NCBI GenBank assembly: GCA_013152945.1
Contig: JAADFL010000193.1
Coordinates: 1,991-65,990 of the forward strand
Direction: 5' to 3'
Length of the DNA stretch: 64,000 nucleotides
From: Deltaproteobacteria bacterium
Lineage (GTDB): Bacteria; Myxococcota_A; JAADFL01
Shown here piece by piece: positions 1-64,000 of the stretch. Positions within the stretch are counted from its first letter, which is position 1, and each line of letters begins with the position of its first letter. The notes below the pieces were generated by a model. It made no database searches and was not told the origin of the DNA. It saw nothing but the letters and a program-made list of their open reading frames with translations. The position numbers and the translations under genes are program-made.

Positions 1-886
1 TGTCATCTCCTATAATCGGTGATGACATCCTGCCTGATTTCAAGCCGCTTCTCTTTGCAGATTCTTCGATCTCTTCGAGCCTGGAATCGTTCAAATCGTG
101 AGGCGCCACGACCAGACCGAACCCCAGGGAACCCAATTTTGCCTGCGTAAAAGCCTTGAACAACATTTGCTCATCTTTCGGATATGTTGAGCCTGCGACT
201 ATCCACTTCATACCTTCATCCAGTTTCGAGAGGTTCGAGGCCCTGTCTGCGCCGGGTTCACCTGCAAGCCTTGCAGCCCGGTCAACCCTGGGGTCCCCGG
301 TTGCCTCGACAGCATCCTTTCTGATTCCCAGGTGTACAAGATTGGATGCACTGCGTTCGCTGGTTGCAGTTGCAAGGGAAAGAAGGGCGTATAGCCTGGA
401 GTACAGCATCCTTGCCGGAAACCTTCGTTTCATGGTGCTCCGCCTGACAACAGCGCCAATCAAGGCCATGGGCACGGATCTTCTGGCTGCCTCGAAAATC
501 ATTCCAGGCCAGAGATCGTACTGGGAGATCAAAACAATGTCAGGCAGAAACATGGAAAAGATCAATTCCATGTTCTTTTTACTGTCAGGAGGAAGAAAAT
601 CAGCCATGCCTGTTCCTGTCGCCAGGTTTCTCGCCGCATCGATTGCAGAAGGAGATGTAACCGTCACCAGCAGGGAAAAGGGCCTGCCCGCCGCTTTTTC
701 AAGCTCAATCAAGACCTGTTCCATCAGGTAGAGTTCGCCCAGGGAAGGCGCATGCACCCATAAACGGGATGAATCCGAATCAGGGAAGTTGAGGGCTGAA
801 AAACGGGCCGGCGAATTTCGCCTTGCCTGCATGGCTACACGCAATTCCTTGTGAAAGCATGATCCCAGCCGGGCAAGGCTCTCCAT
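1..886 (-). CDS. waaA: 3-deoxy-D-manno-octulosonic acid (Kdo) transferase, GT30 family. The N-terminus is at 886 and the C-terminus runs off the window edge.
   Basis: Not in the ORF track because no stop falls inside the window. Manual reverse translation from ATG 886-884 gives MESLARLGS...RLWVHAPSLGELYL...LLVTVTSPSA...SQYDLWPGMIFEAARRSVPMALIGAVV...ATGDPRVD...WIVAGSTYPKDE. This is collinear with E. coli WaaA motifs (HSVSVGE, TVTTMTPTG, ETELWPNLI, VTGSLKFD, WIATSTHEGEE). The plus-strand ORF 156..731 is its antisense shadow. Confidence 0.7.
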   Translation of the reverse strand, partial: MESLARLGSCFHKELRVAMQARRNSPARFSALNFPDSDSSRLWVHAPSLGELYLMEQVLIELEKAAGRPFSLLVTVTSPSAIDAARNLATGTGMADFLPPDSKKNMELIFSMFLPDIVLISQYDLWPGMIFEAARRSVPMALIGAVVRRSTMKRRFPARMLYSRLYALLSLATATSERSASNLVHLGIRKDAVEATGDPRVDRAARLAGEPGADRASNLSKLDEGMKWIVAGSTYPKDEQMLFKAFTQAKLGSLGFGLVVAPHDLNDSRLEEIEESAKRSGLKSGRMSSPIIGDD

Positions 887-893
887 GGCCGGC

Positions 894-1844
894 CTAGCCA
901 GGAACCTGTAAAAACCTTCCATCAGAGTTCCCCTCGGGTCTCTCTTGACGATCCTCGATCCCGAACAACGACGCCGCGCTCCTTCCCTCGATCCATTCAA
1001 TCTCTTCCTTGTCCAGCCCGGCTCTTTCCACGAATCGCATGTACCTTGTCCAGGGAAGCAAGGGGTAGTCGGTTCCCATCATGACATGCTCGGGGCCCAG
1101 GAGATCACAGGCCAGTTTCAAGGCCTTTGGCTTGTAAAGATAGGGTATGGCGGCAGTATCGATGTACACGTTTTCAAGCAAGCCTGCTATGTCCTTCTTG
1201 AGCAGGTTGTAGAAAAAGATGCCTCCTCCCAGGTGTGCGAGAATGATCTTCACTCCCTGGGATTCTTCGAGAAAGGAATAGAGCCCTCTCAGGGTCATCG
1301 GGGCCTTGCCGGGGTACTGGTGGCCCACGGGCTCGTTGACGTGCAGGCACAAAGGCTTGTCATGGCAGGCGCACACATAGGCCAGGTCCAGGAGGGCATC
1401 GAGCGTATCCGGGGTGATATCCCGTCTGTACATGGCGACCTCGCCCAGCACACCTGCCCCTGCAGAGAGCGCCCTGTCCGCTTCCTTTGTCGCGCCCGGG
1501 CTCAAAGGATGGACACATGCAGCAGGTATCAACCTACCGCCGGCCAGTTCCGCCGCCTCCAGGAGATAATCATTGTGCCTCCTGGCCAGTTCGATGTCAC
1601 GCCAGGGAAACCCATACGCAACCGCAAAACCGATTCCATGTTTATCCAGCTCGAAGACAAGGTCTTTCCTGCCGGCCATGCGGACATCGTCGCCGCTGTA
1701 CAGCAATGACAATTGCCTGTCCCTGGCTGCAAAGGCCATATGATCCCGGCGCACCTCCACTGGAAACAAGTGAGTATGCGCATCTATCAACATCCTGCCC
1801 ATCTTTTTGCCCAAGCCTCTTTCTGTATACGCCTTTTTGTACAA
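894..1844 (-). CDS. Metal-dependent TIM-barrel amidohydrolase family protein (amidohydrolase_2-like).
   Basis: 316-aa ORF. The N-terminal motif LIDAHTHLFP is the metal-binding HxH of the amidohydrolase superfamily; later His/Asp residues (CLHVNEP, ILAHLGGG, MMGTDYP) fit the same fold. An alternative start is MGRMLIDAHTHL at about 1802. Confidence 0.6.
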   Translation of the reverse strand: MYKKAYTERGLGKKMGRMLIDAHTHLFPVEVRRDHMAFAARDRQLSLLYSGDDVRMAGRKDLVFELDKHGIGFAVAYGFPWRDIELARRHNDYLLEAAELAGGRLIPAACVHPLSPGATKEADRALSAGAGVLGEVAMYRRDITPDTLDALLDLAYVCACHDKPLCLHVNEPVGHQYPGKAPMTLRGLYSFLEESQGVKIILAHLGGGIFFYNLLKKDIAGLLENVYIDTAAIPYLYKPKALKLACDLLGPEHVMMGTDYPLLPWTRYMRFVERAGLDKEEIEWIEGRSAASLFGIEDRQERPEGNSDGRFLQVPG

Positions 1845-1876
1845 GCCATTTAGTACAAGATCGACAGTTGCACCGG

Positions 1877-3208
1877 TCAGGTTCCGCTGAATTTAACCTT
1901 TTCGAAGACCAGACTCGGCACGCGGACCGAGCTGTACATGTATGGGTCGTTCCCGATTGCAACCAGTTTCTTCCAGAATTCCTTGTGATTGCCGGCCACG
2001 TTCATTTCGGCCACTGCATGTCCCAGCGCCCCCTTTTCAATGTACGTGCCGAATATGCCGAAAGAGAAATCTCCTGTCGTGCTGTTCGAATTGCCTCCGA
2101 TAAAACCGCGAACAAGTATTCCCTTGTCCACTTTTTTAATAAGGCCTGCAAGGCTCTCGTCACCGGGCGGTATTACAAGGTTCGAGGAATCGCCCGTGGT
2201 GGGAGCCATGTTCAGTTTCTTTGCATAGTATGTCCCGATATAGAAATTCCTGAACACCCCCTTTTCGAATACCGGGAACTTTTTTGCCGATATGCCCTCG
2301 CCGTCGAACAACCTTGAACCAAAGCCGGACTCGATGAACGGATCGTCCATGATTGTGAGCAGGCTGCTTCCAATTTCCTTTCCCTGCATTCCTTCGAGAA
2401 AGGATCTCTTCTGCTGCAGAGATCTTCCCGAGGTGGCGCCCATCAGATGTGACAAGAAGCTTCCCACGGTCCTGTTCTCGATTATCATCGTATAATCGCC
2501 GGTGGGAAGCTTGCCTGCATCGCACCTGGCAAGGGCATGCTCCACTGCCTCGGCGGCGATGTCCCCGGCGGGCCGCAGGCCTTTCTTGAATCTCGAACCT
2601 CCCTCGGCCCATCCCGAGGGCTTCTTGTCGCCCTTGTCCCTGACCGTAACCTGTGCCCACCCCCAATAGCTCGTTCTTTGGGTATAACCGGAGAATCCAT
2701 TGGAGTACAACAAAAATGATTCTCCTTCACTCTCATCGTACCCGCCTTCAGCCGAGATGACCTTGTCGCCACCCTTTTTCGTGGTCGCCGCTTCTATTTG
2801 CGCCGAGTACTCGTTTCTAAACTCGGGCGTCACACCGGTAATAAGCGGATCGTACAATTTCAGGTCTATATCCTTTCTTCCCTTGTACAACGAGGGATCG
2901 GGCATGACCCTGTACGGATCAGGTTTCATGGCCTTGGCCATTGCAACCACTGTGTCCAGGAATTGCTCCAAGGCGGCAGGCCTCAGGTCATTGGTGGACG
3001 ATGCAGAATACTTTCCATCGATGTAAATGTTGATCGCAAGGCCGCTGGAATTGGACTCGGTTATCCTGTCGGGTTTCCCTTTCCTGTACACCACGGACAC
3101 ATCCCTCGATTTGCCCATGCTCGCCCGCACGCCCTTTGCACCGCGCTTTTTGGCCCCCTGTACTGCTGTTGCAACCAGGTCTTCCATTTCTTTTTTGTTA
3201 TTCTTCAT
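1877..3208 (-). CDS. pmbA: PmbA/TldE-family metalloprotease partner subunit (peptidase U62), no signal peptide.
   Basis: 443-aa ORF with TldD/PmbA-family similarity throughout. It lacks the HExxxH motif, so it is the PmbA/TldE-type subunit. The N-terminus is hydrophilic. Its 4-nt end overlaps the upstream tldD (3205-3208). Confidence 0.75.
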   Translation of the reverse strand: MKNNKKEMEDLVATAVQGAKKRGAKGVRASMGKSRDVSVVYRKGKPDRITESNSSGLAINIYIDGKYSASSTNDLRPAALEQFLDTVVAMAKAMKPDPYRVMPDPSLYKGRKDIDLKLYDPLITGVTPEFRNEYSAQIEAATTKKGGDKVISAEGGYDESEGESFLLYSNGFSGYTQRTSYWGWAQVTVRDKGDKKPSGWAEGGSRFKKGLRPAGDIAAEAVEHALARCDAGKLPTGDYTMIIENRTVGSFLSHLMGATSGRSLQQKRSFLEGMQGKEIGSSLLTIMDDPFIESGFGSRLFDGEGISAKKFPVFEKGVFRNFYIGTYYAKKLNMAPTTGDSSNLVIPPGDESLAGLIKKVDKGILVRGFIGGNSNSTTGDFSFGIFGTYIEKGALGHAVAEMNVAGNHKEFWKKLVAIGNDPYMYSSVRVPSLVFEKVKFSGT

Positions 3209-4770
3209 GATTTCACCCCACCGACGGTAATGGAAGAAACCTTGACCGTGGGCAGCCCGAATCCGACCGGCACGCCCTGCCCTTCCTTTCCACAGGTGCC
3301 GCCTCCTTCCTCTATTTTCTCGTCATTGCCTACCATTACCACCTTGGACAAGGTATCCGGGCCGTTGCCGACCAAGTTAACGTCCTTTATTGGTGCTGTA
3401 ATCTTTCCATTTTCAATCATGTACCCGACTTTTACGTAAAAACTGTAATCTCCGGCTCCAATCGTCACCTGGCCATTGGAGAAATTCTCTGCATATATTC
3501 CCTTTTTCACCGACTTGACGATCTCTTCCGGATCGTCAGGCCCGCTTTCCATTGTAGTAATCCTCATCCTGGGAATGGGGATGTACCTGAAACTCTCCCG
3601 CCTGCCGTTGCCGGTGCGCTTGACCTTGAAATAGCCGGCGCTGATACGATCGTGCATGTAGGAGACGAGCTTGCCGTTTTCGACCAAGACCGTTCTCTGG
3701 CCCGGGGTTCCCTCGTCGTCTACGTTGATTGAGCCCCTGGCCCCTGGTACAAGAGCCGTGTCCACGATGGTCACGAACGGAGGCGCGATTTTCTTGCCCA
3801 TCATGGTCGAGTATATGGAGGTCTTCTTGCGGTTAAAATCTGCTTCGAAGCCATGCCCCATTGCCTCATGCAGGAGTATTCCGGAGGTTCCCGGAGCCAA
3901 CACCACAGGCATCTCGCCTGCAGGAGGTTCAACTGCATCGAAAAGCAGCATGGTCTTTCTCACGGCTTGCTTTGCTATCTTTTCCAGGAAGCTGTCCGGG
4001 TGGTAATAACCGGGTCCTTTCCTTTGTGACCTCGAGTGCCAATTGGTCTCTCTCCTGCCGTTCCTCTCTGCAACGCACGTGGCATATATGAATGTCATAG
4101 GCCTTGTATCCTCTACGAACAGGCCGTCTGAATTGGCCACTGCCATTACCTCGTCCTCGTCGCCGAACCACACCGAAGACTTGATGATCGCCTTGTCCAG
4201 TGACGGCATCTTATCGCCCACCTTTCGTGCGATGGCGATTTTCCTGTCCGGCGCCACATGGATCCAGACCCTCTTTCTCTCGTACATGTCGGGTATCTTC
4301 TCTCCCTTGAACGAACCGGTAAAGTTGCCGGGCGTTCCGGATGCTATTGCAGCAGCAGTTTCGGCCGCCCTTTTAAGGCTCTTTGGGGTAAGCTCCTCTG
4401 TGTAAGCATACCCTGTCTGCTCGCCTTTCAGGACCCGGACTCCGGCCCCAAGGTCGATATCGGCGTAAGCCCGGTTCACCTGGCCGTCCTCGTACCCAAT
4501 GTAGTCCCTTACACGGTGTTGCAGGAAAATCTCGCAAAAATCACCGCCCTTGGACATTCCCTGCCTGATGGCGCTCCTAAGAACGCCGGAATCCATGCCG
4601 AAATTCTTTTCGAAATACCCGCCCATACCCGCGCCCAGAACAGACGGTTTTATACCCGCCGCTTCGTGTGCGCACGATGTCAATATGTTCGATCCTACTG
4701 CAACCGCAAGTGTCCCGGCTGCTCCAGCCTTTATGAATTCCCTTCGATCGATCTTCTTCATCCAATGCAC
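3205..4770 (-). CDS. tldD: TldD-family metalloprotease (peptidase U62) with a predicted twin-arginine signal and lipobox.
   Basis: 521-aa ORF. HEAMGHGFEADFN is the TldD zinc-binding motif. The N-terminus MKKIDRREFIKAGAAGTLAVAVGSNILTSC carries a Tat consensus (RREFIKAG), an h-region, then an L-T-S-C lipobox. Confidence 0.8.
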   Translation of the reverse strand: MHWMKKIDRREFIKAGAAGTLAVAVGSNILTSCAHEAAGIKPSVLGAGMGGYFEKNFGMDSGVLRSAIRQGMSKGGDFCEIFLQHRVRDYIGYEDGQVNRAYADIDLGAGVRVLKGEQTGYAYTEELTPKSLKRAAETAAAIASGTPGNFTGSFKGEKIPDMYERKRVWIHVAPDRKIAIARKVGDKMPSLDKAIIKSSVWFGDEDEVMAVANSDGLFVEDTRPMTFIYATCVAERNGRRETNWHSRSQRKGPGYYHPDSFLEKIAKQAVRKTMLLFDAVEPPAGEMPVVLAPGTSGILLHEAMGHGFEADFNRKKTSIYSTMMGKKIAPPFVTIVDTALVPGARGSINVDDEGTPGQRTVLVENGKLVSYMHDRISAGYFKVKRTGNGRRESFRYIPIPRMRITTMESGPDDPEEIVKSVKKGIYAENFSNGQVTIGAGDYSFYVKVGYMIENGKITAPIKDVNLVGNGPDTLSKVVMVGNDEKIEEGGGTCGKEGQGVPVGFGLPTVKVSSITVGGVKS

Positions 4771-4821
4771 CTCCGGGGTTCGAATTTTATTTCGTGTAGT
4801 TATGATTATAAGCCGTGCAAG

Positions 4822-6444
4822 TCAACCAATCAACGAATCCTCATAGTCCTTCACTTTTTCGTAACCAAGAATATTCAATAATGTTGCCGCAACATTCGCC
4901 AATCCGGGTTCACGGACATTGCTTGACCCAAAACCCTTGCCCGGCCTGGAGTCCACTATGGCAAAGGGCACGGGATTCAATGTATGGGCTGTAAAAGGAA
5001 TTCTCCTGCCATCTCTTTCAGTAAACATGATCTCGCAATTTCCGTGATCAGCCGTTACAAGAGCAACACCTCCAAGCCCGATCACCTTGTCCACCAGCCT
5101 TCCCACGCAGGTATCCACGGCCTCCATTGCCTTTATCGCGGCATCGAGAACCCCTGTATGACCCACCATGTCGCCATTCGCGAAATTCACCCTTCCCCAC
5201 TTGTAATTGCCGGAAACAAGCAGGTCCTCCACCTCCCGGGCCACCTCGAATGCCTTCATTTCAGGCTTTTCATCGAATCTCATCTTGTCTGACGGTACTT
5301 CGATATATTTTTCCAGGTTCCCGTCTATGTAACCGGACCTGTTGCCGTTCCAAAAGTAGGTGACATGTCCGAATTTCTGGGTTTCAGCAACAGCAAATGA
5401 AGTGATCCCCATTGCGCACAAATACTCGGAGATTGTCCTGTCTATTGCCGGCGGCTCCACAAGGTATTCCTTCGGCACGTGGGTATCTCCATCGTATTCC
5501 ATCATTCCTGCATAGAGCACGTCAGGCGCCCTTACACGGTCGAATTTGTCGAAATCAGGGCCTTCCTCAAAAGCCCTGCTTATCTCTATGGCCCGGTCTC
5601 CCCTGAAATTAAAGAACAACACGCAGTCGCCGTCCAGAATGCTTCCAACCGGTCCGCTCTCGTCCGCCACTACGAACGAGGGCAAGTACTGGTCGGTAAT
5701 CGACGGGTCTTCCCGGTAGTACGTTCCGACCGCCTCCCTCGCAGACCCGAACCTTCGGGCTTGTCCCAGTACGTGTGCTTTCCATCCCCTTTCCACCACG
5801 GACCAGTCAGCCTCGTAACGATCCATGGTCGTAACCATGCGGCCCCCGCCGGAGGCTATTCGATAATCCACACCTCTTTCCCTGTTGAGCGATGACAGGA
5901 GATGCTCGGTCATGTCGATATACTTGAGGGCCGACTTCTCTTCCACGTCCCTGCCGTCGAGCAAGGCGTGTATCCTCAAGCGGCCCACCTGCTCCCCGGC
6001 AGCCTGCTTGACCAGTGCAAAGAGATGGTCGATGTGGGAATGCACGTTGCCGTCCGACAGCAGGCCGATCATGTGCAATGTCCCCCCTTTTCCGCACCTT
6101 TGCAGCATTGCCTTCCACACACGGCCGTTGAAGACCTTCTTGCTCTCTATGGCCTGGTTGACGAGCCTCGCGCCCTGGGCGAACACCCTGCCTGCGCCGA
6201 GCGCATTGTGGCCCACCTCGGAGTTACCCATATCCTTGTCGGACGGCAGGCCCACGGCAGTGCCATGGGCCTTGAGCCTGGCTATCATATGCGTTGAAAG
6301 TATGTTATCCAGGTTCGGAGTGCGCGCAAGGTAAAAGGCATTAGCCGGGCCCTGTTCCCCAAGCCCTACCCCGTCCATGATGATTAGCAGCACAGGCCCG
6401 TTCGGCCCTTCGAACCTCTGGGATTTCTCAAGTTCCAGTTGCAA
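4822..6444 (-). CDS. gpmI: 2,3-bisphosphoglycerate-independent phosphoglycerate mutase.
   Basis: 540-aa ORF. GNSEVGHNALGAGR and the metal-binding histidines (DGRD..., HSHIDH) are diagnostic of iPGM. Confidence 0.85.
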   Translation of the reverse strand: MQLELEKSQRFEGPNGPVLLIIMDGVGLGEQGPANAFYLARTPNLDNILSTHMIARLKAHGTAVGLPSDKDMGNSEVGHNALGAGRVFAQGARLVNQAIESKKVFNGRVWKAMLQRCGKGGTLHMIGLLSDGNVHSHIDHLFALVKQAAGEQVGRLRIHALLDGRDVEEKSALKYIDMTEHLLSSLNRERGVDYRIASGGGRMVTTMDRYEADWSVVERGWKAHVLGQARRFGSAREAVGTYYREDPSITDQYLPSFVVADESGPVGSILDGDCVLFFNFRGDRAIEISRAFEEGPDFDKFDRVRAPDVLYAGMMEYDGDTHVPKEYLVEPPAIDRTISEYLCAMGITSFAVAETQKFGHVTYFWNGNRSGYIDGNLEKYIEVPSDKMRFDEKPEMKAFEVAREVEDLLVSGNYKWGRVNFANGDMVGHTGVLDAAIKAMEAVDTCVGRLVDKVIGLGGVALVTADHGNCEIMFTERDGRRIPFTAHTLNPVPFAIVDSRPGKGFGSSNVREPGLANVAATLLNILGYEKVKDYEDSLIG

Positions 6445-6516
6445 GACACACCCCCTTGTTCAAGGCCTGCCCATGAAAACAGGGCCGATGGCGCCGGGAA
6501 TGAAAAAGATATACTT

Positions 6517-7971
6517 CTATTTCGAGAAAGGCAACGGTTCACCGCACGAAAGCAAGAGATCGAGAACCGCTGTAGCCAGGTCCAACCTGGCCTTTAGTTC
6601 CTGTGCATCCGATGCGTACGCCATGGTGTTTGCGTCCAGCACCTCGAGGTGCGTGGCCGCGCCCGCCATTTCACTGGCCCTGGCCAATGCCTGTGTATCC
6701 CTTGCCACCTCGGCCTGCCTCTCGGCCAGCTCGAGGGCGGCCTTGGCATCCACCAGGGCCTTGTAAGCCGATTCCACGTCACTGACTATCTTATTCTCCA
6801 CGTCCCTTGCAGCGAGTTCCGCTTGTTTCAACTTCGACTTTGCCGTCTTGAGCTGTGCCTCCCTTATTCCGCCGTCCCAAAGGTTCATGCTCAGCGTAGC
6901 GCCGATCGTCCACGAAAAGGGATCGTCATCGAACCTCTGGTGCTCGTTGTTGTCGAGCTTTGCCTGGCCGAACAGATTCAGACTCGGAAAGTACTTTGTC
7001 CATACCTTGTTCAGATTCTGCTGCGCCACTTTCACCTCGATTTCCGCCGCCGCCAGGTCTTTCCTCTTTTTCTTAGCCCTCTCCAGCCATTGGTCGAGAC
7101 TTGTCTCCGATGCATATGATTTCATCGACTCGATGCCCGGCTCTTTCACTTCAAACCCGCCTCTTATACCTGTAAGGTATCGAAACCCGGATTTCGCCCT
7201 TGCAAGGGCCGCTGTTATCTCCGCCTTCCGGGATTGCGCGCTCGTAACCTCCAACTCGGCCCTCTTTACCTCGAGCTTGGTTGCTGTCTGCAGGTTGGCC
7301 CGGACTTTGCTGCTTTCATAGTGCTCTCTTGCCCTGTCAAGGGATCGCTGGGCCACCCGCACCATGCTTTGCAAGGACACAAGGCCCATGTAAGCCTTAG
7401 CCACGTTGTACAAGAGTTTATCCCTGCCGTATGCCACACGCTGAAGTATTGAATCGTACATTTCGTACGAACCCTTCAGGTTGAATATGGCCTCCGGGTT
7501 TATTACCGGAATCATCAGGGAAAACGTGCCTGCAATCGTATCCCTGACAGGAACGAAATCCGCCATGCTGCTGCCGGAGGTTTGCTCCTTCATCATGTCC
7601 ATGTACGGCAGGAACCTGTCCGCCGTATCCGGGTGCTTTTCCACAACTGTTTGCACCAGTGTGCCCATCACCTCTCCAATATCCGCAAACTGTGAAAAAT
7701 CCGGAACGTGGCGCTCACCCATGTGTACCCATTGGACCTCGGCTGAAAGCTTGGGCAGCAACAGTCCTATGGAAAGCTCCTTGAGCGCCCGGCCCTGGAC
7801 CAGGTTTTCCTTGAGTGATTTCCAGGTAATGTTGTTGTGCCTGGTGCTCTCGATCGCCTGCCCTATGGTAACAAGTCTTTTGCCGGGCCCGGCGGCAGCG
7901 ACCCTTGTGCCGAACAGGAGAAACAGCAACAGCCATGGCGCCAACAATTTAAAACCGGGTTCAGTCCGCAT
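6517..7971 (-). CDS. TolC-family outer-membrane efflux protein of a tripartite RND system.
   Basis: 484-aa ORF with a signal peptide (LLAPWLLLFLLFGTRVAAA). The two-repeat coiled-coil/beta-barrel OEP architecture is visible. It lies 4 nt downstream of the RND permease gene. Confidence 0.75.
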   Translation of the reverse strand: MRTEPGFKLLAPWLLLFLLFGTRVAAAGPGKRLVTIGQAIESTRHNNITWKSLKENLVQGRALKELSIGLLLPKLSAEVQWVHMGERHVPDFSQFADIGEVMGTLVQTVVEKHPDTADRFLPYMDMMKEQTSGSSMADFVPVRDTIAGTFSLMIPVINPEAIFNLKGSYEMYDSILQRVAYGRDKLLYNVAKAYMGLVSLQSMVRVAQRSLDRAREHYESSKVRANLQTATKLEVKRAELEVTSAQSRKAEITAALARAKSGFRYLTGIRGGFEVKEPGIESMKSYASETSLDQWLERAKKKRKDLAAAEIEVKVAQQNLNKVWTKYFPSLNLFGQAKLDNNEHQRFDDDPFSWTIGATLSMNLWDGGIREAQLKTAKSKLKQAELAARDVENKIVSDVESAYKALVDAKAALELAERQAEVARDTQALARASEMAGAATHLEVLDANTMAYASDAQELKARLDLATAVLDLLLSCGEPLPFSK

Positions 7972-7975
7972 GATA

Positions 7976-10900
7976 TCAACCCTCCTCTACCATGGGCCTG
8001 ACCGTCTTCCTTGCAAACAAGGTGTACATCGTGGGCACCACGAACAATGTAAACAAGGTGGCGGTCAAAAGGCCTCCGATTACAGCCTTTGCCATGCCTG
8101 ACCAGCCTGCGGATCCCTCCCCTATTTCCAAGGCAAGGGGCACCATTGCCAGTATCGTGGTCAGGCTCGTCATCAGGACCGGCCGCATCCTGATCCTCGC
8201 AGCCTTGGCTATCGCCTCCACACGGCCGACGCCCCGCTGCCTGAATTGGTTGGCTGCATCAACCATTACTATGCCGTTGTTCACCACGATCCCAACGAGC
8301 ATGATTACTCCAACAAGTGATGAAATATCCATGGTACTGCCCGTAAGGCTGAACATCAAGACAACGCCGATACCTGCCAGGGGCACTGTGAAGATGATGA
8401 TAAAAGGTTGCCTGAAAGACTCGAACTGGCTCGCCATTACCATGTAAACCAGGAATATGGATATTAGCAGGGCCAGCCCCAGGTACTTGAAGGAAGTCTG
8501 GAAATCCTCCGCCGTTCCACCGATGTAATAGCTGAAGTCTTCAGGCCAGGGATAGCTCTTCAGCAGTTTGTCGACGGCTGCAATGGACCTTCCAAGGTCC
8601 TTGCGATGTTCATTGCCGTCCTTGTCTTTGTAACTCGCCTTCAGGTAACAAAGGAGCCTTGTCACCCTGCCCTGGTCCAACCTCGTGATATCCACGGGTC
8701 CGAGATCCATGGTGATGTGCGCCACGTTTTCCAGGGGCACCACCTTGCCGGTGGGAGTTACGATCGGCGCACTGCGGATCTCATCGAGGTTCAGCCTGTG
8801 TTTCTTCGCGTACCTGACTATGATGTCGTACTCGTCTCCCCCCTCCGAGTAACGTCCCGCAAGCTTGCCCATGAAATATGCCGAAACAGCACTGCCCACC
8901 GCTGCCGTCGAAAGCCCGAGCCTGGCCATCTTGGGCCTGTCGAATACTATCCTGACCTCGGGTTTCTTCTCTTCCATGGAAAAATTGACTGCCGCCATCT
9001 GCGGCATCTTCAACAGATCATCCTTGAGTTGAAGTCCAATCTCCCTGGACTTGTCCAGGTCGTGTCCCCTGATCTGGACCTCGATGTCTCCCTCGCCGCC
9101 CATGGGGTTGAAAGGCATCGCCACCGTCACCTTAATGCCGGGCACGTCGGACAGGGCCTTTCTTACAGCGTCTTCCAGCTCTTTTTGACTCCTCTTCCTG
9201 TGGTCCGGGGAAACCAGCGGCACCCTTATGTTCCCGGCATGTATGCCCTTTGAGAAAAACGCCGCAAAATCCTTGCCCACCCCCACGTCCAGGGCGATCA
9301 TCCTCCTCTCTTCAGGCTTTACGACCTGTTTCACCTTTTTTTCGACCTCCTTGAAAACCTTGTACGTCTCGCCCAGCTTGTTGCCGACCGGAGTCTCTAT
9401 GGAGATGAAAAGCATGGACTGGTCATCCTCTGCCACGAACTCCGTGGGAAGCATGATTGCCAGAAGCACTGTAAGCGCCAGGATACCGAGTAATCCTACT
9501 CCCACCACCCACCTGTGCGATAATGTCCAGTCGAGGGTCCTGCCGTAACGCTCCCGAAGGGTGATGAATACATCATGCTCCCTTGCCCTTTTGAGCAGGC
9601 GCTTGGCCCTCTCACTGCCCAGTAGTCTCGATGCGGACAAAGGAATAAAGCTCAATGCGACAATAAGCGACACGGTCAGGGAAAAACATATGGTTATCGC
9701 CATGTCCTTGAACATGACACCGGCAATGCCCGGAACAAAGAGAATCGGGACGAATACGGACACTGTCGTCAAGGTAGAGGCAGTGACTGCTGTCCCGACC
9801 TCCTTTGCGCCGCGCACGGCCGCATCCCAGCCTCCGACTCCTTCTTCACGCAACCTGAATATGTTTTCGAGCACCACTATCGCGTTGTCCACAAGCATGC
9901 CTATGGCAAGGGCCAGGCCGGACATAGATAGTATGTTCAGTGTCATGCCGGCCTCGTCCATTACAGCGAACGTGGCTATTACTGACAGTGGTATGGCAGA
10001 CGCCACTATGAGTGAACTCCGCATGTTCTTCAGGAACAGCAACAGCACCAGGAATGTTATAACAACGCCGATCATGGCGGTTGAGGACAGGTTGCCGAGA
10101 GACTGGTGAATAAAGTCGGCCTGGTTGAACACCACCTTGAAGTCTATGTCCGCAGCAGTAGCCTTTTTTATCCCCGGAAGCGCGGCCATGACATTGTCGG
10201 CCGCCAGGACAGTGTTTGCTCCGGACTGTTTTCTCACCACCATGAATACGGCCGGCTTATCGTCGACTTCCAGGATCCTCCTGCTCTCGTAGAATGTGTC
10301 TTCGACCCTTGCCACTTCCTTGAGGGTAATAGGCTCTGGGCCGTATTCGCCCTTTTTCATGCCTACGACCACGTCGCCTATCTCTTCCACGCTCCTGTAC
10401 TTGCCCTCGGTCTTGATTGTGAAATCCAGTCTGCCCTGTTCTATGGAGCCGCCCGGGACCTGGGTATTCTCACGGTATACCGCGCCCACGACAGCATTTA
10501 CGTCCAGGCCGAAGGCAGCCACCTTGTTCGGGTCGAGCACGACGTGGATCTCGCGTTCAAGCCCTCCATGGGTGTCGGCGGAAGCGATCCCGGTCACCCT
10601 TGCCAACCTGGGCTCGACCTCCTTTTCTGCTATTTGCCTGAGCTTGTCCAACGGGTAAGGGCCTGTGATCATCATCATGACCACGGGTTGCAACGAGGGA
10701 TCAAATGCAAAGATGATGGGTTCCTGGGCATCGTCCGGCAGGAACCTCTTGATAAGCTCGATCTTCCTCCTGACATCTGTTTCAGCTTGCTCCATGTCCT
10801 TGCCCCAGTCGAACTTGACCTCGACAAGTGAACTGCCCTGCTTGGACGTGGAGTGAATCTCGGTGGCGCCCTTGGCAGAGGACACGGCCCCCTCGATCGG

Positions 10901-11095
10901 CCTGGTCACCAGGGTTTCTATGTCTTCCGGGCTCGCGCCGGTGTAGTTGACTATGACAGCCACCATTGGGAACTCGATATCCGGGTACAGGTCGAGTTGA
11001 AGCCTGGACAGGGAGAACAGGCCGAACCCCACGATGATGAGGTAGATCATCAAGAATGTAACGCCCCGCCTGACAGCAAGGGATGAAAGGTTCAT
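7976..11095 (-). CDS. RND efflux transporter permease (AcrB/CzcA family).
   Basis: The track ORF is 7976..11221. The true start is probably the internal ATG at 11095 (MNLSSLAVRRGVTFLMIYLIIVGFG...), which overlaps the MFP stop as ATGA. There are 12 TM segments and two large periplasmic loops; the length of about 1040 aa is typical of HAE1/HME RND pumps. Confidence 0.9.
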   Translation of the reverse strand: MNLSSLAVRRGVTFLMIYLIIVGFGLFSLSRLQLDLYPDIEFPMVAVIVNYTGASPEDIETLVTRPIEGAVSSAKGATEIHSTSKQGSSLVEVKFDWGKDMEQAETDVRRKIELIKRFLPDDAQEPIIFAFDPSLQPVVMMMITGPYPLDKLRQIAEKEVEPRLARVTGIASADTHGGLEREIHVVLDPNKVAAFGLDVNAVVGAVYRENTQVPGGSIEQGRLDFTIKTEGKYRSVEEIGDVVVGMKKGEYGPEPITLKEVARVEDTFYESRRILEVDDKPAVFMVVRKQSGANTVLAADNVMAALPGIKKATAADIDFKVVFNQADFIHQSLGNLSSTAMIGVVITFLVLLLFLKNMRSSLIVASAIPLSVIATFAVMDEAGMTLNILSMSGLALAIGMLVDNAIVVLENIFRLREEGVGGWDAAVRGAKEVGTAVTASTLTTVSVFVPILFVPGIAGVMFKDMAITICFSLTVSLIVALSFIPLSASRLLGSERAKRLLKRAREHDVFITLRERYGRTLDWTLSHRWVVGVGLLGILALTVLLAIMLPTEFVAEDDQSMLFISIETPVGNKLGETYKVFKEVEKKVKQVVKPEERRMIALDVGVGKDFAAFFSKGIHAGNIRVPLVSPDHRKRSQKELEDAVRKALSDVPGIKVTVAMPFNPMGGEGDIEVQIRGHDLDKSREIGLQLKDDLLKMPQMAAVNFSMEEKKPEVRIVFDRPKMARLGLSTAAVGSAVSAYFMGKLAGRYSEGGDEYDIIVRYAKKHRLNLDEIRSAPIVTPTGKVVPLENVAHITMDLGPVDITRLDQGRVTRLLCYLKASYKDKDGNEHRKDLGRSIAAVDKLLKSYPWPEDFSYYIGGTAEDFQTSFKYLGLALLISIFLVYMVMASQFESFRQPFIIIFTVPLAGIGVVLMFSLTGSTMDISSLVGVIMLVGIVVNNGIVMVDAANQFRQRGVGRVEAIAKAARIRMRPVLMTSLTTILAMVPLALEIGEGSAGWSGMAKAVIGGLLTATLFTLFVVPTMYTLFARKTVRPMVEEG

Positions 11096-12276
11096 TTGGC
11101 CCCACCTCCGGAAATATCCTCGGCCGGTTTGATTACCTTGACCTTTTGGCCGTCCTTCAACCTGTGCTGTCCCCTGATGACCACGTGTTCCCCGTCTTTC
11201 AGGCCATCCGTAACCTCCCAATAGTCGTTGTTCTGCATGCCCAGGGTAACGGTCCTCTGGTGGACCACATCGTTCTCCACTACGAACACCTTCCGCAGCA
11301 TGTGTCCCCTGGTTTGCTTTCCGAGCAATTTTTCATCAATAATCAGGGCCTGCTCGGGTACGACCAACACGTTTTTCCGCCTGGAAACAACGAACCTGGC
11401 CCTACCGTACATGCCGGGCTTGATCAATCTCTTGCCCGAGGCCTTGTCCTTGGGGTTTTCCAGGATCGCCTCGATGGTATTCGTCCTGGTGGCAGGATTT
11501 AGGTATGGAAAGATATTGATCACCTTTGCATTGAAGACCCTTCCCGGGTATGCATCCAGGACCACCTCCACGTTCATGCCTTCCTTGACCTTCGGCACAT
11601 CACGCTCCACCAGGTTTGTCCTTACCTTCAGCCTGTCCACCTGCATGATTACGCAGAGGGGTATCTGCGGGACCGCCATGTCACCCCTTTCGAGTCTTTT
11701 TTCTGCGATTATTCCGCTTATCGGCGCGTTTATCACTGCATTCCCGGCTCTTACCTCGAGCTGTCCCCTGCTTGCTTCGAGTGCCCGGCGCCGAGCCAGG
11801 GTGGAGAGATAGGATGTCTGTATCTTGTCGTAAGTGCTCTGGGTTATCACGCCGGCCTTGAGCAATTCCTTGGAGCGATCGAACTCACTCTTCAGGTTCT
11901 TTATCTGCACGTCCAAGGCATCGAGCTGGGCCAGGATCTGGTCCAGCCCCTTGTCCAATCCTTCCTTTCGAATTAGGGCGATCCTTTGGCCCCGCTTGAT
12001 CTCGTCGCCGTTGTTCCATGGGAAGTAAACTATGCGGTCCGGAATGGGCGAAAAGATCGTGACTTGCATGTAGGCTGTGATGTTTGCGGCATAGTCCAGT
12101 ATCTCGGCCACATCCTTACGCCTCACCTGGTCGATCATAACGCTCTTTACCTGCTCACCCTGCTCTTGCCCGGATTTCTTGTGGCAGCCGCTTGCGATTG
12201 AAAGAGTCATAGAACAGAGTAAGAGCACAAACATTTTTTTGACTTGCTTCTCCATCCGGATAATCTCCATTTTCAC
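11092..12276 (-). CDS. RND efflux periplasmic adaptor (membrane fusion protein), lipoprotein.
   Basis: 394-aa ORF with lipobox LSIASGC. It has the coiled-coil hairpin and barrel-sandwich features of the HlyD/AcrA family. Its start overlaps the PadR stop (ATGA) and its stop overlaps the RND start. Confidence 0.8.
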   Translation of the reverse strand: MKMEIIRMEKQVKKMFVLLLCSMTLSIASGCHKKSGQEQGEQVKSVMIDQVRRKDVAEILDYAANITAYMQVTIFSPIPDRIVYFPWNNGDEIKRGQRIALIRKEGLDKGLDQILAQLDALDVQIKNLKSEFDRSKELLKAGVITQSTYDKIQTSYLSTLARRRALEASRGQLEVRAGNAVINAPISGIIAEKRLERGDMAVPQIPLCVIMQVDRLKVRTNLVERDVPKVKEGMNVEVVLDAYPGRVFNAKVINIFPYLNPATRTNTIEAILENPKDKASGKRLIKPGMYGRARFVVSRRKNVLVVPEQALIIDEKLLGKQTRGHMLRKVFVVENDVVHQRTVTLGMQNNDYWEVTDGLKDGEHVVIRGQHRLKDGQKVKVIKPAEDISGGGAK

Positions 12277-12935
12277 TTTCCGGTCTTTGTTCGCCCCCTG
12301 GAATCCTTCTTTCCGGCTCTTGTTTCCCTCTTGGCATCTTTCTTTTCGTCTTTTCGATCCTGGAAAAGATCGAGGACATAGGAAACAAAATCCTTTTCCG
12401 CCTGTATGTGTCTCTTTGCAAACTCGTAGATCATGGAAACACCCAGCAAATCCTTCCCCTGTTCAAGAATTCCGGTCCGCTCGTCGAGCCCATGGATGCG
12501 TTTCAAACCACTGATTGATTCCTCCACTGCCTCAATCGATTTAAGGCGCCTTTTGAGCCCCAGCACACGCTGGTTCATGGATGTCTTGGACAGGTTTGCA
12601 AGAGCGACAAGGAAAGGGTTCCTCAACGGCTTCATTTCCGAGAGCAGGTCCACGATACTTACAGACAATGCAGAGAGCCCTTTCTCGTTTATCTCGTGTA
12701 TCTTACGGGTCGCCCCCTGTCCCTCGTGCTCGAAGCGGGTCGTTATCAACTCCTTGTCTTCGAGGGTTTTCAACACCCTGTAGATCGAGGAGAAGCTGAT
12801 GTCCGTCCACTCGGTGAGTCTTCTTTCCCTAATCTTCTCTTCCAGGCTATAGGCGTGAATCGGACCCTCGGAGATGAGACCGAGTATTACGATTTCCTTT
12901 TCAGACAAAGGTTCCTTTCCAGCCATTGAAACCAT
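12273..12935 (-). CDS. PadR-family transcriptional regulator with an extended C-terminal domain, first gene of the efflux operon.
   Basis: 220-aa ORF. LGLISEGPIHAYSL...IYRVLKTLEDKELI is the PadR winged-HTH signature. Translationally coupled to the MFP gene. Confidence 0.7.
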   Translation of the reverse strand: MVSMAGKEPLSEKEIVILGLISEGPIHAYSLEEKIRERRLTEWTDISFSSIYRVLKTLEDKELITTRFEHEGQGATRKIHEINEKGLSALSVSIVDLLSEMKPLRNPFLVALANLSKTSMNQRVLGLKRRLKSIEAVEESISGLKRIHGLDERTGILEQGKDLLGVSMIYEFAKRHIQAEKDFVSYVLDLFQDRKDEKKDAKRETRAGKKDSRGRTKTGK

Positions 12936-13114
12936 CCTCCAACCAATCGTGCAATAATATTCTCATGTGATAATATTCTTTGTCAAGAGTTTATTTTTAG
13001 ACAAGCGGAAAAATTGTAGAAAATTGGAACAGCCAAAAAGTGGTTGGACTGTCTTTTCATGTTGACGTACATTTCCAATCACGTAAATTGCGCGCCCCGA
13101 CTTTCAAGTTCTGA

Positions 13115-13175
13115 AAGGTGTGAAAAAATTTAGAGGTGTAAAATTGAGAGGTGTAAAATTGAGAGGTGTAAAATG
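13115..13175 (+). repeat. Tandem 15-bp direct repeat GAGGTGTAAAATTGA (3 perfect copies plus one degenerate), whose last copy supplies the SD and the ATG of the YitT gene.
   Basis: Read directly: aaggtgtgaaaaaattta / gaggtgtaaaattga (13133-13147) / gaggtgtaaaattga (13148-13162) / gaggtgtaaaATG (13163-13175). Each unit carries GAGGTG (SD-like) and TAAAAT (-10-like). Confidence 0.6.
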
Positions 13176-14048
13176 AAAGGCAAGCTGATGAGAAACGTCT
13201 TTGATTGGACCTCCATAATCATCGGATCTCTTGTAATGGCATTAGCATTCGACCTGTTCCTCGTGCCCAACAATGTAGTGCCGGGCGGTGTCACCGGAAT
13301 TGCCATGCTGTTGAACTACTGGTTCCATACGCCGATAGGCATGGTGACTGTTATCGCCAACATCCCGCTTTTCGGCCTTGGAATAAAGGTGCTGGGCAAA
13401 TCATACGGTATAAAATCCATTGCAGGCATGCTTCTTTCCTCAATCATGATCGATTTCTTTATGTACATCGTGCCTCTCGAGGCAGCCACACATGATCAAA
13501 TGCTTGCAAGCATATTCGGTGGAATCGTTCTCGGAGCGGGTCTGGGCCTGGTCTTCAGGGGTGGAGGCTCCACCGGTGGAGCCGACATAGTTGCCCAGGT
13601 CTGGGCAAAGTACTCCAACTTATCCACAGGCACGACCCTGCTCATAATCGACTTTGTCGTGATATCCGCCGCAGGCCTTGCGTACCACGGCTTCGAGACG
13701 GTCATGTACGGATACCTCAACCTGTATATCCACGCCAGGGTCGTGGATCTCGTGCTCGAAGGCGTCAGCTATACAAGAGCGGTCTTCGTAGTTTCCAAGA
13801 AAGCTGAAACAATCGCCGAAGAAATACTGGAACACATGAATCGCGGCGCCACGCTCCTTGCAGCCACGGGAGCATACTCGGGAATACACAGGAACATGGT
13901 ATTCTCGGTCATGTCCAAGAAGGAAATCGCCAGGGCAAGAGAACTTATCCGCGTTATTGATCCGGATGCCTTTGTCACTATTACCGATGTACACGAAGTC
14001 CTGGGACAAGGTTTCAGACCCAGGATGCCTACAGGCAGCGTGGTATAG
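13173..14048 (+). CDS. YitT-family membrane protein (DUF161 + DUF2179).
   Basis: 291-aa ORF. Multi-TM N-terminal part with GGVTGIAML and GGSTGGADI motifs typical of YitT/DUF161, plus a C-terminal soluble DUF2179-like domain. Confidence 0.7.
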   Translation: MKGKLMRNVFDWTSIIIGSLVMALAFDLFLVPNNVVPGGVTGIAMLLNYWFHTPIGMVTVIANIPLFGLGIKVLGKSYGIKSIAGMLLSSIMIDFFMYIVPLEAATHDQMLASIFGGIVLGAGLGLVFRGGGSTGGADIVAQVWAKYSNLSTGTTLLIIDFVVISAAGLAYHGFETVMYGYLNLYIHARVVDLVLEGVSYTRAVFVVSKKAETIAEEILEHMNRGATLLAATGAYSGIHRNMVFSVMSKKEIARARELIRVIDPDAFVTITDVHEVLGQGFRPRMPTGSVV

Positions 14049-14152
14049 ACATCACCATAACGCGCCATGTCACGTTGACAACCACTGCCAGCCAGTCTAT
14101 TTATAATTCGGCTCACGCTTTGTCGGGATTGGCCCGGCAGTGAGGAGATTGT

Positions 14153-15676
14153 ATGTCGGGCGGCTTTAGAAAGGAAACTACCAGGCAGCAATCCGGATCA
14201 AGAAGTATCAGTGAGCTGGATGACATTCAACTGGCTCTGCAAGAACGGCCGCATGTGAGCATCCGCGCCCGCATAACCGCTGTGTTCACCATACTCTTTT
14301 TGCTCATGTGCGCCGTTACCGTATCTGCTGTAATATTGCTGCAACGAGTCAGGCAAAAACACATATTCTTCGAAAAGGTCAGCAGCTTTGTTTTCGAAAT
14401 TCAGCAGGCCCGCCGCTTCGAGAAAAATTATTTCCTATACGGAACCAACCTGCATGATGCTATTGCAAACGTCCATGTGGCACGCGAGCAGTTCAAAAAA
14501 AACAAAAAAGATGTTCAGGCGGTAATCGGTGAAAAGAAACTGAATGCCATGTTCCAAAGCCTGGAAACGTACCAGGACAAACTCGAAAAACTCCTTGACA
14601 GGCACATGGAAGGCACGCAAAAAAATAAATTGGAGTCGGCTATTCGAAAATATGGCGCCCAAATCCTTGATGATGCGCAGGATACCATGGAACGTGAACG
14701 TGTGACCATTCACTCGATGCTCCAGGTTTCAACCATAGTAGCCCTGTCATTCCTTGGATTAATGGTGGTGCTACTCGTGGTTTTCGGGGGTTTCATTACC
14801 CAGGCGGTCCTGCGACCCCTGGGCCGCTTCATGCGGTATGCAGACCGGATAGGCAAAGGCGACTTCTCACCGATTACACCGGCCCGAAAATACAGGGACG
14901 AGTTCAGCATGCTTGCCATTGCAATGAACCAGATGTTGAGGGAGCTGTTACGCCGCCACCAGCAACTGATACAATCGGAAAAAATGGCCGTGGTAGGGAA
15001 CCTGACATCAGGCATCGCCCATGAACTCAACAATCCCCTGAACAATATCGGCCTGTCCGTGGAGTCTCTCCTGGACGGTTTCGAAGACTACCGTCCCGAG
15101 CAGGTAAGGCACATCCTGGAGCAGATTGCCACGCAGGTTGACCGGGCCAGCGGCACGGTCAGGAATCTTCTTGACTTTACCCGGAAAGAACAACAATTAC
15201 TGACATCACTGGATATTAACGAAGTGATAGAAGCTACTTTGAAATTAGTGGAGAACGAACTGAACCTGGCTGACATCGATCTTGAAAAAGACCTCGCATC
15301 CGGCCTTCCCAGGGTTTCAGGTAATCCCAGGGGCCTGGAACAGGTCTTTCTGAATCTTTTCCTCAACGCCATACAGGCCATGGGGGAACAGGGAAAGCTT
15401 AAGGTCCGTTCATACCGGGATGGAGAATGGGTCAAGGTCGATGTTTCAGACACGGGACCCGGCATTGAGGAGAAACACATGAAGCATCTGTTCGATCCCT
15501 TTTTCACGACCAAGGAACCCGGGAAAGGAACAGGTCTGGGCCTCTCGGTAAGCCAAGGCATCATCGATGAACACAAGGGCCGGATAACCGTATCCAGCAT
15601 CATGGGCCAAGGAACCACTTTCACAATCAACTTGCCTTTGGCGGCAATACAAGAAAGTTTGGAGAAAATGCCATGA
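14153..15676 (+). CDS. Sensor histidine kinase (2 TM helices, periplasmic domain, HAMP, HisKA, HATPase_c).
   Basis: 507-aa ORF. H-box IAHELNNPLNNIG, N-box LFLNAIQAM, G-boxes DTGPGI and GTGLGLS. TM helices at about aa 45-65 and 185-207. Confidence 0.85.
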   Translation: MSGGFRKETTRQQSGSRSISELDDIQLALQERPHVSIRARITAVFTILFLLMCAVTVSAVILLQRVRQKHIFFEKVSSFVFEIQQARRFEKNYFLYGTNLHDAIANVHVAREQFKKNKKDVQAVIGEKKLNAMFQSLETYQDKLEKLLDRHMEGTQKNKLESAIRKYGAQILDDAQDTMERERVTIHSMLQVSTIVALSFLGLMVVLLVVFGGFITQAVLRPLGRFMRYADRIGKGDFSPITPARKYRDEFSMLAIAMNQMLRELLRRHQQLIQSEKMAVVGNLTSGIAHELNNPLNNIGLSVESLLDGFEDYRPEQVRHILEQIATQVDRASGTVRNLLDFTRKEQQLLTSLDINEVIEATLKLVENELNLADIDLEKDLASGLPRVSGNPRGLEQVFLNLFLNAIQAMGEQGKLKVRSYRDGEWVKVDVSDTGPGIEEKHMKHLFDPFFTTKEPGKGTGLGLSVSQGIIDEHKGRITVSSIMGQGTTFTINLPLAAIQESLEKMP

Positions 15677-16602
15677 GCTTGTCCGTGTACCTGCCTGTGG
15701 CGGGGTGCTCGCTGAATATTTTCCTCCTCTTGGGCATGGGAGGCCTGGTAGGATTCCTGTCCGGTCTCTTCGGTGTAGGCGGCGGATTTCTCTTGACTCC
15801 ACTTTTGATCATGATCGGGGTTCCGCCGACCGTGTCCGCGGCTTCGGACTCGAACCAGATTGTCGCTGCATCCGCTTCAGGCACCTATGCACATTCCCGT
15901 GCCGGATCGGTCGATTTCAAGATGGGCTTGCTCTTGTTATTGGGCGGCGTGGCAGGCGGCTCGGTGGGAGTGATCATCATCAAGATGCTGCGTGCGCTTG
16001 GAGCAGCGGATTTCACCATCAAGGTCACGTACATTATCATGCTCGGCGGAGTGGGCGCATACATGTTCTTCGAAAGCCTGGGCAACCTGCGGGGAACGAG
16101 ACAGGCAAGAATTCCCTTCGAAGAGCCCAAACCATCGATTTATGCGCGCATAGTCGGTGCGCTGCCACTAAGAACAGAGTTCAAACGTTCAAGGGTAACC
16201 TTGTCGATACTTGTGCCGTTGTTGCTCGGCGTACTGGTCGGTATACTTGCGGCCATCATGGGCGTCGGCGGCGGATTCATCATGGTGCCGGTAATGGTAT
16301 ACCTGCTTCGCATGCCCATGCACGTAGTAGTGGGTACGAGCCTGTTCCAAATCTTGTTCACCTGCCTGAACGTCACTGTTCTCCAGGCATCGGTGAATCA
16401 CACGGTCGACATCCTTTTGGCGCTTATCCTTCTTATCGGTTCGGTAATAGGGGCGCAGCTCGGCGCCAAGGTCAGCCGGAGGCTCAAGGGAGACCAACTC
16501 AAGATCCTCATGGCGGTTATCGTCCTGGTTGTCATGGTCAAGATGCTCGTGGGCCTGTTGGTCGCCCCTGACATATTACTTGCGTACCGGGGAGGTCATT
16601 GA
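15673..16602 (+). CDS. TauE/SafE-family (DUF81) sulfite/organosulfonate exporter-type permease.
   Basis: 309-aa ORF. Two internal repeats each with GVGGG (GLFGVGGGFLLTPLL and IMGVGGGFIMVP), the hallmark of DUF81. ATGA overlap with the kinase gene. Confidence 0.8.
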   Translation: MSLSVYLPVAGCSLNIFLLLGMGGLVGFLSGLFGVGGGFLLTPLLIMIGVPPTVSAASDSNQIVAASASGTYAHSRAGSVDFKMGLLLLLGGVAGGSVGVIIIKMLRALGAADFTIKVTYIIMLGGVGAYMFFESLGNLRGTRQARIPFEEPKPSIYARIVGALPLRTEFKRSRVTLSILVPLLLGVLVGILAAIMGVGGGFIMVPVMVYLLRMPMHVVVGTSLFQILFTCLNVTVLQASVNHTVDILLALILLIGSVIGAQLGAKVSRRLKGDQLKILMAVIVLVVMVKMLVGLLVAPDILLAYRGGH

Positions 16603-16603
16603 A

Positions 16604-17359
16604 ATGTCTGCCTGGTTATTTCTTCATTCGGTCATGTTCCTGGCAACTTCGGCCAATGCCGGCGACTTTACCGTAAATCCCGGAACAGTCCAGGTCGGAC
16701 TATTTTTCAACGGCGCCGATATTAGGGTCACGGCCGAGGTCCCGGCAGGCACAGGCGTAGCCGTGGAGATAAGCGGCCGTGAAAACCCGGTCAACCTGAA
16801 AAAAAAGGGCAAAGTCTTGGGCCTGCTGTGGATGAACGTAGGCGATGTAAAAATAGAACATGCACCGGAATCCTATCTGCTCGAGTCATCTTCAGAACTA
16901 AACAAGCTTGCTCAAACAGACGAATTGATTCGCCTGGACATGGGAAGACCCGGCTTGCACGACAAGTTATTGGCAAACGGAGAACCAGCAGACAAAGCCT
17001 TGTTCAGGGAATTTTTCAAACTCAAAGCTTCCGGGGGACTGTATGCCATACATCAGGGCCGGTTGAATCTTGAAAAGACGAAAAATCCTTCCATGGAAAA
17101 AGTAACGGCAATATTTCACTTGCCTGCGAAGATACCGCTCGGCAATCACCAAATCCGTGTAATCGATTTCAATAACGGGCACGGCGAGGTAATATATTCC
17201 GGATCACTTGCGGTCGAAAAGGTCGGTCTTGCTCGATGGATAACCCATGTCGCGTATAATCACGGCCTCTTGTATGGTATCAGCGCCGTTGTAATTGCCC
17301 TGATAGTGGGGCTGATTACGGGTTACCTTTTCAGCCTGGGCTCCAAGGGCGCCCACTAG
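16604..17359 (+). CDS. Exported hypothetical protein with N-terminal signal peptide and C-terminal TM anchor.
   Basis: The track ORF starts at 16529. The ATG at 16604 follows the TauE stop by 1 nt, has a GGGGAGG RBS, and gives MSAWLFLHSVMFLATSANA (signal peptide). The C-terminus AVVIALIVGLITGYLF is a TM helix. Resembles DUF81-associated periplasmic partners. I cannot name the family with confidence. Confidence 0.5.
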   Translation: MSAWLFLHSVMFLATSANAGDFTVNPGTVQVGLFFNGADIRVTAEVPAGTGVAVEISGRENPVNLKKKGKVLGLLWMNVGDVKIEHAPESYLLESSSELNKLAQTDELIRLDMGRPGLHDKLLANGEPADKALFREFFKLKASGGLYAIHQGRLNLEKTKNPSMEKVTAIFHLPAKIPLGNHQIRVIDFNNGHGEVIYSGSLAVEKVGLARWITHVAYNHGLLYGISAVVIALIVGLITGYLFSLGSKGAH

Positions 17360-17371
17360 GACGAGTTTGAT

Positions 17372-19927
17372 TTGTCGATTTGGAACAAAATATTTTCTTC
17401 ATCGCATCCAGGTGAAGTCCATGAACACGGCATCCGTTACCGTCTGGAACGCTTCCAGGAGATTGTCCGGCGCAACAACCGGGTGCTGGAACGGATAGCC
17501 GATGCAAGTGAAAAGCTGGGTGGAGAATACATATTCGACGTCCAATACCTCCATGATTTCGTAGACAGACTGGGAGACGATGTCAGGGCCATCGCCCTTG
17601 CTCTTAATGAACTGACAGGCAACCGGTATCAGGAATTACTGCGCATAGTCAGTTCAATCAACGACAACCTGCGTGCCGTCCTCGAATCCAGGACCGTAGC
17701 CCCTGAATCCGAAATCGTGTTGAGACTCGACCGGATTGGAACCGAACATGCCGACGTCACAGGATCCAAAATGGCCCGGCTCGGAGAAATCCAGCGAATA
17801 CTCGGGCTCACCACTATGCCGGGCGTGGTGGTAACCGCGTCCGCATGCACCCAATTCTTGGAATCCGCCGGGCTGGAACCCTTGATAACGGCTATGCGGA
17901 ATACGAACGGTGAAGAACTCTTCGAACTTGCCGGGGAACTCCGCAATCAAATAATACACGCCGATGTCCAAAAATGGCTGCAAAAGAAGCTCAGGCGCTC
18001 GGTCAGGGCAATATCAAAACGCTTCCATACTCAATACCTCTCGGTTAGAAGCAGCGCAATAGGCGAAGATGAAGACCTTGTATTCGCAGGTCAGTACCTC
18101 ACCGAACTCGGGGTACGGCCGGAGGAGATATGTGATGCATATCGAAAGGTCGTTGCCAGTCTTTATGACAGGCATGTCATGGAATACCGTATCCGGCACA
18201 GCCTTCCACCCGCCGACGGATTGATGGCGGTAGGCATCCAGGTGCTTCTCCAGCCGAAATGTTCAGGCATAATCTATACATTGGATCCTACCAATCCTGA
18301 CAGGGATGTTATCCTGGTTTCCTCAGGTTTCAGCCTCGGCGCATCCGTAGTGGATGGCAGTGCGCCGGTGGATCGTTTTATTATCGACCGCAATCCACCT
18401 CATCATATACTGGAAAGTCATATTGCCGAGAAGACCACCGAATGTGTAATCAACGAGTCGGGTGGAACTATTGTCAGGGAGATCGAACCCGAACGCCGCA
18501 AGATTCCAACGCTCGAACCGGGACAACTTCAGAACCTGTGCAGGCAGGCCTTGAAAATAGAACGCCACATGCGGTGCGCCCAGGATATCGAGTGGGCCAT
18601 GGATGAAAAGGGGCGAATATTCATACTCCAGTCCCGCCAGTTGAAAGTAACCCACATCGAGCAAAACAACTTGAATATCATGGGTCCTATTTCTCACGAG
18701 GTGTTGCTCAAGGATTTGGGAGAAGTCGCTTGTAGAGGGGTGGGATTCGGCCGGGTATGGATCGCGGATAACAGGGAAGAGAACGCGGAAGACAATGAAA
18801 TGCCGGACCATGCTGTTCTCGTATCCAGGACCGCTTCGCCGAAGCTTGCAGCCCTTCTGCCACGAGCATCCGCCCTTTTGACCGATTATGGGACCACGAC
18901 GGGTCACCTTGCCACTGTTGCCCGGGAGTACCGCATTCCTGCAGTCGTGGATACCGGGGCAGCCTCCCGGATACTCGAAGACGGCCGGATGGTCACTGTG
19001 GACACGGAAGAAAACATGGTCTATTCGGGGAAGGTACAAGAGCTGATAAAAAAACAACTGCTGCAGGCATCGTCGTACGAAGACAAGAAAGAATTCCGCA
19101 TGTTGCGCAGGCTGCTGCGAAACATTGCGATCCTGAACTTGAGTGACCCGACCTCGCCGGATTTCAAGGCCCAGAACTGCCGCACCTACCACGACATCAT
19201 CCGCTTCGCCCATGAAATAGCAGTCCAGGAGTTGGCCACGGGAAACTGGCTCCGTTCGAATCGCCGGTGTAATGCTGTTTTCCGCCTTGATATAGACATC
19301 CCGATAGACCTGGTAATCATCGATCTCGGAGGCGGTATAAAGGCCACCCCGAGAAAAACAGTGGTTACATCTCAGCATATCCTGAGCCGTCCCCTGACCG
19401 CCCTGCTGGCCGGAATGACATTGGAAGGTGTTTGGAAAACCGAACCGGCCGACATGGACCTGGGAGGTTTCATGTCCAGCGCGACTCGAACGACTGCTTT
19501 AACAGGGCCCGAGGCGGCGCGCCCTGAACAGAACGTGGCCATTGTTTCAAACGACTACCTGAACATGAGTCTCAAGCTCGGATACCACTTTAACCTCGTC
19601 GATTGCCTGATGAGCGACAACGCGGAAGACAACTTCATATATTTCCGCTTCGCCGGGGGTGTAACCGAACTGTTACGCCGTTCCCGAAGGGCATTGCTTC
19701 TCAGAGAAATCCTGGAGCACTATGATTTCGTAGTCGAGGGCAAGGGAGACCTGGTAATTGCACGATTGAAGTTCCTGGACTTGACACGGATGCAAAAGAA
19801 ACTTGAAATGATAGGCCGATTGATCGGCTTTACCCGGCAACTCGATATTCACCTGCGCAGTGACGACCTGGTAAGGCATTATATACAAGAGTTCCTTGCC
19901 GGCTCTGAAATGCCGTCAAGCAGCTAA
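17372..19927 (+). CDS. PEP-synthase/pyruvate-phosphate-dikinase-like enzyme: PPDK_N ATP-grasp domain and phosphohistidine swivel domain, with a non-canonical C-terminal domain.
   Basis: 851-aa ORF. SVRSSAIGEDEDLVFAGQ...MAVGIQVLLQPKCSGIIYTLDP matches the PPDK_N nucleotide-binding domain. TDYGTTTGHLATVAREYRIPAVVDTG matches the PEP-utilising mobile His domain (catalytic His present). The last 290 aa do not look like the PEP/pyruvate TIM barrel. Confidence 0.7.
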   Translation: MSIWNKIFSSSHPGEVHEHGIRYRLERFQEIVRRNNRVLERIADASEKLGGEYIFDVQYLHDFVDRLGDDVRAIALALNELTGNRYQELLRIVSSINDNLRAVLESRTVAPESEIVLRLDRIGTEHADVTGSKMARLGEIQRILGLTTMPGVVVTASACTQFLESAGLEPLITAMRNTNGEELFELAGELRNQIIHADVQKWLQKKLRRSVRAISKRFHTQYLSVRSSAIGEDEDLVFAGQYLTELGVRPEEICDAYRKVVASLYDRHVMEYRIRHSLPPADGLMAVGIQVLLQPKCSGIIYTLDPTNPDRDVILVSSGFSLGASVVDGSAPVDRFIIDRNPPHHILESHIAEKTTECVINESGGTIVREIEPERRKIPTLEPGQLQNLCRQALKIERHMRCAQDIEWAMDEKGRIFILQSRQLKVTHIEQNNLNIMGPISHEVLLKDLGEVACRGVGFGRVWIADNREENAEDNEMPDHAVLVSRTASPKLAALLPRASALLTDYGTTTGHLATVAREYRIPAVVDTGAASRILEDGRMVTVDTEENMVYSGKVQELIKKQLLQASSYEDKKEFRMLRRLLRNIAILNLSDPTSPDFKAQNCRTYHDIIRFAHEIAVQELATGNWLRSNRRCNAVFRLDIDIPIDLVIIDLGGGIKATPRKTVVTSQHILSRPLTALLAGMTLEGVWKTEPADMDLGGFMSSATRTTALTGPEAARPEQNVAIVSNDYLNMSLKLGYHFNLVDCLMSDNAEDNFIYFRFAGGVTELLRRSRRALLLREILEHYDFVVEGKGDLVIARLKFLDLTRMQKKLEMIGRLIGFTRQLDIHLRSDDLVRHYIQEFLAGSEMPSSS

Positions 19928-19957
19928 GGACCTGTTAAGGTGGTGTTGGAGGAAAAA

Positions 19958-20347
19958 ATGGGAAAATCCGGCAGAGTCCTTGTCCTGGACGATGAAAAGA
20001 TAGTATGCGACAGGTTGACCGAGCATTTTTCCAAAAAGGGACTTGAAGTGGAAGCGTTCACGGATAGTCAACAGGCGATAGACCGTATTGCGAGTCAGGA
20101 CTTTGACGTGATCATTACCGACTTGAAGATGAAAGGCCCGACCGGTATGGATGTAGTCCACTTCGTGCGCCGAAACCGGCCGGGCGCCGAGCTGATAGTA
20201 ATAACCGGATACGCCTCGATCGATACTGCCAGAGAGGCCGAGTACTCGGGTGTGTACAAATTCATCACCAAGCCTTTCAAGATGAACAACCTGGCCAAAT
20301 CAGTGATGAAAGCCGTACACAAGGCACAAACCAGAAAAGGCAGGTAA
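19958..20347 (+). CDS. Stand-alone response-regulator receiver (CheY-like) protein.
   Basis: The track ORF starts at GTG 19940. The ATG at 19958 has a GGAGG RBS 6 nt upstream. VLVLDDE, phospho-acceptor in VIITDLKM, T/S in ITGYAS, K in ITKPF. No output domain. Confidence 0.8.
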   Translation: MGKSGRVLVLDDEKIVCDRLTEHFSKKGLEVEAFTDSQQAIDRIASQDFDVIITDLKMKGPTGMDVVHFVRRNRPGAELIVITGYASIDTAREAEYSGVYKFITKPFKMNNLAKSVMKAVHKAQTRKGR

Positions 20348-20352
20348 GAGCC

Positions 20353-20718
20353 ATGAGTGGGAAAAAAGTAATCGTGCTCGACGATGAACCCATAGTGGGA
20401 GAACGGCTGAAACCGGCCCTTGAAAAAGCCGGCTTCGAGGTAGAGACCTATACCGAGAGCCAACAAGTCGTGGATAAATTGGCAAAAGAACGTTTCGATG
20501 TCCTGGTAACGGACTTGAAGATGCGAAAGCCCGACGGTTTGGAAGTCATGCGTTTCGCAAAAGAACAATGGCCTGGAATCAAGGTGATAATAATAACCGG
20601 ATTCGCGACCGTGGAGACAGCGACCGAGGCGCTCAAGGAGGGTGCGGTCGAATTCATTGCAAAGCCGTTCAAGATACGCGATTTAAGAGACCTGGTAGTG
20701 CGTATAACCACTGTGTAG
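20353..20718 (+). CDS. Second stand-alone receiver protein, a paralog of the preceding gene.
   Basis: 121-aa ORF. VIVLDDEP, LVTDLKM, ITGFAT, AKPF. About 45% identical to the previous REC by eye. Confidence 0.85.
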   Translation: MSGKKVIVLDDEPIVGERLKPALEKAGFEVETYTESQQVVDKLAKERFDVLVTDLKMRKPDGLEVMRFAKEQWPGIKVIIITGFATVETATEALKEGAVEFIAKPFKIRDLRDLVVRITTV

Positions 20719-21074
20719 AACGCTTTTAGGCCCTCCCCACCCAGGTTGATTTTCAAGGCATGAAAAAAAAGCCGGACAATTTGTTTTTTTATCCCCTGGA
20801 CCAGGCCGGCTTTCCACCGCCCTCACTCCCTCTTGTCCCTCTCTCCCGCAGAGCGGGCGAGGGGGATCGTTTGGTACCAACAGCCTGAATCCGAATGGGA
20901 CGAATCCCCTTCCTACTGACATTTTAATTCGGCTACCACATCCTGCTTTTTCAGGTCGAAAGATCTGCAAACAAATAAAGGCACTGGCCGGCAGGCGAAT
21001 CCAAAAAAAATATATTTACGTACTCTTTTCCGGCACAACCCGCCAATCGATCTCGGGATTCAAAGAAACCCCCA

Positions 21075-21887
21075 TTATATCAATGGTTCCGAGTGATCGA
21101 GGCCATCGCGATCAATGCTCTTTACACCGTCTACCCCCTTTGCGATCTCCAGTACCGCTTCCACCTGGGCCTCGGTCGCAAGCCGGCCGGACAAGGACAA
21201 TGCCCCCTCCTCTGCAGTCACATCCACATCCAGTTCCGATGTCCTGGGGTCAGTGGCCAAGGCTGCCGCCACCCGGCCGGCCAACAGGTAGTCATTAAGG
21301 CAACGGCGTTGCTTTTCGTCGGGGACGAATTCCGGACGGCGGGCCGCAACGGAAACCATTTCGACCGCACTTGAAATTTCCATGGTGTGGAGGTTCAAAA
21401 TCATGTCATATAATTGCGGATCGAGGATGTCCACGCCATAGAGAAACTTGGTCCACATCCTGCGTTGCTCGTCAACCTTGTGGACATAGGCTACTGCGTC
21501 GTCATAGCTTATATCCCTCTTTTCCCGGAGCATGCGTATTCTCAATGCCAACGGCGCAATCATGCGAACACGCAGGATATTGGTTTCAGGAGGCAACAAG
21601 AGATGTCCTGCATTACCCTCATATATTACATTCCCCTCCTTGACCTCCTCGCAAAGCGCAAGTTGAATGAAAGCGAGATAACTTCTTCGCTTGTGGCCCA
21701 ATCTCTCGAGCAACCCCGGGGGTTTGAATATTGCATCTTGCAAAGTGTCTTCGCGAGGACCCATGCGTGAAGCATTCTTGACCAAGGTCTCCAGTGTAAC
21801 TATTCGGTATCCCAACTTCTCGGCAAGACCCTTGGCAAGCATCTCGCCACCGCTCGCCGTGCCACGGGATATGGTTATAATAGCCAT
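21075..21887 (-). CDS. Cytidylate-kinase-like family P-loop protein with a C-terminal BON domain.
   Basis: The track ORF extends to 21917. The ATG at 21887 has an AAGGGG RBS and gives MAIITISRGTASGG (P-loop of the Cytidylate_kin2-like family). The C-terminus EAQVEAVLEIAKGVDGVKSIDRDGL is BON-like. Confidence 0.6.
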   Translation of the reverse strand: MAIITISRGTASGGEMLAKGLAEKLGYRIVTLETLVKNASRMGPREDTLQDAIFKPPGLLERLGHKRRSYLAFIQLALCEEVKEGNVIYEGNAGHLLLPPETNILRVRMIAPLALRIRMLREKRDISYDDAVAYVHKVDEQRRMWTKFLYGVDILDPQLYDMILNLHTMEISSAVEMVSVAARRPEFVPDEKQRRCLNDYLLAGRVAAALATDPRTSELDVDVTAEEGALSLSGRLATEAQVEAVLEIAKGVDGVKSIDRDGLDHSEPLI

Positions 21888-22162
21888 CTTACCCCTTTTC
21901 TCCTCTCGTCCGGCCAAAACAAAAAGCCGATCGCGGCAATAATATTTTCCATATGAATCACGCTAAAACCAAAAAGTGTCAACCCCTGTTTATAACATAG
22001 GGCATTTACCGTAATGCATATCAATTGCATCAGTACCGTGCCGAAGTCCCCAAACATATGCCGGCAACTCTATTTTATTGGATTTATCGGACTTTTTGTG
22101 CCTGCTTCAGGCGTTCCGGGGAAAAACAGGATAAACAAAAAAAATCCCTTCGGGATTTTCCC

Positions 22163-22191
22163 TTGACTTGAGACATGTCCAAGGCTATAGA
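22163..22191 (+). promoter_or_regulatory. Sigma70-like promoter candidate for the OMP-like gene (TTGACT, 17-nt spacer, TATAGA).
   Basis: cccTTGACTtgagacatgtccaaggcTATAGActt, about 90 nt upstream of the start at 22281. It is preceded by the hairpin aaaatcccttcgggatttt (22141-22159), flanked by an A-run and a T-run. Confidence 0.4.
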
Positions 22192-22280
22192 CTTCCTACT
22201 CAAAGTTAAATCCGCACTGTAGTAGTGCAGGATTATCTGAGCCGGTCGTTATCGAGTATGACCGGTAATCGGGAGTAGCG

Positions 22281-23708
22281 ATGAGAACCAAGTACTACTT
22301 ATTGTTTTCAACAGTCCTTGCAATGGTTGTTGCAGTGCCCACAGGATCCATGGCTCACAAGATCAATTCCAAAAAGGGGGTCTACTTCGTGACTCCCATA
22401 TTAACCGAAAAATCATGGATCGAAACCGAGGCATGGTTGAAACTGGACATGAGAGACCGGGATGAACCGTCAAGGCCCAATCCGGCTGTAGGATTTTATC
22501 CCGACCTGGGTTTGGAAGTCGGCGTTTTCAACCTCTTTTCCGTGAAGACGCATATGCCAATGTGGGTGAACAACTGGACTGAAAAAAAGGACCAGGATAT
22601 CGACGACTTCTTTATCCCCAACTGGTACATAGGAGGAAAGGTCGATATCAGCGCCATACTCGATGAAGCACTAGGCGATTCATCGCCAAAATGGCTGTCC
22701 CTGGCGGCTTCGTACGACGTCGGCATTCCAACAGGTTTCGGCCTCCATGGAATAAACAAGACAGCATCAGGCGCTTGGGCCGATAAGGCGGACCTTGTTC
22801 ACCAGGCAAAGTTGCTCGGTGGTGTCAGCTTCTACAAGTTCAGCATACAGGCGGATGTTGGAATCAATTATTGGCAGATAGATGACCGGTCTTTCCTCAA
22901 CAATACCTCGAGTGGCACCGCCGGTGTCGTCACACCTTACAAGAACAGAACCGACATTGTTTACGACATAGCTCTTCCATACTACTTCAGGTACGAGTCC
23001 ACAGTGCTCATGGTAGAATTGAACGGTCTTTCTGCATACGTGGAAAATCAAAGCGGCACAAAAAAAGAAACAAAGAATCAGCTTTTCATCACTCCCGGCG
23101 TTACCTTTGCCCCGGGCAGCAATTTCACGTTGGGATTCGGATTTGCCATCCCGCTGGTCGATGATTTCTACAACGACAACTTCCGTTTCATCATGAACTT
23201 CCGTTATGCATTCAGTGTCCCGGGTGTAAGCACTGCTTTCTGGCATAAGAAGGAAGAAAAAGAAGGAGAAAAGAAACAAGAAAAGAAAGAGGTTAAGAAA
23301 CCATCGGTCGAAAAGAAGACACAACCCAAGGCAGAAGAGAAACCGGCAGAGCCGGTAAAACAAGAAAAGAAAGAAAAGGAGCAACCGGCAAGCAAAGCGG
23401 GAGAATCCAAGGCAAAGCCCGCAACTCCTGAAGCTTCCTCGAAACCAAAGGCTGAAAAGAAAGAGGAGGCCCCGGCCGTACAAGAGCAGAAACAGGGTGA
23501 AAAGGTTCAGAAGAAGGAAGAGAAGAAGGCCAAGCCTGAACCGAAGAAACAAGAGAAAAAACAAGAGAAGAAGGCCAAGCCTGAACCAAAGAAACAAGAG
23601 AAAAAACAAGAGAAGAAGGCCAAGCCTGAACCGAAGAAACAAGAGAAAAAACAGGAGAAGAAGGCCAAGCCTGAACCAAAGAAACAAGAGAAAAAAGAAA
23701 AGAAATAA
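22281..23708 (+). CDS. Secreted protein with an outer-membrane beta-barrel-like domain and a Lys/Glu/Pro-rich repetitive C-terminal tail (4 copies of AKPEPKKQEKKQEKK).
   Basis: 475-aa ORF. Signal peptide MRTKYYLLFSTVLAMVVAVPTGSMA. About 300 aa of alternating amphipathic beta-strand-like sequence ending in the aromatic-terminated strand FIMNFRYAF. Then about 150 aa of KEKP low complexity. Confidence 0.55.
   Translation: MRTKYYLLFSTVLAMVVAVPTGSMAHKINSKKGVYFVTPILTEKSWIETEAWLKLDMRDRDEPSRPNPAVGFYPDLGLEVGVFNLFSVKTHMPMWVNNWTEKKDQDIDDFFIPNWYIGGKVDISAILDEALGDSSPKWLSLAASYDVGIPTGFGLHGINKTASGAWADKADLVHQAKLLGGVSFYKFSIQADVGINYWQIDDRSFLNNTSSGTAGVVTPYKNRTDIVYDIALPYYFRYESTVLMVELNGLSAYVENQSGTKKETKNQLFITPGVTFAPGSNFTLGFGFAIPLVDDFYNDNFRFIMNFRYAFSVPGVSTAFWHKKEEKEGEKKQEKKEVKKPSVEKKTQPKAEEKPAEPVKQEKKEKEQPASKAGESKAKPATPEASSKPKAEKKEEAPAVQEQKQGEKVQKKEEKKAKPEPKKQEKKQEKKAKPEPKKQEKKQEKKAKPEPKKQEKKQEKKAKPEPKKQEKKEKK
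23518..23702 (+). repeat. 45-bp in-frame tandem repeat, 4 copies, inside the OMP-like gene.
   Basis: gccaagcctgaaccgaagaaacaagagaaaaaacaagagaagaag repeated four times with only synonymous changes (ccg/cca, caa/cag). Encodes (AKPEPKKQEKKQEKK)x4. Confidence 0.8.
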
Positions 23709-24041
23709 CTCCTTTATCGAGACTTCGTCAGAACACTTCTCATAATGCCGATTCCCAGCTTCACTGTTGAATTACGTGGCTGTTTTCCGCCTCCTTGGAG
23801 TAGCCGAAGTACGCCTTGGTCGGTGCGCCTTGCCAGGCGCTCCTACTCTGCTCTGGAAACGGCAAGATGCCGGTATCAATACCGCGAAAAGGGAGGTAAA
23901 CGCATTCGGATTGCAGCAAACTATCTTATTGGAGGGCATGCATTGGTTCAAAGTGATCGGCTTTTCACCCGGGACAAAGCTTTCTATTTTGAATATTTTC
24001 AGAAATTCAATATTTGTACGTTTAACATGCTGTAACAAAAA

Positions 24042-24731
24042 TCAGTGTTTCATGTACCGGCTCCTGTAGAGTGCTCCAAGCTCGTGTTTTTCTTTTGCGC
24101 TCATCTTCTTCCAACGCTCGAAAAGAGATTGGATTCTTTTCCTGTCGCTTTTGGATAATGACAACCAATGCCTGTAGTGTGCAAACACCCTGTGCCTTTG
24201 TTCATCACTCAACCAGTAAAACTTATCGAGGCGATGCAAGAGCCTCAATCTCTCCAGGAGCGGCAACATTCTGAAATGCTCCCATTGTTTTTTTATCGGC
24301 CAGATACCCTGCGGCATTACAAGGCCGTCTTTGGGTTCTACATTCACTCCGATAAGCTTCCTCATATCCGGTCGCAGCTTGTGCCAGAAATAATTATAGT
24401 CATTCGGCCATATTTCTTTTTTCTTACCTTTCTTTTTCTTTTTCCGGTCGGTCTCCGCCTGTCCCGAAGTGATTACCTCCTCGTTTCCTACGCCTGTTGC
24501 GCTCGAAGAATGCAGATCGCGCTCCAGGTCTTCGAGCTTTTCGAGTAGTCCAAGCTTGGTAACCAATGGGTACATTTCCAACAAATCGGTAGATTGTGCT
24601 GCAAACTGTTCGCCGGGAGTAGGACAAAGCAGCCTGGGATTCTTCCACGATATGGGCGGAGCCATTGCATCCAACGCCGATCCTACCAACACGAGCACCA
24701 CAAACAATCCGGTCCATTCCACGTATTTCAT
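24042..24731 (-). CDS. Secreted hypothetical protein, DUF3106-like (W..LS..DR / ERW..MS..EK repeats), with a poly-Lys tract.
   Basis: 229-aa ORF. Signal-peptide-like N-terminus. HYRHWLSLSKSDRKRIQSLFERWKKMSAKEKHEL resembles the short Trp/Ser/Glu-Arg repeats of DUF3106. Family assignment is tentative. Confidence 0.4.
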   Translation of the reverse strand: MKYVEWTGLFVVLVLVGSALDAMAPPISWKNPRLLCPTPGEQFAAQSTDLLEMYPLVTKLGLLEKLEDLERDLHSSSATGVGNEEVITSGQAETDRKKKKKGKKKEIWPNDYNYFWHKLRPDMRKLIGVNVEPKDGLVMPQGIWPIKKQWEHFRMLPLLERLRLLHRLDKFYWLSDEQRHRVFAHYRHWLSLSKSDRKRIQSLFERWKKMSAKEKHELGALYRSRYMKH

Positions 24732-24886
24732 TCAAACTCCGACGAGTATCCCCGCTCCCGGCTCCATACCCGGACGCGGGTGGCCCCGCGCTTTTTCAAT
24801 ACTCTGCTCATTTTTACAAAAAATGCCGGGATTGACAACATTGTTCAGGGATTGTAGAGCCATTCCTTGTCTATGGAGGTGAACAC

Positions 24887-26326
24887 ATGAGCCTTAAAGA
24901 GAAAGAGAGATTGGAAAAAGCCTTCCAGGTATTCAAAGAGGCTCTTGAAAGTGTTCCTGCGTACAGGGATTTCCTTAAACGGTCGGGCTTTGATCCAAAC
25001 TTTGTGAAAGGACCACAAGACTTTGAAAAAATACCGATTACCGACAAGGAACAATACCTACGCAAGTACAAACTACCCGAGCTGTGCCTGAACGGTACGT
25101 TGAAAGGAATGCACACGGTTTACAGGAGTGCAGGCACCACGGGTGAGCCCCTGTTCTGGCCCAGGCTTCCTGAAGAGGAAGCCGGTCTTCCGGCCATGCT
25201 TTCCCGGGAATTGAACGCCACGTACAACACAGAGGGTATCCATACACTCATCGTTGCAGCCCTTCCCCTGGGATCCTGGCTCCGGGGAGGTGAAGTAACC
25301 TGGGCGGCTCATGCAGCAGCGCTTTCGACAAATGGAGCGTTTACTTGCGTCACTCCGGGCGATGATGTCGAGGAAACAGTCAGAGTCATCAAGATGCTCG
25401 GAGAATACTATCAACAGATCGTGTTGGTGTGCTACCCGCCAAGACTCCTCCCGATAATAGACATGGGAGAAAAGTCCGGCCTTGATTGGCCCGGAATGAA
25501 AATCCGTTTTGCCTTTGTCGGCGAATCCGTCAGTGAAGAGTGGAGAAGCAAGATAGGAAGCAGGATTGGACTATCTGAAACCGAATTACTCGCCACTTGG
25601 GGAAACTATGGAGGCACTGAAACCGGAAGGGTCGGCCGGGAAACGCCCTTTACCGTTTTGCTAAGACGGAAAGCTTCTGAAGATGAAGCTCTATGTAAAG
25701 AACTCTTCGGAAAATCGAGGCCGCCATTTCTTTGCGAAAGAGATCCCGCCGCAGCCCAGGTCGAGGTAATAGACGGTGAAATGGTATTTACGAAACACCA
25801 GGCGGTTCCCCTGGTCAGGTACAATATCCATGATAGGGGCGCCATTATTTCAAGGCATCGAATCAACGAAATATTTGCCGCTCGAAATATCGACTTGGGA
25901 CACCTGCTGCAAAACCTCGGATTTTCAAAAAGGGACTCGGATTCTGATGCGCCCATTCTTGCAATTTATGGCAGGTCCGAAGGGGCTGTCCGTTTTATGG
26001 GTGTGGAAATCCATCCCAGCCAAGTCATCGAGGCCCTTGTCGATTCCCCTTTGAAAGGAAGCTGCACACGCAATGTGAAACTGGTTCTTGAAACCGGTTA
26101 CAGGGGAGAACAGCAACTAAGATTGATAATCGAACTTGCCGACGGCCTGGTTCCCGAAGCCGGGTTGAAAAGGAGATTCGCGAAAATCATTTCTGAAAAT
26201 CTAAGAAAAGTTAACCCTGCTTTCAACACGCTCTGTAATACCATGGGAAAAGATGCCGAGCAGTGCTTTCCAAATGTCGAATTGCTGTTCTTCGGGAGCT
26301 GGGAAGATGATCCCACGAATGATTGA
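24887..26326 (+). CDS. Adenylate-forming enzyme of the PaaK / coenzyme F390 synthetase / CapK superfamily.
   Basis: 479-aa ORF. The N-terminus (VPAYRDFLKRSGFDP...DFEKIPITDKEQYLRKY) matches the PaaK-like N-domain. YRSAGTTGEPLFWP matches the SSGTTGKP phosphate-binding loop of this family. Confidence 0.65.
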   Translation: MSLKEKERLEKAFQVFKEALESVPAYRDFLKRSGFDPNFVKGPQDFEKIPITDKEQYLRKYKLPELCLNGTLKGMHTVYRSAGTTGEPLFWPRLPEEEAGLPAMLSRELNATYNTEGIHTLIVAALPLGSWLRGGEVTWAAHAAALSTNGAFTCVTPGDDVEETVRVIKMLGEYYQQIVLVCYPPRLLPIIDMGEKSGLDWPGMKIRFAFVGESVSEEWRSKIGSRIGLSETELLATWGNYGGTETGRVGRETPFTVLLRRKASEDEALCKELFGKSRPPFLCERDPAAAQVEVIDGEMVFTKHQAVPLVRYNIHDRGAIISRHRINEIFAARNIDLGHLLQNLGFSKRDSDSDAPILAIYGRSEGAVRFMGVEIHPSQVIEALVDSPLKGSCTRNVKLVLETGYRGEQQLRLIIELADGLVPEAGLKRRFAKIISENLRKVNPAFNTLCNTMGKDAEQCFPNVELLFFGSWEDDPTND

Positions 26327-26455
26327 CAACACTCGTAGTCCCAAGCAATCGGGATAACCAGGCACAAGATTATTCCTGTCAATTCAACCAAGAAAGGACG
26401 TCCCTGATACTCTCTTACGGTGATCCCCGGGCACTGTTTCCTGAACGGGCAGATA

Positions 26456-26788
26456 TTACCTGGGTAACTTCCTCGACATAATCAAGTATTTTTTCAGTAT
26501 TTCCTTGTCCGCGGGTGTAAGGTTCACATACCTGATCCCCATATCCAAAGGCGATTCTTCACTGGCCCAAACCACCTCACCCTTGGTATGGATCGACTTG
26601 TCAAGGTCGGGGAAATTAATAAACAGGTCTACCACGGTTCCCATAGGCTCGACTTTTGAAGCCTTAATCGATATTCCACCAAGACTGATATTTTCAATCT
26701 TGTGGAACAGTAAAACTTCGGAACCCGTATAGTCTACGTATGCATTCACTTCTATCCTGGGAAATATTCGTCTCTCTTTCTCGGACAT
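26456..26788 (-). CDS. PilZ-domain c-di-GMP receptor protein.
   Basis: The track ORF extends to 26836. The ATG at 26788 has a GGAGG RBS. RRIFPRIEV (RxxxR) and ENISLGGISI (D/NxSxGG) are the two c-di-GMP-binding motifs. Confidence 0.7.
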   Translation of the reverse strand: MSEKERRIFPRIEVNAYVDYTGSEVLLFHKIENISLGGISIKASKVEPMGTVVDLFINFPDLDKSIHTKGEVVWASEESPLDMGIRYVNLTPADKEILKKYLIMSRKLPR

Positions 26789-27074
26789 CCCACACTCCTC
26801 CCACAATCGTTCTCGAATCAACAAACAATTCATCAATAAAACGAACCGGCATCGTGATCAAGATAAAAGTTGAGGCCGGCCGATCCAACCGTTTTCATAC
26901 ACATTTATAGGCCTATTCAAATGACCTGTTTACAAACAGGCTGTCAGTCGGATACTAATACCTGTACCAAGTGCAAGCCCCGGTTCGTTTCGGGAAGGAT
27001 TGTGGAATGGGCCGGCATGGTGAAATCAAAAGTTGAAGTATTTCATTCGTTCATGATCCCTTTTTTCGGGAGGC

Positions 27075-28904
27075 ATGGTTCATAAGATGTACATCCTCGG
27101 CATTTCGGCTTTCTATCATGACTCGGCGGCGGCTCTCATAAAGGACGGAGAAGTGTCGGCGGCGGCTCAGGAAGAAAGATTTTCCCGCAAGAAGCACGAC
27201 CACGAGTTTCCGGGCAAGGCATCCGAATATTGCCTTAAACAGGCAGGCATCAAGGCAAAGGATCTCGACGCGGTTGTTTTCTACGAAAAGCCGTTTGTAA
27301 AATTCGAAAGGATACTCGAAACCTACCTCGCAGTCGCACCCAGGGGCCTGCTTTCGTTTCTGAAGTCCATGCCACTCTGGCTGAAGAAAAAGCTCTGGAT
27401 AAAGGAGATATTGTCATCCGGCCTTTCATTCGACGGTAAAATACTTTTTACCGAACACCACGAATCACACGCAGCCAGCGCGTACTATCCTTCACCGTTC
27501 GAACACGCCGCAATCCTGACGATCGACGGTGTAGGCGAATGGGCGACCAACACAATTGCAATGGGTAACGGTGAACGAATCGACATAATCAAAGAAATCG
27601 AATTTCCCCATTCCCTGGGTCTCCTGTACTCCGCTTTTACATATTTCACCGGCTTTAAGGTCAACTCCGGTGAATACAAGCTGATGGGACTGGCCCCATA
27701 TGGTGAACCTGTCTATAGAAAAAAGATACTGGATGAACTCGTCGACCTGAAGCAAGACGGTAGTTACAGGTTGAACCAGGATTACTTCGACTATTGCGGC
27801 GGCCTCAAGATGACCGGCGGAAAATTCGAGAAACTGTTCGGAGGCCATCCCAGAAAGCCTGAATCGCCAATCACCGCCCGGGAGATGAATTTGGCCAAAT
27901 CCATCCAAGATGTAACCGAAGAAATAATGCTCAGGCAAGCCAGATTCGCAAGGCGGGTAACAGGCTCTGCAAACCTTTGCATGGCCGGCGGAGTCGCGTT
28001 GAACTGCGTGGGAAACGGAAGAATCCTGAAAGAAGGCATATTCGACAATATATGGATACAACCCGCTGCAGGTGATGCAGGCGGAAGCTTGGGAGCAGCG
28101 CTTGCCGCCTACTACATGCATTTCAAAAACAGCAGGCCTCACTCGACCGGATCGGACAGGCAAAAGGGAAGTTACCTGGGGCCGGCTTTTGCAGATGAAC
28201 AGATACAAGGTTTTCTCGAAAGGTCGGGCGCTCCTGCAAGACGCATGACCAAACAGGATTTGCTGCATGAGACCGCCCGGCTCATTAAGGAAGGCAATGT
28301 AATCGGATGGTTCCAGGGCCGAATGGAATTCGGTCCGCGTGCGCTCGGTGCGAGAAGCATCATCGGGGACGCCAGGTCCGAAGAAATGCAATCAAAGATG
28401 AATCTCAAGATAAAATTCAGGGAATCCTTCAGGCCTTTTGCGCCATCGGTCCTGGCTGAAAGCTACAGGGAATATTTCGACCTCGATGAGGAATCGCCTT
28501 ACATGCTCCTCGTAGCTCCGGTAAAAAAGGAAATCCGGATCGATCCGGACGAAACGACCAAGAACGCCTCCGGCCTCGACAAATTGAATTTAAAAAGATC
28601 GATTATACCGGCTGTAACACATGTGGACTACACTGCCAGGATACAGACGGTGAACAAGCGAGACAACCCGATCTACCACGATCTGATAGAAGAATTTAAA
28701 AAACTTACAGGTTGTCCCGTGATAGTCAACACATCTTTCAACGTAAGAGGAGAACCAATCGTATGCTCTCCAAGCGATGCATATACTTGCTTCATGCGCA
28801 CTGAAATGGATTATCTCATCATGGGATCCTTCATACTTTCCAAAGCCGACCAGCCCGATTGGAAAGAAAAAGAGGATTGGCGCGAAATCTTTGAATTGGA
28901 TTGA
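27075..28904 (+). CDS. NodU/CmcH-family O-carbamoyltransferase.
   Basis: 609-aa ORF. YILGISAFYHDSAAALIKDG (Kae1/YrdC-like N-domain), HHESHAASAYYPSPF (metal-binding His pair), and NTSFNVRGEPIVCSP in the C-terminal domain. Collinear with NodU/NovN/TobZ-type carbamoyltransferases. Confidence 0.85.
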   Translation: MVHKMYILGISAFYHDSAAALIKDGEVSAAAQEERFSRKKHDHEFPGKASEYCLKQAGIKAKDLDAVVFYEKPFVKFERILETYLAVAPRGLLSFLKSMPLWLKKKLWIKEILSSGLSFDGKILFTEHHESHAASAYYPSPFEHAAILTIDGVGEWATNTIAMGNGERIDIIKEIEFPHSLGLLYSAFTYFTGFKVNSGEYKLMGLAPYGEPVYRKKILDELVDLKQDGSYRLNQDYFDYCGGLKMTGGKFEKLFGGHPRKPESPITAREMNLAKSIQDVTEEIMLRQARFARRVTGSANLCMAGGVALNCVGNGRILKEGIFDNIWIQPAAGDAGGSLGAALAAYYMHFKNSRPHSTGSDRQKGSYLGPAFADEQIQGFLERSGAPARRMTKQDLLHETARLIKEGNVIGWFQGRMEFGPRALGARSIIGDARSEEMQSKMNLKIKFRESFRPFAPSVLAESYREYFDLDEESPYMLLVAPVKKEIRIDPDETTKNASGLDKLNLKRSIIPAVTHVDYTARIQTVNKRDNPIYHDLIEEFKKLTGCPVIVNTSFNVRGEPIVCSPSDAYTCFMRTEMDYLIMGSFILSKADQPDWKEKEDWREIFELD

Positions 28905-28950
28905 AGCCGGCAACCCGCCATGGGAATGAAAGGTCAACGTCCGGAAATTT

Positions 28951-29598
28951 CTAAACCCCGAGGTTTTGTTCTTCCTCGGGCGGAGGTATGATGACGTCGG
29001 CCCGCGATTTGTGGCTCGAAATTTCCACGTGTTCTATGGCCAGCACCCTTTCAAGGAACTCCACGTCCGGATCCCTGGCCCTCTCCAGCCTGTTCTTCTT
29101 GGTCTGCTTGTAGTTCCTGTCGATGAATACACGCACGTCCACGGAAGGTACAAGGCTGGTATATGTTCCTTCTATGACAACAACATCGAAAGGCCCGCCC
29201 GATATCTTTTCCTCGCCTATCCTGTCTTCGTCGAAATATACCAATGGCTTCTCCAAGCCGACGGCCCCTTGTTTCAATTTCCTAACGTGTTCATCCAACA
29301 GGTCGAGCCGAACTTCTCCCGGGCCAACCCAGGAAATATCCTCTTCTCTCTTTTTAGCATTCGTTTTTGGCGGCAACCTGAAATAATCGTCCTGTCCCAG
29401 CAAGACCACATTGTATCCTTTTTTTTCCAAGTCCTCCTTGATGCAATATCCAGTCTCACTTTTTCCGGATCCCGACTCTCCGGCTACCGATACGGCAATT
29501 CTTCCCTTCTTTTCGATTGATTCTAAAACCTTGGGCAAAGCCAGCTCGGCCGCCTTCCTGTGGTAATCCTTTATCAGTAACTTGTCACCTATCATCAT
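28951..29598 (-). CDS. P-loop kinase of the uridine kinase / phosphoribulokinase family.
   Basis: 215-aa ORF. Walker A IAVSVAGESGSGKSE, and the LLGQDDYF motif resembles Udk/PRK family members. Confidence 0.55.
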   Translation of the reverse strand: MMIGDKLLIKDYHRKAAELALPKVLESIEKKGRIAVSVAGESGSGKSETGYCIKEDLEKKGYNVVLLGQDDYFRLPPKTNAKKREEDISWVGPGEVRLDLLDEHVRKLKQGAVGLEKPLVYFDEDRIGEEKISGGPFDVVVIEGTYTSLVPSVDVRVFIDRNYKQTKKNRLERARDPDVEFLERVLAIEHVEISSHKSRADVIIPPPEEEQNLGV

Positions 29599-29624
29599 TC
29601 ACCTCCGATAGGAAAAATATTAAC

Positions 29625-31379
29625 TTACCTGTTCCGGCTTGAACCCTGTTCATCCTTTGCCCCGGATATCTCGAGCCCCCGCATCCGCAGGTGACCGAGA
29701 AAGGCCCTGGAAAGTGAGATCCAGTCCAGACCGGCCGTCTTTTCGGCCAATGTCCTGCCTCTTTCTTCCAGGTCTCTCGCGTCACTCAACAACCGGACAA
29801 TCGCATCCCTGAATCCTTTAGTGTCTCCTGCCCGAACTATTACCGCCGCATCAGGCACGTACTGGGCCGAGAAAGGAACGAGGTGAGATGTCACAAGCGG
29901 AGTGCCCACGGCAGCAGCCTGTGCAGCAGACATTCCAAAGCCCTCCATTTCAGAAGCAGTCACGAACAAATCGGCAAGGCTGAACATGGGATATAGATAA
30001 TGATCCGGAATAAAGCCCAGGAGAAAAGCCTTTCCCATAAGTCTCGAATCCTTGCGGATCTTATCCTCGAGTTGTTTGAAAATTTCTTTTTCCGGCCCTC
30101 CTCCAATGAAAAGAAACGTTCCATCGAGTTCTTCCGAAGCCATGGCAAAGGCATCCAACAACAAGTCCTTGCGCTTGGTTCTATCCATCCTGCTCGTCTC
30201 GAAGATGATTTTCGCTTTCTTCAGTTCATCTACATGCACACCGCTCTTTTCAGCCAGATAATCGTACACAGGAGCCAATTCACCCGGGCTGTATTTCCTG
30301 AACTTTTTTCTATCCACTCCCGGAGGAAAGAAAAACATCTTGCCGGGATCGACTCCAAGCCCGGTCCGAAGGCGTTCCGCAATCTCGGTACTTGTAGCCA
30401 CAAAGGCTCTTGCCGTGTTGCATACTGCAATTTCGTGGTTCCGGCGCTCGCAGAACTTCAAGGCCCTCTTGACATCAAGGGGCCTGTCCTTGAAATTTTC
30501 TTCCTTCAGCAATCCCAGGGAATGAGGGGTAAACACATGCCGGGACACTGCGGCCAGGGCCTTCCGCCGGTTGCCGTCCTTGTCCCAGAGGGAAAGGATC
30601 TTCCGTCCCACTGTTTCAGCCTCGACCAGTGTAGCCGTTACGGGTCCCAGGCCCTTCGAATTCCTTTCGAATTCCTCCATTGCCTGTTTACCGTGATTTC
30701 CTATGGGTTCATTCCTCTTCTCGCACCATAATCTTACTGCCCCGCCTACCCGCTCCACTGGCTTCAGAGTCGGGTCTACCGCAGCCAGGCAGCATTTTCC
30801 CGCCAGTAATTCAAGGGAGGTCGCCGCGCCGGACCAGTGCCCCTTCATCTCGAAATCCCGCAGTGTTTCCTCCAAGGCCACTCCCTCGACCGCCTTTCGA
30901 AGCAATCCCAATGCCTCCCGGGCCATCCATCTAACTTCAAGGAGCATTCCGATCACACCGGCATCCCAATAGTGAGTATTCCAAATCTCGTAAACCTGGT
31001 GGGGCTTGCATGACAGTTCAGCCGCTTCCTTACTCACGAAATCTTCAATCCAGTCCACTTCCTCATCAAGGGCCACGGCTATATCCTCTTTCCTGATAAA
31101 CTTGTCCCCGCCGCCCGGCACGTATACATACCTCGCATTATCTCCAAAGGGCTCAATACCCTCCCTGACTTTTTCCAATCCGAAAAACGGGAATCCGCCG
31201 CGTGCAAATATGCTTACATGGAACCCCAACTGAACCAGGGCCTGCGCCATCGAGTTCACGTACATGTTCTGCCCGCCGGTGTCAGGGGCCCCACCCACCG
31301 GGACAATGACTCCTCCGTACCCATGGTTGGTTATCAGGGCGATCCTCGGCCGGTTGAAAAATGATTCCTGCACGCTCAT
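29625..31379 (-). CDS. GT4-family glycosyltransferase with an inserted domain, resembling sucrose-phosphate-synthase-type enzymes.
   Basis: The track ORF starts at TTG 31409. The ATG at 31379 has a GGAGG RBS. The N-terminal motif GGAPDTGGQNMYV is like the DTGGQ of SPS/sucrose synthase. The C-terminal GT4 Rossmann domain (EGFGMSAAQAAAVGTPLV) carries the E-x7-E-type motif. Confidence 0.7.
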   Translation of the reverse strand: MSVQESFFNRPRIALITNHGYGGVIVPVGGAPDTGGQNMYVNSMAQALVQLGFHVSIFARGGFPFFGLEKVREGIEPFGDNARYVYVPGGGDKFIRKEDIAVALDEEVDWIEDFVSKEAAELSCKPHQVYEIWNTHYWDAGVIGMLLEVRWMAREALGLLRKAVEGVALEETLRDFEMKGHWSGAATSLELLAGKCCLAAVDPTLKPVERVGGAVRLWCEKRNEPIGNHGKQAMEEFERNSKGLGPVTATLVEAETVGRKILSLWDKDGNRRKALAAVSRHVFTPHSLGLLKEENFKDRPLDVKRALKFCERRNHEIAVCNTARAFVATSTEIAERLRTGLGVDPGKMFFFPPGVDRKKFRKYSPGELAPVYDYLAEKSGVHVDELKKAKIIFETSRMDRTKRKDLLLDAFAMASEELDGTFLFIGGGPEKEIFKQLEDKIRKDSRLMGKAFLLGFIPDHYLYPMFSLADLFVTASEMEGFGMSAAQAAAVGTPLVTSHLVPFSAQYVPDAAVIVRAGDTKGFRDAIVRLLSDARDLEERGRTLAEKTAGLDWISLSRAFLGHLRMRGLEISGAKDEQGSSRNR

Positions 31380-31478
31380 CACAATGCCTCCATTTTTACT
31401 CTTCGACAAAATAAATATATTTTAAACCTATTGCCGCCGGATTTGCGAAAAAATAGAAGCCTTAAATAAAATTTTTAT

Positions 31479-33377
31479 TCATCGCCAGTCCAGGGCCTTG
31501 GCCTGTGACTTCAGCAAAGAACTGCCCGGCAAATAATGCATGCCCCTTTCAAGGATATCCTTTGCACCGGCCATATCTCCCCTACCGGCCCTTGCATGGG
31601 CCCATGAAGACCACAAGGCAGGATCCCCCGGCGTTATTGAAGCGGCCTTTTCGTAACAGCGTTCCGAGTCCTGTATCCGGCCGGTCAAAAAGTAGGCAAA
31701 AGCCAGATTTCTCCAGGCCTCGGAAAAACCAGGGGCCGCCTTCACAGCGTCATGGAAGTACCTGATCGCCTCTGATGTTCTCTGCTGCATGGCAAGGGCA
31801 AGGCCCAAGCCGTTCAGGGCCCTGGCAGACCTGGGACGAAAATGCAGGACGGCCTTCAACTCTTCTTCCGCATCCGCAGGTCTTCTCAGCCCCAGGTACG
31901 CAAGTCCCGAGTTCAACACGGCCTCGATGAAAGCCGGCCTTTTCCTTCTCGCTTTCAATGATAGTTCAAGGGCCTGTGCATATTTACCGGACCTAAGCTT
32001 CAAGGCCGCCAGGTTGTTCATTACTTCCGGATCATCCGGAGATCTTTCAATTGCCTGGTTTAAAAGCTTTTCCGCTTCCCTCATCTTGCCTTTACGATAG
32101 AGATATTCAGCAAGATTGCTCCGGGCGAGCACGCTGTCGGGCTGACTTTCAAGGACTTTTTCCCACAGTGTTCCTGAATTCTTCCAACAGCCTGAAATGG
32201 ACATGCTGTATCCGCCGAGTGCCCCGACCAGCGCCAGGCCGGCAACAATCGCAGATTTTCCGGCATAAACATTCTTTCTATAGGCGAATTCTTCAAACCT
32301 GACCGCCGGACCCGCCACGGCCAAGAACAGCCCTATGCCCGGTAAGTATAAGTACCTGTCGGCGATGACACCGTACCGCATATAAGAACTTGCGACCCAT
32401 CCAAGTAAGGGAGCAATTGTCAATACGTACCAGGCTGTTCCGAAAATTTCCGGCGAGCGGGCATGTTTCTTGAATAGATAAATAAAGGATACTGCGAAAA
32501 ACAATACAATACCAAGCGCAAGCCAACCAATCGGGCCTGACGGATCCTTCGGCAAAGGATGAATGGGCGCCGTCAATGTCGGCAACAGAACCATCATTGG
32601 ATAGGTTAAAAGGGAACGCGCCGCAAGCAGGAACCTGTCGATTAATCCCATTGAGGCGACCACGGAGCCGGTCGAACCCAGGTTTTTCTCCACGGCAAGT
32701 GTTACCATGCCCAGGCCAAAGGCGATTGCCAACAACCCTGAAATTGCGGCCAGCGTCTTCTTTTGAATCAACCCGCGGCCCTGGAACGCATCCATGAAAA
32801 GGAAAACCAAAGGCAAGGTAACCGTTATGGTTTTGGACAACAGTGATAGGCAATAAAGCAGGTATAAAAGGACAAGCAGGCCGATCTTTCCACTCTTTCG
32901 CCAGGAAATCCAGGCCATGGAGGCTCCAAGTGCTCCTGCCGTGGCCAGCAGAGTCTTTTGCTCGGCCACCCACGCAATCGTCTCGACCTGTACCGGGTGT
33001 ACAGCGAACAAGGCTGTTGCGAGCCAGGCCGGTTTCAATGGCAGGCCGAGCCAGGCAAGCAAGTAGAACAATAGTATGACATTGAGCAGGTGCAATAGTA
33101 TGCTGATGGCGTGATATGCTGATGGATTGTCACCAAATGCCTTTTTTTCCAGATAATGAAACGTGTACGTGAGCGGGTAATAATTCGGCGCATCAAGGGT
33201 GAACCAGATATCGTGCAGCCCGTGCTCGGACTTTAACAGCGGATTGTCATAGACGTACAGGTCATCGTCCCAGTTGACGAAATCATTACCAAGTATTCGC
33301 AAGTAAGGGACTACGGAAAGAAAGACGAGCGTAAGAACAATTGCGAACCTGGCTTTACCGGTCGTCAAAATCCTCAC
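31479..33377 (-). CDS. Polytopic membrane protein (about 11 TM) with a C-terminal TPR domain, a putative GT-C-fold glycosyltransferase (PMT_2/TMTC-like).
   Basis: 632-aa ORF. The acidic motif NWDDDLYVYDNPLL in the first periplasmic loop is in the DD/DE position typical of GT-C enzymes. The C-terminal 230 aa contain 5-6 TPRs. Confidence 0.5.
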   Translation of the reverse strand: MRILTTGKARFAIVLTLVFLSVVPYLRILGNDFVNWDDDLYVYDNPLLKSEHGLHDIWFTLDAPNYYPLTYTFHYLEKKAFGDNPSAYHAISILLHLLNVILLFYLLAWLGLPLKPAWLATALFAVHPVQVETIAWVAEQKTLLATAGALGASMAWISWRKSGKIGLLVLLYLLYCLSLLSKTITVTLPLVFLFMDAFQGRGLIQKKTLAAISGLLAIAFGLGMVTLAVEKNLGSTGSVVASMGLIDRFLLAARSLLTYPMMVLLPTLTAPIHPLPKDPSGPIGWLALGIVLFFAVSFIYLFKKHARSPEIFGTAWYVLTIAPLLGWVASSYMRYGVIADRYLYLPGIGLFLAVAGPAVRFEEFAYRKNVYAGKSAIVAGLALVGALGGYSMSISGCWKNSGTLWEKVLESQPDSVLARSNLAEYLYRKGKMREAEKLLNQAIERSPDDPEVMNNLAALKLRSGKYAQALELSLKARRKRPAFIEAVLNSGLAYLGLRRPADAEEELKAVLHFRPRSARALNGLGLALAMQQRTSEAIRYFHDAVKAAPGFSEAWRNLAFAYFLTGRIQDSERCYEKAASITPGDPALWSSWAHARAGRGDMAGAKDILERGMHYLPGSSLLKSQAKALDWR

Positions 33378-33787
33378 TGGTCCAGGAGTTCCAGTTCCCA
33401 GGTTATCTTTGCCGTCTTTGCCAACATAGCCGACACACCGCAGAACCTCCCCTCGGAAAGTTCGATGGCCCTCACTATCTTGGGCTTGAAATCTTCATGC
33501 GCCCTAATGCGATAAGTGATTCTTATTTCCTTGAACACCCTGGGATGAGAATTGTTCTGCCTTGCTTTGACATGTACTGAAAAATCGGAAAAAGGAATTT
33601 TCTGCTTTTCGAGCATGAATACTACGTCCATGCCTGTACAGCCTGCCAATCCATGCAGCACGAGTTGCTTTGGACTCGGCCAGACTCCCAATCCACCGAC
33701 ATCCCTTGCTCCGTCCATGAATATTCGAGCCTCGTTTGGACCTGAAAAGAAGCGCAGTGAACTATCGTATTCGACTCTGGCCTCCAC
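33374..33787 (-). CDS. OsmC/Ohr-family peroxiredoxin-like protein.
   Basis: 137-aa ORF. GLAGCTGMDVV contains the conserved Cys of the OsmC fold. 4-nt overlap with the downstream gene. Confidence 0.65.
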   Translation of the reverse strand: MEARVEYDSSLRFFSGPNEARIFMDGARDVGGLGVWPSPKQLVLHGLAGCTGMDVVFMLEKQKIPFSDFSVHVKARQNNSHPRVFKEIRITYRIRAHEDFKPKIVRAIELSEGRFCGVSAMLAKTAKITWELELLDQ

Positions 33788-33790
33788 ACT

Positions 33791-34528
33791 TCACTCCTCT
33801 CCCCATATTGAAGTCGTATGCAACTCCGATATCGCCGTATCATCGAACTGGCCCTTGTACACCTTACGTATGAACATTACTCCCACGTACATCGTGCGCT
33901 CGGTCATGGCCAATTCCTCCAACTTGACGCTCAACTTCTTTCGAACCGTTCGCGGCTTATCCTTGAAATACACTACCGTCCTGCCCATCCACTTGAATTT
34001 GGGTTCGATTTTATCCGTTCGAGTATTTCTTACAATCTTTACCAGGTAAACATCTACATAGACCTTTCTCGGCCGGTTGAAATTACTGAATTGCTCCTTG
34101 CCCGCGCCCGGGGTAATCTCTATATGCGTTGTGCCTTCAGGCAGATAGAATGCAATCCACTCATTCTTACCCCACCCCTTGGCGCCTTCAGCCCAAAAAG
34201 TATCCGGATTCCGGTCAAGAAGCTTGTCCACTCCGTAATATTCCTCGCCCCTTCCCTTTTCCACCAATGTTGACGAAGCTATGGGCACCCGCTCATCCTC
34301 AGCCAGCTTTTTCATGGCATCTATGAGGGCTTCCTTCTTGATTATCCTGGAAATATTGTTGAACGGGTCTTTCTTCTTCTTTTTCTGCACATGCTTGTGC
34401 TTATGTCTCTTTGATCTCGCAAGAGTTGTTCCTGCCGGAACGACAAAGAATGCAGCAAGAAAAAAGCACAACATTTTGACTTTTGAACTGTCGAACTTCA
34501 TTATTCTCTCCTGGACCTGCATGTTCAA
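33791..34528 (-). CDS. Exported hypothetical protein with a polybasic N-region (RSKRHKHKHVQKKKKKD) and a discoidin/jelly-roll-like domain.
   Basis: 245-aa ORF. Hydrophobic signal MLCFFLAAFFVVPAGTTLA. NPDTFWAEGAKGWGKNEWIAFYL resembles F5/8-type C / carbohydrate-binding beta-sandwich motifs. Confidence 0.35.
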   Translation of the reverse strand: MNMQVQERIMKFDSSKVKMLCFFLAAFFVVPAGTTLARSKRHKHKHVQKKKKKDPFNNISRIIKKEALIDAMKKLAEDERVPIASSTLVEKGRGEEYYGVDKLLDRNPDTFWAEGAKGWGKNEWIAFYLPEGTTHIEITPGAGKEQFSNFNRPRKVYVDVYLVKIVRNTRTDKIEPKFKWMGRTVVYFKDKPRTVRKKLSVKLEELAMTERTMYVGVMFIRKVYKGQFDDTAISELHTTSIWGEE

Positions 34529-34796
34529 GAAAAACCATCAACAGATCCTACTTATATTTCAACGAATGATTTTATGAGGATATTTCCTTTAATGGCAAGT
34601 TTTTTAGATTGTTTTTCCCGGCATACCACTGTGTAAGCTCCTTGTACTGCCCCGGAAATACAGTAAAATATCGCGGTAATTGAGCCGAAACCGGAGCACT
34701 CCGGCCATCTTGGGCTTCCAGGCACTGAAAGTCAAGAAATAGCCTTGAAATGACCTTCAACGGATGTTAATTAATTGATCTCCAGAGTCGACATTC

Positions 34797-36272
34797 ATGG
34801 GGCATGGATGCCTTGGAGAAAGGTGCTCTATTAGGCCGGAGGACTCGCACTTGAAAAAGACCAGAGGTCACAAACTTGGTGATATCCTGCGGGAAGGGGA
34901 AGTAGCAGATTCTTCCGGCATTGAAAAAGGCCTAAAGTATCAAAGAAAAACCGGCGAAAGAATTGCCAGTTCCCTTCTCTTCCTTGGCCTTGCATCCGAA
35001 AGAGACCTTGCCGAAAGTTTGGGAACACAAAAAGGGGTGCCTGCGGTCGTATTGGGAGAATCCGCGATAGAACTCGAGGTCATTGCAACAATACCTTACA
35101 AGGTGTCCAAGCAACAGCTCATACTTCCCCTGAAAATAACAGAGGCTAATATTTTCCTGGCAATGGCCGATCCCGACGATTTAAAAACCGCGGCGGAAGT
35201 TGAATTTGTATCCGGTAAGAAAGTTATACCTCACGTAGCCTTGGCCGGACAATTGAGACGCTTCATAGAATCTGCAAGAAAAAAGAGAACCTCGAACCCG
35301 AAAGCCAAGTTGTTGATTGGAGAAACATTACTCGAACAAGGTTCTCCCGGTAATGCCTCTTTCGGCCAGAAATTGGCCGTTATTAAGCCCACAACCGGGT
35401 GGGAACCGGCTCTGGATGAGGCGTGGGATAACATGGAGCCAATGGATGCAGGCTTACGCGAGCCCATGGATATATTACCCAGCGAGAGTGAGGCAAAAAA
35501 AAACAGTCCTTCGCCCAAGCATATTCTGATTGTAGATGATGATCCCGATATACTTGAAATGATGTCCAAATACATCGAACACAAAGGCTTCAAAGTTGAG
35601 AAGGCGGAAAACGGAACCAAGGCGCTTGCAAAGATAAGAAACAATAAACCCGGATTATTGATACTGGATGCCATGCTTCCGGGCATTCATGGATTCGAGA
35701 TTTGTCGTAAAATCAAGGACAGCAAGCGCTACTCGTCAGTGCCGGTCATCATGATAAGCGCGGTGTACAAAGGTTGGCGGTACAGCGAAGACGTGCGACA
35801 AACCTACGGGGCCGACGACTACCTGGAAAAGCCCTTCCCCTTGGAAAAATTGTATGGCAAACTAAAACAATTCTTGAGTACCAAGAAAGAGATGGTTTCA
35901 GATGAGTCTCTTGTCAACGATGCGGAGACCGCACTGAAGGAGGGACTGCAAGCCCAGGGGAGAGGTGAAATTGATACAGCGATAGCCAAATTCAAAGAAG
36001 GAATTGCAATAGATCCCATGTCGCATCAACTTCATTTCCACCTTGCGAATCTTCTTGCGGCGCAAGAAAACTATTTCATGGCAATTGGTGAATTGGAAAG
36101 GGCTGTTGAATTGGAACCCAGGTTTTTTACTGCGTTGAAAGGTTTGGCGGTATTATATCAGAAAAAAGGATTGCTCAGGAAATCAATCGAGATGTGGGAG
36201 CGAGCGTTATACACGGCGCCTGATGACAAGACCAGGGATAAGATCAGGACTCATCTCTTCCAATTGTTATAG
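34797..36272 (+). CDS. MshEN (T2SSE_N-type c-di-GMP-binding) domain, then REC receiver, then TPR.
   Basis: 491-aa ORF. Two tandem 24-residue MshEN motifs are read directly: KLGDILREGEVADSSGIEKGLKYQ and RIASSLLFLGLASERDLAESLGTQ (LGxxLxxxGxVxxxxIxxxLxxQ). The receiver (ILIVDDDPD, LLILDAML, MISAV, YLEKPF) is intact. The C-terminus has 3-4 TPRs. Confidence 0.75.
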   Translation: MGHGCLGERCSIRPEDSHLKKTRGHKLGDILREGEVADSSGIEKGLKYQRKTGERIASSLLFLGLASERDLAESLGTQKGVPAVVLGESAIELEVIATIPYKVSKQQLILPLKITEANIFLAMADPDDLKTAAEVEFVSGKKVIPHVALAGQLRRFIESARKKRTSNPKAKLLIGETLLEQGSPGNASFGQKLAVIKPTTGWEPALDEAWDNMEPMDAGLREPMDILPSESEAKKNSPSPKHILIVDDDPDILEMMSKYIEHKGFKVEKAENGTKALAKIRNNKPGLLILDAMLPGIHGFEICRKIKDSKRYSSVPVIMISAVYKGWRYSEDVRQTYGADDYLEKPFPLEKLYGKLKQFLSTKKEMVSDESLVNDAETALKEGLQAQGRGEIDTAIAKFKEGIAIDPMSHQLHFHLANLLAAQENYFMAIGELERAVELEPRFFTALKGLAVLYQKKGLLRKSIEMWERALYTAPDDKTRDKIRTHLFQLL

Positions 36273-36325
36273 GCTCCGGTTGAAACTTGAGGCTCTGATG
36301 TGCAACTTTAGACGACGAGGTACCG

Positions 36326-38011
36326 ATGCGTTTTATCTGTGAAAAGTGCCATACCAAGTATTCAATCGCCGATGAAAAGGTTCGGGGCAAGGTTCTCAAG
36401 ATACGTTGCAAGAAATGTCACAATATTATCGTGGTTCGCGAACCCGCTTCCAAGGCTAAATCAGCATTAAAGAAAAAAGATCAACTTGACGAAGAATTCG
36501 AACGGGCCTTTGACCGATTGACCGGAAAATCAGGGATCGCCTCCCGGCCGGAGTCAAAGGCAGCAAAGCAACAGTTGCGCGTTGCGCCCGACCTCAAAGA
36601 TGACGTTGATGCAGGAATAGAAGGTGAAGAGTGGTTCGCCATCCTCAGGGGCCGACAAATCGGCCCTATGAACCTTGATGAAGTGAAGCAGGCAATCAAA
36701 GACGAGCGAATATCGCACGGCACGTACCTATGGCGGGATGGGATGGCCGACTGGGTCCGAGCGGCCCGTTGCGATGAAATCAAGCCTCTCTTACCCGATA
36801 GACGCATACCCAAGGCCCAAAAACCGTCTGAAGTAAAATCCAAGCCTGAAAAGGAAAAAGCCGGGGAACCGGAAGAAGACAAAACCAGGATAGCATCTCC
36901 CGAGTTGGCTGCCGAACTTGCGCGGAAATTGGAAAGCCAGGCCCAGCCGGCCGAATCTCAGCCGGAAGAAACTCCAAGACATGGGGAGCCCGAAGTTTCG
37001 GATGAAAAGGCTGTCGAGCAAGAAGAAGTCGCTGACCGGATACAAGACCAAAAAGAGGAAATACCCGAGAGAAGAGCCAGCGAGGAACCTGGAATACCCC
37101 CGCCTATGCCCGATGAAGATGAAGAAATACTCATCGCACCGGCCATTACGGGCAAACTCATAACCCTCAAGGCAGCCATTGCAATGAGCATAGCCTCTGC
37201 CGTAATTGCCACAGTGGCTACGGCTCTCATAATCGAATTAACAAGGCCCAGGCCCCGGAATACTTCATCTAATGAAAATGCTCAACGGGTGACAAAGGTA
37301 AGCAAACGAAAAAAGATTATCCTGACGCCCGAGCTGCTTGCCCTCAAGAGTAAGCTGTTCGGTCAAGATGGTTCAAGAAGGAGCAGGAGGGGCAGGAGAT
37401 CCGGCAGCCGCCCCCAGAAAAAAACAGGCCACAATTTATCAATATCCAGTCCCACCATGGGTGATTCCAACGAAAAACCAAGTGCTGACCTTGCTGCGAC
37501 TTTCAAGAATGCCGGCATGGATCTCGACCAGGCAAGGGGTTCCAGGGGCACCGGCACTGCAACAGGAGGTGTGGCCATGGCTGCTTCGACCGCCGGTTCC
37601 CCGGAAGACGGCTTGGCTGATTTATCCAGGAAGCGGAGATCCGACGACACAGGCTCGGATGGCTTGGACCTCGGCTCTCGCCGGAAAAGGACCTCTCTTC
37701 GAGGGATGAACACCGCAGGCTTGCCCGAGGGACTACCCCCTGAAACGGTGGCATCCCACTTCCAGGGAATGTGGATAGAAACATGCTACAACAGGGCTTT
37801 AAAGAGAGATCCCTCCATGAAGGGAAAAATGATAGTCGAATTCGAGATACGAAATGACGGGAGGGTATATTCAGTCAGGATATCACCTTCCACTTTTTTG
37901 GGAACCTTCCTGGCAAAGTGCTTCAGCCGGGAAATAAAGAAGATTAGATTTCCGATGTTCAGGGGAGACCCGATTCCCATTGAATACCCGTTCCTCCTCT
38001 CCGCACATTAG
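36326..38011 (+). CDS. GltJ/AgmX-like protein: N-terminal MJ0042-type zinc ribbon, GYF_2 domain, charged/Pro-rich linker, single TM, C-terminal AgmX/PglI-type periplasmic domain.
   Basis: 561-aa ORF. CEKCHTKY...CKKCHN zinc ribbon. GEEWFAILRGRQIGPMNLDEVKQAIKDERISHGTYLWRDGMADW is a GYF_2/DUF4339 signature. TM helix AAIAMSIASAVIATVATALIIEL. This architecture matches Myxococcus GltJ (AgmX). Confidence 0.65.
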   Translation: MRFICEKCHTKYSIADEKVRGKVLKIRCKKCHNIIVVREPASKAKSALKKKDQLDEEFERAFDRLTGKSGIASRPESKAAKQQLRVAPDLKDDVDAGIEGEEWFAILRGRQIGPMNLDEVKQAIKDERISHGTYLWRDGMADWVRAARCDEIKPLLPDRRIPKAQKPSEVKSKPEKEKAGEPEEDKTRIASPELAAELARKLESQAQPAESQPEETPRHGEPEVSDEKAVEQEEVADRIQDQKEEIPERRASEEPGIPPPMPDEDEEILIAPAITGKLITLKAAIAMSIASAVIATVATALIIELTRPRPRNTSSNENAQRVTKVSKRKKIILTPELLALKSKLFGQDGSRRSRRGRRSGSRPQKKTGHNLSISSPTMGDSNEKPSADLAATFKNAGMDLDQARGSRGTGTATGGVAMAASTAGSPEDGLADLSRKRRSDDTGSDGLDLGSRRKRTSLRGMNTAGLPEGLPPETVASHFQGMWIETCYNRALKRDPSMKGKMIVEFEIRNDGRVYSVRISPSTFLGTFLAKCFSREIKKIRFPMFRGDPIPIEYPFLLSAH

Positions 38012-38055
38012 TACGGAGCAGGGTTCGGTTAAAATTTGAACGGAGGTCGAGGTAC

Positions 38056-41000
38056 ATGGATCACGAAAAGGCTATAGCTAACTACTGGAACATACTTGAA
38101 GCGGAACCGGCGAATCGTGAGGCGTTCGCTTCCCTTGAGAAGCTGTTGTTCAAACTGGGGCGATGGGAACAACTCATCTCCCTGTATGAAAAAACAGCCG
38201 GGGCCGTAGGCGGCCCAAAGGGCGCCCCCTTGATCCTGAAGGCCGGAATGATTTGGAACGCCAAGCTCAAGAGGCGGGAAAAGGCGGTCGAATGTTATAA
38301 GAAGACGCTGGAATTGGATCCGGACAATCTCTCGGCAATGGCTCACCTGAAGGAACATTATGCCGCTACAAAGCAGTGGAATGAATACGTAGGACTGCTG
38401 CGCGAGGAAGCCAAACAGGCGGAAAGCCCTGAAGAAAAGGGGGATTTGCTGTTCAGCATAGGCACTACTTACAGAGACAAGCTGGGAGAGCCCGGCAAGG
38501 CGATGAGTGCCTTCCAGGAGGCATTCAAGACTGATCCGAAGTGCACCAAGGCCATTAAGGCGGGAATGGAGATATATAAAAATCTCGGCCGCTGGAACAT
38601 GGTGGTCAAATTGTTGAACATCCAACTTCGCGTGCTGAAAGATGACCAGGAAAAGGCGGATGTTTATATGGAGATGGCTGAAATATATGCATCAAGGATG
38701 AGCCAAACCAATGATGCGATAGAATGCTATCAAAAGGTCCTGGAGCTGGCGCCCGGAAACATGAAGGCCTTGGAGGCAATGGGAAATTTGTACGCTTCCG
38801 GAGGAGCTGCCGCAGCTTTGGAGGGGACGGAGGCAACAGAGCCGACTTCTGTAACCCAGGCGCCTGGAGCTGCGGAAACTGCAGCCCATTACATATCCCT
38901 TGCGGAAATACAGATGCAGGAGCCCCCAAACCTTGAACAGGCCAGGGAACTCTGTGAAAAAGCTCTTGCAATCGAGCCCGGCAACAAGATGGCCGTCGAA
39001 ATACTCGAAGAAACTTTCCGCAAAGAAAAACGTTGGAACGATTTGGTTTTGTTTCTTGAAAAACAGGTCGATCTCACGCCGGATACCGATCGCAAGCTCG
39101 ACTTCCTTTCAAACCTGATAATCATTGCAGCCAGGGAAATGAAACGACCCAAGAAGGCAAGGGGATATATTGAACAGGCCATGGCGCTGGGCGCCGCAAA
39201 GGAAACATTATTCAGTCCTGTGCTGGAGGTGTATGAACGTTCGGGACGATTCACAGAATACCTGGACCTACTTAGTTTAAAGGTGCAATATTCCGAGGAT
39301 GTCGCAGAGAAAGCCGGGATACTCCTGGAGATGGGTGACCTATGGCGGGAACAGCTCAAGAATGAAGAAAAGGCCAATGAATTCTATCTACAAGTATTAG
39401 AAATCAATCCGGAAAATGAGCGTGCCCAAGAACTGCATGAACAATACTTGAGAGCAAGGGGAGATTGGGATGCCCTGATCGATGTCCTGTGCAAAAAAGC
39501 AGAAACAGCCGAAAGCGATGAAGAAAAGGCTTCACATTATGCCGAGGCCGCCAAGCTATTGACAACGGCCGAGGATTACCAGTACGCACCGGAGATAGCC
39601 TTGCCGAGGGCAATTGAATTTTGGGAAAAAGTCCTGGACCTGGATCCTTCAAACAAGGAAGCGCGTGTATCCCTGACAGACCTGTACAGGACGACCGGAA
39701 ATTATGAGAAATTCCTTGCTGTTCTTGAAAACAATATCGAGCTCGCAGAAACCGATGAGGATAAGATAGCTTCTTTGCGCGAAATTGCTGAAATCTGTTT
39801 CCAGGTCGTGGGCGATCACCAAAGAGCAATAGAGACTTACTCCAAGCTACTCGATATTCAGCCACATGACCCGGAAGCACTGGATGCAATGGCTCAATAC
39901 TACCGTGAAGCAGGTGAGTTCGAGGACTTGGCCCAGGTCCTCGATAGACGCAGAGCATCAATAAATGAGCCGGCCGAACTTTTGGCCTTGAATGAAGAGT
40001 TGGCATACATCTTCGTCCAACGGCTTGGTGACACTGAAAAGGCAATCGAGGCGTACAAGGAAATTCTTAAGCTCGACCCGGAAAACCTTGGCGCCTTGGG
40101 AGCCCTGGAAAAACTGTATTCAAGCAAAAATGATTGGCGGGGACTCTTCGAAGTATTCGCCAAGCAACGCGATCTTGCACGAGAGCCCGGCAGAAGGGCG
40201 GAAATATCAGCCAGGGCGGCAAGAATAGCCACAGAACATCCCGAAGAAACCGGTGCTGACTCGGATGCCATAACAGCCCTGTGGACAGAGGTCTTGGCGG
40301 TGAGGCCGGATGACAAGGATGCGCTTGCCGCTCTTGCCGATATATACCGGGAAGCCGGTGCGTGGGAAGAGTTCGTGGCCGACTTGATAAGCCTTGCCGG
40401 CACAACGGAGAAACCAGAGGAAAGAGCGAAAATAAGGCTCGCAGCAGCTGATGCAGCAAACGAAAAATTGGGAGACCCGGTCAAGGCACGCGAGTTGTAT
40501 AGACTCGTTCTCCAGGACAATCCTGCTGAAAAGAAAGCAATCGAAACTCTCCAAAGCCTTTCAGAGGCCGATGAGGACTGGGAAGGACTGGCAGAGGTTC
40601 TCGAAATGAAGGTATCCACCTCAGAGGAGGACGATTTTATCAAGCTTAACATGGAGCTTGCCGGTCTGTATGAAAACAAGCTGAATAAAACGGATGATGC
40701 CATAGGCGCTCTCAACAGGGTCCTGGACCTGGACCCGGGAAACCAGGGCGCGGTTGTCGAGTTGTCCCGTCTTCTTCAGGACTCGGAGCGCTGGGATGAA
40801 CTCACCGAGGTCCTGGATAAGCGACTGGACATGACCTCACAGATGGATGAACGCCTGGATATTCTGCGGGAACTGGCCGGAGTCAGGGAAAGAGAACTGG
40901 CCGATTACGGCGGAGCGGCATCCGCGTACGAACAAATATTGGAGATCGACCCCTCGGATCATGAAGCGACCGAGGCATTGGAGAGAATTTACCTGGAAGG

Positions 41001-44000
41001 CGGGGAATGGGAACAACTGATAAGGCTGTTCAACCGGAAGATTGAAGCAGCGGAAGATCCGGAAGATAAGAGTACATTACTTCTGCAAATGGCCGATATA
41101 TACGAGAACAAGATGGTCCGCAAAGACCTGGCTTTCGAAACTTACGCAAGGTTGTTCGAATTAGGCGTTTCCGACAGTGACACCTTGAGCGAATTGGAAA
41201 GGTTGGCCGGCGAGTTGAACCAGTGGGATCTGGCCAGGGTCCTGGAAATCGAGGCAGATCGTACTCAAGACAAAGAGAGCCAAGTCAAGCTGCTCTTCAG
41301 AGTGGCCGGGTTGGCAGTCGATAAACTGGAAAGTCCTGACAAGGCAATAGCAACGTACAAGAAAATACTTGAAATATCCCCGGCGGACCGGGAAGCCCAT
41401 AAGGCCGTTGTCCATCTGCTGAAGAAGGGGGGAGATTACACAGAATTGGCGCAAGCCCTCGACACCGAGGCGGATGCCCTGGAAGACGATCCGAATGAAC
41501 GCGCCGAAGTGCTGTTATCTCTGGCCTCTGTCTACGAAGAAAACCTGGATGATCTGGAAAGAGCGGTTCAAACCTATCGAAGGGTAATGGATATACAGCC
41601 TGGAAACAGGGATGCCCTTTCCGCGCTGTCCAGGATATACAACCAGGAAAAACGATGGCAAGAACTGGCTGAAGTCCTGGAGCAGGAAGTCGCTGCAACA
41701 AATGACATGGAACGCAAGGTTTCTCTTCATTACCAGATTGCAGGGTTGTGGGAAAGGGAACTCAACCAGCCGGAGAAATCAGTAGACAGTTACTTGGCAA
41801 TCCTGGATATCGACTCCTCGAACCTTCCTGCCCTAAAATCCCTGGAAAAGCTATACAACTCTCTCGAACGCTGGAAGGATCTGGCCCTCGTATACGTCAG
41901 GGAGGCCAACCTGTTCGATGAAGCCGACATCAAGATAGTCATGCTGTCAAAGGCTGCCAAAATTCTCGAGCACAAGGTATCGGACAGGCAAGAGGCTATT
42001 GAAATATTGAACAATATACTCGAGATCGATCCTGACAACCTGCCGGCCATAAGGGGTTTACAGAGGCTTTACTTCGATGAAGAGGACTGGGAACGACTTA
42101 TCGAGGTTTACGAACGCGAAATCCCACTCGAAGGAGATACGTCCAGGCAGGTGGCACTGTACCAGGCTATCGGCGAAATCTTTGAAATCAAGCTCGAACG
42201 GGCGGAAAAGGCTGTTGAAAGTTATGAAAAGATACTCGAACTCGCGGGAGAGCACAGACAAGCATTACAGGCGTTAAGCCGCATTTATGCCAAGCTCGAA
42301 GAATGGGAACGATGCGTACAGACCACAACGAGAGAGGCTGCACTGGCACCTGATACAAACACAGGTGCAGAGCTCAATATCAAGGTCGCCGAGATCTTCA
42401 GAGACAAGCTCGACGCCCCGGACAGGGCTCTCGAGCACTTCCAGCGAGCATTGGAACTCAATCCAACCGCATCAAAGGCCCTGGACGGAGCAGCGAATAT
42501 CCTCAGGAAGCAGCAACGATGGCAAGAACTCTACCAGCTAAAGAAAATAGAAGAAAAAACTTTACCCAGGGGAGAGGAACATGCGGCTGTCCTGTGCGAA
42601 ATAGCCAAGCTTGGAATGGAAAAACTGGGCATGGAGGACGAGGCGATAACCTGCTACAAGGACGCATTGGAATCGGTTACCGACTATCTTCCTGCAATGC
42701 TTCCCCTGGCCGAAATCTATTTTAACAGACAAAACTGGAAGGAAACGGCACCTCTGCTCGAAAGAATCGTCGAAGCGGAAAAGGACAGAACCGAACCATC
42801 CACACTCGCATCACTCAAGTACCGCCAAGGCTGGGCACTGGACCAACTCAACGATGGAGCCGAAGCCCGCAAGTGCTACGAGGACGCTATCTCCATGGCG
42901 CCCGACCTCCTTGAAGCGAGATCCTCGTTGGTCGAATTACTCCTGCGTGAAGATGATAAAGCCGCGGCTCTCCCTCACATGGAAGCAATAGCAAATTTAA
43001 AAATGGACTCTGTGGCTCCGGAAGAGGCGGCGGGGCTTTACTACAGGGTCGGAGCAATGGCGCAGGAGCTTGGAGAATCCGACAAGGCTATAGAGGCATT
43101 TGAAAAGGCCATTGACATCGACCGATCTCACCTGCCTTCCCTTGAAGCCTTGGCACAAGCTTATGAATCATCCGAAAGATGGGAAGATGCGGTCAAGGTT
43201 TCGGATGATCTGCTTCAAATAACCAAGGAAGCTGGACTACGGTCCAGGTTGCTCACGCGGGTGGGCACGATGCTCATGGACCGTCTGTCCGATCCGGCAA
43301 GTGCAGTTGCCAAGTTGGCAGAGGCGGCGGAGCTGGCACCTGAAGACATGGAGGTCCAGACGAAACTCCTCGAGGCGTACAAGACGGCAGGTATGTGGCA
43401 AGAAGCCGTGGAATACGTGTCCAGGCTCATTGAAGCGGAAGAAGATCCCAGGAGAACGGGAATACTGGAAGTATACCTGGGAGAACTCTACCGTGATGGA
43501 CTGGGCGACCAGGACAGGGCTGTCGAAGCATATTGTGAAGCATTGCGAAAGGATCCGGGCAACCAAGGTGCTCAACAAGCCCTTTTTACCTATCACGAAC
43601 AAGATGGCTCCTGGGAAAAATTGGCGGAACGTTTCAGGTCGATAGCCGATTCAATACCAGAGGAACGCATCGAGACAAAGGCCGACCTGGTAAAAGCCCT
43701 TGGAAAGCTTTACATAGAAAAACTTCAAGACCGCAACAAGGCAATCGAGACCCTGCGGGAGGCCGCGGAACTGGACAGGGAAGACATTGAAATTCACAAG
43801 GCCCTGGTAGAACTGTTTGGAGATGATGAAAACTATAAGGCCGAAGCAATCGACAGCCACAAGGCCCTGCTGCGCGGAGATCCTTTACGGGTTGACACCT
43901 ACCATCTCCTGGCCAAGACCTACCAGGAACGCGGGCAGGCGGACAAGGCATTCTGCGTATGTGCTGTTCTCAACTTCCTTAAGGAAACCACACCCGAGGA

Positions 44001-44889
44001 AAAGAAGTTCTATGACAAGCATAAGCTAAAGGTCAAAGAAGACTTCGAATCTCCTTTGGATGAAGATTTTCGGGAACACGTGCTCACGCACCCGGACGAG
44101 ATTGAACCTTTGTCCACAATCCTAACTACCTTGTCCCAGGTGGCTTCCAAGGTTTTTCCTCCAGACCTTGCATCTTATGGGATCGGCTCCGAGGAACCTC
44201 CTGACCGGGATGTTCCTCCCCAGTTGCTGAAGAACTTCAACTACGTAAGAAAAACTCTGAGGTTACCCGATATTGGGTTATATTCGAGGGATAGGCTGGC
44301 AAGCCTGGTAGCGGTTGAAACAACAGAGCCTCCGTCGATTATCGTTGACTATGCAAAGCTCAAGGGCAGGTTCAACAAGGAACAACGTTTTATCCTTGGA
44401 AGAGCCGTGGACTCCGCCCGTCCATCGCACATACTGGCCGCCAAACTGGGGTTGAACGGGCTCAAAGACGTGGCCCGCGCAACAGTGAAGATATTGTTTC
44501 CCGAGTACGGCCTGGCAGGAGATTATGACACTGACGAGGAACGGGAAACCATCATGGCCAGAACATTGACAAGACGACTGCGCCGTTCCCTCCTTGAACC
44601 GGTCCGGGAATACGTTGTACGACAGGACGAGATAGAATGGGACCGGTACTTACAGGGTGTCATGCATTCTTCCAACAGGGCGGGTTTCATTCTTTGCGGC
44701 GACATAACCACGGCAGCCGGGGTCATCATCCGGGAATCTCCGGAACTCAAGAGAGTGTTGCTGAAGCAAAGGGAAGATTTCGAAAAGGTCTTTAGTCAAT
44801 CCCCGCAACTCAGGGAACTCGTGCTTTTCGCTGTTTCAGACGACTACTTCGAACTGAGGGAAAAGGCCGGAATAGCCATCAAGGGATAG
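38056..44889 (+). CDS. Giant TPR-repeat protein (2277 aa) with a non-TPR C-terminal domain of about 290 aa, a candidate GltI/AgmK-like gliding-motility scaffold.
   Basis: Single uninterrupted ORF. About 28 copies of a unit of about 72 residues (...AIE.Y..IL..DP.N..AL..L..LY...E.W.EL..VLE...). No signal peptide or TM, so cytoplasmic. In M. xanthus a very large TPR protein (AgmK/GltI) is encoded beside agmX/gltJ. Followed by the hairpin at 44942-44966. Confidence 0.7.
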   Translation: MDHEKAIANYWNILEAEPANREAFASLEKLLFKLGRWEQLISLYEKTAGAVGGPKGAPLILKAGMIWNAKLKRREKAVECYKKTLELDPDNLSAMAHLKEHYAATKQWNEYVGLLREEAKQAESPEEKGDLLFSIGTTYRDKLGEPGKAMSAFQEAFKTDPKCTKAIKAGMEIYKNLGRWNMVVKLLNIQLRVLKDDQEKADVYMEMAEIYASRMSQTNDAIECYQKVLELAPGNMKALEAMGNLYASGGAAAALEGTEATEPTSVTQAPGAAETAAHYISLAEIQMQEPPNLEQARELCEKALAIEPGNKMAVEILEETFRKEKRWNDLVLFLEKQVDLTPDTDRKLDFLSNLIIIAAREMKRPKKARGYIEQAMALGAAKETLFSPVLEVYERSGRFTEYLDLLSLKVQYSEDVAEKAGILLEMGDLWREQLKNEEKANEFYLQVLEINPENERAQELHEQYLRARGDWDALIDVLCKKAETAESDEEKASHYAEAAKLLTTAEDYQYAPEIALPRAIEFWEKVLDLDPSNKEARVSLTDLYRTTGNYEKFLAVLENNIELAETDEDKIASLREIAEICFQVVGDHQRAIETYSKLLDIQPHDPEALDAMAQYYREAGEFEDLAQVLDRRRASINEPAELLALNEELAYIFVQRLGDTEKAIEAYKEILKLDPENLGALGALEKLYSSKNDWRGLFEVFAKQRDLAREPGRRAEISARAARIATEHPEETGADSDAITALWTEVLAVRPDDKDALAALADIYREAGAWEEFVADLISLAGTTEKPEERAKIRLAAADAANEKLGDPVKARELYRLVLQDNPAEKKAIETLQSLSEADEDWEGLAEVLEMKVSTSEEDDFIKLNMELAGLYENKLNKTDDAIGALNRVLDLDPGNQGAVVELSRLLQDSERWDELTEVLDKRLDMTSQMDERLDILRELAGVRERELADYGGAASAYEQILEIDPSDHEATEALERIYLEGGEWEQLIRLFNRKIEAAEDPEDKSTLLLQMADIYENKMVRKDLAFETYARLFELGVSDSDTLSELERLAGELNQWDLARVLEIEADRTQDKESQVKLLFRVAGLAVDKLESPDKAIATYKKILEISPADREAHKAVVHLLKKGGDYTELAQALDTEADALEDDPNERAEVLLSLASVYEENLDDLERAVQTYRRVMDIQPGNRDALSALSRIYNQEKRWQELAEVLEQEVAATNDMERKVSLHYQIAGLWERELNQPEKSVDSYLAILDIDSSNLPALKSLEKLYNSLERWKDLALVYVREANLFDEADIKIVMLSKAAKILEHKVSDRQEAIEILNNILEIDPDNLPAIRGLQRLYFDEEDWERLIEVYEREIPLEGDTSRQVALYQAIGEIFEIKLERAEKAVESYEKILELAGEHRQALQALSRIYAKLEEWERCVQTTTREAALAPDTNTGAELNIKVAEIFRDKLDAPDRALEHFQRALELNPTASKALDGAANILRKQQRWQELYQLKKIEEKTLPRGEEHAAVLCEIAKLGMEKLGMEDEAITCYKDALESVTDYLPAMLPLAEIYFNRQNWKETAPLLERIVEAEKDRTEPSTLASLKYRQGWALDQLNDGAEARKCYEDAISMAPDLLEARSSLVELLLREDDKAAALPHMEAIANLKMDSVAPEEAAGLYYRVGAMAQELGESDKAIEAFEKAIDIDRSHLPSLEALAQAYESSERWEDAVKVSDDLLQITKEAGLRSRLLTRVGTMLMDRLSDPASAVAKLAEAAELAPEDMEVQTKLLEAYKTAGMWQEAVEYVSRLIEAEEDPRRTGILEVYLGELYRDGLGDQDRAVEAYCEALRKDPGNQGAQQALFTYHEQDGSWEKLAERFRSIADSIPEERIETKADLVKALGKLYIEKLQDRNKAIETLREAAELDREDIEIHKALVELFGDDENYKAEAIDSHKALLRGDPLRVDTYHLLAKTYQERGQADKAFCVCAVLNFLKETTPEEKKFYDKHKLKVKEDFESPLDEDFREHVLTHPDEIEPLSTILTTLSQVASKVFPPDLASYGIGSEEPPDRDVPPQLLKNFNYVRKTLRLPDIGLYSRDRLASLVAVETTEPPSIIVDYAKLKGRFNKEQRFILGRAVDSARPSHILAAKLGLNGLKDVARATVKILFPEYGLAGDYDTDEERETIMARTLTRRLRRSLLEPVREYVVRQDEIEWDRYLQGVMHSSNRAGFILCGDITTAAGVIIRESPELKRVLLKQREDFEKVFSQSPQLRELVLFAVSDDYFELREKAGIAIKG

Positions 44890-44941
44890 GCCCGCCACCC
44901 TTGGGCTGCCCGTTGATATCCATTGGCTGAATATGGCGAAA

Positions 44942-44966
44942 GGCCGGGGTGGTATCCCGGTTTTAA
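44942..44966 (+). terminator. Hairpin (ccggg / gtggtat / cccgg) followed by TTTT, between convergent genes.
   Basis: ggccggggtggtatcccggtttt, read directly, 53 nt after the giant TPR stop. Confidence 0.4.
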
Positions 44967-44967
44967 A

Positions 44968-45612
44968 CTAGTCTTCTCTTCTCTTCCTTAACAAAGTCAG
45001 CCCAATCAACAGGAGCAACCCGGCGACTGGCCCTGCCACATTTTCTCCGGGTGTCCCGCATCCGCATGTTTTCGGCTCCCCGGCAGGAGTGTTCTGATTG
45101 TCTCCGCCCTCTTGCCACCTCTTGGGATCCAATGGGTAACTATCCTCGGAATCAGGATGCCCGTCATTGTCGTCACCAGGATCCTTGACGTCATCCTGGT
45201 AATCATTGTCATGGTCGAAACTGAAATCCTCACCTCCCGGTCTCTTGTCACATCGAGCCTGTGAGCAATCGATGGGAACACAGTATCCATCGACACATTA
45301 CTTGCCGTTCGAGCACTCGCCGAAAATACAGGGTTCGGCGCAACGGCAAGCTGCACAAACAGAACCGCCGGGGCACAAGTCACTCTCGTCCACATCACCG
45401 TTACAATCGTTGTCCATGCCATCACATTGTTCGGGCTTGCCATCGTAGTAAACCGTGACATCCTGCATGGACGGGACATTTTTACCGGCGTCGTTCGAGG
45501 TCGACTCTACCTGGATCTCCAGCCATGGATTGTCCGGAACATTCAGCATGGACCCTGGTGTGACATAATGTATCCAGTGTATCTTACACGGTCTGACGCC
45601 TGGAAAGTGCAT
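44968..45612 (-). pseudogene. MYXO-CTERM-tailed Cys-rich protein with a MopE-like metal-binding motif, interrupted by an in-frame TAA (complement of 45298-45300). It lacks an N-terminal signal peptide.
   Basis: The track ORF 45298..45612 ends ...CDGMDNDCNGDVDE...CIFGECSNGK*. Manual read-through of the same frame continues CVDGYCVPIDCSQARCDK...DHDNDYQDDVKDPGDDNDGHPDSEDS...TCGCGTPGENVAGPVAGLLLLIGLTLLRKRRED*. This is a CGC tripeptide, a hydrophobic helix and a basic cluster, the TIGR03901-type MYXO-CTERM pattern. Confidence 0.6.
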
Positions 45613-45627
45613 ATTCGTTGACTTATG

Positions 45628-46291
45628 TTACTCTAAATCGCCGGCGATTGCCACCCCTGAACTAGTGCCGAGGCGACTGGCTCCCGCTTCGATCATCTTG
45701 ACGGCGTCCTCGAATGTCCTTATTCCACCCGCAGCCTTTACACCAAGTCTGTCTCCAACTACCTTTCGCATCAACCTGACGTGTTCCACCTTTGCGCCCG
45801 AAGTCGCCAAAACCCGTAGATGTCTTCACAAATGCAGCGCCTGCTTCCTTTGAACACCTGCATCCGGCTTCGATCTCCTCCAGGGTCAGGTAACAATTCT
45901 CCAATATCACCTTGACTTGAGCTTGCTGTGACGCCTTTACGACCATTTCGATATCCCTTGTCACTCTATTATAATCCCTTGACTTGAGTCCGGCGATGTC
46001 CAGTACCATATCTATTTCCATGGCTCCGGCTTTAACGGCGCTTTCTGCCTCGTAGGCCTTTACATCCGGTGTGTTCGCACCCAGGGGAAAACCCACAACC
46101 GAGGCAACGGATACGCCGCTGCCCTTGAGTAAGCCGGCGCAATGCTCAACCCATATCTGGTTCACGCAAACGGCAATAAAACCAAACTCCATCGCCTCCT
46201 TGCAAAGTTTGTCGATTTCCTCGACCGTGGCAAATGGTTTCAGGTTGGTGTGATCGATCATCCTGCAAAGCTGCTCTTTCGTTATATCCAT
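45628..46291 (-). pseudogene. deoC: Deoxyribose-phosphate aldolase carrying a +1 frameshift (extra G in GGCGAC, complement of about 45803-45808).
   Basis: Track ORF 45662..46351 gives ...IDHTNLKP...[18 protein letters not shown] (off-frame tail). Track ORF 45628..45810 gives [56 protein letters not shown], the DeoC C-terminus. Deleting one g restores [19 protein letters not shown], matching the canonical KTSTGFGTGGAT.EDV. The ATG at 46291 has a GGAGG RBS. Confidence 0.7.
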
Positions 46292-46547
46292 GGATCCTCC
46301 GTCTTTTCTTGTTGATTCAAAAAACATGTCAAAACGCACCGGGATACACACAACAGAAAGCTCTTTTATTGAACATAGTCTTAATAATAACTCGTGATGT
46401 CAATATGCATAAAATTTCTTCTTGAAACCTGTTTGGAGCAATCTGTTCCTGTCTTGAACTTTTTGGCCCACTGGTTTGACCGGGCCTGTATACTTTGATA
46501 TTAGGATCCAAATGACGAAAGTTTGATAAAAAATCGGAGCATGAGCC

Positions 46548-55917: not shown

Positions 55918-57087
55918 GTGAGACTGAAAAGAACTTGTGGTTCAATACCTTGTTTCCGCCTCGCTGCAGGTCTGGCACTCGCATCAGGTGTTTTGGCCCT
56001 GCTTCCCGTCACGGCTCTTGCCGAAGAGAAAAAGAGCATAGAGGAACGCTTGCTTGAAGACATGCAGGATAAGCAGGTCAAGACATGGAAGGAATTCCTT
56101 GAAAAACATTCGGGAACATGCATAGGCAAGAAAGAATTGATACTTCAGCCTGAGGTGCATGAAATCGGAAACAAGAAATACAGGTATTCCGGGTATAGAA
56201 TAGACGTGTTGTCCGAAAGCCTGGACAAGGATCACAGGGCGATCCTTGGAGTAATGGCGGCGACAAAAAATTTCCTGCCTGAAACAAGAGAAAATATCAA
56301 GGCCCTGGCAGAAAAATTCAAGGCTGCAAAGGTGGACGCCATATTGGTTGTCGGTGACCTGGCCTATGTCGGCAAGGAGATAGAAGATATACTAATGTTC
56401 CTCGCCGACCATGCAGGCGATATTCCGATCCTGGTGGTAATCGGAAATGCAGAAAGCCGGGGGCCTTATGGCAGGGCTTTGAGAAATGCAGGAAAGAAAA
56501 AAGTGAACATCATCAATCTCAATATAGTGAGGTTGTTCAACGGAGACGATTTTTCTCTCGTCTCACTGCCCGGCTACTATGACAGACGCTTTGTACAGGG
56601 ACGCGGATCCTGCGTATATCGCAAGCAGCAAGTTCGCGGGCTCGGGGAATTCGTAAAGGAGGCAAAGGGCCCGGTTGTGCTTGTGTCACACGGACCACCC
56701 AGAACGAACCTTGGAAAGAAAGGCATAGACGCCACGCCGGACGGAAAAAATGTCGGTGACCCGGAAATGACAAGGATAATTAAAAAACTGAAAATAGACT
56801 TCGGCACCTTCAGCCATATACTCGAGGCAGGCGGCAAGGGCGTCAGCCTTGCAAGAAACCGGGCTGTGAGGCCGGGTCGCTGGTCCAATGACTTGTTCGT
56901 GAATGCCGGGGCCGTCAATGCCCTGGATTGGAACATGAACGGCGGATGGACCAGCCAGGGAATGGGCATGATCGTAACCATCGACAAGGATGGTAGAAGC
57001 CATAAGGGACATGTTTACAAGGCAAAGTTCGAATTGATCAAGCTCAAGCGCAAGGAAATCGACTATGACGATGAAGATGATTACTGA
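55918..57087 (+). CDS. Secreted calcineurin-like metallophosphoesterase.
   Basis: The track ORF starts at 55822. The GTG at 55918 has a GGAGG RBS and gives the signal peptide VRLKRTCGSIPCFRLAAGLALASGVLALLPVTALA. Motifs ILVVGDLAY (GDxxY), VIGNAE (GNHE-like) and VLVSHGPP. Confidence 0.6.
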   Translation: MRLKRTCGSIPCFRLAAGLALASGVLALLPVTALAEEKKSIEERLLEDMQDKQVKTWKEFLEKHSGTCIGKKELILQPEVHEIGNKKYRYSGYRIDVLSESLDKDHRAILGVMAATKNFLPETRENIKALAEKFKAAKVDAILVVGDLAYVGKEIEDILMFLADHAGDIPILVVIGNAESRGPYGRALRNAGKKKVNIINLNIVRLFNGDDFSLVSLPGYYDRRFVQGRGSCVYRKQQVRGLGEFVKEAKGPVVLVSHGPPRTNLGKKGIDATPDGKNVGDPEMTRIIKKLKIDFGTFSHILEAGGKGVSLARNRAVRPGRWSNDLFVNAGAVNALDWNMNGGWTSQGMGMIVTIDKDGRSHKGHVYKAKFELIKLKRKEIDYDDEDDY

Positions 57088-57297
57088 CGGGTAAGAGGGT
57101 GGCAGCATACCTGAATCCCCTCTGCCTGCTTCACAGGCGAAACAGGACCTTGGGACATTTTTTTGACCAATCCAACTCCTATATTTCCAACACGGGCTTG
57201 CAGAACACCCGGACATGGGGAGTTGCCAAAAAGGGTAGCTTATAAAAAACAAAAGAATCTTGGATTTCAGGTTTCAAGCTTGATGCCCTTCCTACTC

Positions 57298-60200
57298 CTA
57301 CTTGATCTTCAACTTGAAGCCGTCCAGTTCCACCCCGGCGTTTTTCTGGTCCTCCTGCAACAATTTTTCAGGATTCTCATACAACTGCATCGGCGTAGTC
57401 GGGTACAGTCTCACATCATTCTTGTCGCCGATGGCAAATCTCTCCCCATCCGGTGAAAAACGTGCAGCGATCACATTCATCCTGGCCCTGACCACCAACA
57501 ATGGCCAGCCGGTCAAAACATCCCACAAGATAACGCGCCCGTCATCGCTGGTCGAAAGCAATTCTTTTCCATCCGGAGAGAATTCAAGGTTGTTTACCCA
57601 CTGCCGGTGACCCTTGAGCCTCCTTAAAATGGTCCCCTTCTTGAAATCCCACAATATGATGGTTCTATCCCTGCCGGAGGTCGCAAGGTACTTGCCGTCC
57701 CGGGATACCGCTACACCCGACACCCAATCCGTATGACCCTTGAACTCTTTTAAAACCCTGTCCTCTTTGATGCCCCACATTACGGCCTTGTCGTCAGAGC
57801 CCGAGATGACCAGGCGTTTCGAATCCGGTGTGAAATCGACCTGCCAAACCCTTACGCCCTTGCGTTCCATGGTATTTAAAATACGGCCTGTCTCGGCATC
57901 TCTCAGAATAATCTTACCGCTCAAGTCACTCGTAACCAGGTACCTGCCGTCCGAAGAGTACTCCACCCAGAACACGGTCTCATCATGGCCCTTCAACGAT
58001 GCAGTAACAGTACCATTCTTGATGTCGATCAGATGGGTCAACCTGTCGAAACCGGATGTTGCGGCATGCCGGCCGTCGGGTGACACTGCAATACAGGTAA
58101 GCATTTTCTCGCTCACCCGTAGCACATGTTCCACCTTACCTGTATATACATCCCAGATTCGGACCGTCCCATCAAAACCTGCACCCACGATCTTCTTACC
58201 ATCCGGCGTAAAATCCAGACCCCAAACCTGGTCCTTGAACCCGGTGAAGACCGTTTTATCCCGCCCATGCTTCACCCGCCAAATCTTCACGCTCTTGTCT
58301 TCGCTAACCGTGGCCAACCTGGAGACATCAGGAGAAAAGTACGCTCCCCATACACTGCCGTTGTGACCTGCTATTACCTGTAACAAACTTCCTGTTTCCG
58401 CCTGCCATATGCCGACCTTCCTGTCCATGCCGGCGGAAACCAGGAACCGGCCATCACTCGAAAACCTGACTCCGAACACAATGTCCTTGTGTTTCTTGAA
58501 GTGCCAGGCAGGTTTCATCGACCCGATATCGAACACCCAGACACTTCCGTCACCGCAAGCAACGGCCAGAAGTTTTTGGTCCCTCGAAACATCCACGCTC
58601 CATATCGAACCTTTCGGGCCTTTCAATGAAGCGTCTACTTTCCCTGAGGCCATATCCCAAAACCTGATTGTCCTGTCCCTGCCCGCAGAGATTAATATCT
58701 TTCCATTGTGCAGGAAAATAACATCATAAATAGGAACCGAAGAAAAATTCTCATTCAAGACTTCCGAGCCGTCCGAAATTTTCCAGGCCCTTACAAAGCC
58801 GTCATCACAAGCTGCTGCAAGGATACGGCCGTCATTCGAAAAGGCCAGGTTCCATATCCTCTTGCTCTTCTTTACCAATTCACGTGCTATTTTCTTCTTT
58901 CTTGCATCCCACAACACCACCCGGCCGGTCGAGCTTCCTGTTGCAATGTACTTGCCGTCAGGAGAAAACCTGACAGCCCAAATAACACCTGACGGCTCGT
59001 CCAGTGCCTCGGCTTTGTGCAGTCCATCCATCTTTTCAGTGTCGAACAGGAGCAGTTTCCCATCGTAACTTCCAGCCGCAAACAACCTGCCGTCAGGAGA
59101 AAATGAACCTGTTGACGGTGAATATACCGTATCGAAAGATGTCTGAAATCCTTCCACGGGCCGGGTCTTTGATTCCATTTCCCAAAACGCCGCCTCTGCC
59201 AGAAGCTTCATGCTCTCAGGCCGCCTATGAATGAACCTCCTCGAAAAATAAGGCCCTACGGCGTTCGCAGGATTCCTCAAGAGAGCGGCAGAGGCAAAGA
59301 CAGCCGCATCCAGGAACCTCTTTTCCCGGCTCAATGTGCTCGCTTTTTCATTCAACGCCTCTGCAATGTGGAAGTTTGCCTCGCGGTTGGCTTCAGCTTC
59401 GGATTTATACGCTATTGTTATGAAAACAATAGCGAGCAACAAGCTCACGAGAGCCGCGCCGGATGACAACATGAGCACCTTGTGTCTCCCGGCAAAACGC
59501 TTGATTATTTCCGGTTTACTGTAATGGTAGGCCATTACACGCGCGCCTTGCTGGAAAGCTTGAACATCCCGGGCCAACCCGCCGGCCGAGGCATACCGCT
59601 TGTTCCGTTCCCTTTGAAGGGCCTTATGAGCGATAGCCGCGAGTTCTTCCGGAGCCTCGGGGACAATATGGTTGACTGGTATTATCCTGCCCTTCCTCAC
59701 CTTTTCCAGAACCTCCGAAGGGCTGTTGCCTGAGAAAGGCCTCAAACCTGTCAACAGCTCGTACAGGACGGCTCCCAAGCTCCATACGTCCGACCGCTCG
59801 TCCACCTTGTCCACGAGACCCCGGGCCTGCTCCGGGCTCATGTACGCTGGAGTTCCGATAGTAGTACCATCAACTGTTCCGGTAGCATCCATGCCCTCCA
59901 TAGAGGTGATGTCCCTGCTTAGTTTCACCCCCCTTAAGTCCTTTTCTCCCTTGACCTTGGCCACGCCCCAATCGAGCAACATGGTTTCCCCGAATTCTCC
60001 GACCATGACGTTCGCGGGTTTGATGTCCCTATGAATCACCCCCCGGTCATGTGCATAGGCGACCGCATTACACAAATCGATAAAATGGTCCAGGTATACG
60101 AGCCGTTCCCCAAGCGTCTTACATGACTTCAGCACCTCGGAAAAGGTGCGGCCCTTGACCATTTTCATCGTGTAGAACAAAGTTCCGTCTTTGCGGATAC

Positions 60201-60651
60201 CAAGGTCGTGGACAGGAACGATATTGGGATGCTCGAGCTGCGCGGTTACCTTTGCCTCCCTTAAAAACCTGGCTATTGTCTCGGATGTCCCACTCATCCT
60301 GGAGGCGGAATCGAGAGGCGAATCGCTGTCGATGGACAGGTACTTCAAAGCTACCTTCCTGCCAAGGTTGTTGTCGAACAATTCAACGACCCTTCCGAGG
60401 GCGCCACGACCGAGTTCATCGGCTTCATCCAACGTCAGAGATTCTGCCGAGGCACCGGATTCGCTTGAATATCTTTCACCTGAGTCCACGGTGATGCTCT
60501 TTCCTTGTTCACCGGCCAAGGACAGCAGGCCCGGATGATTTTGGTCGGTAGGATCAGCCAATCTTCCCTCCAATAATTCAATATTGAAGCTGCATCTCCA
60601 AAGCGCTATCAAACGTAACATTAACATGCTAGAAAAGTAAGCGTGTTTCAA
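57298..60651 (-). CDS. Ser/Thr protein kinase, single TM, then about 14 WD40 repeats.
   Basis: 1117-aa ORF. Hanks kinase motifs GRGALGRV, VALKYL, HRDIKPANVMV, DWGVAKV, GTPAYMSPEQ. TM helix VLMLSSGAALVSLLLAIVFITIAY. Recurrent WD40 signatures (...SPDG..LA...D.T..LWD...G). The exact start is uncertain. Confidence 0.85.
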   Translation of the reverse strand: MKHAYFSSMLMLRLIALWRCSFNIELLEGRLADPTDQNHPGLLSLAGEQGKSITVDSGERYSSESGASAESLTLDEADELGRGALGRVVELFDNNLGRKVALKYLSIDSDSPLDSASRMSGTSETIARFLREAKVTAQLEHPNIVPVHDLGIRKDGTLFYTMKMVKGRTFSEVLKSCKTLGERLVYLDHFIDLCNAVAYAHDRGVIHRDIKPANVMVGEFGETMLLDWGVAKVKGEKDLRGVKLSRDITSMEGMDATGTVDGTTIGTPAYMSPEQARGLVDKVDERSDVWSLGAVLYELLTGLRPFSGNSPSEVLEKVRKGRIIPVNHIVPEAPEELAAIAHKALQRERNKRYASAGGLARDVQAFQQGARVMAYHYSKPEIIKRFAGRHKVLMLSSGAALVSLLLAIVFITIAYKSEAEANREANFHIAEALNEKASTLSREKRFLDAAVFASAALLRNPANAVGPYFSRRFIHRRPESMKLLAEAAFWEMESKTRPVEGFQTSFDTVYSPSTGSFSPDGRLFAAGSYDGKLLLFDTEKMDGLHKAEALDEPSGVIWAVRFSPDGKYIATGSSTGRVVLWDARKKKIARELVKKSKRIWNLAFSNDGRILAAACDDGFVRAWKISDGSEVLNENFSSVPIYDVIFLHNGKILISAGRDRTIRFWDMASGKVDASLKGPKGSIWSVDVSRDQKLLAVACGDGSVWVFDIGSMKPAWHFKKHKDIVFGVRFSSDGRFLVSAGMDRKVGIWQAETGSLLQVIAGHNGSVWGAYFSPDVSRLATVSEDKSVKIWRVKHGRDKTVFTGFKDQVWGLDFTPDGKKIVGAGFDGTVRIWDVYTGKVEHVLRVSEKMLTCIAVSPDGRHAATSGFDRLTHLIDIKNGTVTASLKGHDETVFWVEYSSDGRYLVTSDLSGKIILRDAETGRILNTMERKGVRVWQVDFTPDSKRLVISGSDDKAVMWGIKEDRVLKEFKGHTDWVSGVAVSRDGKYLATSGRDRTIILWDFKKGTILRRLKGHRQWVNNLEFSPDGKELLSTSDDGRVILWDVLTGWPLLVVRARMNVIAARFSPDGERFAIGDKNDVRLYPTTPMQLYENPEKLLQEDQKNAGVELDGFKLKIK

Positions 60652-60675
60652 GACTGGAAAGGTTCGGAGGTAAGC

Positions 60676-61593
60676 ATGTCAAACAAAGTCGAAAAACCAT
60701 CGGCTATTCTTGGCTTGGCTCTTTCAGCATTATTCATTTCATCCTGCGGGGGTTCACCCGGCTCCAAAAACCAGGGCACAGGGACACTCCGTTGTCTCCT
60801 CGATAGGACGTGTCACACCATCATGGTTTCATCGCACCGTGGATATCACAAGTACTACCCTGAAAACTCTATTGCAGGGCTGAAGGCAGCGGCCAAGGTT
60901 GGGGCACAGTTCGTTGAACTCGATGTTCGGCATACGAGCGACGATGTACTGGTGCTGATGCATGATTCTTCCCTGGATCGCACCACTGACGGCACGGGCC
61001 AAGTCAGTGATCACACCTTGGCGGAAATACAAAAACTCACCTTGAAGGGATGCGATCCAAATGACCCTGATACTTGCCGTATTCCAACACTAGAGGAAGA
61101 AATGGAAACTGCACGGCAACTCGGGATGATGTTATATCTGGATCAAAAAACAGACCGCACAGATCTGATCGTGGACCTGATACGAAAAGGTGATTTTTTC
61201 GATGTGAGCCTGGCATACGGGGACCTATCCAAGGTAACCGACGAATACAACCAGGAGCCGAAACTCACGGTCATGCCGTCAGTAACAAACGAAACAGAGT
61301 TCGAGCAGGCATTGACCTCGATAGACGATTTGTACATTGTCGAGATCGGCCTGGTGGAAGCAGCCCCGGAACTCGCATCCAAGATCCATGAAGCCGGTGT
61401 CAAAGTCCAACAGGACATGCTGGGCACGAGTGACATCCGGGCCGCCCTCGGCGACTATTCAGGCTGGAAAAAGATGATTGAAACCGGTGTGGATCTGCCG
61501 CAGACAGACTTGCCGAACCTCATGGTCCCTGCAGTGCAGAAATACAACGAAAGCGGTGAATTCCCGGATAAAGGCCCGCCTGATTCAATGTAA
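60676..61593 (+). CDS. Glycerophosphodiester phosphodiesterase (GDPD) family lipoprotein.
   Basis: The track ORF starts at 60643. The ATG at 60676 has a GGAGG RBS. Lipobox LFISSCG. SSHRGYHKYYPENSIAGLKAAAKVGAQFVELDVRHTSDDVLVLMHDSSLDRTTDGTG carries the GDPD HR...EN...E.D...HD motifs. Confidence 0.75.
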   Translation: MSNKVEKPSAILGLALSALFISSCGGSPGSKNQGTGTLRCLLDRTCHTIMVSSHRGYHKYYPENSIAGLKAAAKVGAQFVELDVRHTSDDVLVLMHDSSLDRTTDGTGQVSDHTLAEIQKLTLKGCDPNDPDTCRIPTLEEEMETARQLGMMLYLDQKTDRTDLIVDLIRKGDFFDVSLAYGDLSKVTDEYNQEPKLTVMPSVTNETEFEQALTSIDDLYIVEIGLVEAAPELASKIHEAGVKVQQDMLGTSDIRAALGDYSGWKKMIETGVDLPQTDLPNLMVPAVQKYNESGEFPDKGPPDSM

Positions 61594-61639
61594 CGAAATA
61601 CCTTTGTTTTATAACTGCATTGACAGCCGTACCCGTGTG

Positions 61640-61860
61640 TGAGAACTTAAAAACCAGCCTGCGGGGTTCGATAGGGGCGACATGGTTTTATCCCCTACTT
61701 TTATGCCCCGGGGCTGGTCCCTGGTCGTGGAGTGCAAGCCCGTGGCGCATGTCAGCGGGAAGCCGGAAGCGGCCAACACCGGCCCCACCTTGTGAACTCG
61801 GGGCAAAACTGTCGTTCCGTCGGCCCATGCGGGTTTTTTCCTGGAAAGAGAAAGCTGGTA
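61640..61860 (+). ncRNA. Candidate structured small RNA or leader (SRP-RNA-like GUCAG...CCGGAAGC...GCCAA segment). Unverified.
   Basis: A 320-nt gap between convergent/tandem genes with no ORF of 60 aa or more. Promoter-like TTGACA at 61619. GC-rich imperfect helices; the segment tgtcagcgggaagccggaagcggccaacacc loosely resembles SRP RNA helix 8. Ends at ...cccatgcggg + TTTTTT (61834-61856). Confidence 0.2.
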
Positions 61861-61914
61861 AGAGGCATATTATTTTTTTAACATACCGAGTCTTGCTGAC
61901 ATCGTGGAGGAGCA

Positions 61915-63912
61915 GTGCAAAATCAGATAGTGGAATACAGGGAACACGGCAAGGTAGCAGCCGCCGTGGTAATTGTGGAAGGTGACCCCATCATGGTCTT
62001 GACTGAAAGGGGACGGGAGTTACGACTTCCGGCAGGCAGGGTCGTCCACAGGACAGGATATTTAATCGATACTTCAGACAAACGGGCAGCAGCCGATGAA
62101 CTCGAGAAATACTCGAAAGCTGCATCGAAATTAGCTGAAACAATCGATCCGGAACAACTTTGGGAGAAAACGTGCGAGCCTGGGGGAACTAATTCTCTCG
62201 ACTTCCTTGCAGGTCTATCCTTTGACAAGGTGGGTCCTACCGAACGATCCGCAATATTACGGGCCTTGGCTGCAAGGAGAGATTTGTTCAAACAATCGAG
62301 GGCCGGGTTCCTGGCCAAGCCCAGGGAGCAAGTGGAGAAGATACGTAAGGAGGCACAGGAACGAGCACTTGAAGAAACACGCAGGATAAACTTCGCGAAA
62401 TGGTTGAAAAAGAAATCAGCCGGCGCGGATGATGAAATTGCACCGGACGGTTCCGAACAATATTTGGATATGTTGGCTGATTTTGCCGCTTCCACCTTGC
62501 CTGCCGCTGCCTCTCTGGAACAGGACTTGCTTCTTCGCGCAGGACTTGAACCTGATGAAGCTACACCAACGGCTGCATTTTCCCTGCTTGTAAAGGCAGG
62601 TTTCCTTTCGGAAGACGAAAATCTCTTGCTTCGAAAATATGCTCGCAGGGTGGAATTTCCCAGGGAGGTGGAAGAAACCGCGAAACAGGCGGCAAGCACA
62701 CAAGTCAAGGGAAGAAGAAAGATTTTCGATAAATCAATAATGAGTATCGATGACCCGGAGACTTCCGAGATTGACGACGCGATACAGTTGCAGGACAGGA
62801 AAAGCCATGGCGGATGGAGTGTGGCAATATATATCGCGGATCCGGACTACTTTGTTCCCCGTGACCACCCGGTAGACATAGAAGCAACCAAGCGAGGAGC
62901 GACCCTGTACCTGCCTGACAGGAAAATACAGATGTTGCCTCCGATTCTGGCCGACAATGCAGCGAGCCTGGTCAAGGGCGAAGAGAGGCCTGCCCTTGCC
63001 TTCTTCCTTGAAATAACCCAGGAGGGTGAAATCATAAGCTCCAGGATCGAGCAGGTCTTGGTCAAGGTCGGCAAGAGATTGACCTTTGACCAGGTAGAAA
63101 CCCTTTTGGCCGGGAAAGACCAGAAACTCAACGAACTCCTGGCCTGTGCGGATGCGCTTCGAAGGAGGAGGTACAACAATGGGGCATATCTTCTGACCAG
63201 GCCGGATATTGTCCCGAGAATCGGGCCTGAAAATAAAATCAGGCTGAAGAGATACTCTGCAGCAAGCGCCTCGGGAAGACTCGTTGCAGAACTGATGATA
63301 GCCGCCAACAGGACTGCGGCCCGTGCATGCGAGGATGCAGCCGTCCCTGCTCCTTTCAGGATACAGCCCAGTAGTCCCAGCCCTTTGCCTCAGCCCCCGA
63401 TAGACGCTCAATACGATCCCTTGTTTCTCTATAACCTGTTAAGAAACCTTGAACGGACTCAAATAAAAATGGAATCCGGCCCTCATGCAGGCTTGGGAGT
63501 GGATTCATACATACAAGTAACAAGTCCGCTTCGAAGGTACACCGACTTGCTGGGACACAGGCAATTAAAGGCAGCCATTTCGGGAACGAAACCGGTATAC
63601 TCTGCGGAAGAGCTGGAACTGCTCGTAGGACAAAGCGAAAGACTGGTTTCGGAAGGCAGGATAATCGAGGGATGGTCCAGGGATTACTATATGTTGAAAT
63701 ATCTATGCACCCTCGCCGACAAGACGTTAAGCGCCGTTGTTTTGCGGTGGTTCAATGCCAGGCTGCTCGTGGAGTTGGAAGACTACTCTTTCAGGACCAC
63801 TGTAAAGTGTGACAGGAAATATCCACCGGGAAAACGCCTCCTCCTGAAGATCGTGAAAATAGAGCCCAGAGAAAACAGGCTTGACCTGGAAATAATCGAA
63901 CAAGCTGATTGA
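61915..63912 (+). CDS. RNB-domain 3'-5' exoribonuclease (RNase II/R family).
   Basis: 665-aa ORF (GTG start, GGAGG RBS). SIDDPETSEIDDAIQL (RNB motif I) and HAGLGVDSYIQVTSPLRRYTDLLGHRQL (the HxGL...TSPIRRY motif IV). Atypical N-terminus with no clear cold-shock domains. The C-terminus is S1-like. Confidence 0.8.
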   Translation: MQNQIVEYREHGKVAAAVVIVEGDPIMVLTERGRELRLPAGRVVHRTGYLIDTSDKRAAADELEKYSKAASKLAETIDPEQLWEKTCEPGGTNSLDFLAGLSFDKVGPTERSAILRALAARRDLFKQSRAGFLAKPREQVEKIRKEAQERALEETRRINFAKWLKKKSAGADDEIAPDGSEQYLDMLADFAASTLPAAASLEQDLLLRAGLEPDEATPTAAFSLLVKAGFLSEDENLLLRKYARRVEFPREVEETAKQAASTQVKGRRKIFDKSIMSIDDPETSEIDDAIQLQDRKSHGGWSVAIYIADPDYFVPRDHPVDIEATKRGATLYLPDRKIQMLPPILADNAASLVKGEERPALAFFLEITQEGEIISSRIEQVLVKVGKRLTFDQVETLLAGKDQKLNELLACADALRRRRYNNGAYLLTRPDIVPRIGPENKIRLKRYSAASASGRLVAELMIAANRTAARACEDAAVPAPFRIQPSSPSPLPQPPIDAQYDPLFLYNLLRNLERTQIKMESGPHAGLGVDSYIQVTSPLRRYTDLLGHRQLKAAISGTKPVYSAEELELLVGQSERLVSEGRIIEGWSRDYYMLKYLCTLADKTLSAVVLRWFNARLLVELEDYSFRTTVKCDRKYPPGKRLLLKIVKIEPRENRLDLEIIEQAD

Positions 63913-64000
63913 TATTTCAAGCTCCTGCCAAAAAGATTTTCCGCTGAAAAGCGATTTCAACACGGAAGGATGTCGAAGCCGAGTCAATATGTCAGTAAAG

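Follow-up and report, generated by a model that had tools for sequence, protein, structure and literature searches.

Why should a protein that resembles a phosphoenolpyruvate (PEP) synthase be encoded within a predicted two-component operon? In the stretch of DNA analyzed here (64,000 nucleotides, hereafter the window), six co-directional genes at positions 14153-20718 encode a sensor histidine kinase (HK; 14153..15676, + strand), a TauE/SafE (TSUP) polytopic permease (15673..16602, +), an Alph_Pro_TM protein (PF09608/TIGR02186-like; 16604..17359, +), a PpsA-like protein that we named PpsL (17372-19927, +), and two stand-alone receivers, REC1 (19940..20347, +, with a possible start at ATG 19958) and REC2 (20353..20718, +). 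An earlier note, made from the sequence alone, described these genes as tightly packed, and a direct reading of the junctions bore this out: HK and TauE overlap in an ATGA, TauE and Alph_Pro_TM are separated by 1 nt (with GGGGAGG upstream), Alph_Pro_TM and PpsL by 12 nt, PpsL and the GTG start of REC1 (19940) by 12 nt, and REC1 and REC2 by 5 nt. The alternative REC1 start at ATG 19958 has a better Shine-Dalgarno sequence (GGAGG) and would widen its gap to 30 nt. Alph_Pro_TM is listed with a TTG start at 16529 but probably begins at ATG 16604. YitT, encoded upstream (13173-14048), lies outside the module, which runs past 20718 to a convergent gene for a protein with Cytidylate_kin2 and BON Pfam domains (21075-21917, - strand).

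This is a real gene module, spread over many bacterial phyla, and its arrangement is far too consistent to be due to chance. At least 586 species genomes, drawn from about eight phyla, carry the block TauE>Alph_Pro_TM>PpsL>REC, in most cases downstream of an orthologous HK. In the loci retrieved from other genomes, PpsL is preceded by TauE in 64 of 71, by Alph_Pro_TM in 59 of 71, and by an HK in 56 of 66; a REC adjoins or is fused to PpsL in 55 of 62, with three further loci cut by contig ends. The Cytidylate_kin2-BON gene adjoins the module, either co-directionally or convergently, in 33 of the 61 loci with enough flank, and is thus a frequent accessory and seventh member. We found no literature on the module.

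What kind of protein is PpsL? Database records name it 'pyruvate, water dikinase' or 'phosphoenolpyruvate synthase', and its N-terminal 560 residues align to PpsA, both of which speak for an ordinary gluconeogenic PEP synthase (pyruvate, water dikinase) with a divergent C-terminal barrel. Pfam matches PPDK_N at residues 129-431 and PEP-utilizers at residues 478-546. These are preceded by an extension (residues 1-109; 17372..17698, +) that has no Pfam match, PpsA alignments starting only at residue ~109, and that forms three long helices in the full-length AF2 model (13-48, 57-82 and 88-104; pLDDT 81-97). The ATP-grasp nucleotide-binding domain (residues ~110-440; 17699..18691, +; PPDK_N, 223.7 bits) superposes in Foldseek on the ATP domain of rifampin phosphotransferase (TMt 0.90, rmsd 2.5 Å), and its residues K133, R226, S227, S228, E232, E407, Q420 and R422 are invariant. 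The phosphohistidine swivel domain (residues ~441-555; 18692..19036, +; PEP-utilizers PF00391, 61.2 bits) carries the catalytic His512 (codon 18905-18907), which, together with G507, R518 and P523, is invariant in 74 of 74 homologs. The earlier claim that the PpsA-like protein retains an ATP-grasp domain and a catalytic-histidine swivel domain is therefore upheld.

The remainder of PpsL (residues 556-851, ~296 aa; 19037..19927, +) is a family-specific domain that replaces the PEP/pyruvate TIM barrel. Pfam gave no match to it at E<=10, nor to anything after residue 546; a profile of the domain matched none of the PDB sequences at E<=10, including PpsA, PPDK and EI chains. A Foldseek search of its structural model against PDB and BFVD returned no match reaching E<=0.001 or TM>0.25, and the rifampin-binding domain was not matched either. 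AF2 predicts a mixed alpha/beta fold with an antiparallel sheet meander rather than a (beta-alpha)8 barrel, and the pLDDT values (mostly 80-97; pTM 0.80 for full-length PpsL) describe a confidently folded unit, as modeled. Sequence, AF2 and Foldseek results all speak against a TIM barrel, and the Foldseek alignment to PpsA (2ols) covers only ~465 N-terminal columns, in agreement with the earlier note, which had held the C-terminal domain, of about 290 aa in its count, to be unrelated to that barrel. Moreover, NCBIfam PpsA equivalogs reach only 255-268 bits, well short of their cut-offs (598-740), and match only model positions 4-478 of ~790; Pfam PEP-utilizers_C is not matched. The domain content refutes an ordinary PEP synthase, which is extremely improbable as an account of PpsL; the "PEP synthase" label in databases is a misannotation.

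The domain that takes the place of the pyruvate-binding barrel is hitherto undescribed. It contains an invariant helix motif, C603-x3-H607-D608-x2-R611-x2-H614-E615 (encoded at 19178-19216), and the conserved motifs LGYH739F, FRFxG762G763 and RRxRR773. Approximately 14 polar residues stay invariant in homologs with as little as 31% identity, which is typical of an active site and not of a docking surface. The profile of the domain matched 1547 cluster representatives. In the top 150 of them, the domain was always C-terminal in proteins of ~850 aa, or lay in shorter ones that are probably fragments.

The remaining genes encode a signaling pair and a putative permease. The HK has two transmembrane segments around a ~125-aa helical periplasmic domain, followed by HAMP, HisKA (H-box AHELNNPL) and HATPase_c, all matched by Pfam. 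Orthologs in related loci share 33-55% identity with it across the entire protein, including the sensor domain, and the sensor motif R87-R88-x-E90-K91-N92 is invariant in 58 orthologs. The NCBIfam models that come closest to HK, none of them reaching its cut-off, are those of AtoS, ZraS and NtrB-like kinases; as the receivers resemble NtrC/AtoC, kinase and receivers appear to belong to matching families. Both receivers retain the D-D-D-T-K residues (D17, D18, D61, T89 and K111 in REC1, 83.9 bits in Pfam; D10, D11, D54, T82 and K104 in REC2, 93.5 bits), and their identity of 47% over 113 aa agrees with their earlier description as paralogs. The permease is a clear TauE match (PF01925, 169.5 bits; cut-off 32.6). 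Alph_Pro_TM (137.9 bits in Pfam) begins with a signal-like segment (…ATSANA|GD), continues into a periplasmic domain and ends in a single transmembrane anchor; it is likely the partner subunit of TauE. The Cytidylate_kin2-BON protein has a P-loop-like segment (SRGTASGG) that lacks the Walker-A lysine.

How these parts may work together is suggested by variants of the locus. In Gemmatimonadota, Acidobacteriota and Polyangiaceae, a REC1-type receiver is fused to the PpsL C-terminus, an arrangement that argues for physical contact. In the closest loci with such a fusion or with a single REC, the free receiver is of the REC2 type (55-75% identity), the module's more widely conserved receiver. PpsL and the next REC are translationally coupled in most loci (gaps of -22 to +30 nt), and 165 of 165 receivers keep D-D-D-T/S-K, reading frames truncated at contig ends excepted. 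Minimal loci (HK-TauE-Alph_Pro_TM-PpsL-REC; for example, L022, L024 and L082 in our set) hold one REC, which is therefore the only partner available to HK. In an NtrC variant, the gene after HK encodes a sigma-54 activator, and Usp-TauE-Alph_Pro_TM-PpsL-REC stands behind a sigma-54 promoter, a -24/-12 element being found between the activator gene and TauE in 8 of 12 regions (~1.6 expected); this set of genes thus behaves as a regulated effector unit. Some additional copies of PpsL do not directly follow Alph_Pro_TM, and 14 of these 27 lack a receiver of their own, suggesting an intrinsic enzymatic role. In the alphaproteobacterium Shinella (L086), the TauE/Alph_Pro_TM pair occurs without PpsL, with a 4-nt overlap and again adjoined by Usp.

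Together, these observations lead us to favor, with something short of even confidence, a reading in which HK phosphorylates the receivers, which in turn govern PpsL as a new "X, water dikinase" connected with the permease. HK would sense a periplasmic cue through its conserved helical sensor domain and phosphorylate the stand-alone NtrC-type REC1 and REC2, which, once phosphorylated, may bind PpsL and switch its activity. PpsL would be a swivelling-histidine dikinase whose ATP-grasp domain loads His512 from ATP with release of AMP and Pi, a step that follows from the conservation of its catalytic residues and from the mechanism established for PpsA/PPDK. In all characterized dikinases of the superfamily, including PpsA, PPDK, rifampin phosphotransferase and HpeHI, the swivel histidine phosphorylates an acceptor at a second site (PMC12167813). 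In PpsL, the swivel domain may likewise present the phosphoryl group to the C-terminal domain, where, at a second site, the Cys/His/Asp/Arg/His/Glu cluster, the Gly-Gly and the Arg-rich helix would bind a non-pyruvate, probably anionic, acceptor. TauE and Alph_Pro_TM may form a two-subunit anion permease that brings this acceptor or takes the product away, with Cytidylate_kin2-BON here and Usp in other lineages as putative accessory nucleotide-binding regulators. It counts against this link between permease and enzyme that the pair in Shinella works without PpsL, so that the two need not share a substrate. That the whole is a self-contained signaling and effector unit we hold with the same guarded, slightly less than even, confidence. 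A sulfonate or sulfite substrate, as the earlier note suggested, is unsupported; genes of sulfur metabolism are not conserved nearby, and the idea derived from the Pfam name TauE alone.

Two other readings of PpsL give His512 a different acceptor. One, the main rival although we consider it unlikely, is that PpsL is a dikinase-type histidine kinase that passes the phosphoryl group from His512 to the receiver Asp in REC1, in REC2 or in both; the C-terminal domain would then be a receiver-docking platform, the PpsL-REC fusions the equivalents of hybrid kinases, and the canonical HK a second, environmental input or a phosphatase acting on the same receivers. A C-terminal receiver fusion is typical of hybrid kinases, in which the receiver is the substrate, and receiver-regulated enzymes usually have an N-terminal REC; CheA-CheY fusions offer the same parallel. 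Even so, the C-terminal REC1 fusion is equally consistent with a receiver that regulates PpsL and with phosphorylated PpsL feeding the receivers. The coupling of PpsL to REC also fits a receiver kinase, as do the 13 of 27 additional copies that have their own adjacent REC and the NtrC variant, where HK has its own response regulator and the REC coupled to PpsL thus looks like the private partner of the latter. Nor are enzymes that would use a phosphorylated product conserved in the PpsL neighborhoods examined, which is unusual for a metabolic kinase and a better fit to a purely regulatory device. However, receivers catalyze their own phosphorylation, and a ~290-aa domain with so many invariant polar residues exceeds what docking needs; in the minimal loci, moreover, REC must at least also serve HK. 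A precedent is VadK of M. tuberculosis, a PPDK-derived, autophosphorylating regulatory histidine kinase (PMC13400623), but it has neither the C-terminal domain nor a receiver partner, and we found no report in the literature of His-to-Asp transfer from the swivel domain of a PEP-utilizer.

The other, which we regard as improbable, is that PpsL regulates or energizes TauE/Alph_Pro_TM in the manner of a PTS, transferring the phosphoryl group of His512 to the permease or its solute, directly or via the receivers, and so gating transport, much as EI-Ntr/NPr/EIIA-Ntr control K+ transporters. The order TauE>Alph_Pro_TM>PpsL>REC is invariant even where HK is transcribed separately, PpsL and PTS Enzyme I have homologous swivel domains, and other nucleotide-binding regulators (Usp, Cytidylate_kin2-BON) recur beside the permease pair. 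This proposal is nonetheless wholly inferential: HPr-, EIIA- and EIIB-like proteins are absent from the module, and TauE and Alph_Pro_TM contain no known phospho-acceptor motif.

Comparison with known systems places the favored dikinase reading in context. PpsL shares with PpsA and PPDK an ATP-grasp domain, a central phosphohistidine swivel and a third domain in the same order, with the catalytic histidine and ATP-site residues conserved, but its third domain is an unrelated alpha/beta fold, it has an additional 109-aa three-helix N-terminus, and it lies in a predicted two-component operon, sometimes fused to a receiver. Rifampin phosphotransferase (RPH), PigC/RedH, HpeHI and phenylphosphate synthase rely on the same ATP-grasp and swivel-histidine chemistry, which a different acceptor-binding domain directs to a new acceptor (PMC12167813), and HpeI (9goj) is also matched by PpsL in Foldseek. 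Their acceptor domain precedes the swivel in RPH, PigC and HpeH, whereas the putative acceptor domain of PpsL follows it; none is linked to a receiver, and PpsL scores only 172-184 bits with the NCBIfam models of non-pyruvate dikinases, far below cut-offs of 999-1350. VadK (Rv1127c) of Mycobacterium tuberculosis is, like PpsL, a PPDK/PpsA derivative that has lost the pyruvate/PEP domain, and it still autophosphorylates its swivel histidine in a regulatory role (PMC13400623); it is truncated, however, and lacks a third domain as well as any receiver, HK or permease partner, whereas PpsL has a large, conserved replacement domain. The TauE/SafE and TIGR02186/Alph_Pro_TM genes of Alphaproteobacteria, whose reading frames overlap or abut, form the same two-gene unit as in the module, although they stand without HK, PpsL and REC, and the window's Alph_Pro_TM falls below the TIGR02186 cut-off in NCBIfam (80.5 against 255 bits). 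Finally, the module resembles hybrid HKs and branched two-component systems with CheY-like receivers in combining an orthodox HK with single-domain D-D-D-T-K receivers, and fused PpsL-REC resembles hybrid HKs in placing a receiver on the C-terminus of a predicted ATP-dependent, histidine-phosphorylating protein; PpsL differs in being an ATP-grasp dikinase rather than a HisKA/HATPase_c kinase, and its phosphotransfer to a receiver is putative.

Six co-directional genes, reported in the earlier note for positions 14153-20718 of the window, were recovered by ORF calling and Pfam searches. They encode a histidine kinase (HK, 14153-15676; HAMP, HisKA and HATPase_c domains), a TauE permease (15673-16602; PF01925), an Alph_Pro_TM protein (16529 or 16604 to 17359; PF09608), a PpsA-like protein that we call PpsL (17372-19927; PPDK_N at residues 129-431, PEP-utilizers mobile domain at 478-546), and two Response_reg proteins, REC1 (19940-20347) and REC2 (20353-20718). 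Read directly, the junctions comprise an ATGA overlap between HK and TauE, 1 nt between TauE and Alph_Pro_TM if the latter starts at ATG 16604, 12 nt between Alph_Pro_TM and PpsL, and 5 nt between REC1 and REC2. The sequence GGGGAGG lies just 5' of ATG 16604, where a signal-peptide-like segment also begins. Between PpsL and REC1 there are 12 nt if REC1 starts at GTG 19940; a start at ATG 19958, with its better Shine-Dalgarno sequence, would make the gap 30 nt. The PpsL sequence of the window matches NOZ87790.1 exactly, an entry named "hypothetical protein" in a Deltaproteobacteria MAG.

The flanks on both sides are unrelated to the module. Upstream, a PadR-HlyD-AcrB-OEP efflux operon (6517-12935, minus strand) is divergent from a gene for a YitT/DUF2179 membrane protein (13173-14048, plus strand) and is not conserved beside the module elsewhere. 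The YitT gene ends 104 nt upstream of HK; it was rejected as an operon member because it is conserved in no related locus. The downstream flank includes an OMP-like repeat protein. A 475-aa ORF at 22281-23708 (plus strand) has no Pfam match, an N-terminal signal-like segment, a beta-rich body and a Lys/Glu-rich C-terminal tail with about four tandem copies of KKQEKKQEKKAKPEP. Elsewhere in the window, and unrelated to the module, are genes for an MshEN-REC-TPR protein (34797-36272, plus strand), a giant all-TPR protein of 2277 aa (38056-44889, plus strand) and a 1117-aa Ser/Thr protein kinase fused to WD40 propellers (57298-60651, minus strand), which represent signaling content in the style of Myxococcota and Desulfobacterota. 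Rfam revealed no riboswitch or RNA leader in the window that could name a ligand; its sole match, a 6S (SsrS) RNA at 61653-61839 (plus strand, 97.1 bits), lies far from the module. Neither HK nor TauE of the window is preceded by a sigma-54 promoter, and sigma-70 and terminator scans gave background levels.

We examined the domain content of PpsL using an alignment of 74 homologs, down to 31% identity. The ATP-grasp domain (PF01326, 223.7 bits, residues 129-431) and the swivel domain with its catalytic histidine (PF00391, 61.2 bits) are both retained, as had been proposed from the sequence. His512 is invariant in all 74 homologs, as are G507, R518 and P523 of the swivel domain and the ATP-site residues. 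By sequence and homology, PpsL is fully equipped to load His512 from ATP in the manner of PpsA and PPDK. A three-helix N-terminal extension (residues 13-104), which PpsA lacks, is confidently placed in the AlphaFold2 model.

The remainder of the protein is different. The C-terminal 296 residues have no Pfam match at E<=10, and a profile of this domain built from 33 sequences has no match among all PDB chains at E<=10. AlphaFold2 models the full-length protein with pLDDT 87.5 and pTM 0.80, with C-terminal blocks mostly at 80-97, and the C-terminal domain alone with pLDDT 75.8. The C-terminal domain is modeled as two or three helices, a small sheet, a four-strand antiparallel meander, a helix, a hairpin and two long helices, a predicted fold that is not a (beta-alpha)8 barrel. 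Foldseek searches of the domain against PDB and BFVD returned nothing at E<=0.001 or TM>0.25. The full-length model matched PpsA (2ols, 465 columns), the ATP domain of rifampin phosphotransferase (RPH; TMt 0.90), HpeI and PPDK; in every case the alignment was confined to the N-terminal two-thirds of PpsL. A PEP/pyruvate TIM barrel (PEP-utilizers_C), even a disguised one, was therefore rejected: Pfam, the PDB profile, the antiparallel alpha/beta AlphaFold2 fold and Foldseek are all without it, and the structural claim of the earlier note, that another domain replaces the barrel, is correct. By sequence and homology, PpsL has no pyruvate or PEP site.

This third domain is very strongly conserved in the 74-sequence alignment. 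The motif C603-x3-H607-D608-x2-R611-x2-H614-E615 lies on one helix, and other conserved elements include P644, G737/H739, F758/F760/G762/G763, R770/R772/R773, G815, Q823 and D825; this invariant polar cluster looks like an active site. The C-terminal profile found 1547 cluster representatives (50% identity); in the best 150 of these, the domain is always at the C-terminus of proteins of about 850 aa, or in shorter proteins that are probably fragments, and no other architecture was seen. No homolog of the domain was found in the plasmid collection.

HK matches HisKA (PF00512, 50.6 bits) and HATPase_c (PF02518, 97.7 bits) and carries the H-box AHELNNPL. Its periplasmic helical sensor (residues 64-189, within 14153-14800) has no Pfam match. 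Across 58 orthologs, R87-R88-x-E90-K91-N92 is invariant, together with Y140, R165 and G168, making this conserved motif a candidate ligand site. Given that HK is orthologous over its full length in related loci, including the sensor (33-55% identity), and that the R-R-x-E-K-N motif is invariant, all carriers of the module probably respond to one and the same signal. REC1 and REC2 were correctly recognized as paralogs, being 47% identical, and carry the acceptor sets D17, D18, D61, T89, K111 and D10, D11, D54, T82, K104, respectively. The full D-D-D-T/S-K set is present in 161 of 165 receivers from related loci, the other four being truncated ORFs. HK is AtoS/NtrB-like and the receivers are NtrC/AtoC-like, a match at the level of families, and their adjacency is conserved.

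A protein search returned 330 PpsL homologs, almost all of about 850 aa; ten are longer, at about 980-995 aa, and end in a Response_reg domain. Receivers fused to PpsL belong to the REC1 type, and the free receiver behind them to the REC2 type (up to 75% identity), as do lone receivers in the closest loci. A scan of species-representative genomes identified at least 586 PpsL loci. The best 80 of these come from MAGs labeled Thermodesulfobacteriota/"Deltaproteobacteria", Myxococcota, Gemmatimonadota, Acidobacteriota, Binatia, Planctomycetota, Zixibacteria, Abyssobacteria and Acidithiobacillales, and cultured carriers include Thermodesulfobacterium commune DSM 2178, whose PpsL homolog is AIH04645.1. 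Source annotations call the protein "PEP/pyruvate-binding domain-containing protein", "pyruvate, water dikinase" or "hypothetical".

Gene order was assessed from called genes on three long contigs and our own ORF/BLAST labeling of 85 loci. The order TauE, Alph_Pro_TM, PpsL, REC hardly varies: of 71 loci, 64 have TauE and 59 have Alph_Pro_TM, a receiver adjoins or is fused to PpsL in 55 of 62 (three more are cut by contig ends), and HK lies upstream in 56 of 66. PpsL is coupled genetically, and sometimes physically, to a competent receiver. A second architecture places the gene of a sigma-54-dependent NtrC-type regulator after HK, with Usp and then TauE-Alph_Pro_TM-PpsL-REC behind it. Of 12 such loci, 8 have a -24/-12 sigma-54 element between the regulator gene and TauE, mostly near the start of the Usp ORF; about 1.6 would be expected from background. 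At nine loci (L042, L044, L046, L048, L056, L063, L068, L081 and L085 in our set of related genomes), the main module has additional PpsL paralogs beside it that share the C-terminal domain, some with their own upstream receiver and some as tandem pairs or triplets without one.

Both members of the permease pair were assigned by profile. TauE scores 169.5 bits against a cut-off of 32.6 over the full PF01925 profile, and Alph_Pro_TM 138 bits against 24.5 for PF09608. The latter reaches only 80.5 against the 255.25 cut-off of NCBIfam TIGR02186, and appears to be a divergent, non-alphaproteobacterial branch. The suggestion of a sulfonate or sulfite substrate is unsupported, with no sulfur-metabolism genes conserved in the neighborhood. 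A tblastn search located the pair alone on a replicon of the alphaproteobacterium Shinella (locus L086), with a 4-nt overlap and no HK, PpsL or REC; the Alph_Pro_TM homolog search had given module-type sequences only, owing to a word-index limit. From this stand-alone occurrence, the permease pair is autonomous, and PpsL, REC and HK are additions to it. A tandem-Usp gene (5359-6432 of the Shinella locus) is convergent to the pair, and a Usp gene precedes TauE in nine NtrC-variant loci (L032, L041, L047, L049, L050, L060, L062, L064 and L079), suggesting that Usp and the permease are repeatedly associated.

A Cytidylate_kin2+BON protein is encoded convergently to the operon in the window (21075-21917, minus strand); the Walker-A lysine is missing from its P-loop-like segment, SRGTASGG. 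In 33 of 61 loci the module has a Cytidylate_kin2(-BON) gene as a neighbor, co-directional or convergent. Longer Cytidylate_kin2-BON paralogs are paired with a second, longer TauE plus REC and HK at five loci (L001, L004, L014, L052 and L067). In the full-text literature searched, PF13189 turned up only in one paper on DolP, present in two versions.

Together, these observations lead us to propose, tentatively and at slightly less than even likelihood, that HK-controlled REC1 and REC2 govern PpsL, which phosphorylates an acceptor handled by the permease pair. HK would phosphorylate both receivers; a phosphorylated receiver would bind and control PpsL; PpsL would then phosphorylate an acceptor, probably anionic, in its C-terminal domain; and the permease pair would handle this acceptor or its product. 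This model is supported by the characterized relatives PpsA, PPDK, RPH and HpeHI, all of which phosphorylate an acceptor at a second site (PMC12167813), by the matching families of HK and receivers, by minimal loci, where only one receiver is present and must serve HK, and by the extra PpsL copies at positions other than immediately after Alph_Pro_TM, about half of which lack a receiver of their own. Counting against it, no downstream enzyme is conserved near the module in related loci, and the C-terminal receiver fusion, which is reminiscent of hybrid kinases, is a weakness.

That fusion topology is also what the main rival would predict, namely that phosphorylated His512 of PpsL is itself the phosphodonor to the receivers. 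The translational coupling of PpsL and REC, the NtrC partner that HK has of its own in the second architecture, and the precedent of VadK, a PPDK-derived regulatory histidine kinase (PMC13400623), point the same way. We nevertheless consider this reading unlikely, since it does not account for the large invariant polar cluster. A bolder form, which we hold to be doubtful, would make PpsL the founder of a third route to receiver phosphorylation: an ATP-grasp, AMP-forming "dikinase-type" histidine kinase whose swiveling phosphohistidine would pass its phosphate to a receiver aspartate, free in the window and fused in "hybrid" variants. The phosphorylated receiver would then report ATP/AMP·Pi potential alongside the periplasmic signal of HK, and the output would gate TauE/Alph_Pro_TM. 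A PTS-like control of the permease by PpsL seems improbable, and a canonical PEP synthase, excluded at the level of domain content, is scarcely credible.

The module is carried by hundreds of genomes from soil and sediment phyla, including Thermodesulfobacteriota, Acidobacteriota, Gemmatimonadota, Myxococcota, Planctomycetota, Zixibacteria, Binatia and others, in which its enzyme is labeled "PEP synthase". Many annotations of PpsL are wrong, and this name may introduce a spurious gluconeogenic reaction when metabolism is reconstructed. The receiver fusion makes it possible to ask directly whether the dikinase phosphohistidine feeds the receiver or is itself part of an enzyme that the receiver switches; in either case, knowledge of two-component signaling or of the dikinase superfamily would be extended. 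The function of PpsL is inferential, and the biochemical question is sharp and cheap to address, with the invariant residues of the C-terminal domain as ready mutagenesis targets. The module also offers the first functional lead on the uncharacterized TauE/TIGR02186 permease pair.

Among known systems, PADLOC models gave no match for HK, TauE, Alph_Pro_TM, PpsL or Cytidylate_kin2-BON and only generic REC-domain matches for the receivers; a known anti-phage defense system was rejected on this result. The full-text literature searched contained nothing on the PpsL family, PF09608/TIGR02186 or a link between PpsA and receivers, the relevant precedents being HpeHI and VadK only. The C-terminal domain is new in that it is modeled in neither Pfam nor NCBIfam and has no match in PDB or in the viral predicted-structure set searched. 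Membership of PpsL in the PpsA or RPH/PigC types failed on the barrel, domain order and cut-offs. PpsL resembles PpsA in its ATP-grasp domain and swivel histidine but has no barrel and falls below the NCBIfam equivalog cut-offs (NF005057, 267.7 against 598; TIGR01418, 255.2 against 739.75), matching only model positions of about 4-478 out of about 790; PDB chains of PpsA align to residues 109-561 only. Proteins of the RPH/PigC type carry an ATP-grasp domain, an acceptor domain and a C-terminal swivel histidine, whereas the swivel domain of PpsL is central (NF041857, 171.9 against 999; NF052631, 177.7 against 1300). VadK, from Mycobacterium tuberculosis, has no domain after the swivel (PMC13400623), unlike PpsL with its conserved 296-aa C-terminal domain. 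PpsL therefore lies within the swiveling-His dikinase superfamily, and its C-terminal domain and its receiver coupling are each absent from the curated libraries and literature searched. It represents an uncharacterized, widespread dikinase family with a new, putative acceptor domain, set in a conserved two-component and permease module.

Follow-up and report, generated by a model that had tools for sequence, protein, structure and literature searches.

A response regulator gene with MshEN, receiver and TPR domains is conserved beside a GltJ-like gene and, in two loci, precedes a half-size GltI-like scaffold gene

The genes of a response regulator with MshEN, receiver (REC) and TPR domains (g1) and of a GltJ/AgmX-like protein (g2) are strongly co-conserved, and their adjacency is near-obligatory. 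In the window (the whole 64-kb stretch of DNA that was analysed), both are followed by the gene of a giant TPR protein related to GltI (g3). The pairing of this regulator with a GltJ-like protein is real and apparently so far undescribed: no paper linking an MshEN-REC protein to GltJ or Agl-Glt was found in the literature searched, in line with the statement of an earlier note on this DNA that an MshEN-receiver protein had not been described at an Agl-Glt locus. The MshEN-REC combination in itself is not new, having been catalogued by Wang et al. (2016).

The earlier note had described three co-directional genes with distances of 54 and 45 nt; the open reading frames were found at these positions on the + strand, with intergenic gaps of 53 and 44 nt.

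34797..36272, + strand: g1, MshEN-linker-REC-TPR response regulator; longest ORF 491 aa, likely gene 34851-36272 (473 aa)
36326..38011, + strand: g2, GltJ/AgmX-like protein, 561 aa, ZnR-GYF-TM-AgmX/PglI C-domain
38056..44889, + strand: g3, half-size GltI/AgmK-like cytoplasmic TPR scaffold, 2277 aa
45048..45064, + strand: terminator-like hairpin, ~160 nt past the g3 stop; consensus match only

No terminator-like site was found in either the g1-g2 or the g2-g3 gap, and we consider it an even chance that the three genes form an operon-like unit. The count of terminator-like sites was not above that in shuffled sequences. Further agl or glt genes, including aglRQS and gltA-H/K, were not found in the window, as had been noted before.

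Judged by its sequence, g2 (NCBI entry NOZ87805.1, 'AgmX/PglI C-terminal domain-containing protein') is a true homologue of GltJ. Of the domains named in the earlier note, Zn_ribbon_4 scored 46.7 bits and GYF_2 47.6 bits (Pfam), and one TM segment was predicted.

36326..36448, + strand: g2 zinc-ribbon, Cys5, Cys8, Cys28, Cys31; E 1.2e-7 to the solved M. xanthus GltJ ZnR, 7zok
36596..36823, + strand: g2 GYF domain, residues 91-166; E 1.1e-6 to the solved M. xanthus GltJ GYF, 7z3c
37154..37210, + strand: single predicted TM segment of g2, residues 277-295; Kyte-Doolittle window scan
37760..38008, + strand: g2 AgmX/PglI (TonB-C-like) C-terminal domain, residues 479-561; NF033768

The assignment of 36326-38011 to the GltJ/AgmX family stood for the AgmX/PglI C-terminal domain model (NCBIfam NF033768; 68.9 bits, cut-off 40) and not for the GltJ equivalog model, which was the best family match of g2 but has a cut-off of 450 bits: g2 scored 109 bits, and the range for g2 together with every partner of a g1 relative that was tested was 85-133 bits. 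The ZnR and GYF domains of M. xanthus GltJ were the best PDB matches of g2, and the zinc-ribbon Cys positions are identical to those published for GltJ. As a reference we used an Anaeromyxobacter cluster in which GltE, GltG, CglE and GltJ all exceed the NCBIfam equivalog cut-offs and the GltI gene lies between gltH and gltJ. With the GltJ of this verified cluster, g2 is collinear, and the two AgmX/PglI C-domains share 29% identity. Like M. xanthus GltJ (AgmX, MXAN_4862), g2 comprises the zinc-ribbon with Cys5/8/28/31, a linker, the GYF domain, a long linker, the TM segment and the AgmX/PglI C-domain, and its gene adjoins that of a GltI homologue. It is shorter than GltJ (561 aa vs 594-674 aa), its gene precedes that of the GltI homologue (J then I) where the Anaeromyxobacter cluster has I then J, and unlike gltJ it lies outside any gltD-H cluster. 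The basic stretch following the g2 TM segment contradicts the positive-inside rule for an N-in topology.

The third gene had been described as encoding a 2277-aa GltI/AgmK-like cytoplasmic TPR giant, and this was borne out: TPR matches extend from the N-terminus to about residue 1965, no signal peptide was found, and BLASTP against GltI of the verified Anaeromyxobacter cluster gave 27% identity over 2330 columns (E 1e-172). By this alignment, g3 qualifies as a true homologue of GltI, with residues 2-2277 in register with residues 1870-4095, the C-terminal half of the Anaeromyxobacter protein.

43933..44886, + strand: g3 non-TPR C-terminal helical domain, residues 1960-2277, ~315 aa; common to GltI-type giants

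Compared with GltI (AgmK, MXAN_4863), the whole length of g3 matches the C-terminal 2200 residues including the non-TPR helical domain, and g3 is about half the size (2277 aa vs 3800-4130 aa), comparable with Sorangium sce2920 and sce2921 (1774 and 2081 aa). The C-terminal domain was found in 1282 cluster representatives at E<=1e-3, Anaeromyxobacter GltI being one of the proteins sharing it; among the proteins listed, it is nearly always located at the extreme C-terminus, and the complete ones have 1300-4185 aa.

For g1, a TTG codon at 34851 is likely the true start: it is in frame with the ORF, lies 7 nt after a GGAGGA sequence, yields the 473 aa of the NCBI-annotated NOZ87804.1, and agrees with the N-termini of family members. 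The residue numbers below refer to the 491-aa ORF.

34838..34853, + strand: Shine-Dalgarno-like GGAGGA (34838-34843) and probable true start TTG (34851) of g1; sequence reading
34869..35336, + strand: g1 MshEN domain, residues 25-180; four-helix N-subdomain and GspE-N1-like C-subdomain
34872..35030, + strand: g1 tandem nucleotide-binding motif region, 53 residues; motif 1 K26-Q49, spacer R50-E54, motif 2 R55-Q78
35349..35507, + strand: g1 linker from MshEN to REC, residues 185-237; disordered, moderately Pro-rich; pLDDT <50
35517..35879, + strand: g1 receiver (REC), D247, D248, D291 (phospho-acceptor), S321, Y342, K345; PF00072 91.1 bits
35901..36266, + strand: g1 C-terminal three-TPR module; TPR_2, TPR_1, TPR_11 over cut-off; AF2 helices 369-490

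The presence of an MshEN domain, an intact receiver and TPRs, as read earlier from the sequence, was confirmed by Pfam searches: MshEN (PF05157, covering residues 80-163) reached 52.2 bits where 23.1 is the cut-off, Response_reg reached 91.1 bits, and the TPR_2, TPR_1 and TPR_11 matches all exceeded their cut-offs. In the AF2 model (mean pLDDT 83.6) the three domains are well folded, and the MshEN helices at 27-33, 39-52, 56-62 and 68-79 have a pLDDT >90. Residues 25-160 matched PilB, PilF and MshE (5HTL) in phmmer searches. The disordered linker itself contains 12% Pro; among family members this region varies, its median length being 88 aa and its Pro content 13%. From its residues the receiver reads as intact, D247, D248, D291, S321 and K345 each being kept in 77 of 81 family members, and the domain superimposes on solved receivers with a TM of 0.9 and an rmsd of 1.4-2 Å (Foldseek). 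The three-TPR module is the best-conserved part of the family, and invariant columns concentrate there. Taken together, the domains suggest that g1 is probably a c-di-GMP- and phosphorylation-sensing adaptor.

The earlier note had called both MshEN motifs canonical. They are in register with MshE 5HTL (E 6.7e-10, ungapped), and both 24-residue motifs and the 5-residue spacer align without gaps to MshE, PilB and PilF. Most Leu, Gly and Gln positions are kept on realignment, but motif 1 (K26-L-G...I42...L46...Q49) has K instead of R at position 1 and E at the turn-Gly position, and motif 2 (R55-I-A57...G64...L71...L75...Q78) has A instead of G at position 3. Neither motif meets the relaxed pattern of Wang et al. 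(2016): in motif 1, R32 occupies a hydrophobic position and E35 a [GAS] position, and in motif 2, A57 stands where G is required. Within the family (n=81), position 3 of motif 1 is G in 95%, position 1 R and position 2 L of motif 2 are each found in 91%, the turn Gly in 93%, and the position-24 Q in 78% (motif 1) and 91% (motif 2). As aligned, the motifs are near-canonical with the same variant conserved across the family, and their positions are clearly under constraint.

In its domain set g1 resembles MshEN receptors such as V. cholerae MshE (5HTL) and the N-domains of PilB and PilF, with two 24-residue motifs and four-helix plus N1-like subdomains; unlike in these proteins, its MshEN domain is not fused to a secretion ATPase. 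Compared with MshE, motif 1 has K and lacks the turn Gly, and motif 2 has Ala in place of the ligand-contacting Gly; c-di-GMP binding by g1 is a prediction. The MshEN response regulators of Wang et al. (2016), e.g. Bdellovibrio Bd2402 (REC then MshEN_N; Kd for c-di-GMP 0.4 µM), likewise combine a receiver with an MshEN-type site; g1 has the reversed order (complete MshEN, then REC), an added TPR output, and a gene fixed beside a GltJ-like gene. AglZ of M. xanthus, a known partner of the GltJ GYF domain, consists of REC, a proline-rich segment and a coiled coil. With it, g1 shares a REC and a disordered Pro-containing segment, and AglZ acts on the cytoplasmic face of GltJ; g1 differs in having no coiled coil, in the linker preceding REC, and in a sequence relationship limited to REC. 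The analogy between g1 and AglZ is a tentative one.

Relatives of g1 are present in 450 GTDB species genomes, from which the best 80 loci were used for the synteny count. The gene neighbourhood proposed earlier for checking was conserved: a ZnR-GYF gene starts 5-235 nt downstream of g1 on the same strand in ~76 of the best 80 loci (~95%), and in one further locus a GltJ-like gene starts 520 nt downstream. A single TM segment equivalent to that of g2 is present in almost all partners, and 56 have one TM segment plus a C-terminal AgmX/PglI domain (iterated HMM). Conservation did not extend to the triple: a giant TPR gene within 10 kb of the g1-g2 pair is absent in all of the best 80 genome loci, and g3 adjoins the pair only in the window and in its closest relative (L084), which retains the full triple in register. 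Proteins of GltJ architecture without g1 occur in Lujinxingia, in three further loci (L089-L091) and as the bona fide Anaeromyxobacter GltJ, beside whose gene no MshEN-REC-TPR gene is found.

With an even chance, in our estimate, g1-g2-g3 make up the cytoplasmic/inner-membrane 'platform' of a Glt-type envelope machine, along with a dedicated adaptor that integrates signals. In such a platform, g2 would be the lineage's GltJ-type bitopic switch, with cytoplasmic zinc-ribbon and GYF domains, one TM segment and a TonB-C-like tail, and g3 the half-size GltI-type TPR scaffold. In g1, a soluble orphan response regulator, an MshEN domain of the c-di-GMP type would be joined through the disordered linker, which contains Pro, to a receiver that can be phosphorylated, with the three TPRs as output; a cognate kinase for g1 was not identified. 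D291 phosphorylation and nucleotide bound at the variant MshEN site would alter the presentation of the TPR module, possibly also of the linker; the TPR module would bind the GltJ-like protein at its N-terminal cytoplasmic part, the GltI-like scaffold, or both, and this binding would gate assembly or activity of the complex. Physical contact between g1 and g2, like the direction of regulation, is what we infer from these features, and a role in gliding may be suspected on the same grounds.

It is doubtful, but has to be taken seriously, that the g1 MshEN domain has lost c-di-GMP binding and serves for protein interaction only, which would leave phosphorylation as the sole control over g1 as an adaptor for the GltJ-like protein. 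The GspE N1 domain, which binds GspL, offers a precedent. The failure of both motifs to fit the relaxed pattern (R32, E35, A57) points the same way, as does the Gln with which motif 1 begins in 62% of family members. In MshE, the bulky substitutions G40I and G11L abolish binding, and homologues that carry several changes, such as XpsE, have lost it. However, Ala is the least bulky residue that could replace Gly; at the MshE-G40 equivalent, Ala is found in 83% and Gly is retained in 11% of the family. Charge changes at R9 shifted MshE affinity <5-fold, and M. xanthus PilB likewise lacks the Gly at position 10 of motif 1. Conservation (n=81) is strong for the Gln pair that hydrogen-bonds the ribose and phosphate, for the Leu triad and for Gly28, a retention less likely in a dead site.

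Another reading, which we regard as unlikely, sees g1-g2 as a general transmembrane signalling module outside gliding, with g1 as its response regulator and g3 as a mere neighbouring scaffold; it could serve the export of polysaccharides, the response to envelope stress or a machine that resembles Agl/Glt but is not for motility, as is the case for Nfs, with ZnR-GYF-TM-TonB-C-like proteins as envelope-to-cytoplasm switches. ZnR-GYF proteins are widespread and have been proposed as versatile switches beyond Agl-Glt (Attia 2024), and the lack of other glt/agl genes in the window, the scores of g2-type proteins below the GltJ equivalog cut-off and the often solitary occurrence of GltI-like giants are consistent with such a role. 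So are the Polyangia loci, where the pair has no glt genes among its conserved neighbours, which encode a sigma-54 regulator and small proteins of unknown function. On the other hand, g2 adjoins the gene of a protein homologous over 2300 residues to GltI, a component for which no setting other than the gliding machine is known so far, and the verified Anaeromyxobacter GltJ scores higher with the partners linked to g1 (140-148 bits) than with ZnR-GYF proteins that are not (68-119 bits). In addition, Table S2 of Luciano 2011 gives two half-size GltI homologues (1774, 2081 aa) but no gltJ for the Sorangium glt cluster, and neither a GltI homologue nor gltJ in any cluster of Haliangium; with gltJ missing from the listed glt clusters of these gliding Polyangia, GltJ function is left to a gene encoded elsewhere, and a dispersed gltJ is expected there. 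Very improbable is that the g1-g2 adjacency merely reflects inherited gene order in a conserved syntenic block, without functional coupling. The g1-g2 loci all belong to a single phylum, and in some of them additional genes upstream are shared, but the pair alone, without its flanks, is retained across lineages whose g1 proteins are 35-41% identical to that of the window, the window and L084 have no other neighbour in common with the Polyangia loci, and the two genes are co-directional and separated by very little DNA (the median gap is a few tens of nt).

In favour of the platform reading, independent c-di-GMP genes stand beside GltI-type genes elsewhere, namely HAMP-GGDEF-EAL in Anaeromyxobacter and REC-EAL in another locus (L088). 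Against it, altered c-di-GMP levels are without effect on gliding in M. xanthus. No MshEN protein is listed near MXAN_4862 in that species. The adjacency of g1 and the GltJ-like gene points to a regulatory input that M. xanthus appears to lack.

Three genes of the window, all on one strand, are considered here; residue numbers of the g1 product refer to the longest (491-aa) ORF.

34797-36272, forward strand: g1, ORF for a protein with MshEN domain, linker, receiver (REC) and three TPRs
36326-38011, forward strand: g2, ORF for a GltJ/AgmX-like protein of 561 aa
38056-44889, forward strand: g3, ORF for a GltI/AgmK-like TPR protein of 2277 aa

The earlier note had described three co-directional genes lying 54 and 45 nt apart, which is right as to number and strand, but the intergenic gaps measure 53 nt (g1-g2) and 44 nt (g2-g3). 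The layout weakly suggests that the genes form one tight co-directional unit, neither gap containing a terminator-like site; scans for promoters and terminators did not exceed what shuffled sequences give. The products are deposited as NOZ87804.1-NOZ87806.1 ('Deltaproteobacteria bacterium' MAG, 66-kb contig), and the window has a G+C content of ~51%. The longest g1 ORF begins with ATG at 34797; the alternative TTG at 34851, located 7 nt after GGAGGA, is the likelier start because it yields NCBI's 473-aa product and fits the N-termini of relatives. A search confined to the ORFs of the window (64 kb) gave no other glt or agl genes (aglRQS motor, gltA-H/K), as already noted from the sequence, nor does the window contain mglA, mglB or aglZ.

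Elsewhere in the window, a HAMP histidine kinase (14153-15676) lies a few kb from genes at 17372-20347 for a PEP-utilising enzyme (851 aa) and, immediately after it, a single-domain receiver (135 aa); this kinase and receiver are the only two-component genes of the window besides g1. At 49446-53007, genes for an acyl carrier protein, a GcvT-like aminomethyltransferase, a thioesterase, FabG and FabD form a co-directional cluster suggestive of a specialised lipid or acyl pathway, and the reverse-strand gene at 57298-60651 codes for a protein of 1117 aa that joins a Ser/Thr kinase to a long WD40 beta-propeller array.

The g1 protein combines two sensory elements with a TPR output module. Pfam searches identified the MshEN domain (PF05157, 52.2 bits vs a cut-off of 23.1, residues 80-163), the receiver (Response_reg PF00072, 91.1 bits, residues 243-356) and three TPRs (residues 380-480). 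The MshEN domain is complete, since the region N-terminal to the Pfam match, within residues 25-160, aligns without gaps to solved or known MshEN domains: in phmmer searches, residues 25-160 matched the MshEN domain of PilB (E 2e-13, ungapped; PilF aligned likewise) and residues 25-130 matched residues 8-113 of V. cholerae MshE (5HTL; E 6.7e-10). By these matches to the family model and to a solved member, covering both subdomains, g1 belongs to the MshEN family. An AlphaFold2 model (mean pLDDT 83.6), for which 22 family members were used, predicts a four-helix bundle (27-33, 39-52, 56-62, 68-79) and an alpha/beta subdomain with pLDDT >90, followed by a disordered linker (185-237), the receiver (241-361) and a TPR stack (369-490). 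Foldseek backed the receiver fold with a TM of ~0.9 to solved receivers; in the search of the whole model against the PDB, receiver matches dominated and nothing was added on the MshEN part. The phospho-receiver had been called intact, and indeed all key residues are present, namely the acidic pair D247/D248, the acceptor D291, S321, the aromatic switch Y342 and K345; D247, D248, D291, S321 and K345 are each kept in 77 of 81 family members.

The ligand site of MshEN domains consists of two 24-residue motifs separated by a 5-residue spacer (Wang et al. 2016). The two g1 motifs had been called canonical, which applies to their register and spacing (K26-Q49, spacer RKTGE, R55-Q78) but not to all key residues, which are K L G I L Q (motif 1) and R I A L L Q (motif 2). 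In motif 1 the first Arg is replaced by Lys, the turn-Gly position is occupied by E35 and R32 takes a hydrophobic position; in motif 2, A57 replaces the Gly equivalent to MshE G40; both motifs, the former by R32 and E35 and the latter by A57, fall outside even the relaxed pattern of Wang et al. 2016. In MshE, the exchanges G11L and G40I abolished binding; altering the charge at R9 changed the affinity by less than five-fold. Counted over the 81 family members, position 1 of motif 1 is Q in 62%, K in 16%, P in 14% and R in 6%, position 3 is G in 95% and position 24 is Q in 78%; in motif 2 the corresponding values are R 91%, L 91%, A 83% (G 11%), turn G 93%, L 95% and Q 91%. The variant found in g1 is thus conserved across the family, and we read this as probable constraint on a putative ligand site of altered detail. 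Binding of c-di-GMP by g1 is somewhat favoured, because the Gln, Leu and Gly positions are conserved family-wide; the Ala at the G40 position calls for caution.

The pairing of this gene with a GltJ-like gene is conserved, and in the lineage of the window a GltI-like gene is joined to it; this is a solid new fact. The protein database holds 869 relatives of g1, and the 120 listed among them all have the MshEN-REC-TPR domain set, their named sources being Myxococcota, Sandaracinus or 'Deltaproteobacteria'. When each GTDB species was represented by one genome, a g1 relative was found in 450 species, and synteny was examined in the 80 best loci, labelled Polyangiales, Polyangiaceae, Sandaracinaceae, Myxococcales or Myxococcota. 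Co-conservation of g1 with a GltJ-like gene was borne out: a tblastn search with the N-terminal region of g2 detected a g2-like gene downstream and on the same strand in 77 of the 80 loci, starting within ~250 nt in about 76 of the 80 and at 520 nt in one (L034). Where this match was missing, the contig ended (L070), the partner had a divergent N-terminus with its C-domain still found downstream (L023), or the g1 homologue was followed by AT-rich, stop-dense DNA in place of a GltJ-like gene (L018, 9520-11500), a contig that may be chimeric. An iterated HMM combined with a hydropathy scan showed one TM and an AgmX/PglI domain at the very C-terminus in 56 partners, nearly all of the complete ones, and GltJ was the best NCBIfam family for all ten partners tested (69-133 bits).

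Co-conservation did not extend to the layout of three genes, as none of the 80 loci gave an N- or C-terminal match to g3 within 10 kb. The triple recurs in the closest relative of the window, a JGI metagenome contig (L084) with products of 487, 607 and 2285 aa and a g1 protein 49% identical. In an all-against-all clustering, only g1 and g2 were common to the window and this contig on the one side and the Polyangia loci on the other; additional conserved upstream genes are specific to the latter. GltJ-architecture proteins without an upstream g1 were found in Lujinxingia, on three other contigs and beside the verified Anaeromyxobacter GltI. Hence, g1 is nearly always accompanied by a GltJ-like gene, but the converse is false.

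In Polyangia (L001 5378-9945, L003 5669-9765 and about 25-50 others), the pair is preceded by genes for a sigma-54-type response regulator, a ~163-aa biotin-lipoyl/BSH-like protein, and ~384-aa and 160-aa proteins without family match; none of these four is present in the window. FliQ/FliR-like genes of an export apparatus (Bac_export_3, Bac_export_1) occur just downstream of the pair in ~13 loci (e.g. L001 13085-14173, L003 13667-14722). One g1-g2 locus (L056) lies in a MAG labelled Longimicrobiales (Gemmatimonadota), reflecting either a binning error or horizontal transfer.

GltJ consists of a four-Cys ZnR, a GYF domain, a single TM and a C-terminal TonB-C-like (AgmX/PglI) domain (Attia et al. 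2024), and g2 has every part of this architecture. Zn_ribbon_4 (1-35) and GYF_2 (103-151) exceeded the Pfam cut-offs, the AgmX/PglI C-terminal domain scored 68.9 bits (NCBIfam cut-off 40, residues 484-558), and the hydropathy scan gave a single hydrophobic segment (277-295). The zinc-ribbon cysteines Cys5, Cys8, Cys28 and Cys31 occupy the positions reported for GltJ (5, 8, 28, 31). Among all PDB sequences, the top matches of g2 were the M. xanthus GltJ (AgmX) structures of ZnR (7zok, E 1.2e-7) and GYF (7z3c, E 1.1e-6). Directly after the TM, the region encoded at 37211-37420 is strongly basic (RPRPRN...KRKK...RRSRRGRRSGSR), which is unexpected because it would be periplasmic if g2, like GltJ, has its N-terminus in the cytoplasm.

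Since 'GltJ' is absent from the source names of the best 120 matches to g2, orthology was approached indirectly, via an Anaeromyxobacter glt cluster whose members pass the NCBIfam equivalog cut-offs.

Scores of members of the verified Anaeromyxobacter cluster against NCBIfam equivalog models
GltE: 279.6 bits (cut-off 225)
GltG: 801 bits (cut-off 650)
CglE: 119.7 bits (cut-off 70)
GltJ: 452.3 bits (cut-off 450)

Alignment of g2 to this GltJ was collinear, the identity amounting to 31% for the ZnR-GYF part (E 6e-20) and to 29% for the C-domain (E 6e-9). The designation of g2 as GltJ/AgmX-like therefore holds for architecture, collinearity and PDB matches, while the best NCBIfam family, the GltJ equivalog NF033761, was hit with 109.2 bits and its cut-off of 450 was not reached. 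Proteins of the g2 type may even be 'the' GltJ of these lineages, with observations on both sides. In favour, g1-linked partners resemble the verified GltJ more closely (summed 140-148 bits) than unlinked ZnR-GYF proteins do (68-119 bits), g2 adjoins a GltI homologue in the window, and the glt clusters of Sorangium (GltC-G and two GltI homologues) and Haliangium (no GltI) list no GltJ (Luciano et al. 2011, Table S2). Against it, g2 and all tested partners stay below the equivalog cut-off, and ZnR-GYF modules have been proposed as versatile switches beyond gliding.

For g3, the TPR families reach to about residue 1965 and the last ~315 residues have no Pfam match. Searching this C-terminal domain against 1.84 billion cluster representatives (E<=1e-3) gave 1282 matches; among the proteins listed, it nearly always lies at the extreme C-terminus, and complete ones fall into size classes of ~1300-2100 and ~3500-4185 aa. 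One match, P0309 (4095 aa) from Anaeromyxobacter sp., is the GltI of that organism, as its neighbours are the GltE, GltG, CglE and GltJ of the verified cluster. BLASTP aligned residues 2-2277 of g3 with residues 1870-4095 of P0309 (27% identity, 2330 columns, E 1e-172), and the C-domain alone matched with E 7e-27 (tblastn). The similarity thus exceeds that of generic TPRs, including the C-terminal helical domain, and supports the earlier assignment of g3 as GltI/AgmK-like, more precisely as a half-size GltI homologue. With 2277 aa it is no giant like the GltI proteins of Myxococcus, Stigmatella and Anaeromyxobacter (~3800-4130 aa), but resembles the two Sorangium GltI homologues of 1774 and 2081 aa (Luciano et al. 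2011) and lies in the half-size range of many C-domain cluster representatives.

Genes of c-di-GMP turnover were encountered next to some GltI-type genes. In the verified Anaeromyxobacter cluster (L086/L087, 6766-9844), a phosphonate-binding-like gene and a HAMP-GGDEF-EAL gene, the latter directly upstream of gltI, are inserted between gltH/cglE and gltI; this gliding gene cluster thus includes an enzyme of c-di-GMP turnover. On a 7.3-Mb contig of a Deltaproteobacteria MAG (L088), the gene of a REC-EAL response regulator (8685-9887) is followed after 113 nt by a GltI-like gene that stands alone and codes for 1775 aa. Two other GltI-like loci had no flanking c-di-GMP gene, and as a general flank of GltI-like genes such genes were rejected, being present in only two of five sampled contexts (both Anaeromyxobacter loci counted as one). 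The HAMP-GGDEF-EAL and REC-EAL neighbours fit a c-di-GMP theme around the platform.

The combination of MshEN and REC is not new, as it was already catalogued by Wang et al. 2016, who noted that M. xanthus has up to 22 MshEN proteins. No M. xanthus MshEN sequence on their list is encoded near MXAN_4862/4863, and none of the legible M. xanthus entries has the motif 2 signature 'RLAS' of the g1 family. MXAN_6863, which is on the list and located beside aglR, was rejected as the M. xanthus orthologue of g1 because it comprises only 891 bp (296 aa); a query with its N-terminus, an approximate sequence reconstructed from print, returned two fragments only. A short MshEN protein gene adjoins the gliding-motor gene aglR both in M. 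xanthus (MXAN_6863/MXAN_6862) and in Stigmatella (STAUR_0993/STAUR_0994); MXAN_6863 is not mentioned in the main texts of the literature searched. That literature yielded nothing linking MshEN with GltJ or Agl-Glt, or c-di-GMP with Agl-Glt, and to this extent the statement that an MshEN-receiver receptor is undescribed at that locus stands, though the pairing may already be drawn among the ZnR-GYF neighbourhoods in the supplement of Attia et al. 2024. In M. xanthus, the cytoplasmic switch GltJ binds MglA-GTP, AglZ and MglB, by which it is controlled, and is required for gliding. Gliding there was normal after raising or lowering c-di-GMP or deleting all 24 GGDEF/EAL/HD-GYP genes.

A direct g1-g2 interaction and a role in gliding are proposed here. 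The putative MshEN site of g1 would bind c-di-GMP or a related dinucleotide, and a kinase would phosphorylate D291. The TPR module or the disordered linker (12% Pro) might then contact the cytoplasmic ZnR-linker-GYF part of g2 or the g3 scaffold, the idea of a linker contact following from the analogy with the proline-rich segment of AglZ, which binds the GYF domain of GltJ. Such a contact would gate assembly. A wider reading is tentative and rather doubtful: g1 could be a dedicated partner of GltJ-type switches in Polyangia and allied Myxococcota, which binds c-di-GMP at a family-specific variant of the MshEN site, is phosphorylated on D291 and, docked on ZnR/GYF by its TPR module or linker, licenses or blocks formation of a focal-adhesion-type gliding complex. 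If true, Agl-Glt would receive through g1 a second-messenger input lacking in M. xanthus, and the apparent irrelevance of c-di-GMP to M. xanthus gliding would be explained by the lack of this input.

Nearly all work on bacterial focal-adhesion gliding has been based on M. xanthus. The near-obligatory pairing in most other Myxococcota suggests added second-messenger and two-component inputs at the GltJ control point; it yields a concrete candidate regulator and a defined binding hypothesis, and the g1 family draws attention to a variant MshEN nucleotide-binding motif that is conserved.

Follow-up and report, generated by a model that had tools for sequence, protein, structure and literature searches.

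An orphan MshEN-receiver-TPR response regulator from a large myxobacterial family, and its GltJ-family operon partner

The best-described MshEN domains, those of MshE, PilB and PilF (PDB 5HTL; PMC5013675), are built from two tandem 24-residue motifs separated by a 5-residue spacer, which form a four-helix bundle (MshEN_N) followed by a T2SSE_N-type α/β subdomain (MshEN_C), the whole being attached to an ATPase. The canonical motif given by Wang et al. (2016) is RLGxx(L/V/I)(L/V/I)xxG(L/V/I)(L/V/I)xxxxLxxxLxxQ, and the consequences of several departures from it have been reported. In MshE the motif-1 glycine is essential, G11L leaving no detectable c-di-GMP binding, and G40I still binds the ligand (36 µM); PilF GSPII-B has K and L where the motifs carry their position-1 Arg yet binds at 6 nM, so that this arginine is dispensable. 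Other MshEN domains do not bind (XpsE, PilF GSPII-A, ABF44566_III), and the N1 domain of XpsE/GspE binds GspL, which provides a model for an MshEN domain that serves in docking only. Wang et al. (2016, PMC5013675) have already listed fusions of MshEN to receiver (REC) and other signalling domains, and put the number of MshEN proteins of M. xanthus at 22.

Among response regulators, Bd2402 (REC + MshEN_N, from Bdellovibrio bacteriovorus) has an affinity of 0.4 µM for c-di-GMP, while PixA of Myxococcus xanthus (PilZ + REC) is an orphan that acts on the motility/polarity machinery through protein-protein interaction (PMC8316039); a combined c-di-GMP and phosphorylation input is thus not new in itself. 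Also relevant is the cytoplasmic AglZ-GltJ-GltI platform, which serves gliding in the M. xanthus Agl-Glt system (PMC11135422, PMC11761067) and comprises a soluble receiver protein with a Pro-rich disordered segment (AglZ), a ZnR-linker-GYF-TM-TonB_C membrane protein that is the gliding-motility switch (GltJ) and a giant cytoplasmic TPR protein (GltI, 3,822 aa). AglZ is bound through its Pro-rich segment by the GYF domain of GltJ, to which GltI too is predicted to bind; for the many non-Myxococcus ZnR-GYF proteins the ligands are explicitly described as unknown (PMC11135422).

The locus considered here lies in a 64-kb window, a term used for the whole stretch of DNA that was analysed. Its features are as follows, with residues of the regulator numbered from the ATG at 34797.

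34797..36272, + strand: open reading frame of the MshEN-REC-TPR response regulator (ORF, Pfam, NCBI 473-aa entry)
34838..34843, + strand: GGAGGA Shine-Dalgarno sequence, 7 nt before the TTG at 34851 (8 nt counting GGAGG only), read from the sequence
34872..34943, + strand: MshEN motif 1, residues 26-49, KLGDILREGEVADSSGIEKGLKYQ; G28, L46 and Q49 are family-conserved, R32 and E35 deviate
34959..35030, + strand: MshEN motif 2, residues 55-78, RIASSLLFLGLASERDLAESLGTQ; R55, G64, L71, L75 and Q78 are conserved, the consensus Gly is replaced by A57
35034..35336, + strand: MshEN_C, T2SSE_N-type α/β subdomain, residues ~80-180 (PF05157 at 80-163; model strands and helices over 90-180)
35337..35516, + strand: disordered linker of Pro-rich, acidic composition, residues ~181-240 (pLDDT <50 over 185-237)
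35517..35879, + strand: receiver (REC), residues ~241-361, phospho-acceptor D291 (Pfam, NCBIfam, conservation, Foldseek)
35901..36266, + strand: C-terminal helical TPR module, residues ~369-490, a leading helix plus three TPRs (Pfam, model)
36326..38011, + strand: GltJ-family partner, with ZnR (aa 1-40), GYF (101-160), TM helix (276-306) and a TonB_C-like AgmX/PglI C-terminal domain (472-558)
38056..44889, + strand: TPR giant, 2,277 aa, cytoplasmic, with a non-TPR C-terminal region; a member of the module in this clade only

Counted from the ATG, the frame does encode the 491 aa of the initial annotation, but translation more probably begins at the TTG at 34851, giving a product of 473 aa, since this codon is preceded by the Shine-Dalgarno sequence and agrees with the start chosen by NCBI, whose 100 % identical entry (473 aa) is annotated simply as "response regulator". 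Residues 1-23 are unconserved and of low pLDDT in the AlphaFold model of the regulator (pLDDT 84.5).

As regards the N-terminus, the Pfam MshEN model (PF05157) matches residues 80-163 with E 6e-14 (52.2 bits against a gathering score of 23.1). This match spans the MshEN_C/T2SSE_N part; the two-motif region lies outside it and was confirmed by separate comparisons, the 24-residue motifs (exactly the strings picked out initially) being separated by the 5-residue spacer RKTGE. When the PDB was searched with phmmer, residues 19-167 fell into register with PilF, PilB and MshE (5HTL, E 5e-10), M. xanthus PilB being among the closest solved relatives (E 4e-13); in the printed alignments PilF and M. 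xanthus PilB have RLG where the query has KLG. The model shows four helices (27-33, 39-52, 56-62 and 68-79) and then an α/β region, corresponding to a four-helix MshEN_N plus MshEN_C, and a Foldseek search with it finds c-di-GMP-bound MshE (5HTL_B, E 9e-8, 136/139 columns). Judged jointly from sequence and model, a complete MshEN domain occupies the first 150 residues, the match being far beyond chance, and the domain scan assigns this region to no other family. What differs from MshE, PilB and PilF is that no T2SSE ATPase domain follows (no Pfam match even at E up to 1), as had been noted at the outset.

Instead, the domain is followed by a linker that is enriched in Pro (family median 12.7 %, compared with 4.2 % elsewhere) and in acidic residues (17.5 % D/E), and in which the only conserved short motifs across the family are weak ones (an acidic D-D/E-E-L patch and PLP) that are missing from the query. 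There follows a receiver (Pfam Response_reg at residues 243-356, E 7e-26; Foldseek TM about 0.9 against solved receivers), and then several matches to Pfam TPR models at 380-480, the last TPR being strongly conserved. In a set of 120 homologs of the regulator, which underlies all residue counts given here, D247, D248, S321 and K345 of the receiver are present in 120/120 and D291 in 119/120. The sole histidine kinase of the window, at 14153-15676, is 19 kb from the regulator, and none was found among the conserved neighbours of regulator loci; as no kinase is encoded nearby, in line with the first reading, the regulator is to be classed as an orphan.

Many homologs carry the automatic JGI label "DNA-binding response OmpR family regulator", and the receiver does score best against OmpR/PhoB-family receiver models. 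However, all the NCBIfam matches concerned cover the receiver only and fall far under their cutoffs, the Pfam scan finds no DNA-binding domain (winged-helix Trans_reg_C included), and the C-terminus is a TPR module. That this is an ordinary OmpR-type DNA-binding regulator is accordingly ruled out by the domain scan, and retains almost no probability; the label is wrong. The best explanation is that the protein is a soluble cytoplasmic orphan response regulator belonging to a conserved Myxococcota family.

That family is large. The same MshEN-REC-TPR architecture was found in 769 matches from 427 species-level genomes, mostly Polyangia/Myxococcota MAGs, forming about 746 clusters at 50 % identity, and none of the M. 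xanthus and Stigmatella MshEN sequences listed by Wang et al. is like this family's N-terminus. The fusion, correctly recognised in the initial annotation as MshEN, receiver and TPR, can therefore not be called unusual, both for this reason and because MshEN-REC fusions had been listed in 2016; the regulator belongs to a large group of myxobacterial orphan response regulators that has gone unstudied. It shares with Bd2402 the combination of a receiver with MshEN motifs and no ATPase, so that Bd2402 is a precedent for phosphorylation and c-di-GMP input via MshEN; in Bd2402, however, REC comes first, MshEN_N stands alone without MshEN_C or TPR, the motifs are canonical and the genomic context is different. 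In common with PixA it has an N-terminal c-di-GMP-binding domain (a putative one here), a phosphorylatable receiver and no adjacent kinase, whereas PixA has PilZ in place of MshEN, no TPR and no GltJ-like gene partner.

Binding of c-di-GMP by the regulator's MshEN domain seems plausible from its sequence. Across the family 10 of 12 ligand-contact positions are conserved: in motif 1, G3 is found in 120/120 members, L21 in 119/120 and Q24 in 114/120, and in motif 2, R1 in 115/120 and both L21 and Q24 in 120/120. Set against these are a number of departures. Motif 1 does not begin with Arg, having Q, P or K at position 1, with K, R or E at position 10 (in the query, K replaces R at position 1, and R32 and E35 occupy core and turn positions); at position 3 of motif 2 the guanine-contacting Gly is replaced by Ala in 106 of the 120, giving the triplet RLA or RIA rather than RLG; and many members have Lys at motif-2 position 11, like a non-binding Deinococcus domain (G40E, F48K). 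Even a relaxed version of the Wang et al. pattern, applied alongside the canonical one, finds no match in the query (the mismatches fall on positions 7 and 10 of motif 1 and position 3 of motif 2) and is passed by only 6 of the 120. Because both motifs fail this relaxed pattern and the motif-2 Ala replaces a guanine-contacting Gly, c-di-GMP binding is not secure. The dual-input adaptor originally proposed remains a reasonable idea, given that the receiver residues and most c-di-GMP contacts are kept, but its nucleotide input is less certain than was supposed.

The same departures bear on a simpler scheme, in which MshEN would be a degenerate, nucleotide-blind docking domain that tethers the protein to a partner, leaving the receiver as sole input. 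In its favour are the failure of the relaxed pattern in the query and 114 of 120 relatives, the family-wide changes that affect Gly3 of motif 2 and positions 1 and 10 of motif 1, and the fact that documented non-binders (XpsE, PilF GSPII-A, ABF44566_III) carry similar changes. Nevertheless, residues whose role is purely ligand-related (the Gln ending each motif, Leu17 and Leu21 of each, and the Gly of motif 1) are near-invariant here, whereas known non-binders have lost them, as XpsE has through G11V, L54H, L58C and Q61V; moreover, as MshE G40I still binds, the motif-2 Ala is expected to be milder than Ile. A purely phosphorylation-driven regulator seems unlikely, although it deserves to be taken seriously. 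A third scheme would keep the binding site but change its ligand, the family changes re-tuning one half-site for another cyclic dinucleotide such as the 3',3'-cGAMP of Myxococcota Hypr-GGDEF enzymes. The divergence of the half-sites is indeed asymmetric, and consistent throughout the family (position 1 of motif 1 being Q/K and position 3 of motif 2 Ala), MshEN binds cGAMP weakly but discernibly, and M. xanthus is reported to make cGAMP (PMC8844925); against this, no dinucleotide-metabolism genes were found in the window, and such a receptor must be considered a long shot.

The new point to emerge from the analysis, and its most informative feature, is the genomic context, namely a near-universal operon partner of the GltJ family with ZnR-GYF-TM-TonB_C organisation. 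In about 77 of the 80 loci (species genomes) used for neighbourhood counts, a ZnR-GYF gene lies immediately 3' of the regulator gene on the same strand, the gap between the two being 58 bp at the median; the pairing is also seen by independent gene calls in loci L081 and L083, and on the + strand no terminator-like site was found between the two genes. At the present locus the gap is 53 bp (36273-36325), and another of 44 bp precedes the giant. A promoter/terminator scan of the locus gave nothing decisive. The partner had gone unmentioned in the initial annotation, the domain assignments of which have otherwise held. Among the papers searched, none mentions both MshEN and GYF.

The partner matches Pfam Zn_ribbon_4 and GYF_2 and NCBIfam myxo_SS_tail (E 3e-19). 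It is homologous in sequence to GltJ in both its ZnR and its GYF domain, and significant PDB sequence matches are confined to these two domains of M. xanthus GltJ (ZnR, 7ZOK, E 2e-8; GYF, 7Z3C, E 2e-7). It further has one TM helix at about 268-307 (from hydropathy and model) and a TonB-CTD fold. Unlike GltJ itself, it scores well under the cutoff of the NCBIfam GltJ equivalog (109 bits against 450), and no other glt/agl/mgl genes, mglAB included, were found within the 64-kb window. In its members the trio of regulator, partner and giant recalls the AglZ-GltJ-GltI platform of Myxococcus. In the nearest relative the trio is kept, the giant being 63 % identical over 2,283 aa, while in Polyangia loci the giant TPR gene is absent beside the pair. 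A homology search for a link to GltI/AgmK, run with the giant's non-TPR C-terminal 398 aa, gave zero matches and failed to recover the query itself. Conversely, a partner homolog in Lujinxingia vulgaris has no regulator upstream, implying that ZnR-GYF proteins also occur without the MshEN-REC-TPR regulator.

Apart from the ZnR-GYF gene no broadly conserved neighbours were found, either by tblastn of window neighbours against the 80 loci or by clustering of flanking ORFs (these came from a crude caller and include antisense shadow ORFs in GC-rich loci); the genes most often found upstream (an NtrC-type regulator, Tgt, TtcA-like) are confined to particular clades and apparently unrelated. This bears on the suggestion that the protein, having no ATPase, might act as a decoy or regulator at the platform of a type IV pilus or of type II secretion, in which MshEN would compete with or mimic the N-terminus of PilB/GspE at PilM/PilC or GspL under control of phosphorylation. 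Among solved structures the N-terminus is indeed closest to the MshEN domains of PilF and PilB, that of M. xanthus PilB included, but neither the window nor the conserved neighbours include any pil or gsp genes, the one conserved neighbour being the ZnR-GYF-TonB_C gene, and the suggestion is improbable.

Taking as its basis what has been computed (the architecture, the intact phospho-acceptor site, most of the ligand-contact residues, the gene pairing, and the GltJ-type domains and topology of the partner), the reading that we tentatively prefer, with confidence a little short of evenly balanced, is that the regulator is a phosphorylation-gated, probably c-di-GMP-gated, adaptor for a GltJ-family membrane switch, to which the giant would be added in this clade. 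Here we infer nucleotide binding, a physical interaction between regulator and partner, and the output. The regulator would be co-transcribed with a bitopic inner-membrane partner, in which a zinc-ribbon-linker-GYF switch on the cytoplasmic side is joined by one TM helix to a TonB_C-like domain in the periplasm, the giant acting in this clade as a GltI-like TPR scaffold (a likeness that is a resemblance rather than established homology, the giant being much shorter than GltI). Docking on the cytoplasmic switch would be through the linker and/or the TPR module, linker docking being modelled on the binding of the AglZ Pro-rich segment by the GltJ GYF domain. An unlinked kinase, by phosphorylating D291, would gate this docking, as probably would c-di-GMP bound to the MshEN four-helix bundle, and the outcome would be control over the partner's action across the envelope.

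It must be remembered that the comparison with AglZ is one of analogy, not of membership: AglZ has a long coiled coil where the regulator has MshEN and TPR modules, and the regulator's Pro-rich segment comes before its receiver. A more far-reaching proposal, which we consider doubtful, is that the trio might represent a compact, unrecognised version of a focal-adhesion or gliding-type cytoplasmic platform, with the MshEN-REC-TPR protein in the place of AglZ, relaying phosphorylation and c-di-GMP signals (or those of some other cyclic dinucleotide) directly into the ZnR-GYF switch across Polyangia-type Myxococcota.

To our knowledge there is no known case of direct second-messenger input into a GltJ-type transmembrane switch. 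The regulator family offers a natural test of how far MshEN motifs can drift with binding kept (Arg becoming Q/K, the second Gly becoming Ala), and the extent to which such drift is tolerated bears on genome counts of c-di-GMP receptors. If the proposed coupling is real, the regulator, conserved as it is in hundreds of genomes, would be a concrete candidate partner for ZnR-GYF switches.

The genes on which the argument turns lie head to tail on one strand:

34797..36272, + strand: regulator, an MshEN-receiver-TPR protein of 491 aa
36326..38011, + strand: partner, a GltJ-family protein of 561 aa
38056..44889, + strand: giant TPR protein of 2,277 aa

Both of the 24-residue MshEN motifs quoted in the initial annotation are present exactly in the translation of the first of these, at residues 26-49 (motif 1) and 55-78 (motif 2), separated by the five-residue spacer RKTGE. 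The true start is likely to be the TTG at 34851 rather than the ATG at 34797; GGAGGA precedes it at 34838-34843, residues 1-23 of the longer reading are unconserved and disordered, and the resulting 473-aa protein is in NCBI as 'MAG: response regulator [Deltaproteobacteria bacterium]'.

Three kinds of domain came out of a Pfam scan of the regulator: MshEN (PF05157) over residues 80-163, with E 6e-14 and 52 bits where the cutoff is 23; a receiver over 243-356, with E 7e-26; and TPRs, hit by several models across 380-480. NCBIfam matches were confined to the receiver. Neither a secretion-ATPase domain nor a DNA-binding domain was found at E values up to 1. The PF05157 match sits downstream of both motifs, as would be expected given that the old T2SSE_N model is largely one of the α/β MshEN_C part, which the c-di-GMP-binding four-helix MshEN_N part precedes (Wang et al. 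2016, PMC5013675). Because of this displacement the motif region was checked separately, using phmmer against PDB sequences, an AlphaFold model built from a 29-sequence family alignment, and Foldseek. By phmmer, residues 19-167 align end to end with the MshEN domain of PilF (E 3e-16), and likewise with those of M. xanthus PilB (E 4e-13), Geobacter PilB and V. cholerae MshE (5HTL; 5e-10, with residues 8-113 of the query falling on 8-113 of MshE); in these alignments the KLG of the query falls on the RLG of PilF and PilB. In the AlphaFold model (mean pLDDT 84.5, 357 residues above 90, all folded parts confident), residues 27-33, 39-52, 56-62 and 68-79 each form a helix and an α/β unit then extends to about residue 180; Foldseek matched the model both to c-di-GMP-bound MshE (5HTL_B; E 9e-8, 136 of 139 columns) and to many receivers at a TM of about 0.9. 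The combination first read from the sequence, of MshEN, receiver and TPRs without an ATPase, is confirmed.

Domain layout of the regulator (residues)
26-79: MshEN_N, the four-helix part
80-180: MshEN_C, the α/β part
about 181-240: disordered linker between MshEN_C and the receiver
241-361: receiver
369-490: helical C-terminal module with three TPRs

The regulator lacks any hydrophobic segment and is therefore cytoplasmic. The linker varies from 63 to 116 residues across the family and is rich in Pro (12.7 %, as against 4.2 % elsewhere) and in Asp plus Glu (17.5 %). In many relatives this region (roughly columns 180-300 of the family alignment) contains small islands, comprising an acidic D-[DE]-E-L patch with Leu at about 80 % and, shared by Polyangia linkers, [DE]x[AP]FxSx[VM]xP[LM]P; these may be docking motifs, and in residues 181-240 of the query they are only degenerate.

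The suggestion that this fusion is unusual does not hold. Fusions of MshEN to REC, HD-GYP, CheA, cyclases and kinases have already been reported, and M. xanthus has 22 MshEN proteins (Wang et al. 2016, PMC5013675); M. xanthus PixA, an orphan regulator, has the comparable arrangement PilZ-REC (PMC8316039). MshEN-REC-TPR is itself a large family, with 769 homologs at E ≤ 1e-5, the best 120 of which are all full-length with an identical Pfam set, and about 746 clusters (50 % identity) at E ≤ 1e-30 in a library of 1.84 billion proteins. As to phyletic distribution, which had been proposed as a check, the architecture occurs in 427 of 185,579 species-level genomes, and the best 80 of these are almost all Polyangiales, Sandaracinaceae, or 'Myxococcales' or 'Deltaproteobacteria' MAGs. 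One locus with the regulator/partner pair (CBDCVX010000011.1) is labelled Longimicrobiales (Gemmatimonadota), all others being Myxococcota-type; the label could reflect mis-binning or horizontal transfer. Our literature search found no paper on the family, of which the regulator is an uncharacterised member and a variant of the known MshEN-containing response regulators. Many homologs carry the automatic JGI name 'DNA-binding response OmpR family regulator', a systematic mis-annotation; with no DNA-binding domain, an OmpR-type reading is effectively refuted.

Whether the MshEN domain binds c-di-GMP is a matter of weighing individual positions. Most of the ligand-contacting residues of MshE are kept among 120 relatives.

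Conservation of ligand-touching positions among 120 relatives (numbered within each motif)
Motif 1, L2: Leu in 107, Ile in 13
Motif 1, G3: 120/120
Motif 1, L17: 117/120
Motif 1, L21: 119/120
Motif 1, Q24: 114/120
Motif 2, R1: 115/120
Motif 2, L2: 116/120
Motif 2, L17: 105/120
Motif 2, L21: 120/120
Motif 2, Q24: 120/120

Two contact positions depart family-wide, namely position 1 of motif 1 (Q, P or K; K26 in the query) and position 3 of motif 2 (Ala in 106 of 120; A57 in the query), as does the structural position 10 of motif 1 (K or R in the family, E35 in the query), and R32 at position 7 of motif 1 is found in the query alone. Because of such departures the relaxed pattern used for genome counts by Wang et al. 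matches neither query motif, and only 6 of the 120 relatives. Published variants show the position-1 Arg to be dispensable: affinity is 6 nM for PilF GSPII-B, where K and L take its place, and 2.6 µM for a CheA-fused domain that has Met. In MshE, G11L (motif 1) abolishes binding, but G40I (motif 2) only weakens it, 72-fold, to 36 µM. Pointing the other way, PilF GSPII-A is a non-binder whose motif II is badly degraded, and a domain from Deinococcus carrying G40E and F48K has lost binding. Lys occupies the F48 position in 47 of the 120 relatives; the query has Leu. Taken together, the near-invariance of the two Gln and of the two Leu pairs favours retention of a ligand site, since known non-binders, XpsE among them, have lost these residues. 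Leaving aside affinity and even specificity, we would put binding of c-di-GMP by this domain at an even chance or very slightly better. That it is instead a docking-only domain with no nucleotide input is possible though less probable, while an altered dinucleotide specificity seems very unlikely.

In the receiver, D247, D248, S321 and K345 are kept in all 120 relatives and D291 in 119, so that it is built to be phosphorylated. The proposed dual input of c-di-GMP and phosphorylation stands in part: the phosphorylation site is intact and most ligand contacts are kept, but the relaxed c-di-GMP pattern fails. An invariant family signature, S-A-[IV]-Y-[RK]-G-W-R (residues 321-328, window 35757-35781), lies at the β4/α4 junction, where helix α4 begins, and there is almost no variation in the last TPR; such conservation suggests that both are contact sites. 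The β4/α4 surface of receivers usually changes on phosphorylation, and the signature may be the output face. As had been noted, no cognate kinase is adjacent, the only histidine kinase in the window being distant.

Other genes of the window
14153-15676, + strand: histidine kinase (HAMP-HisKA-HATPase_c) with no adjacent response regulator, itself an orphan; a possible but unsupported partner kinase for the regulator
57298-60651, - strand: protein of 1,117 aa that combines an N-terminal Ser/Thr protein kinase domain with a large WD40 β-propeller region, an architecture typical of Myxococcota signalling
29625-34528, - strand: cluster upstream of and divergent from the regulator, including a GT4 glycosyltransferase, an OsmC-like protein, a 245-aa protein with an NADase-type glycan-binding (F5/8-like) domain, and a protein of 632 aa whose N-terminal region is hydrophobic and apparently membrane-embedded and whose C-terminus carries TPRs; not conserved beside the regulator in other loci
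6517-12935, - strand: RND efflux operon encoding an outer-membrane factor, an AcrB-type pump and a membrane-fusion protein, with a gene for a PadR-type regulator ahead of it

The partner gene begins 53 bp downstream of the regulator, with no + strand terminator-like site between them. Its product has an N-terminal zinc ribbon (ZnR), a GYF domain, one TM helix and an AgmX/PglI C-terminal domain (TonB_C-like), exactly the topology of its predicted model. The only significant PDB sequence matches of the N-terminus are to the ZnR (7ZOK, E 2e-8) and GYF (7Z3C, E 2e-7) domains of M. xanthus GltJ/AgmX, and the C-terminus matches TonB C-terminal domains. On this sequence evidence we assign it to the GltJ family, without calling it the GltJ ortholog: it scores 109 bits against a GltJ equivalog cutoff of 450, and none of its homologs is named GltJ. 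When the partner was searched by tblastn against 80 loci from different species, about 77 had it as the very next gene after the regulator, in the same orientation (median gap 58 bp, interquartile range 25-130). The pairing was confirmed by independent gene calls with Pfam, in a 9-Mb Polyangiales chromosome among other places. No other neighbour of the regulator is broadly conserved among the compared loci; ZnR-GYF genes also occur without such a regulator. That the regulator might serve as a decoy at pilus or secretion platforms finds no supporting genomic context, and is improbable.

The giant gene begins 44 bp after the partner and encodes a cytoplasmic TPR protein whose C-terminal ~400 aa are non-TPR. 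The trio recurs in the nearest relative (giant at 13370-20227 of that locus); the giant there shares 63 % identity with that of the window along its whole length (2,283 residues), against 49 % for the regulator, so that the giant is the most constrained member, above both upstream genes. It is absent from the corresponding position in Polyangia loci.

In M. xanthus, GltJ joins the Agl-Glt gliding machine to a cytoplasmic platform: its GYF domain binds a Pro-rich segment of the receiver-domain protein AglZ and is predicted to bind GltI, a TPR protein of 3,822 aa, while its linker is the binding site of MglA-GTP and its ZnR serves as a switch (PMC11135422, PMC11761067). ZnR-GYF proteins outside that system are, according to the authors, probably switches whose ligands are unknown (PMC11135422). 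The window trio has the same cast: the receiver protein has a disordered segment rich in Pro, its neighbour has the domains ZnR-GYF-TM-TonB_C, and the third member is a TPR giant that resembles GltI/AgmK in its size and in its place beside a GltJ-like gene. By this analogy, backed by the gene pairing, we propose that the regulator would serve as a dedicated cytoplasmic ligand or adaptor of the partner's ZnR-GYF switch, its docking controlled by an unlinked kinase that phosphorylates it and, probably, by c-di-GMP too. The analogy has its limits: the 64-kb window holds no glt, agl or mgl genes besides the partner, no GGDEF/EAL genes and a single, distant histidine kinase, and ZnR-GYF genes are found without the regulator as well. 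The MshEN fusion alone is of modest interest; the main new finding, and the one worth pursuing, is the pairing of this regulator family with a GltJ-family protein.
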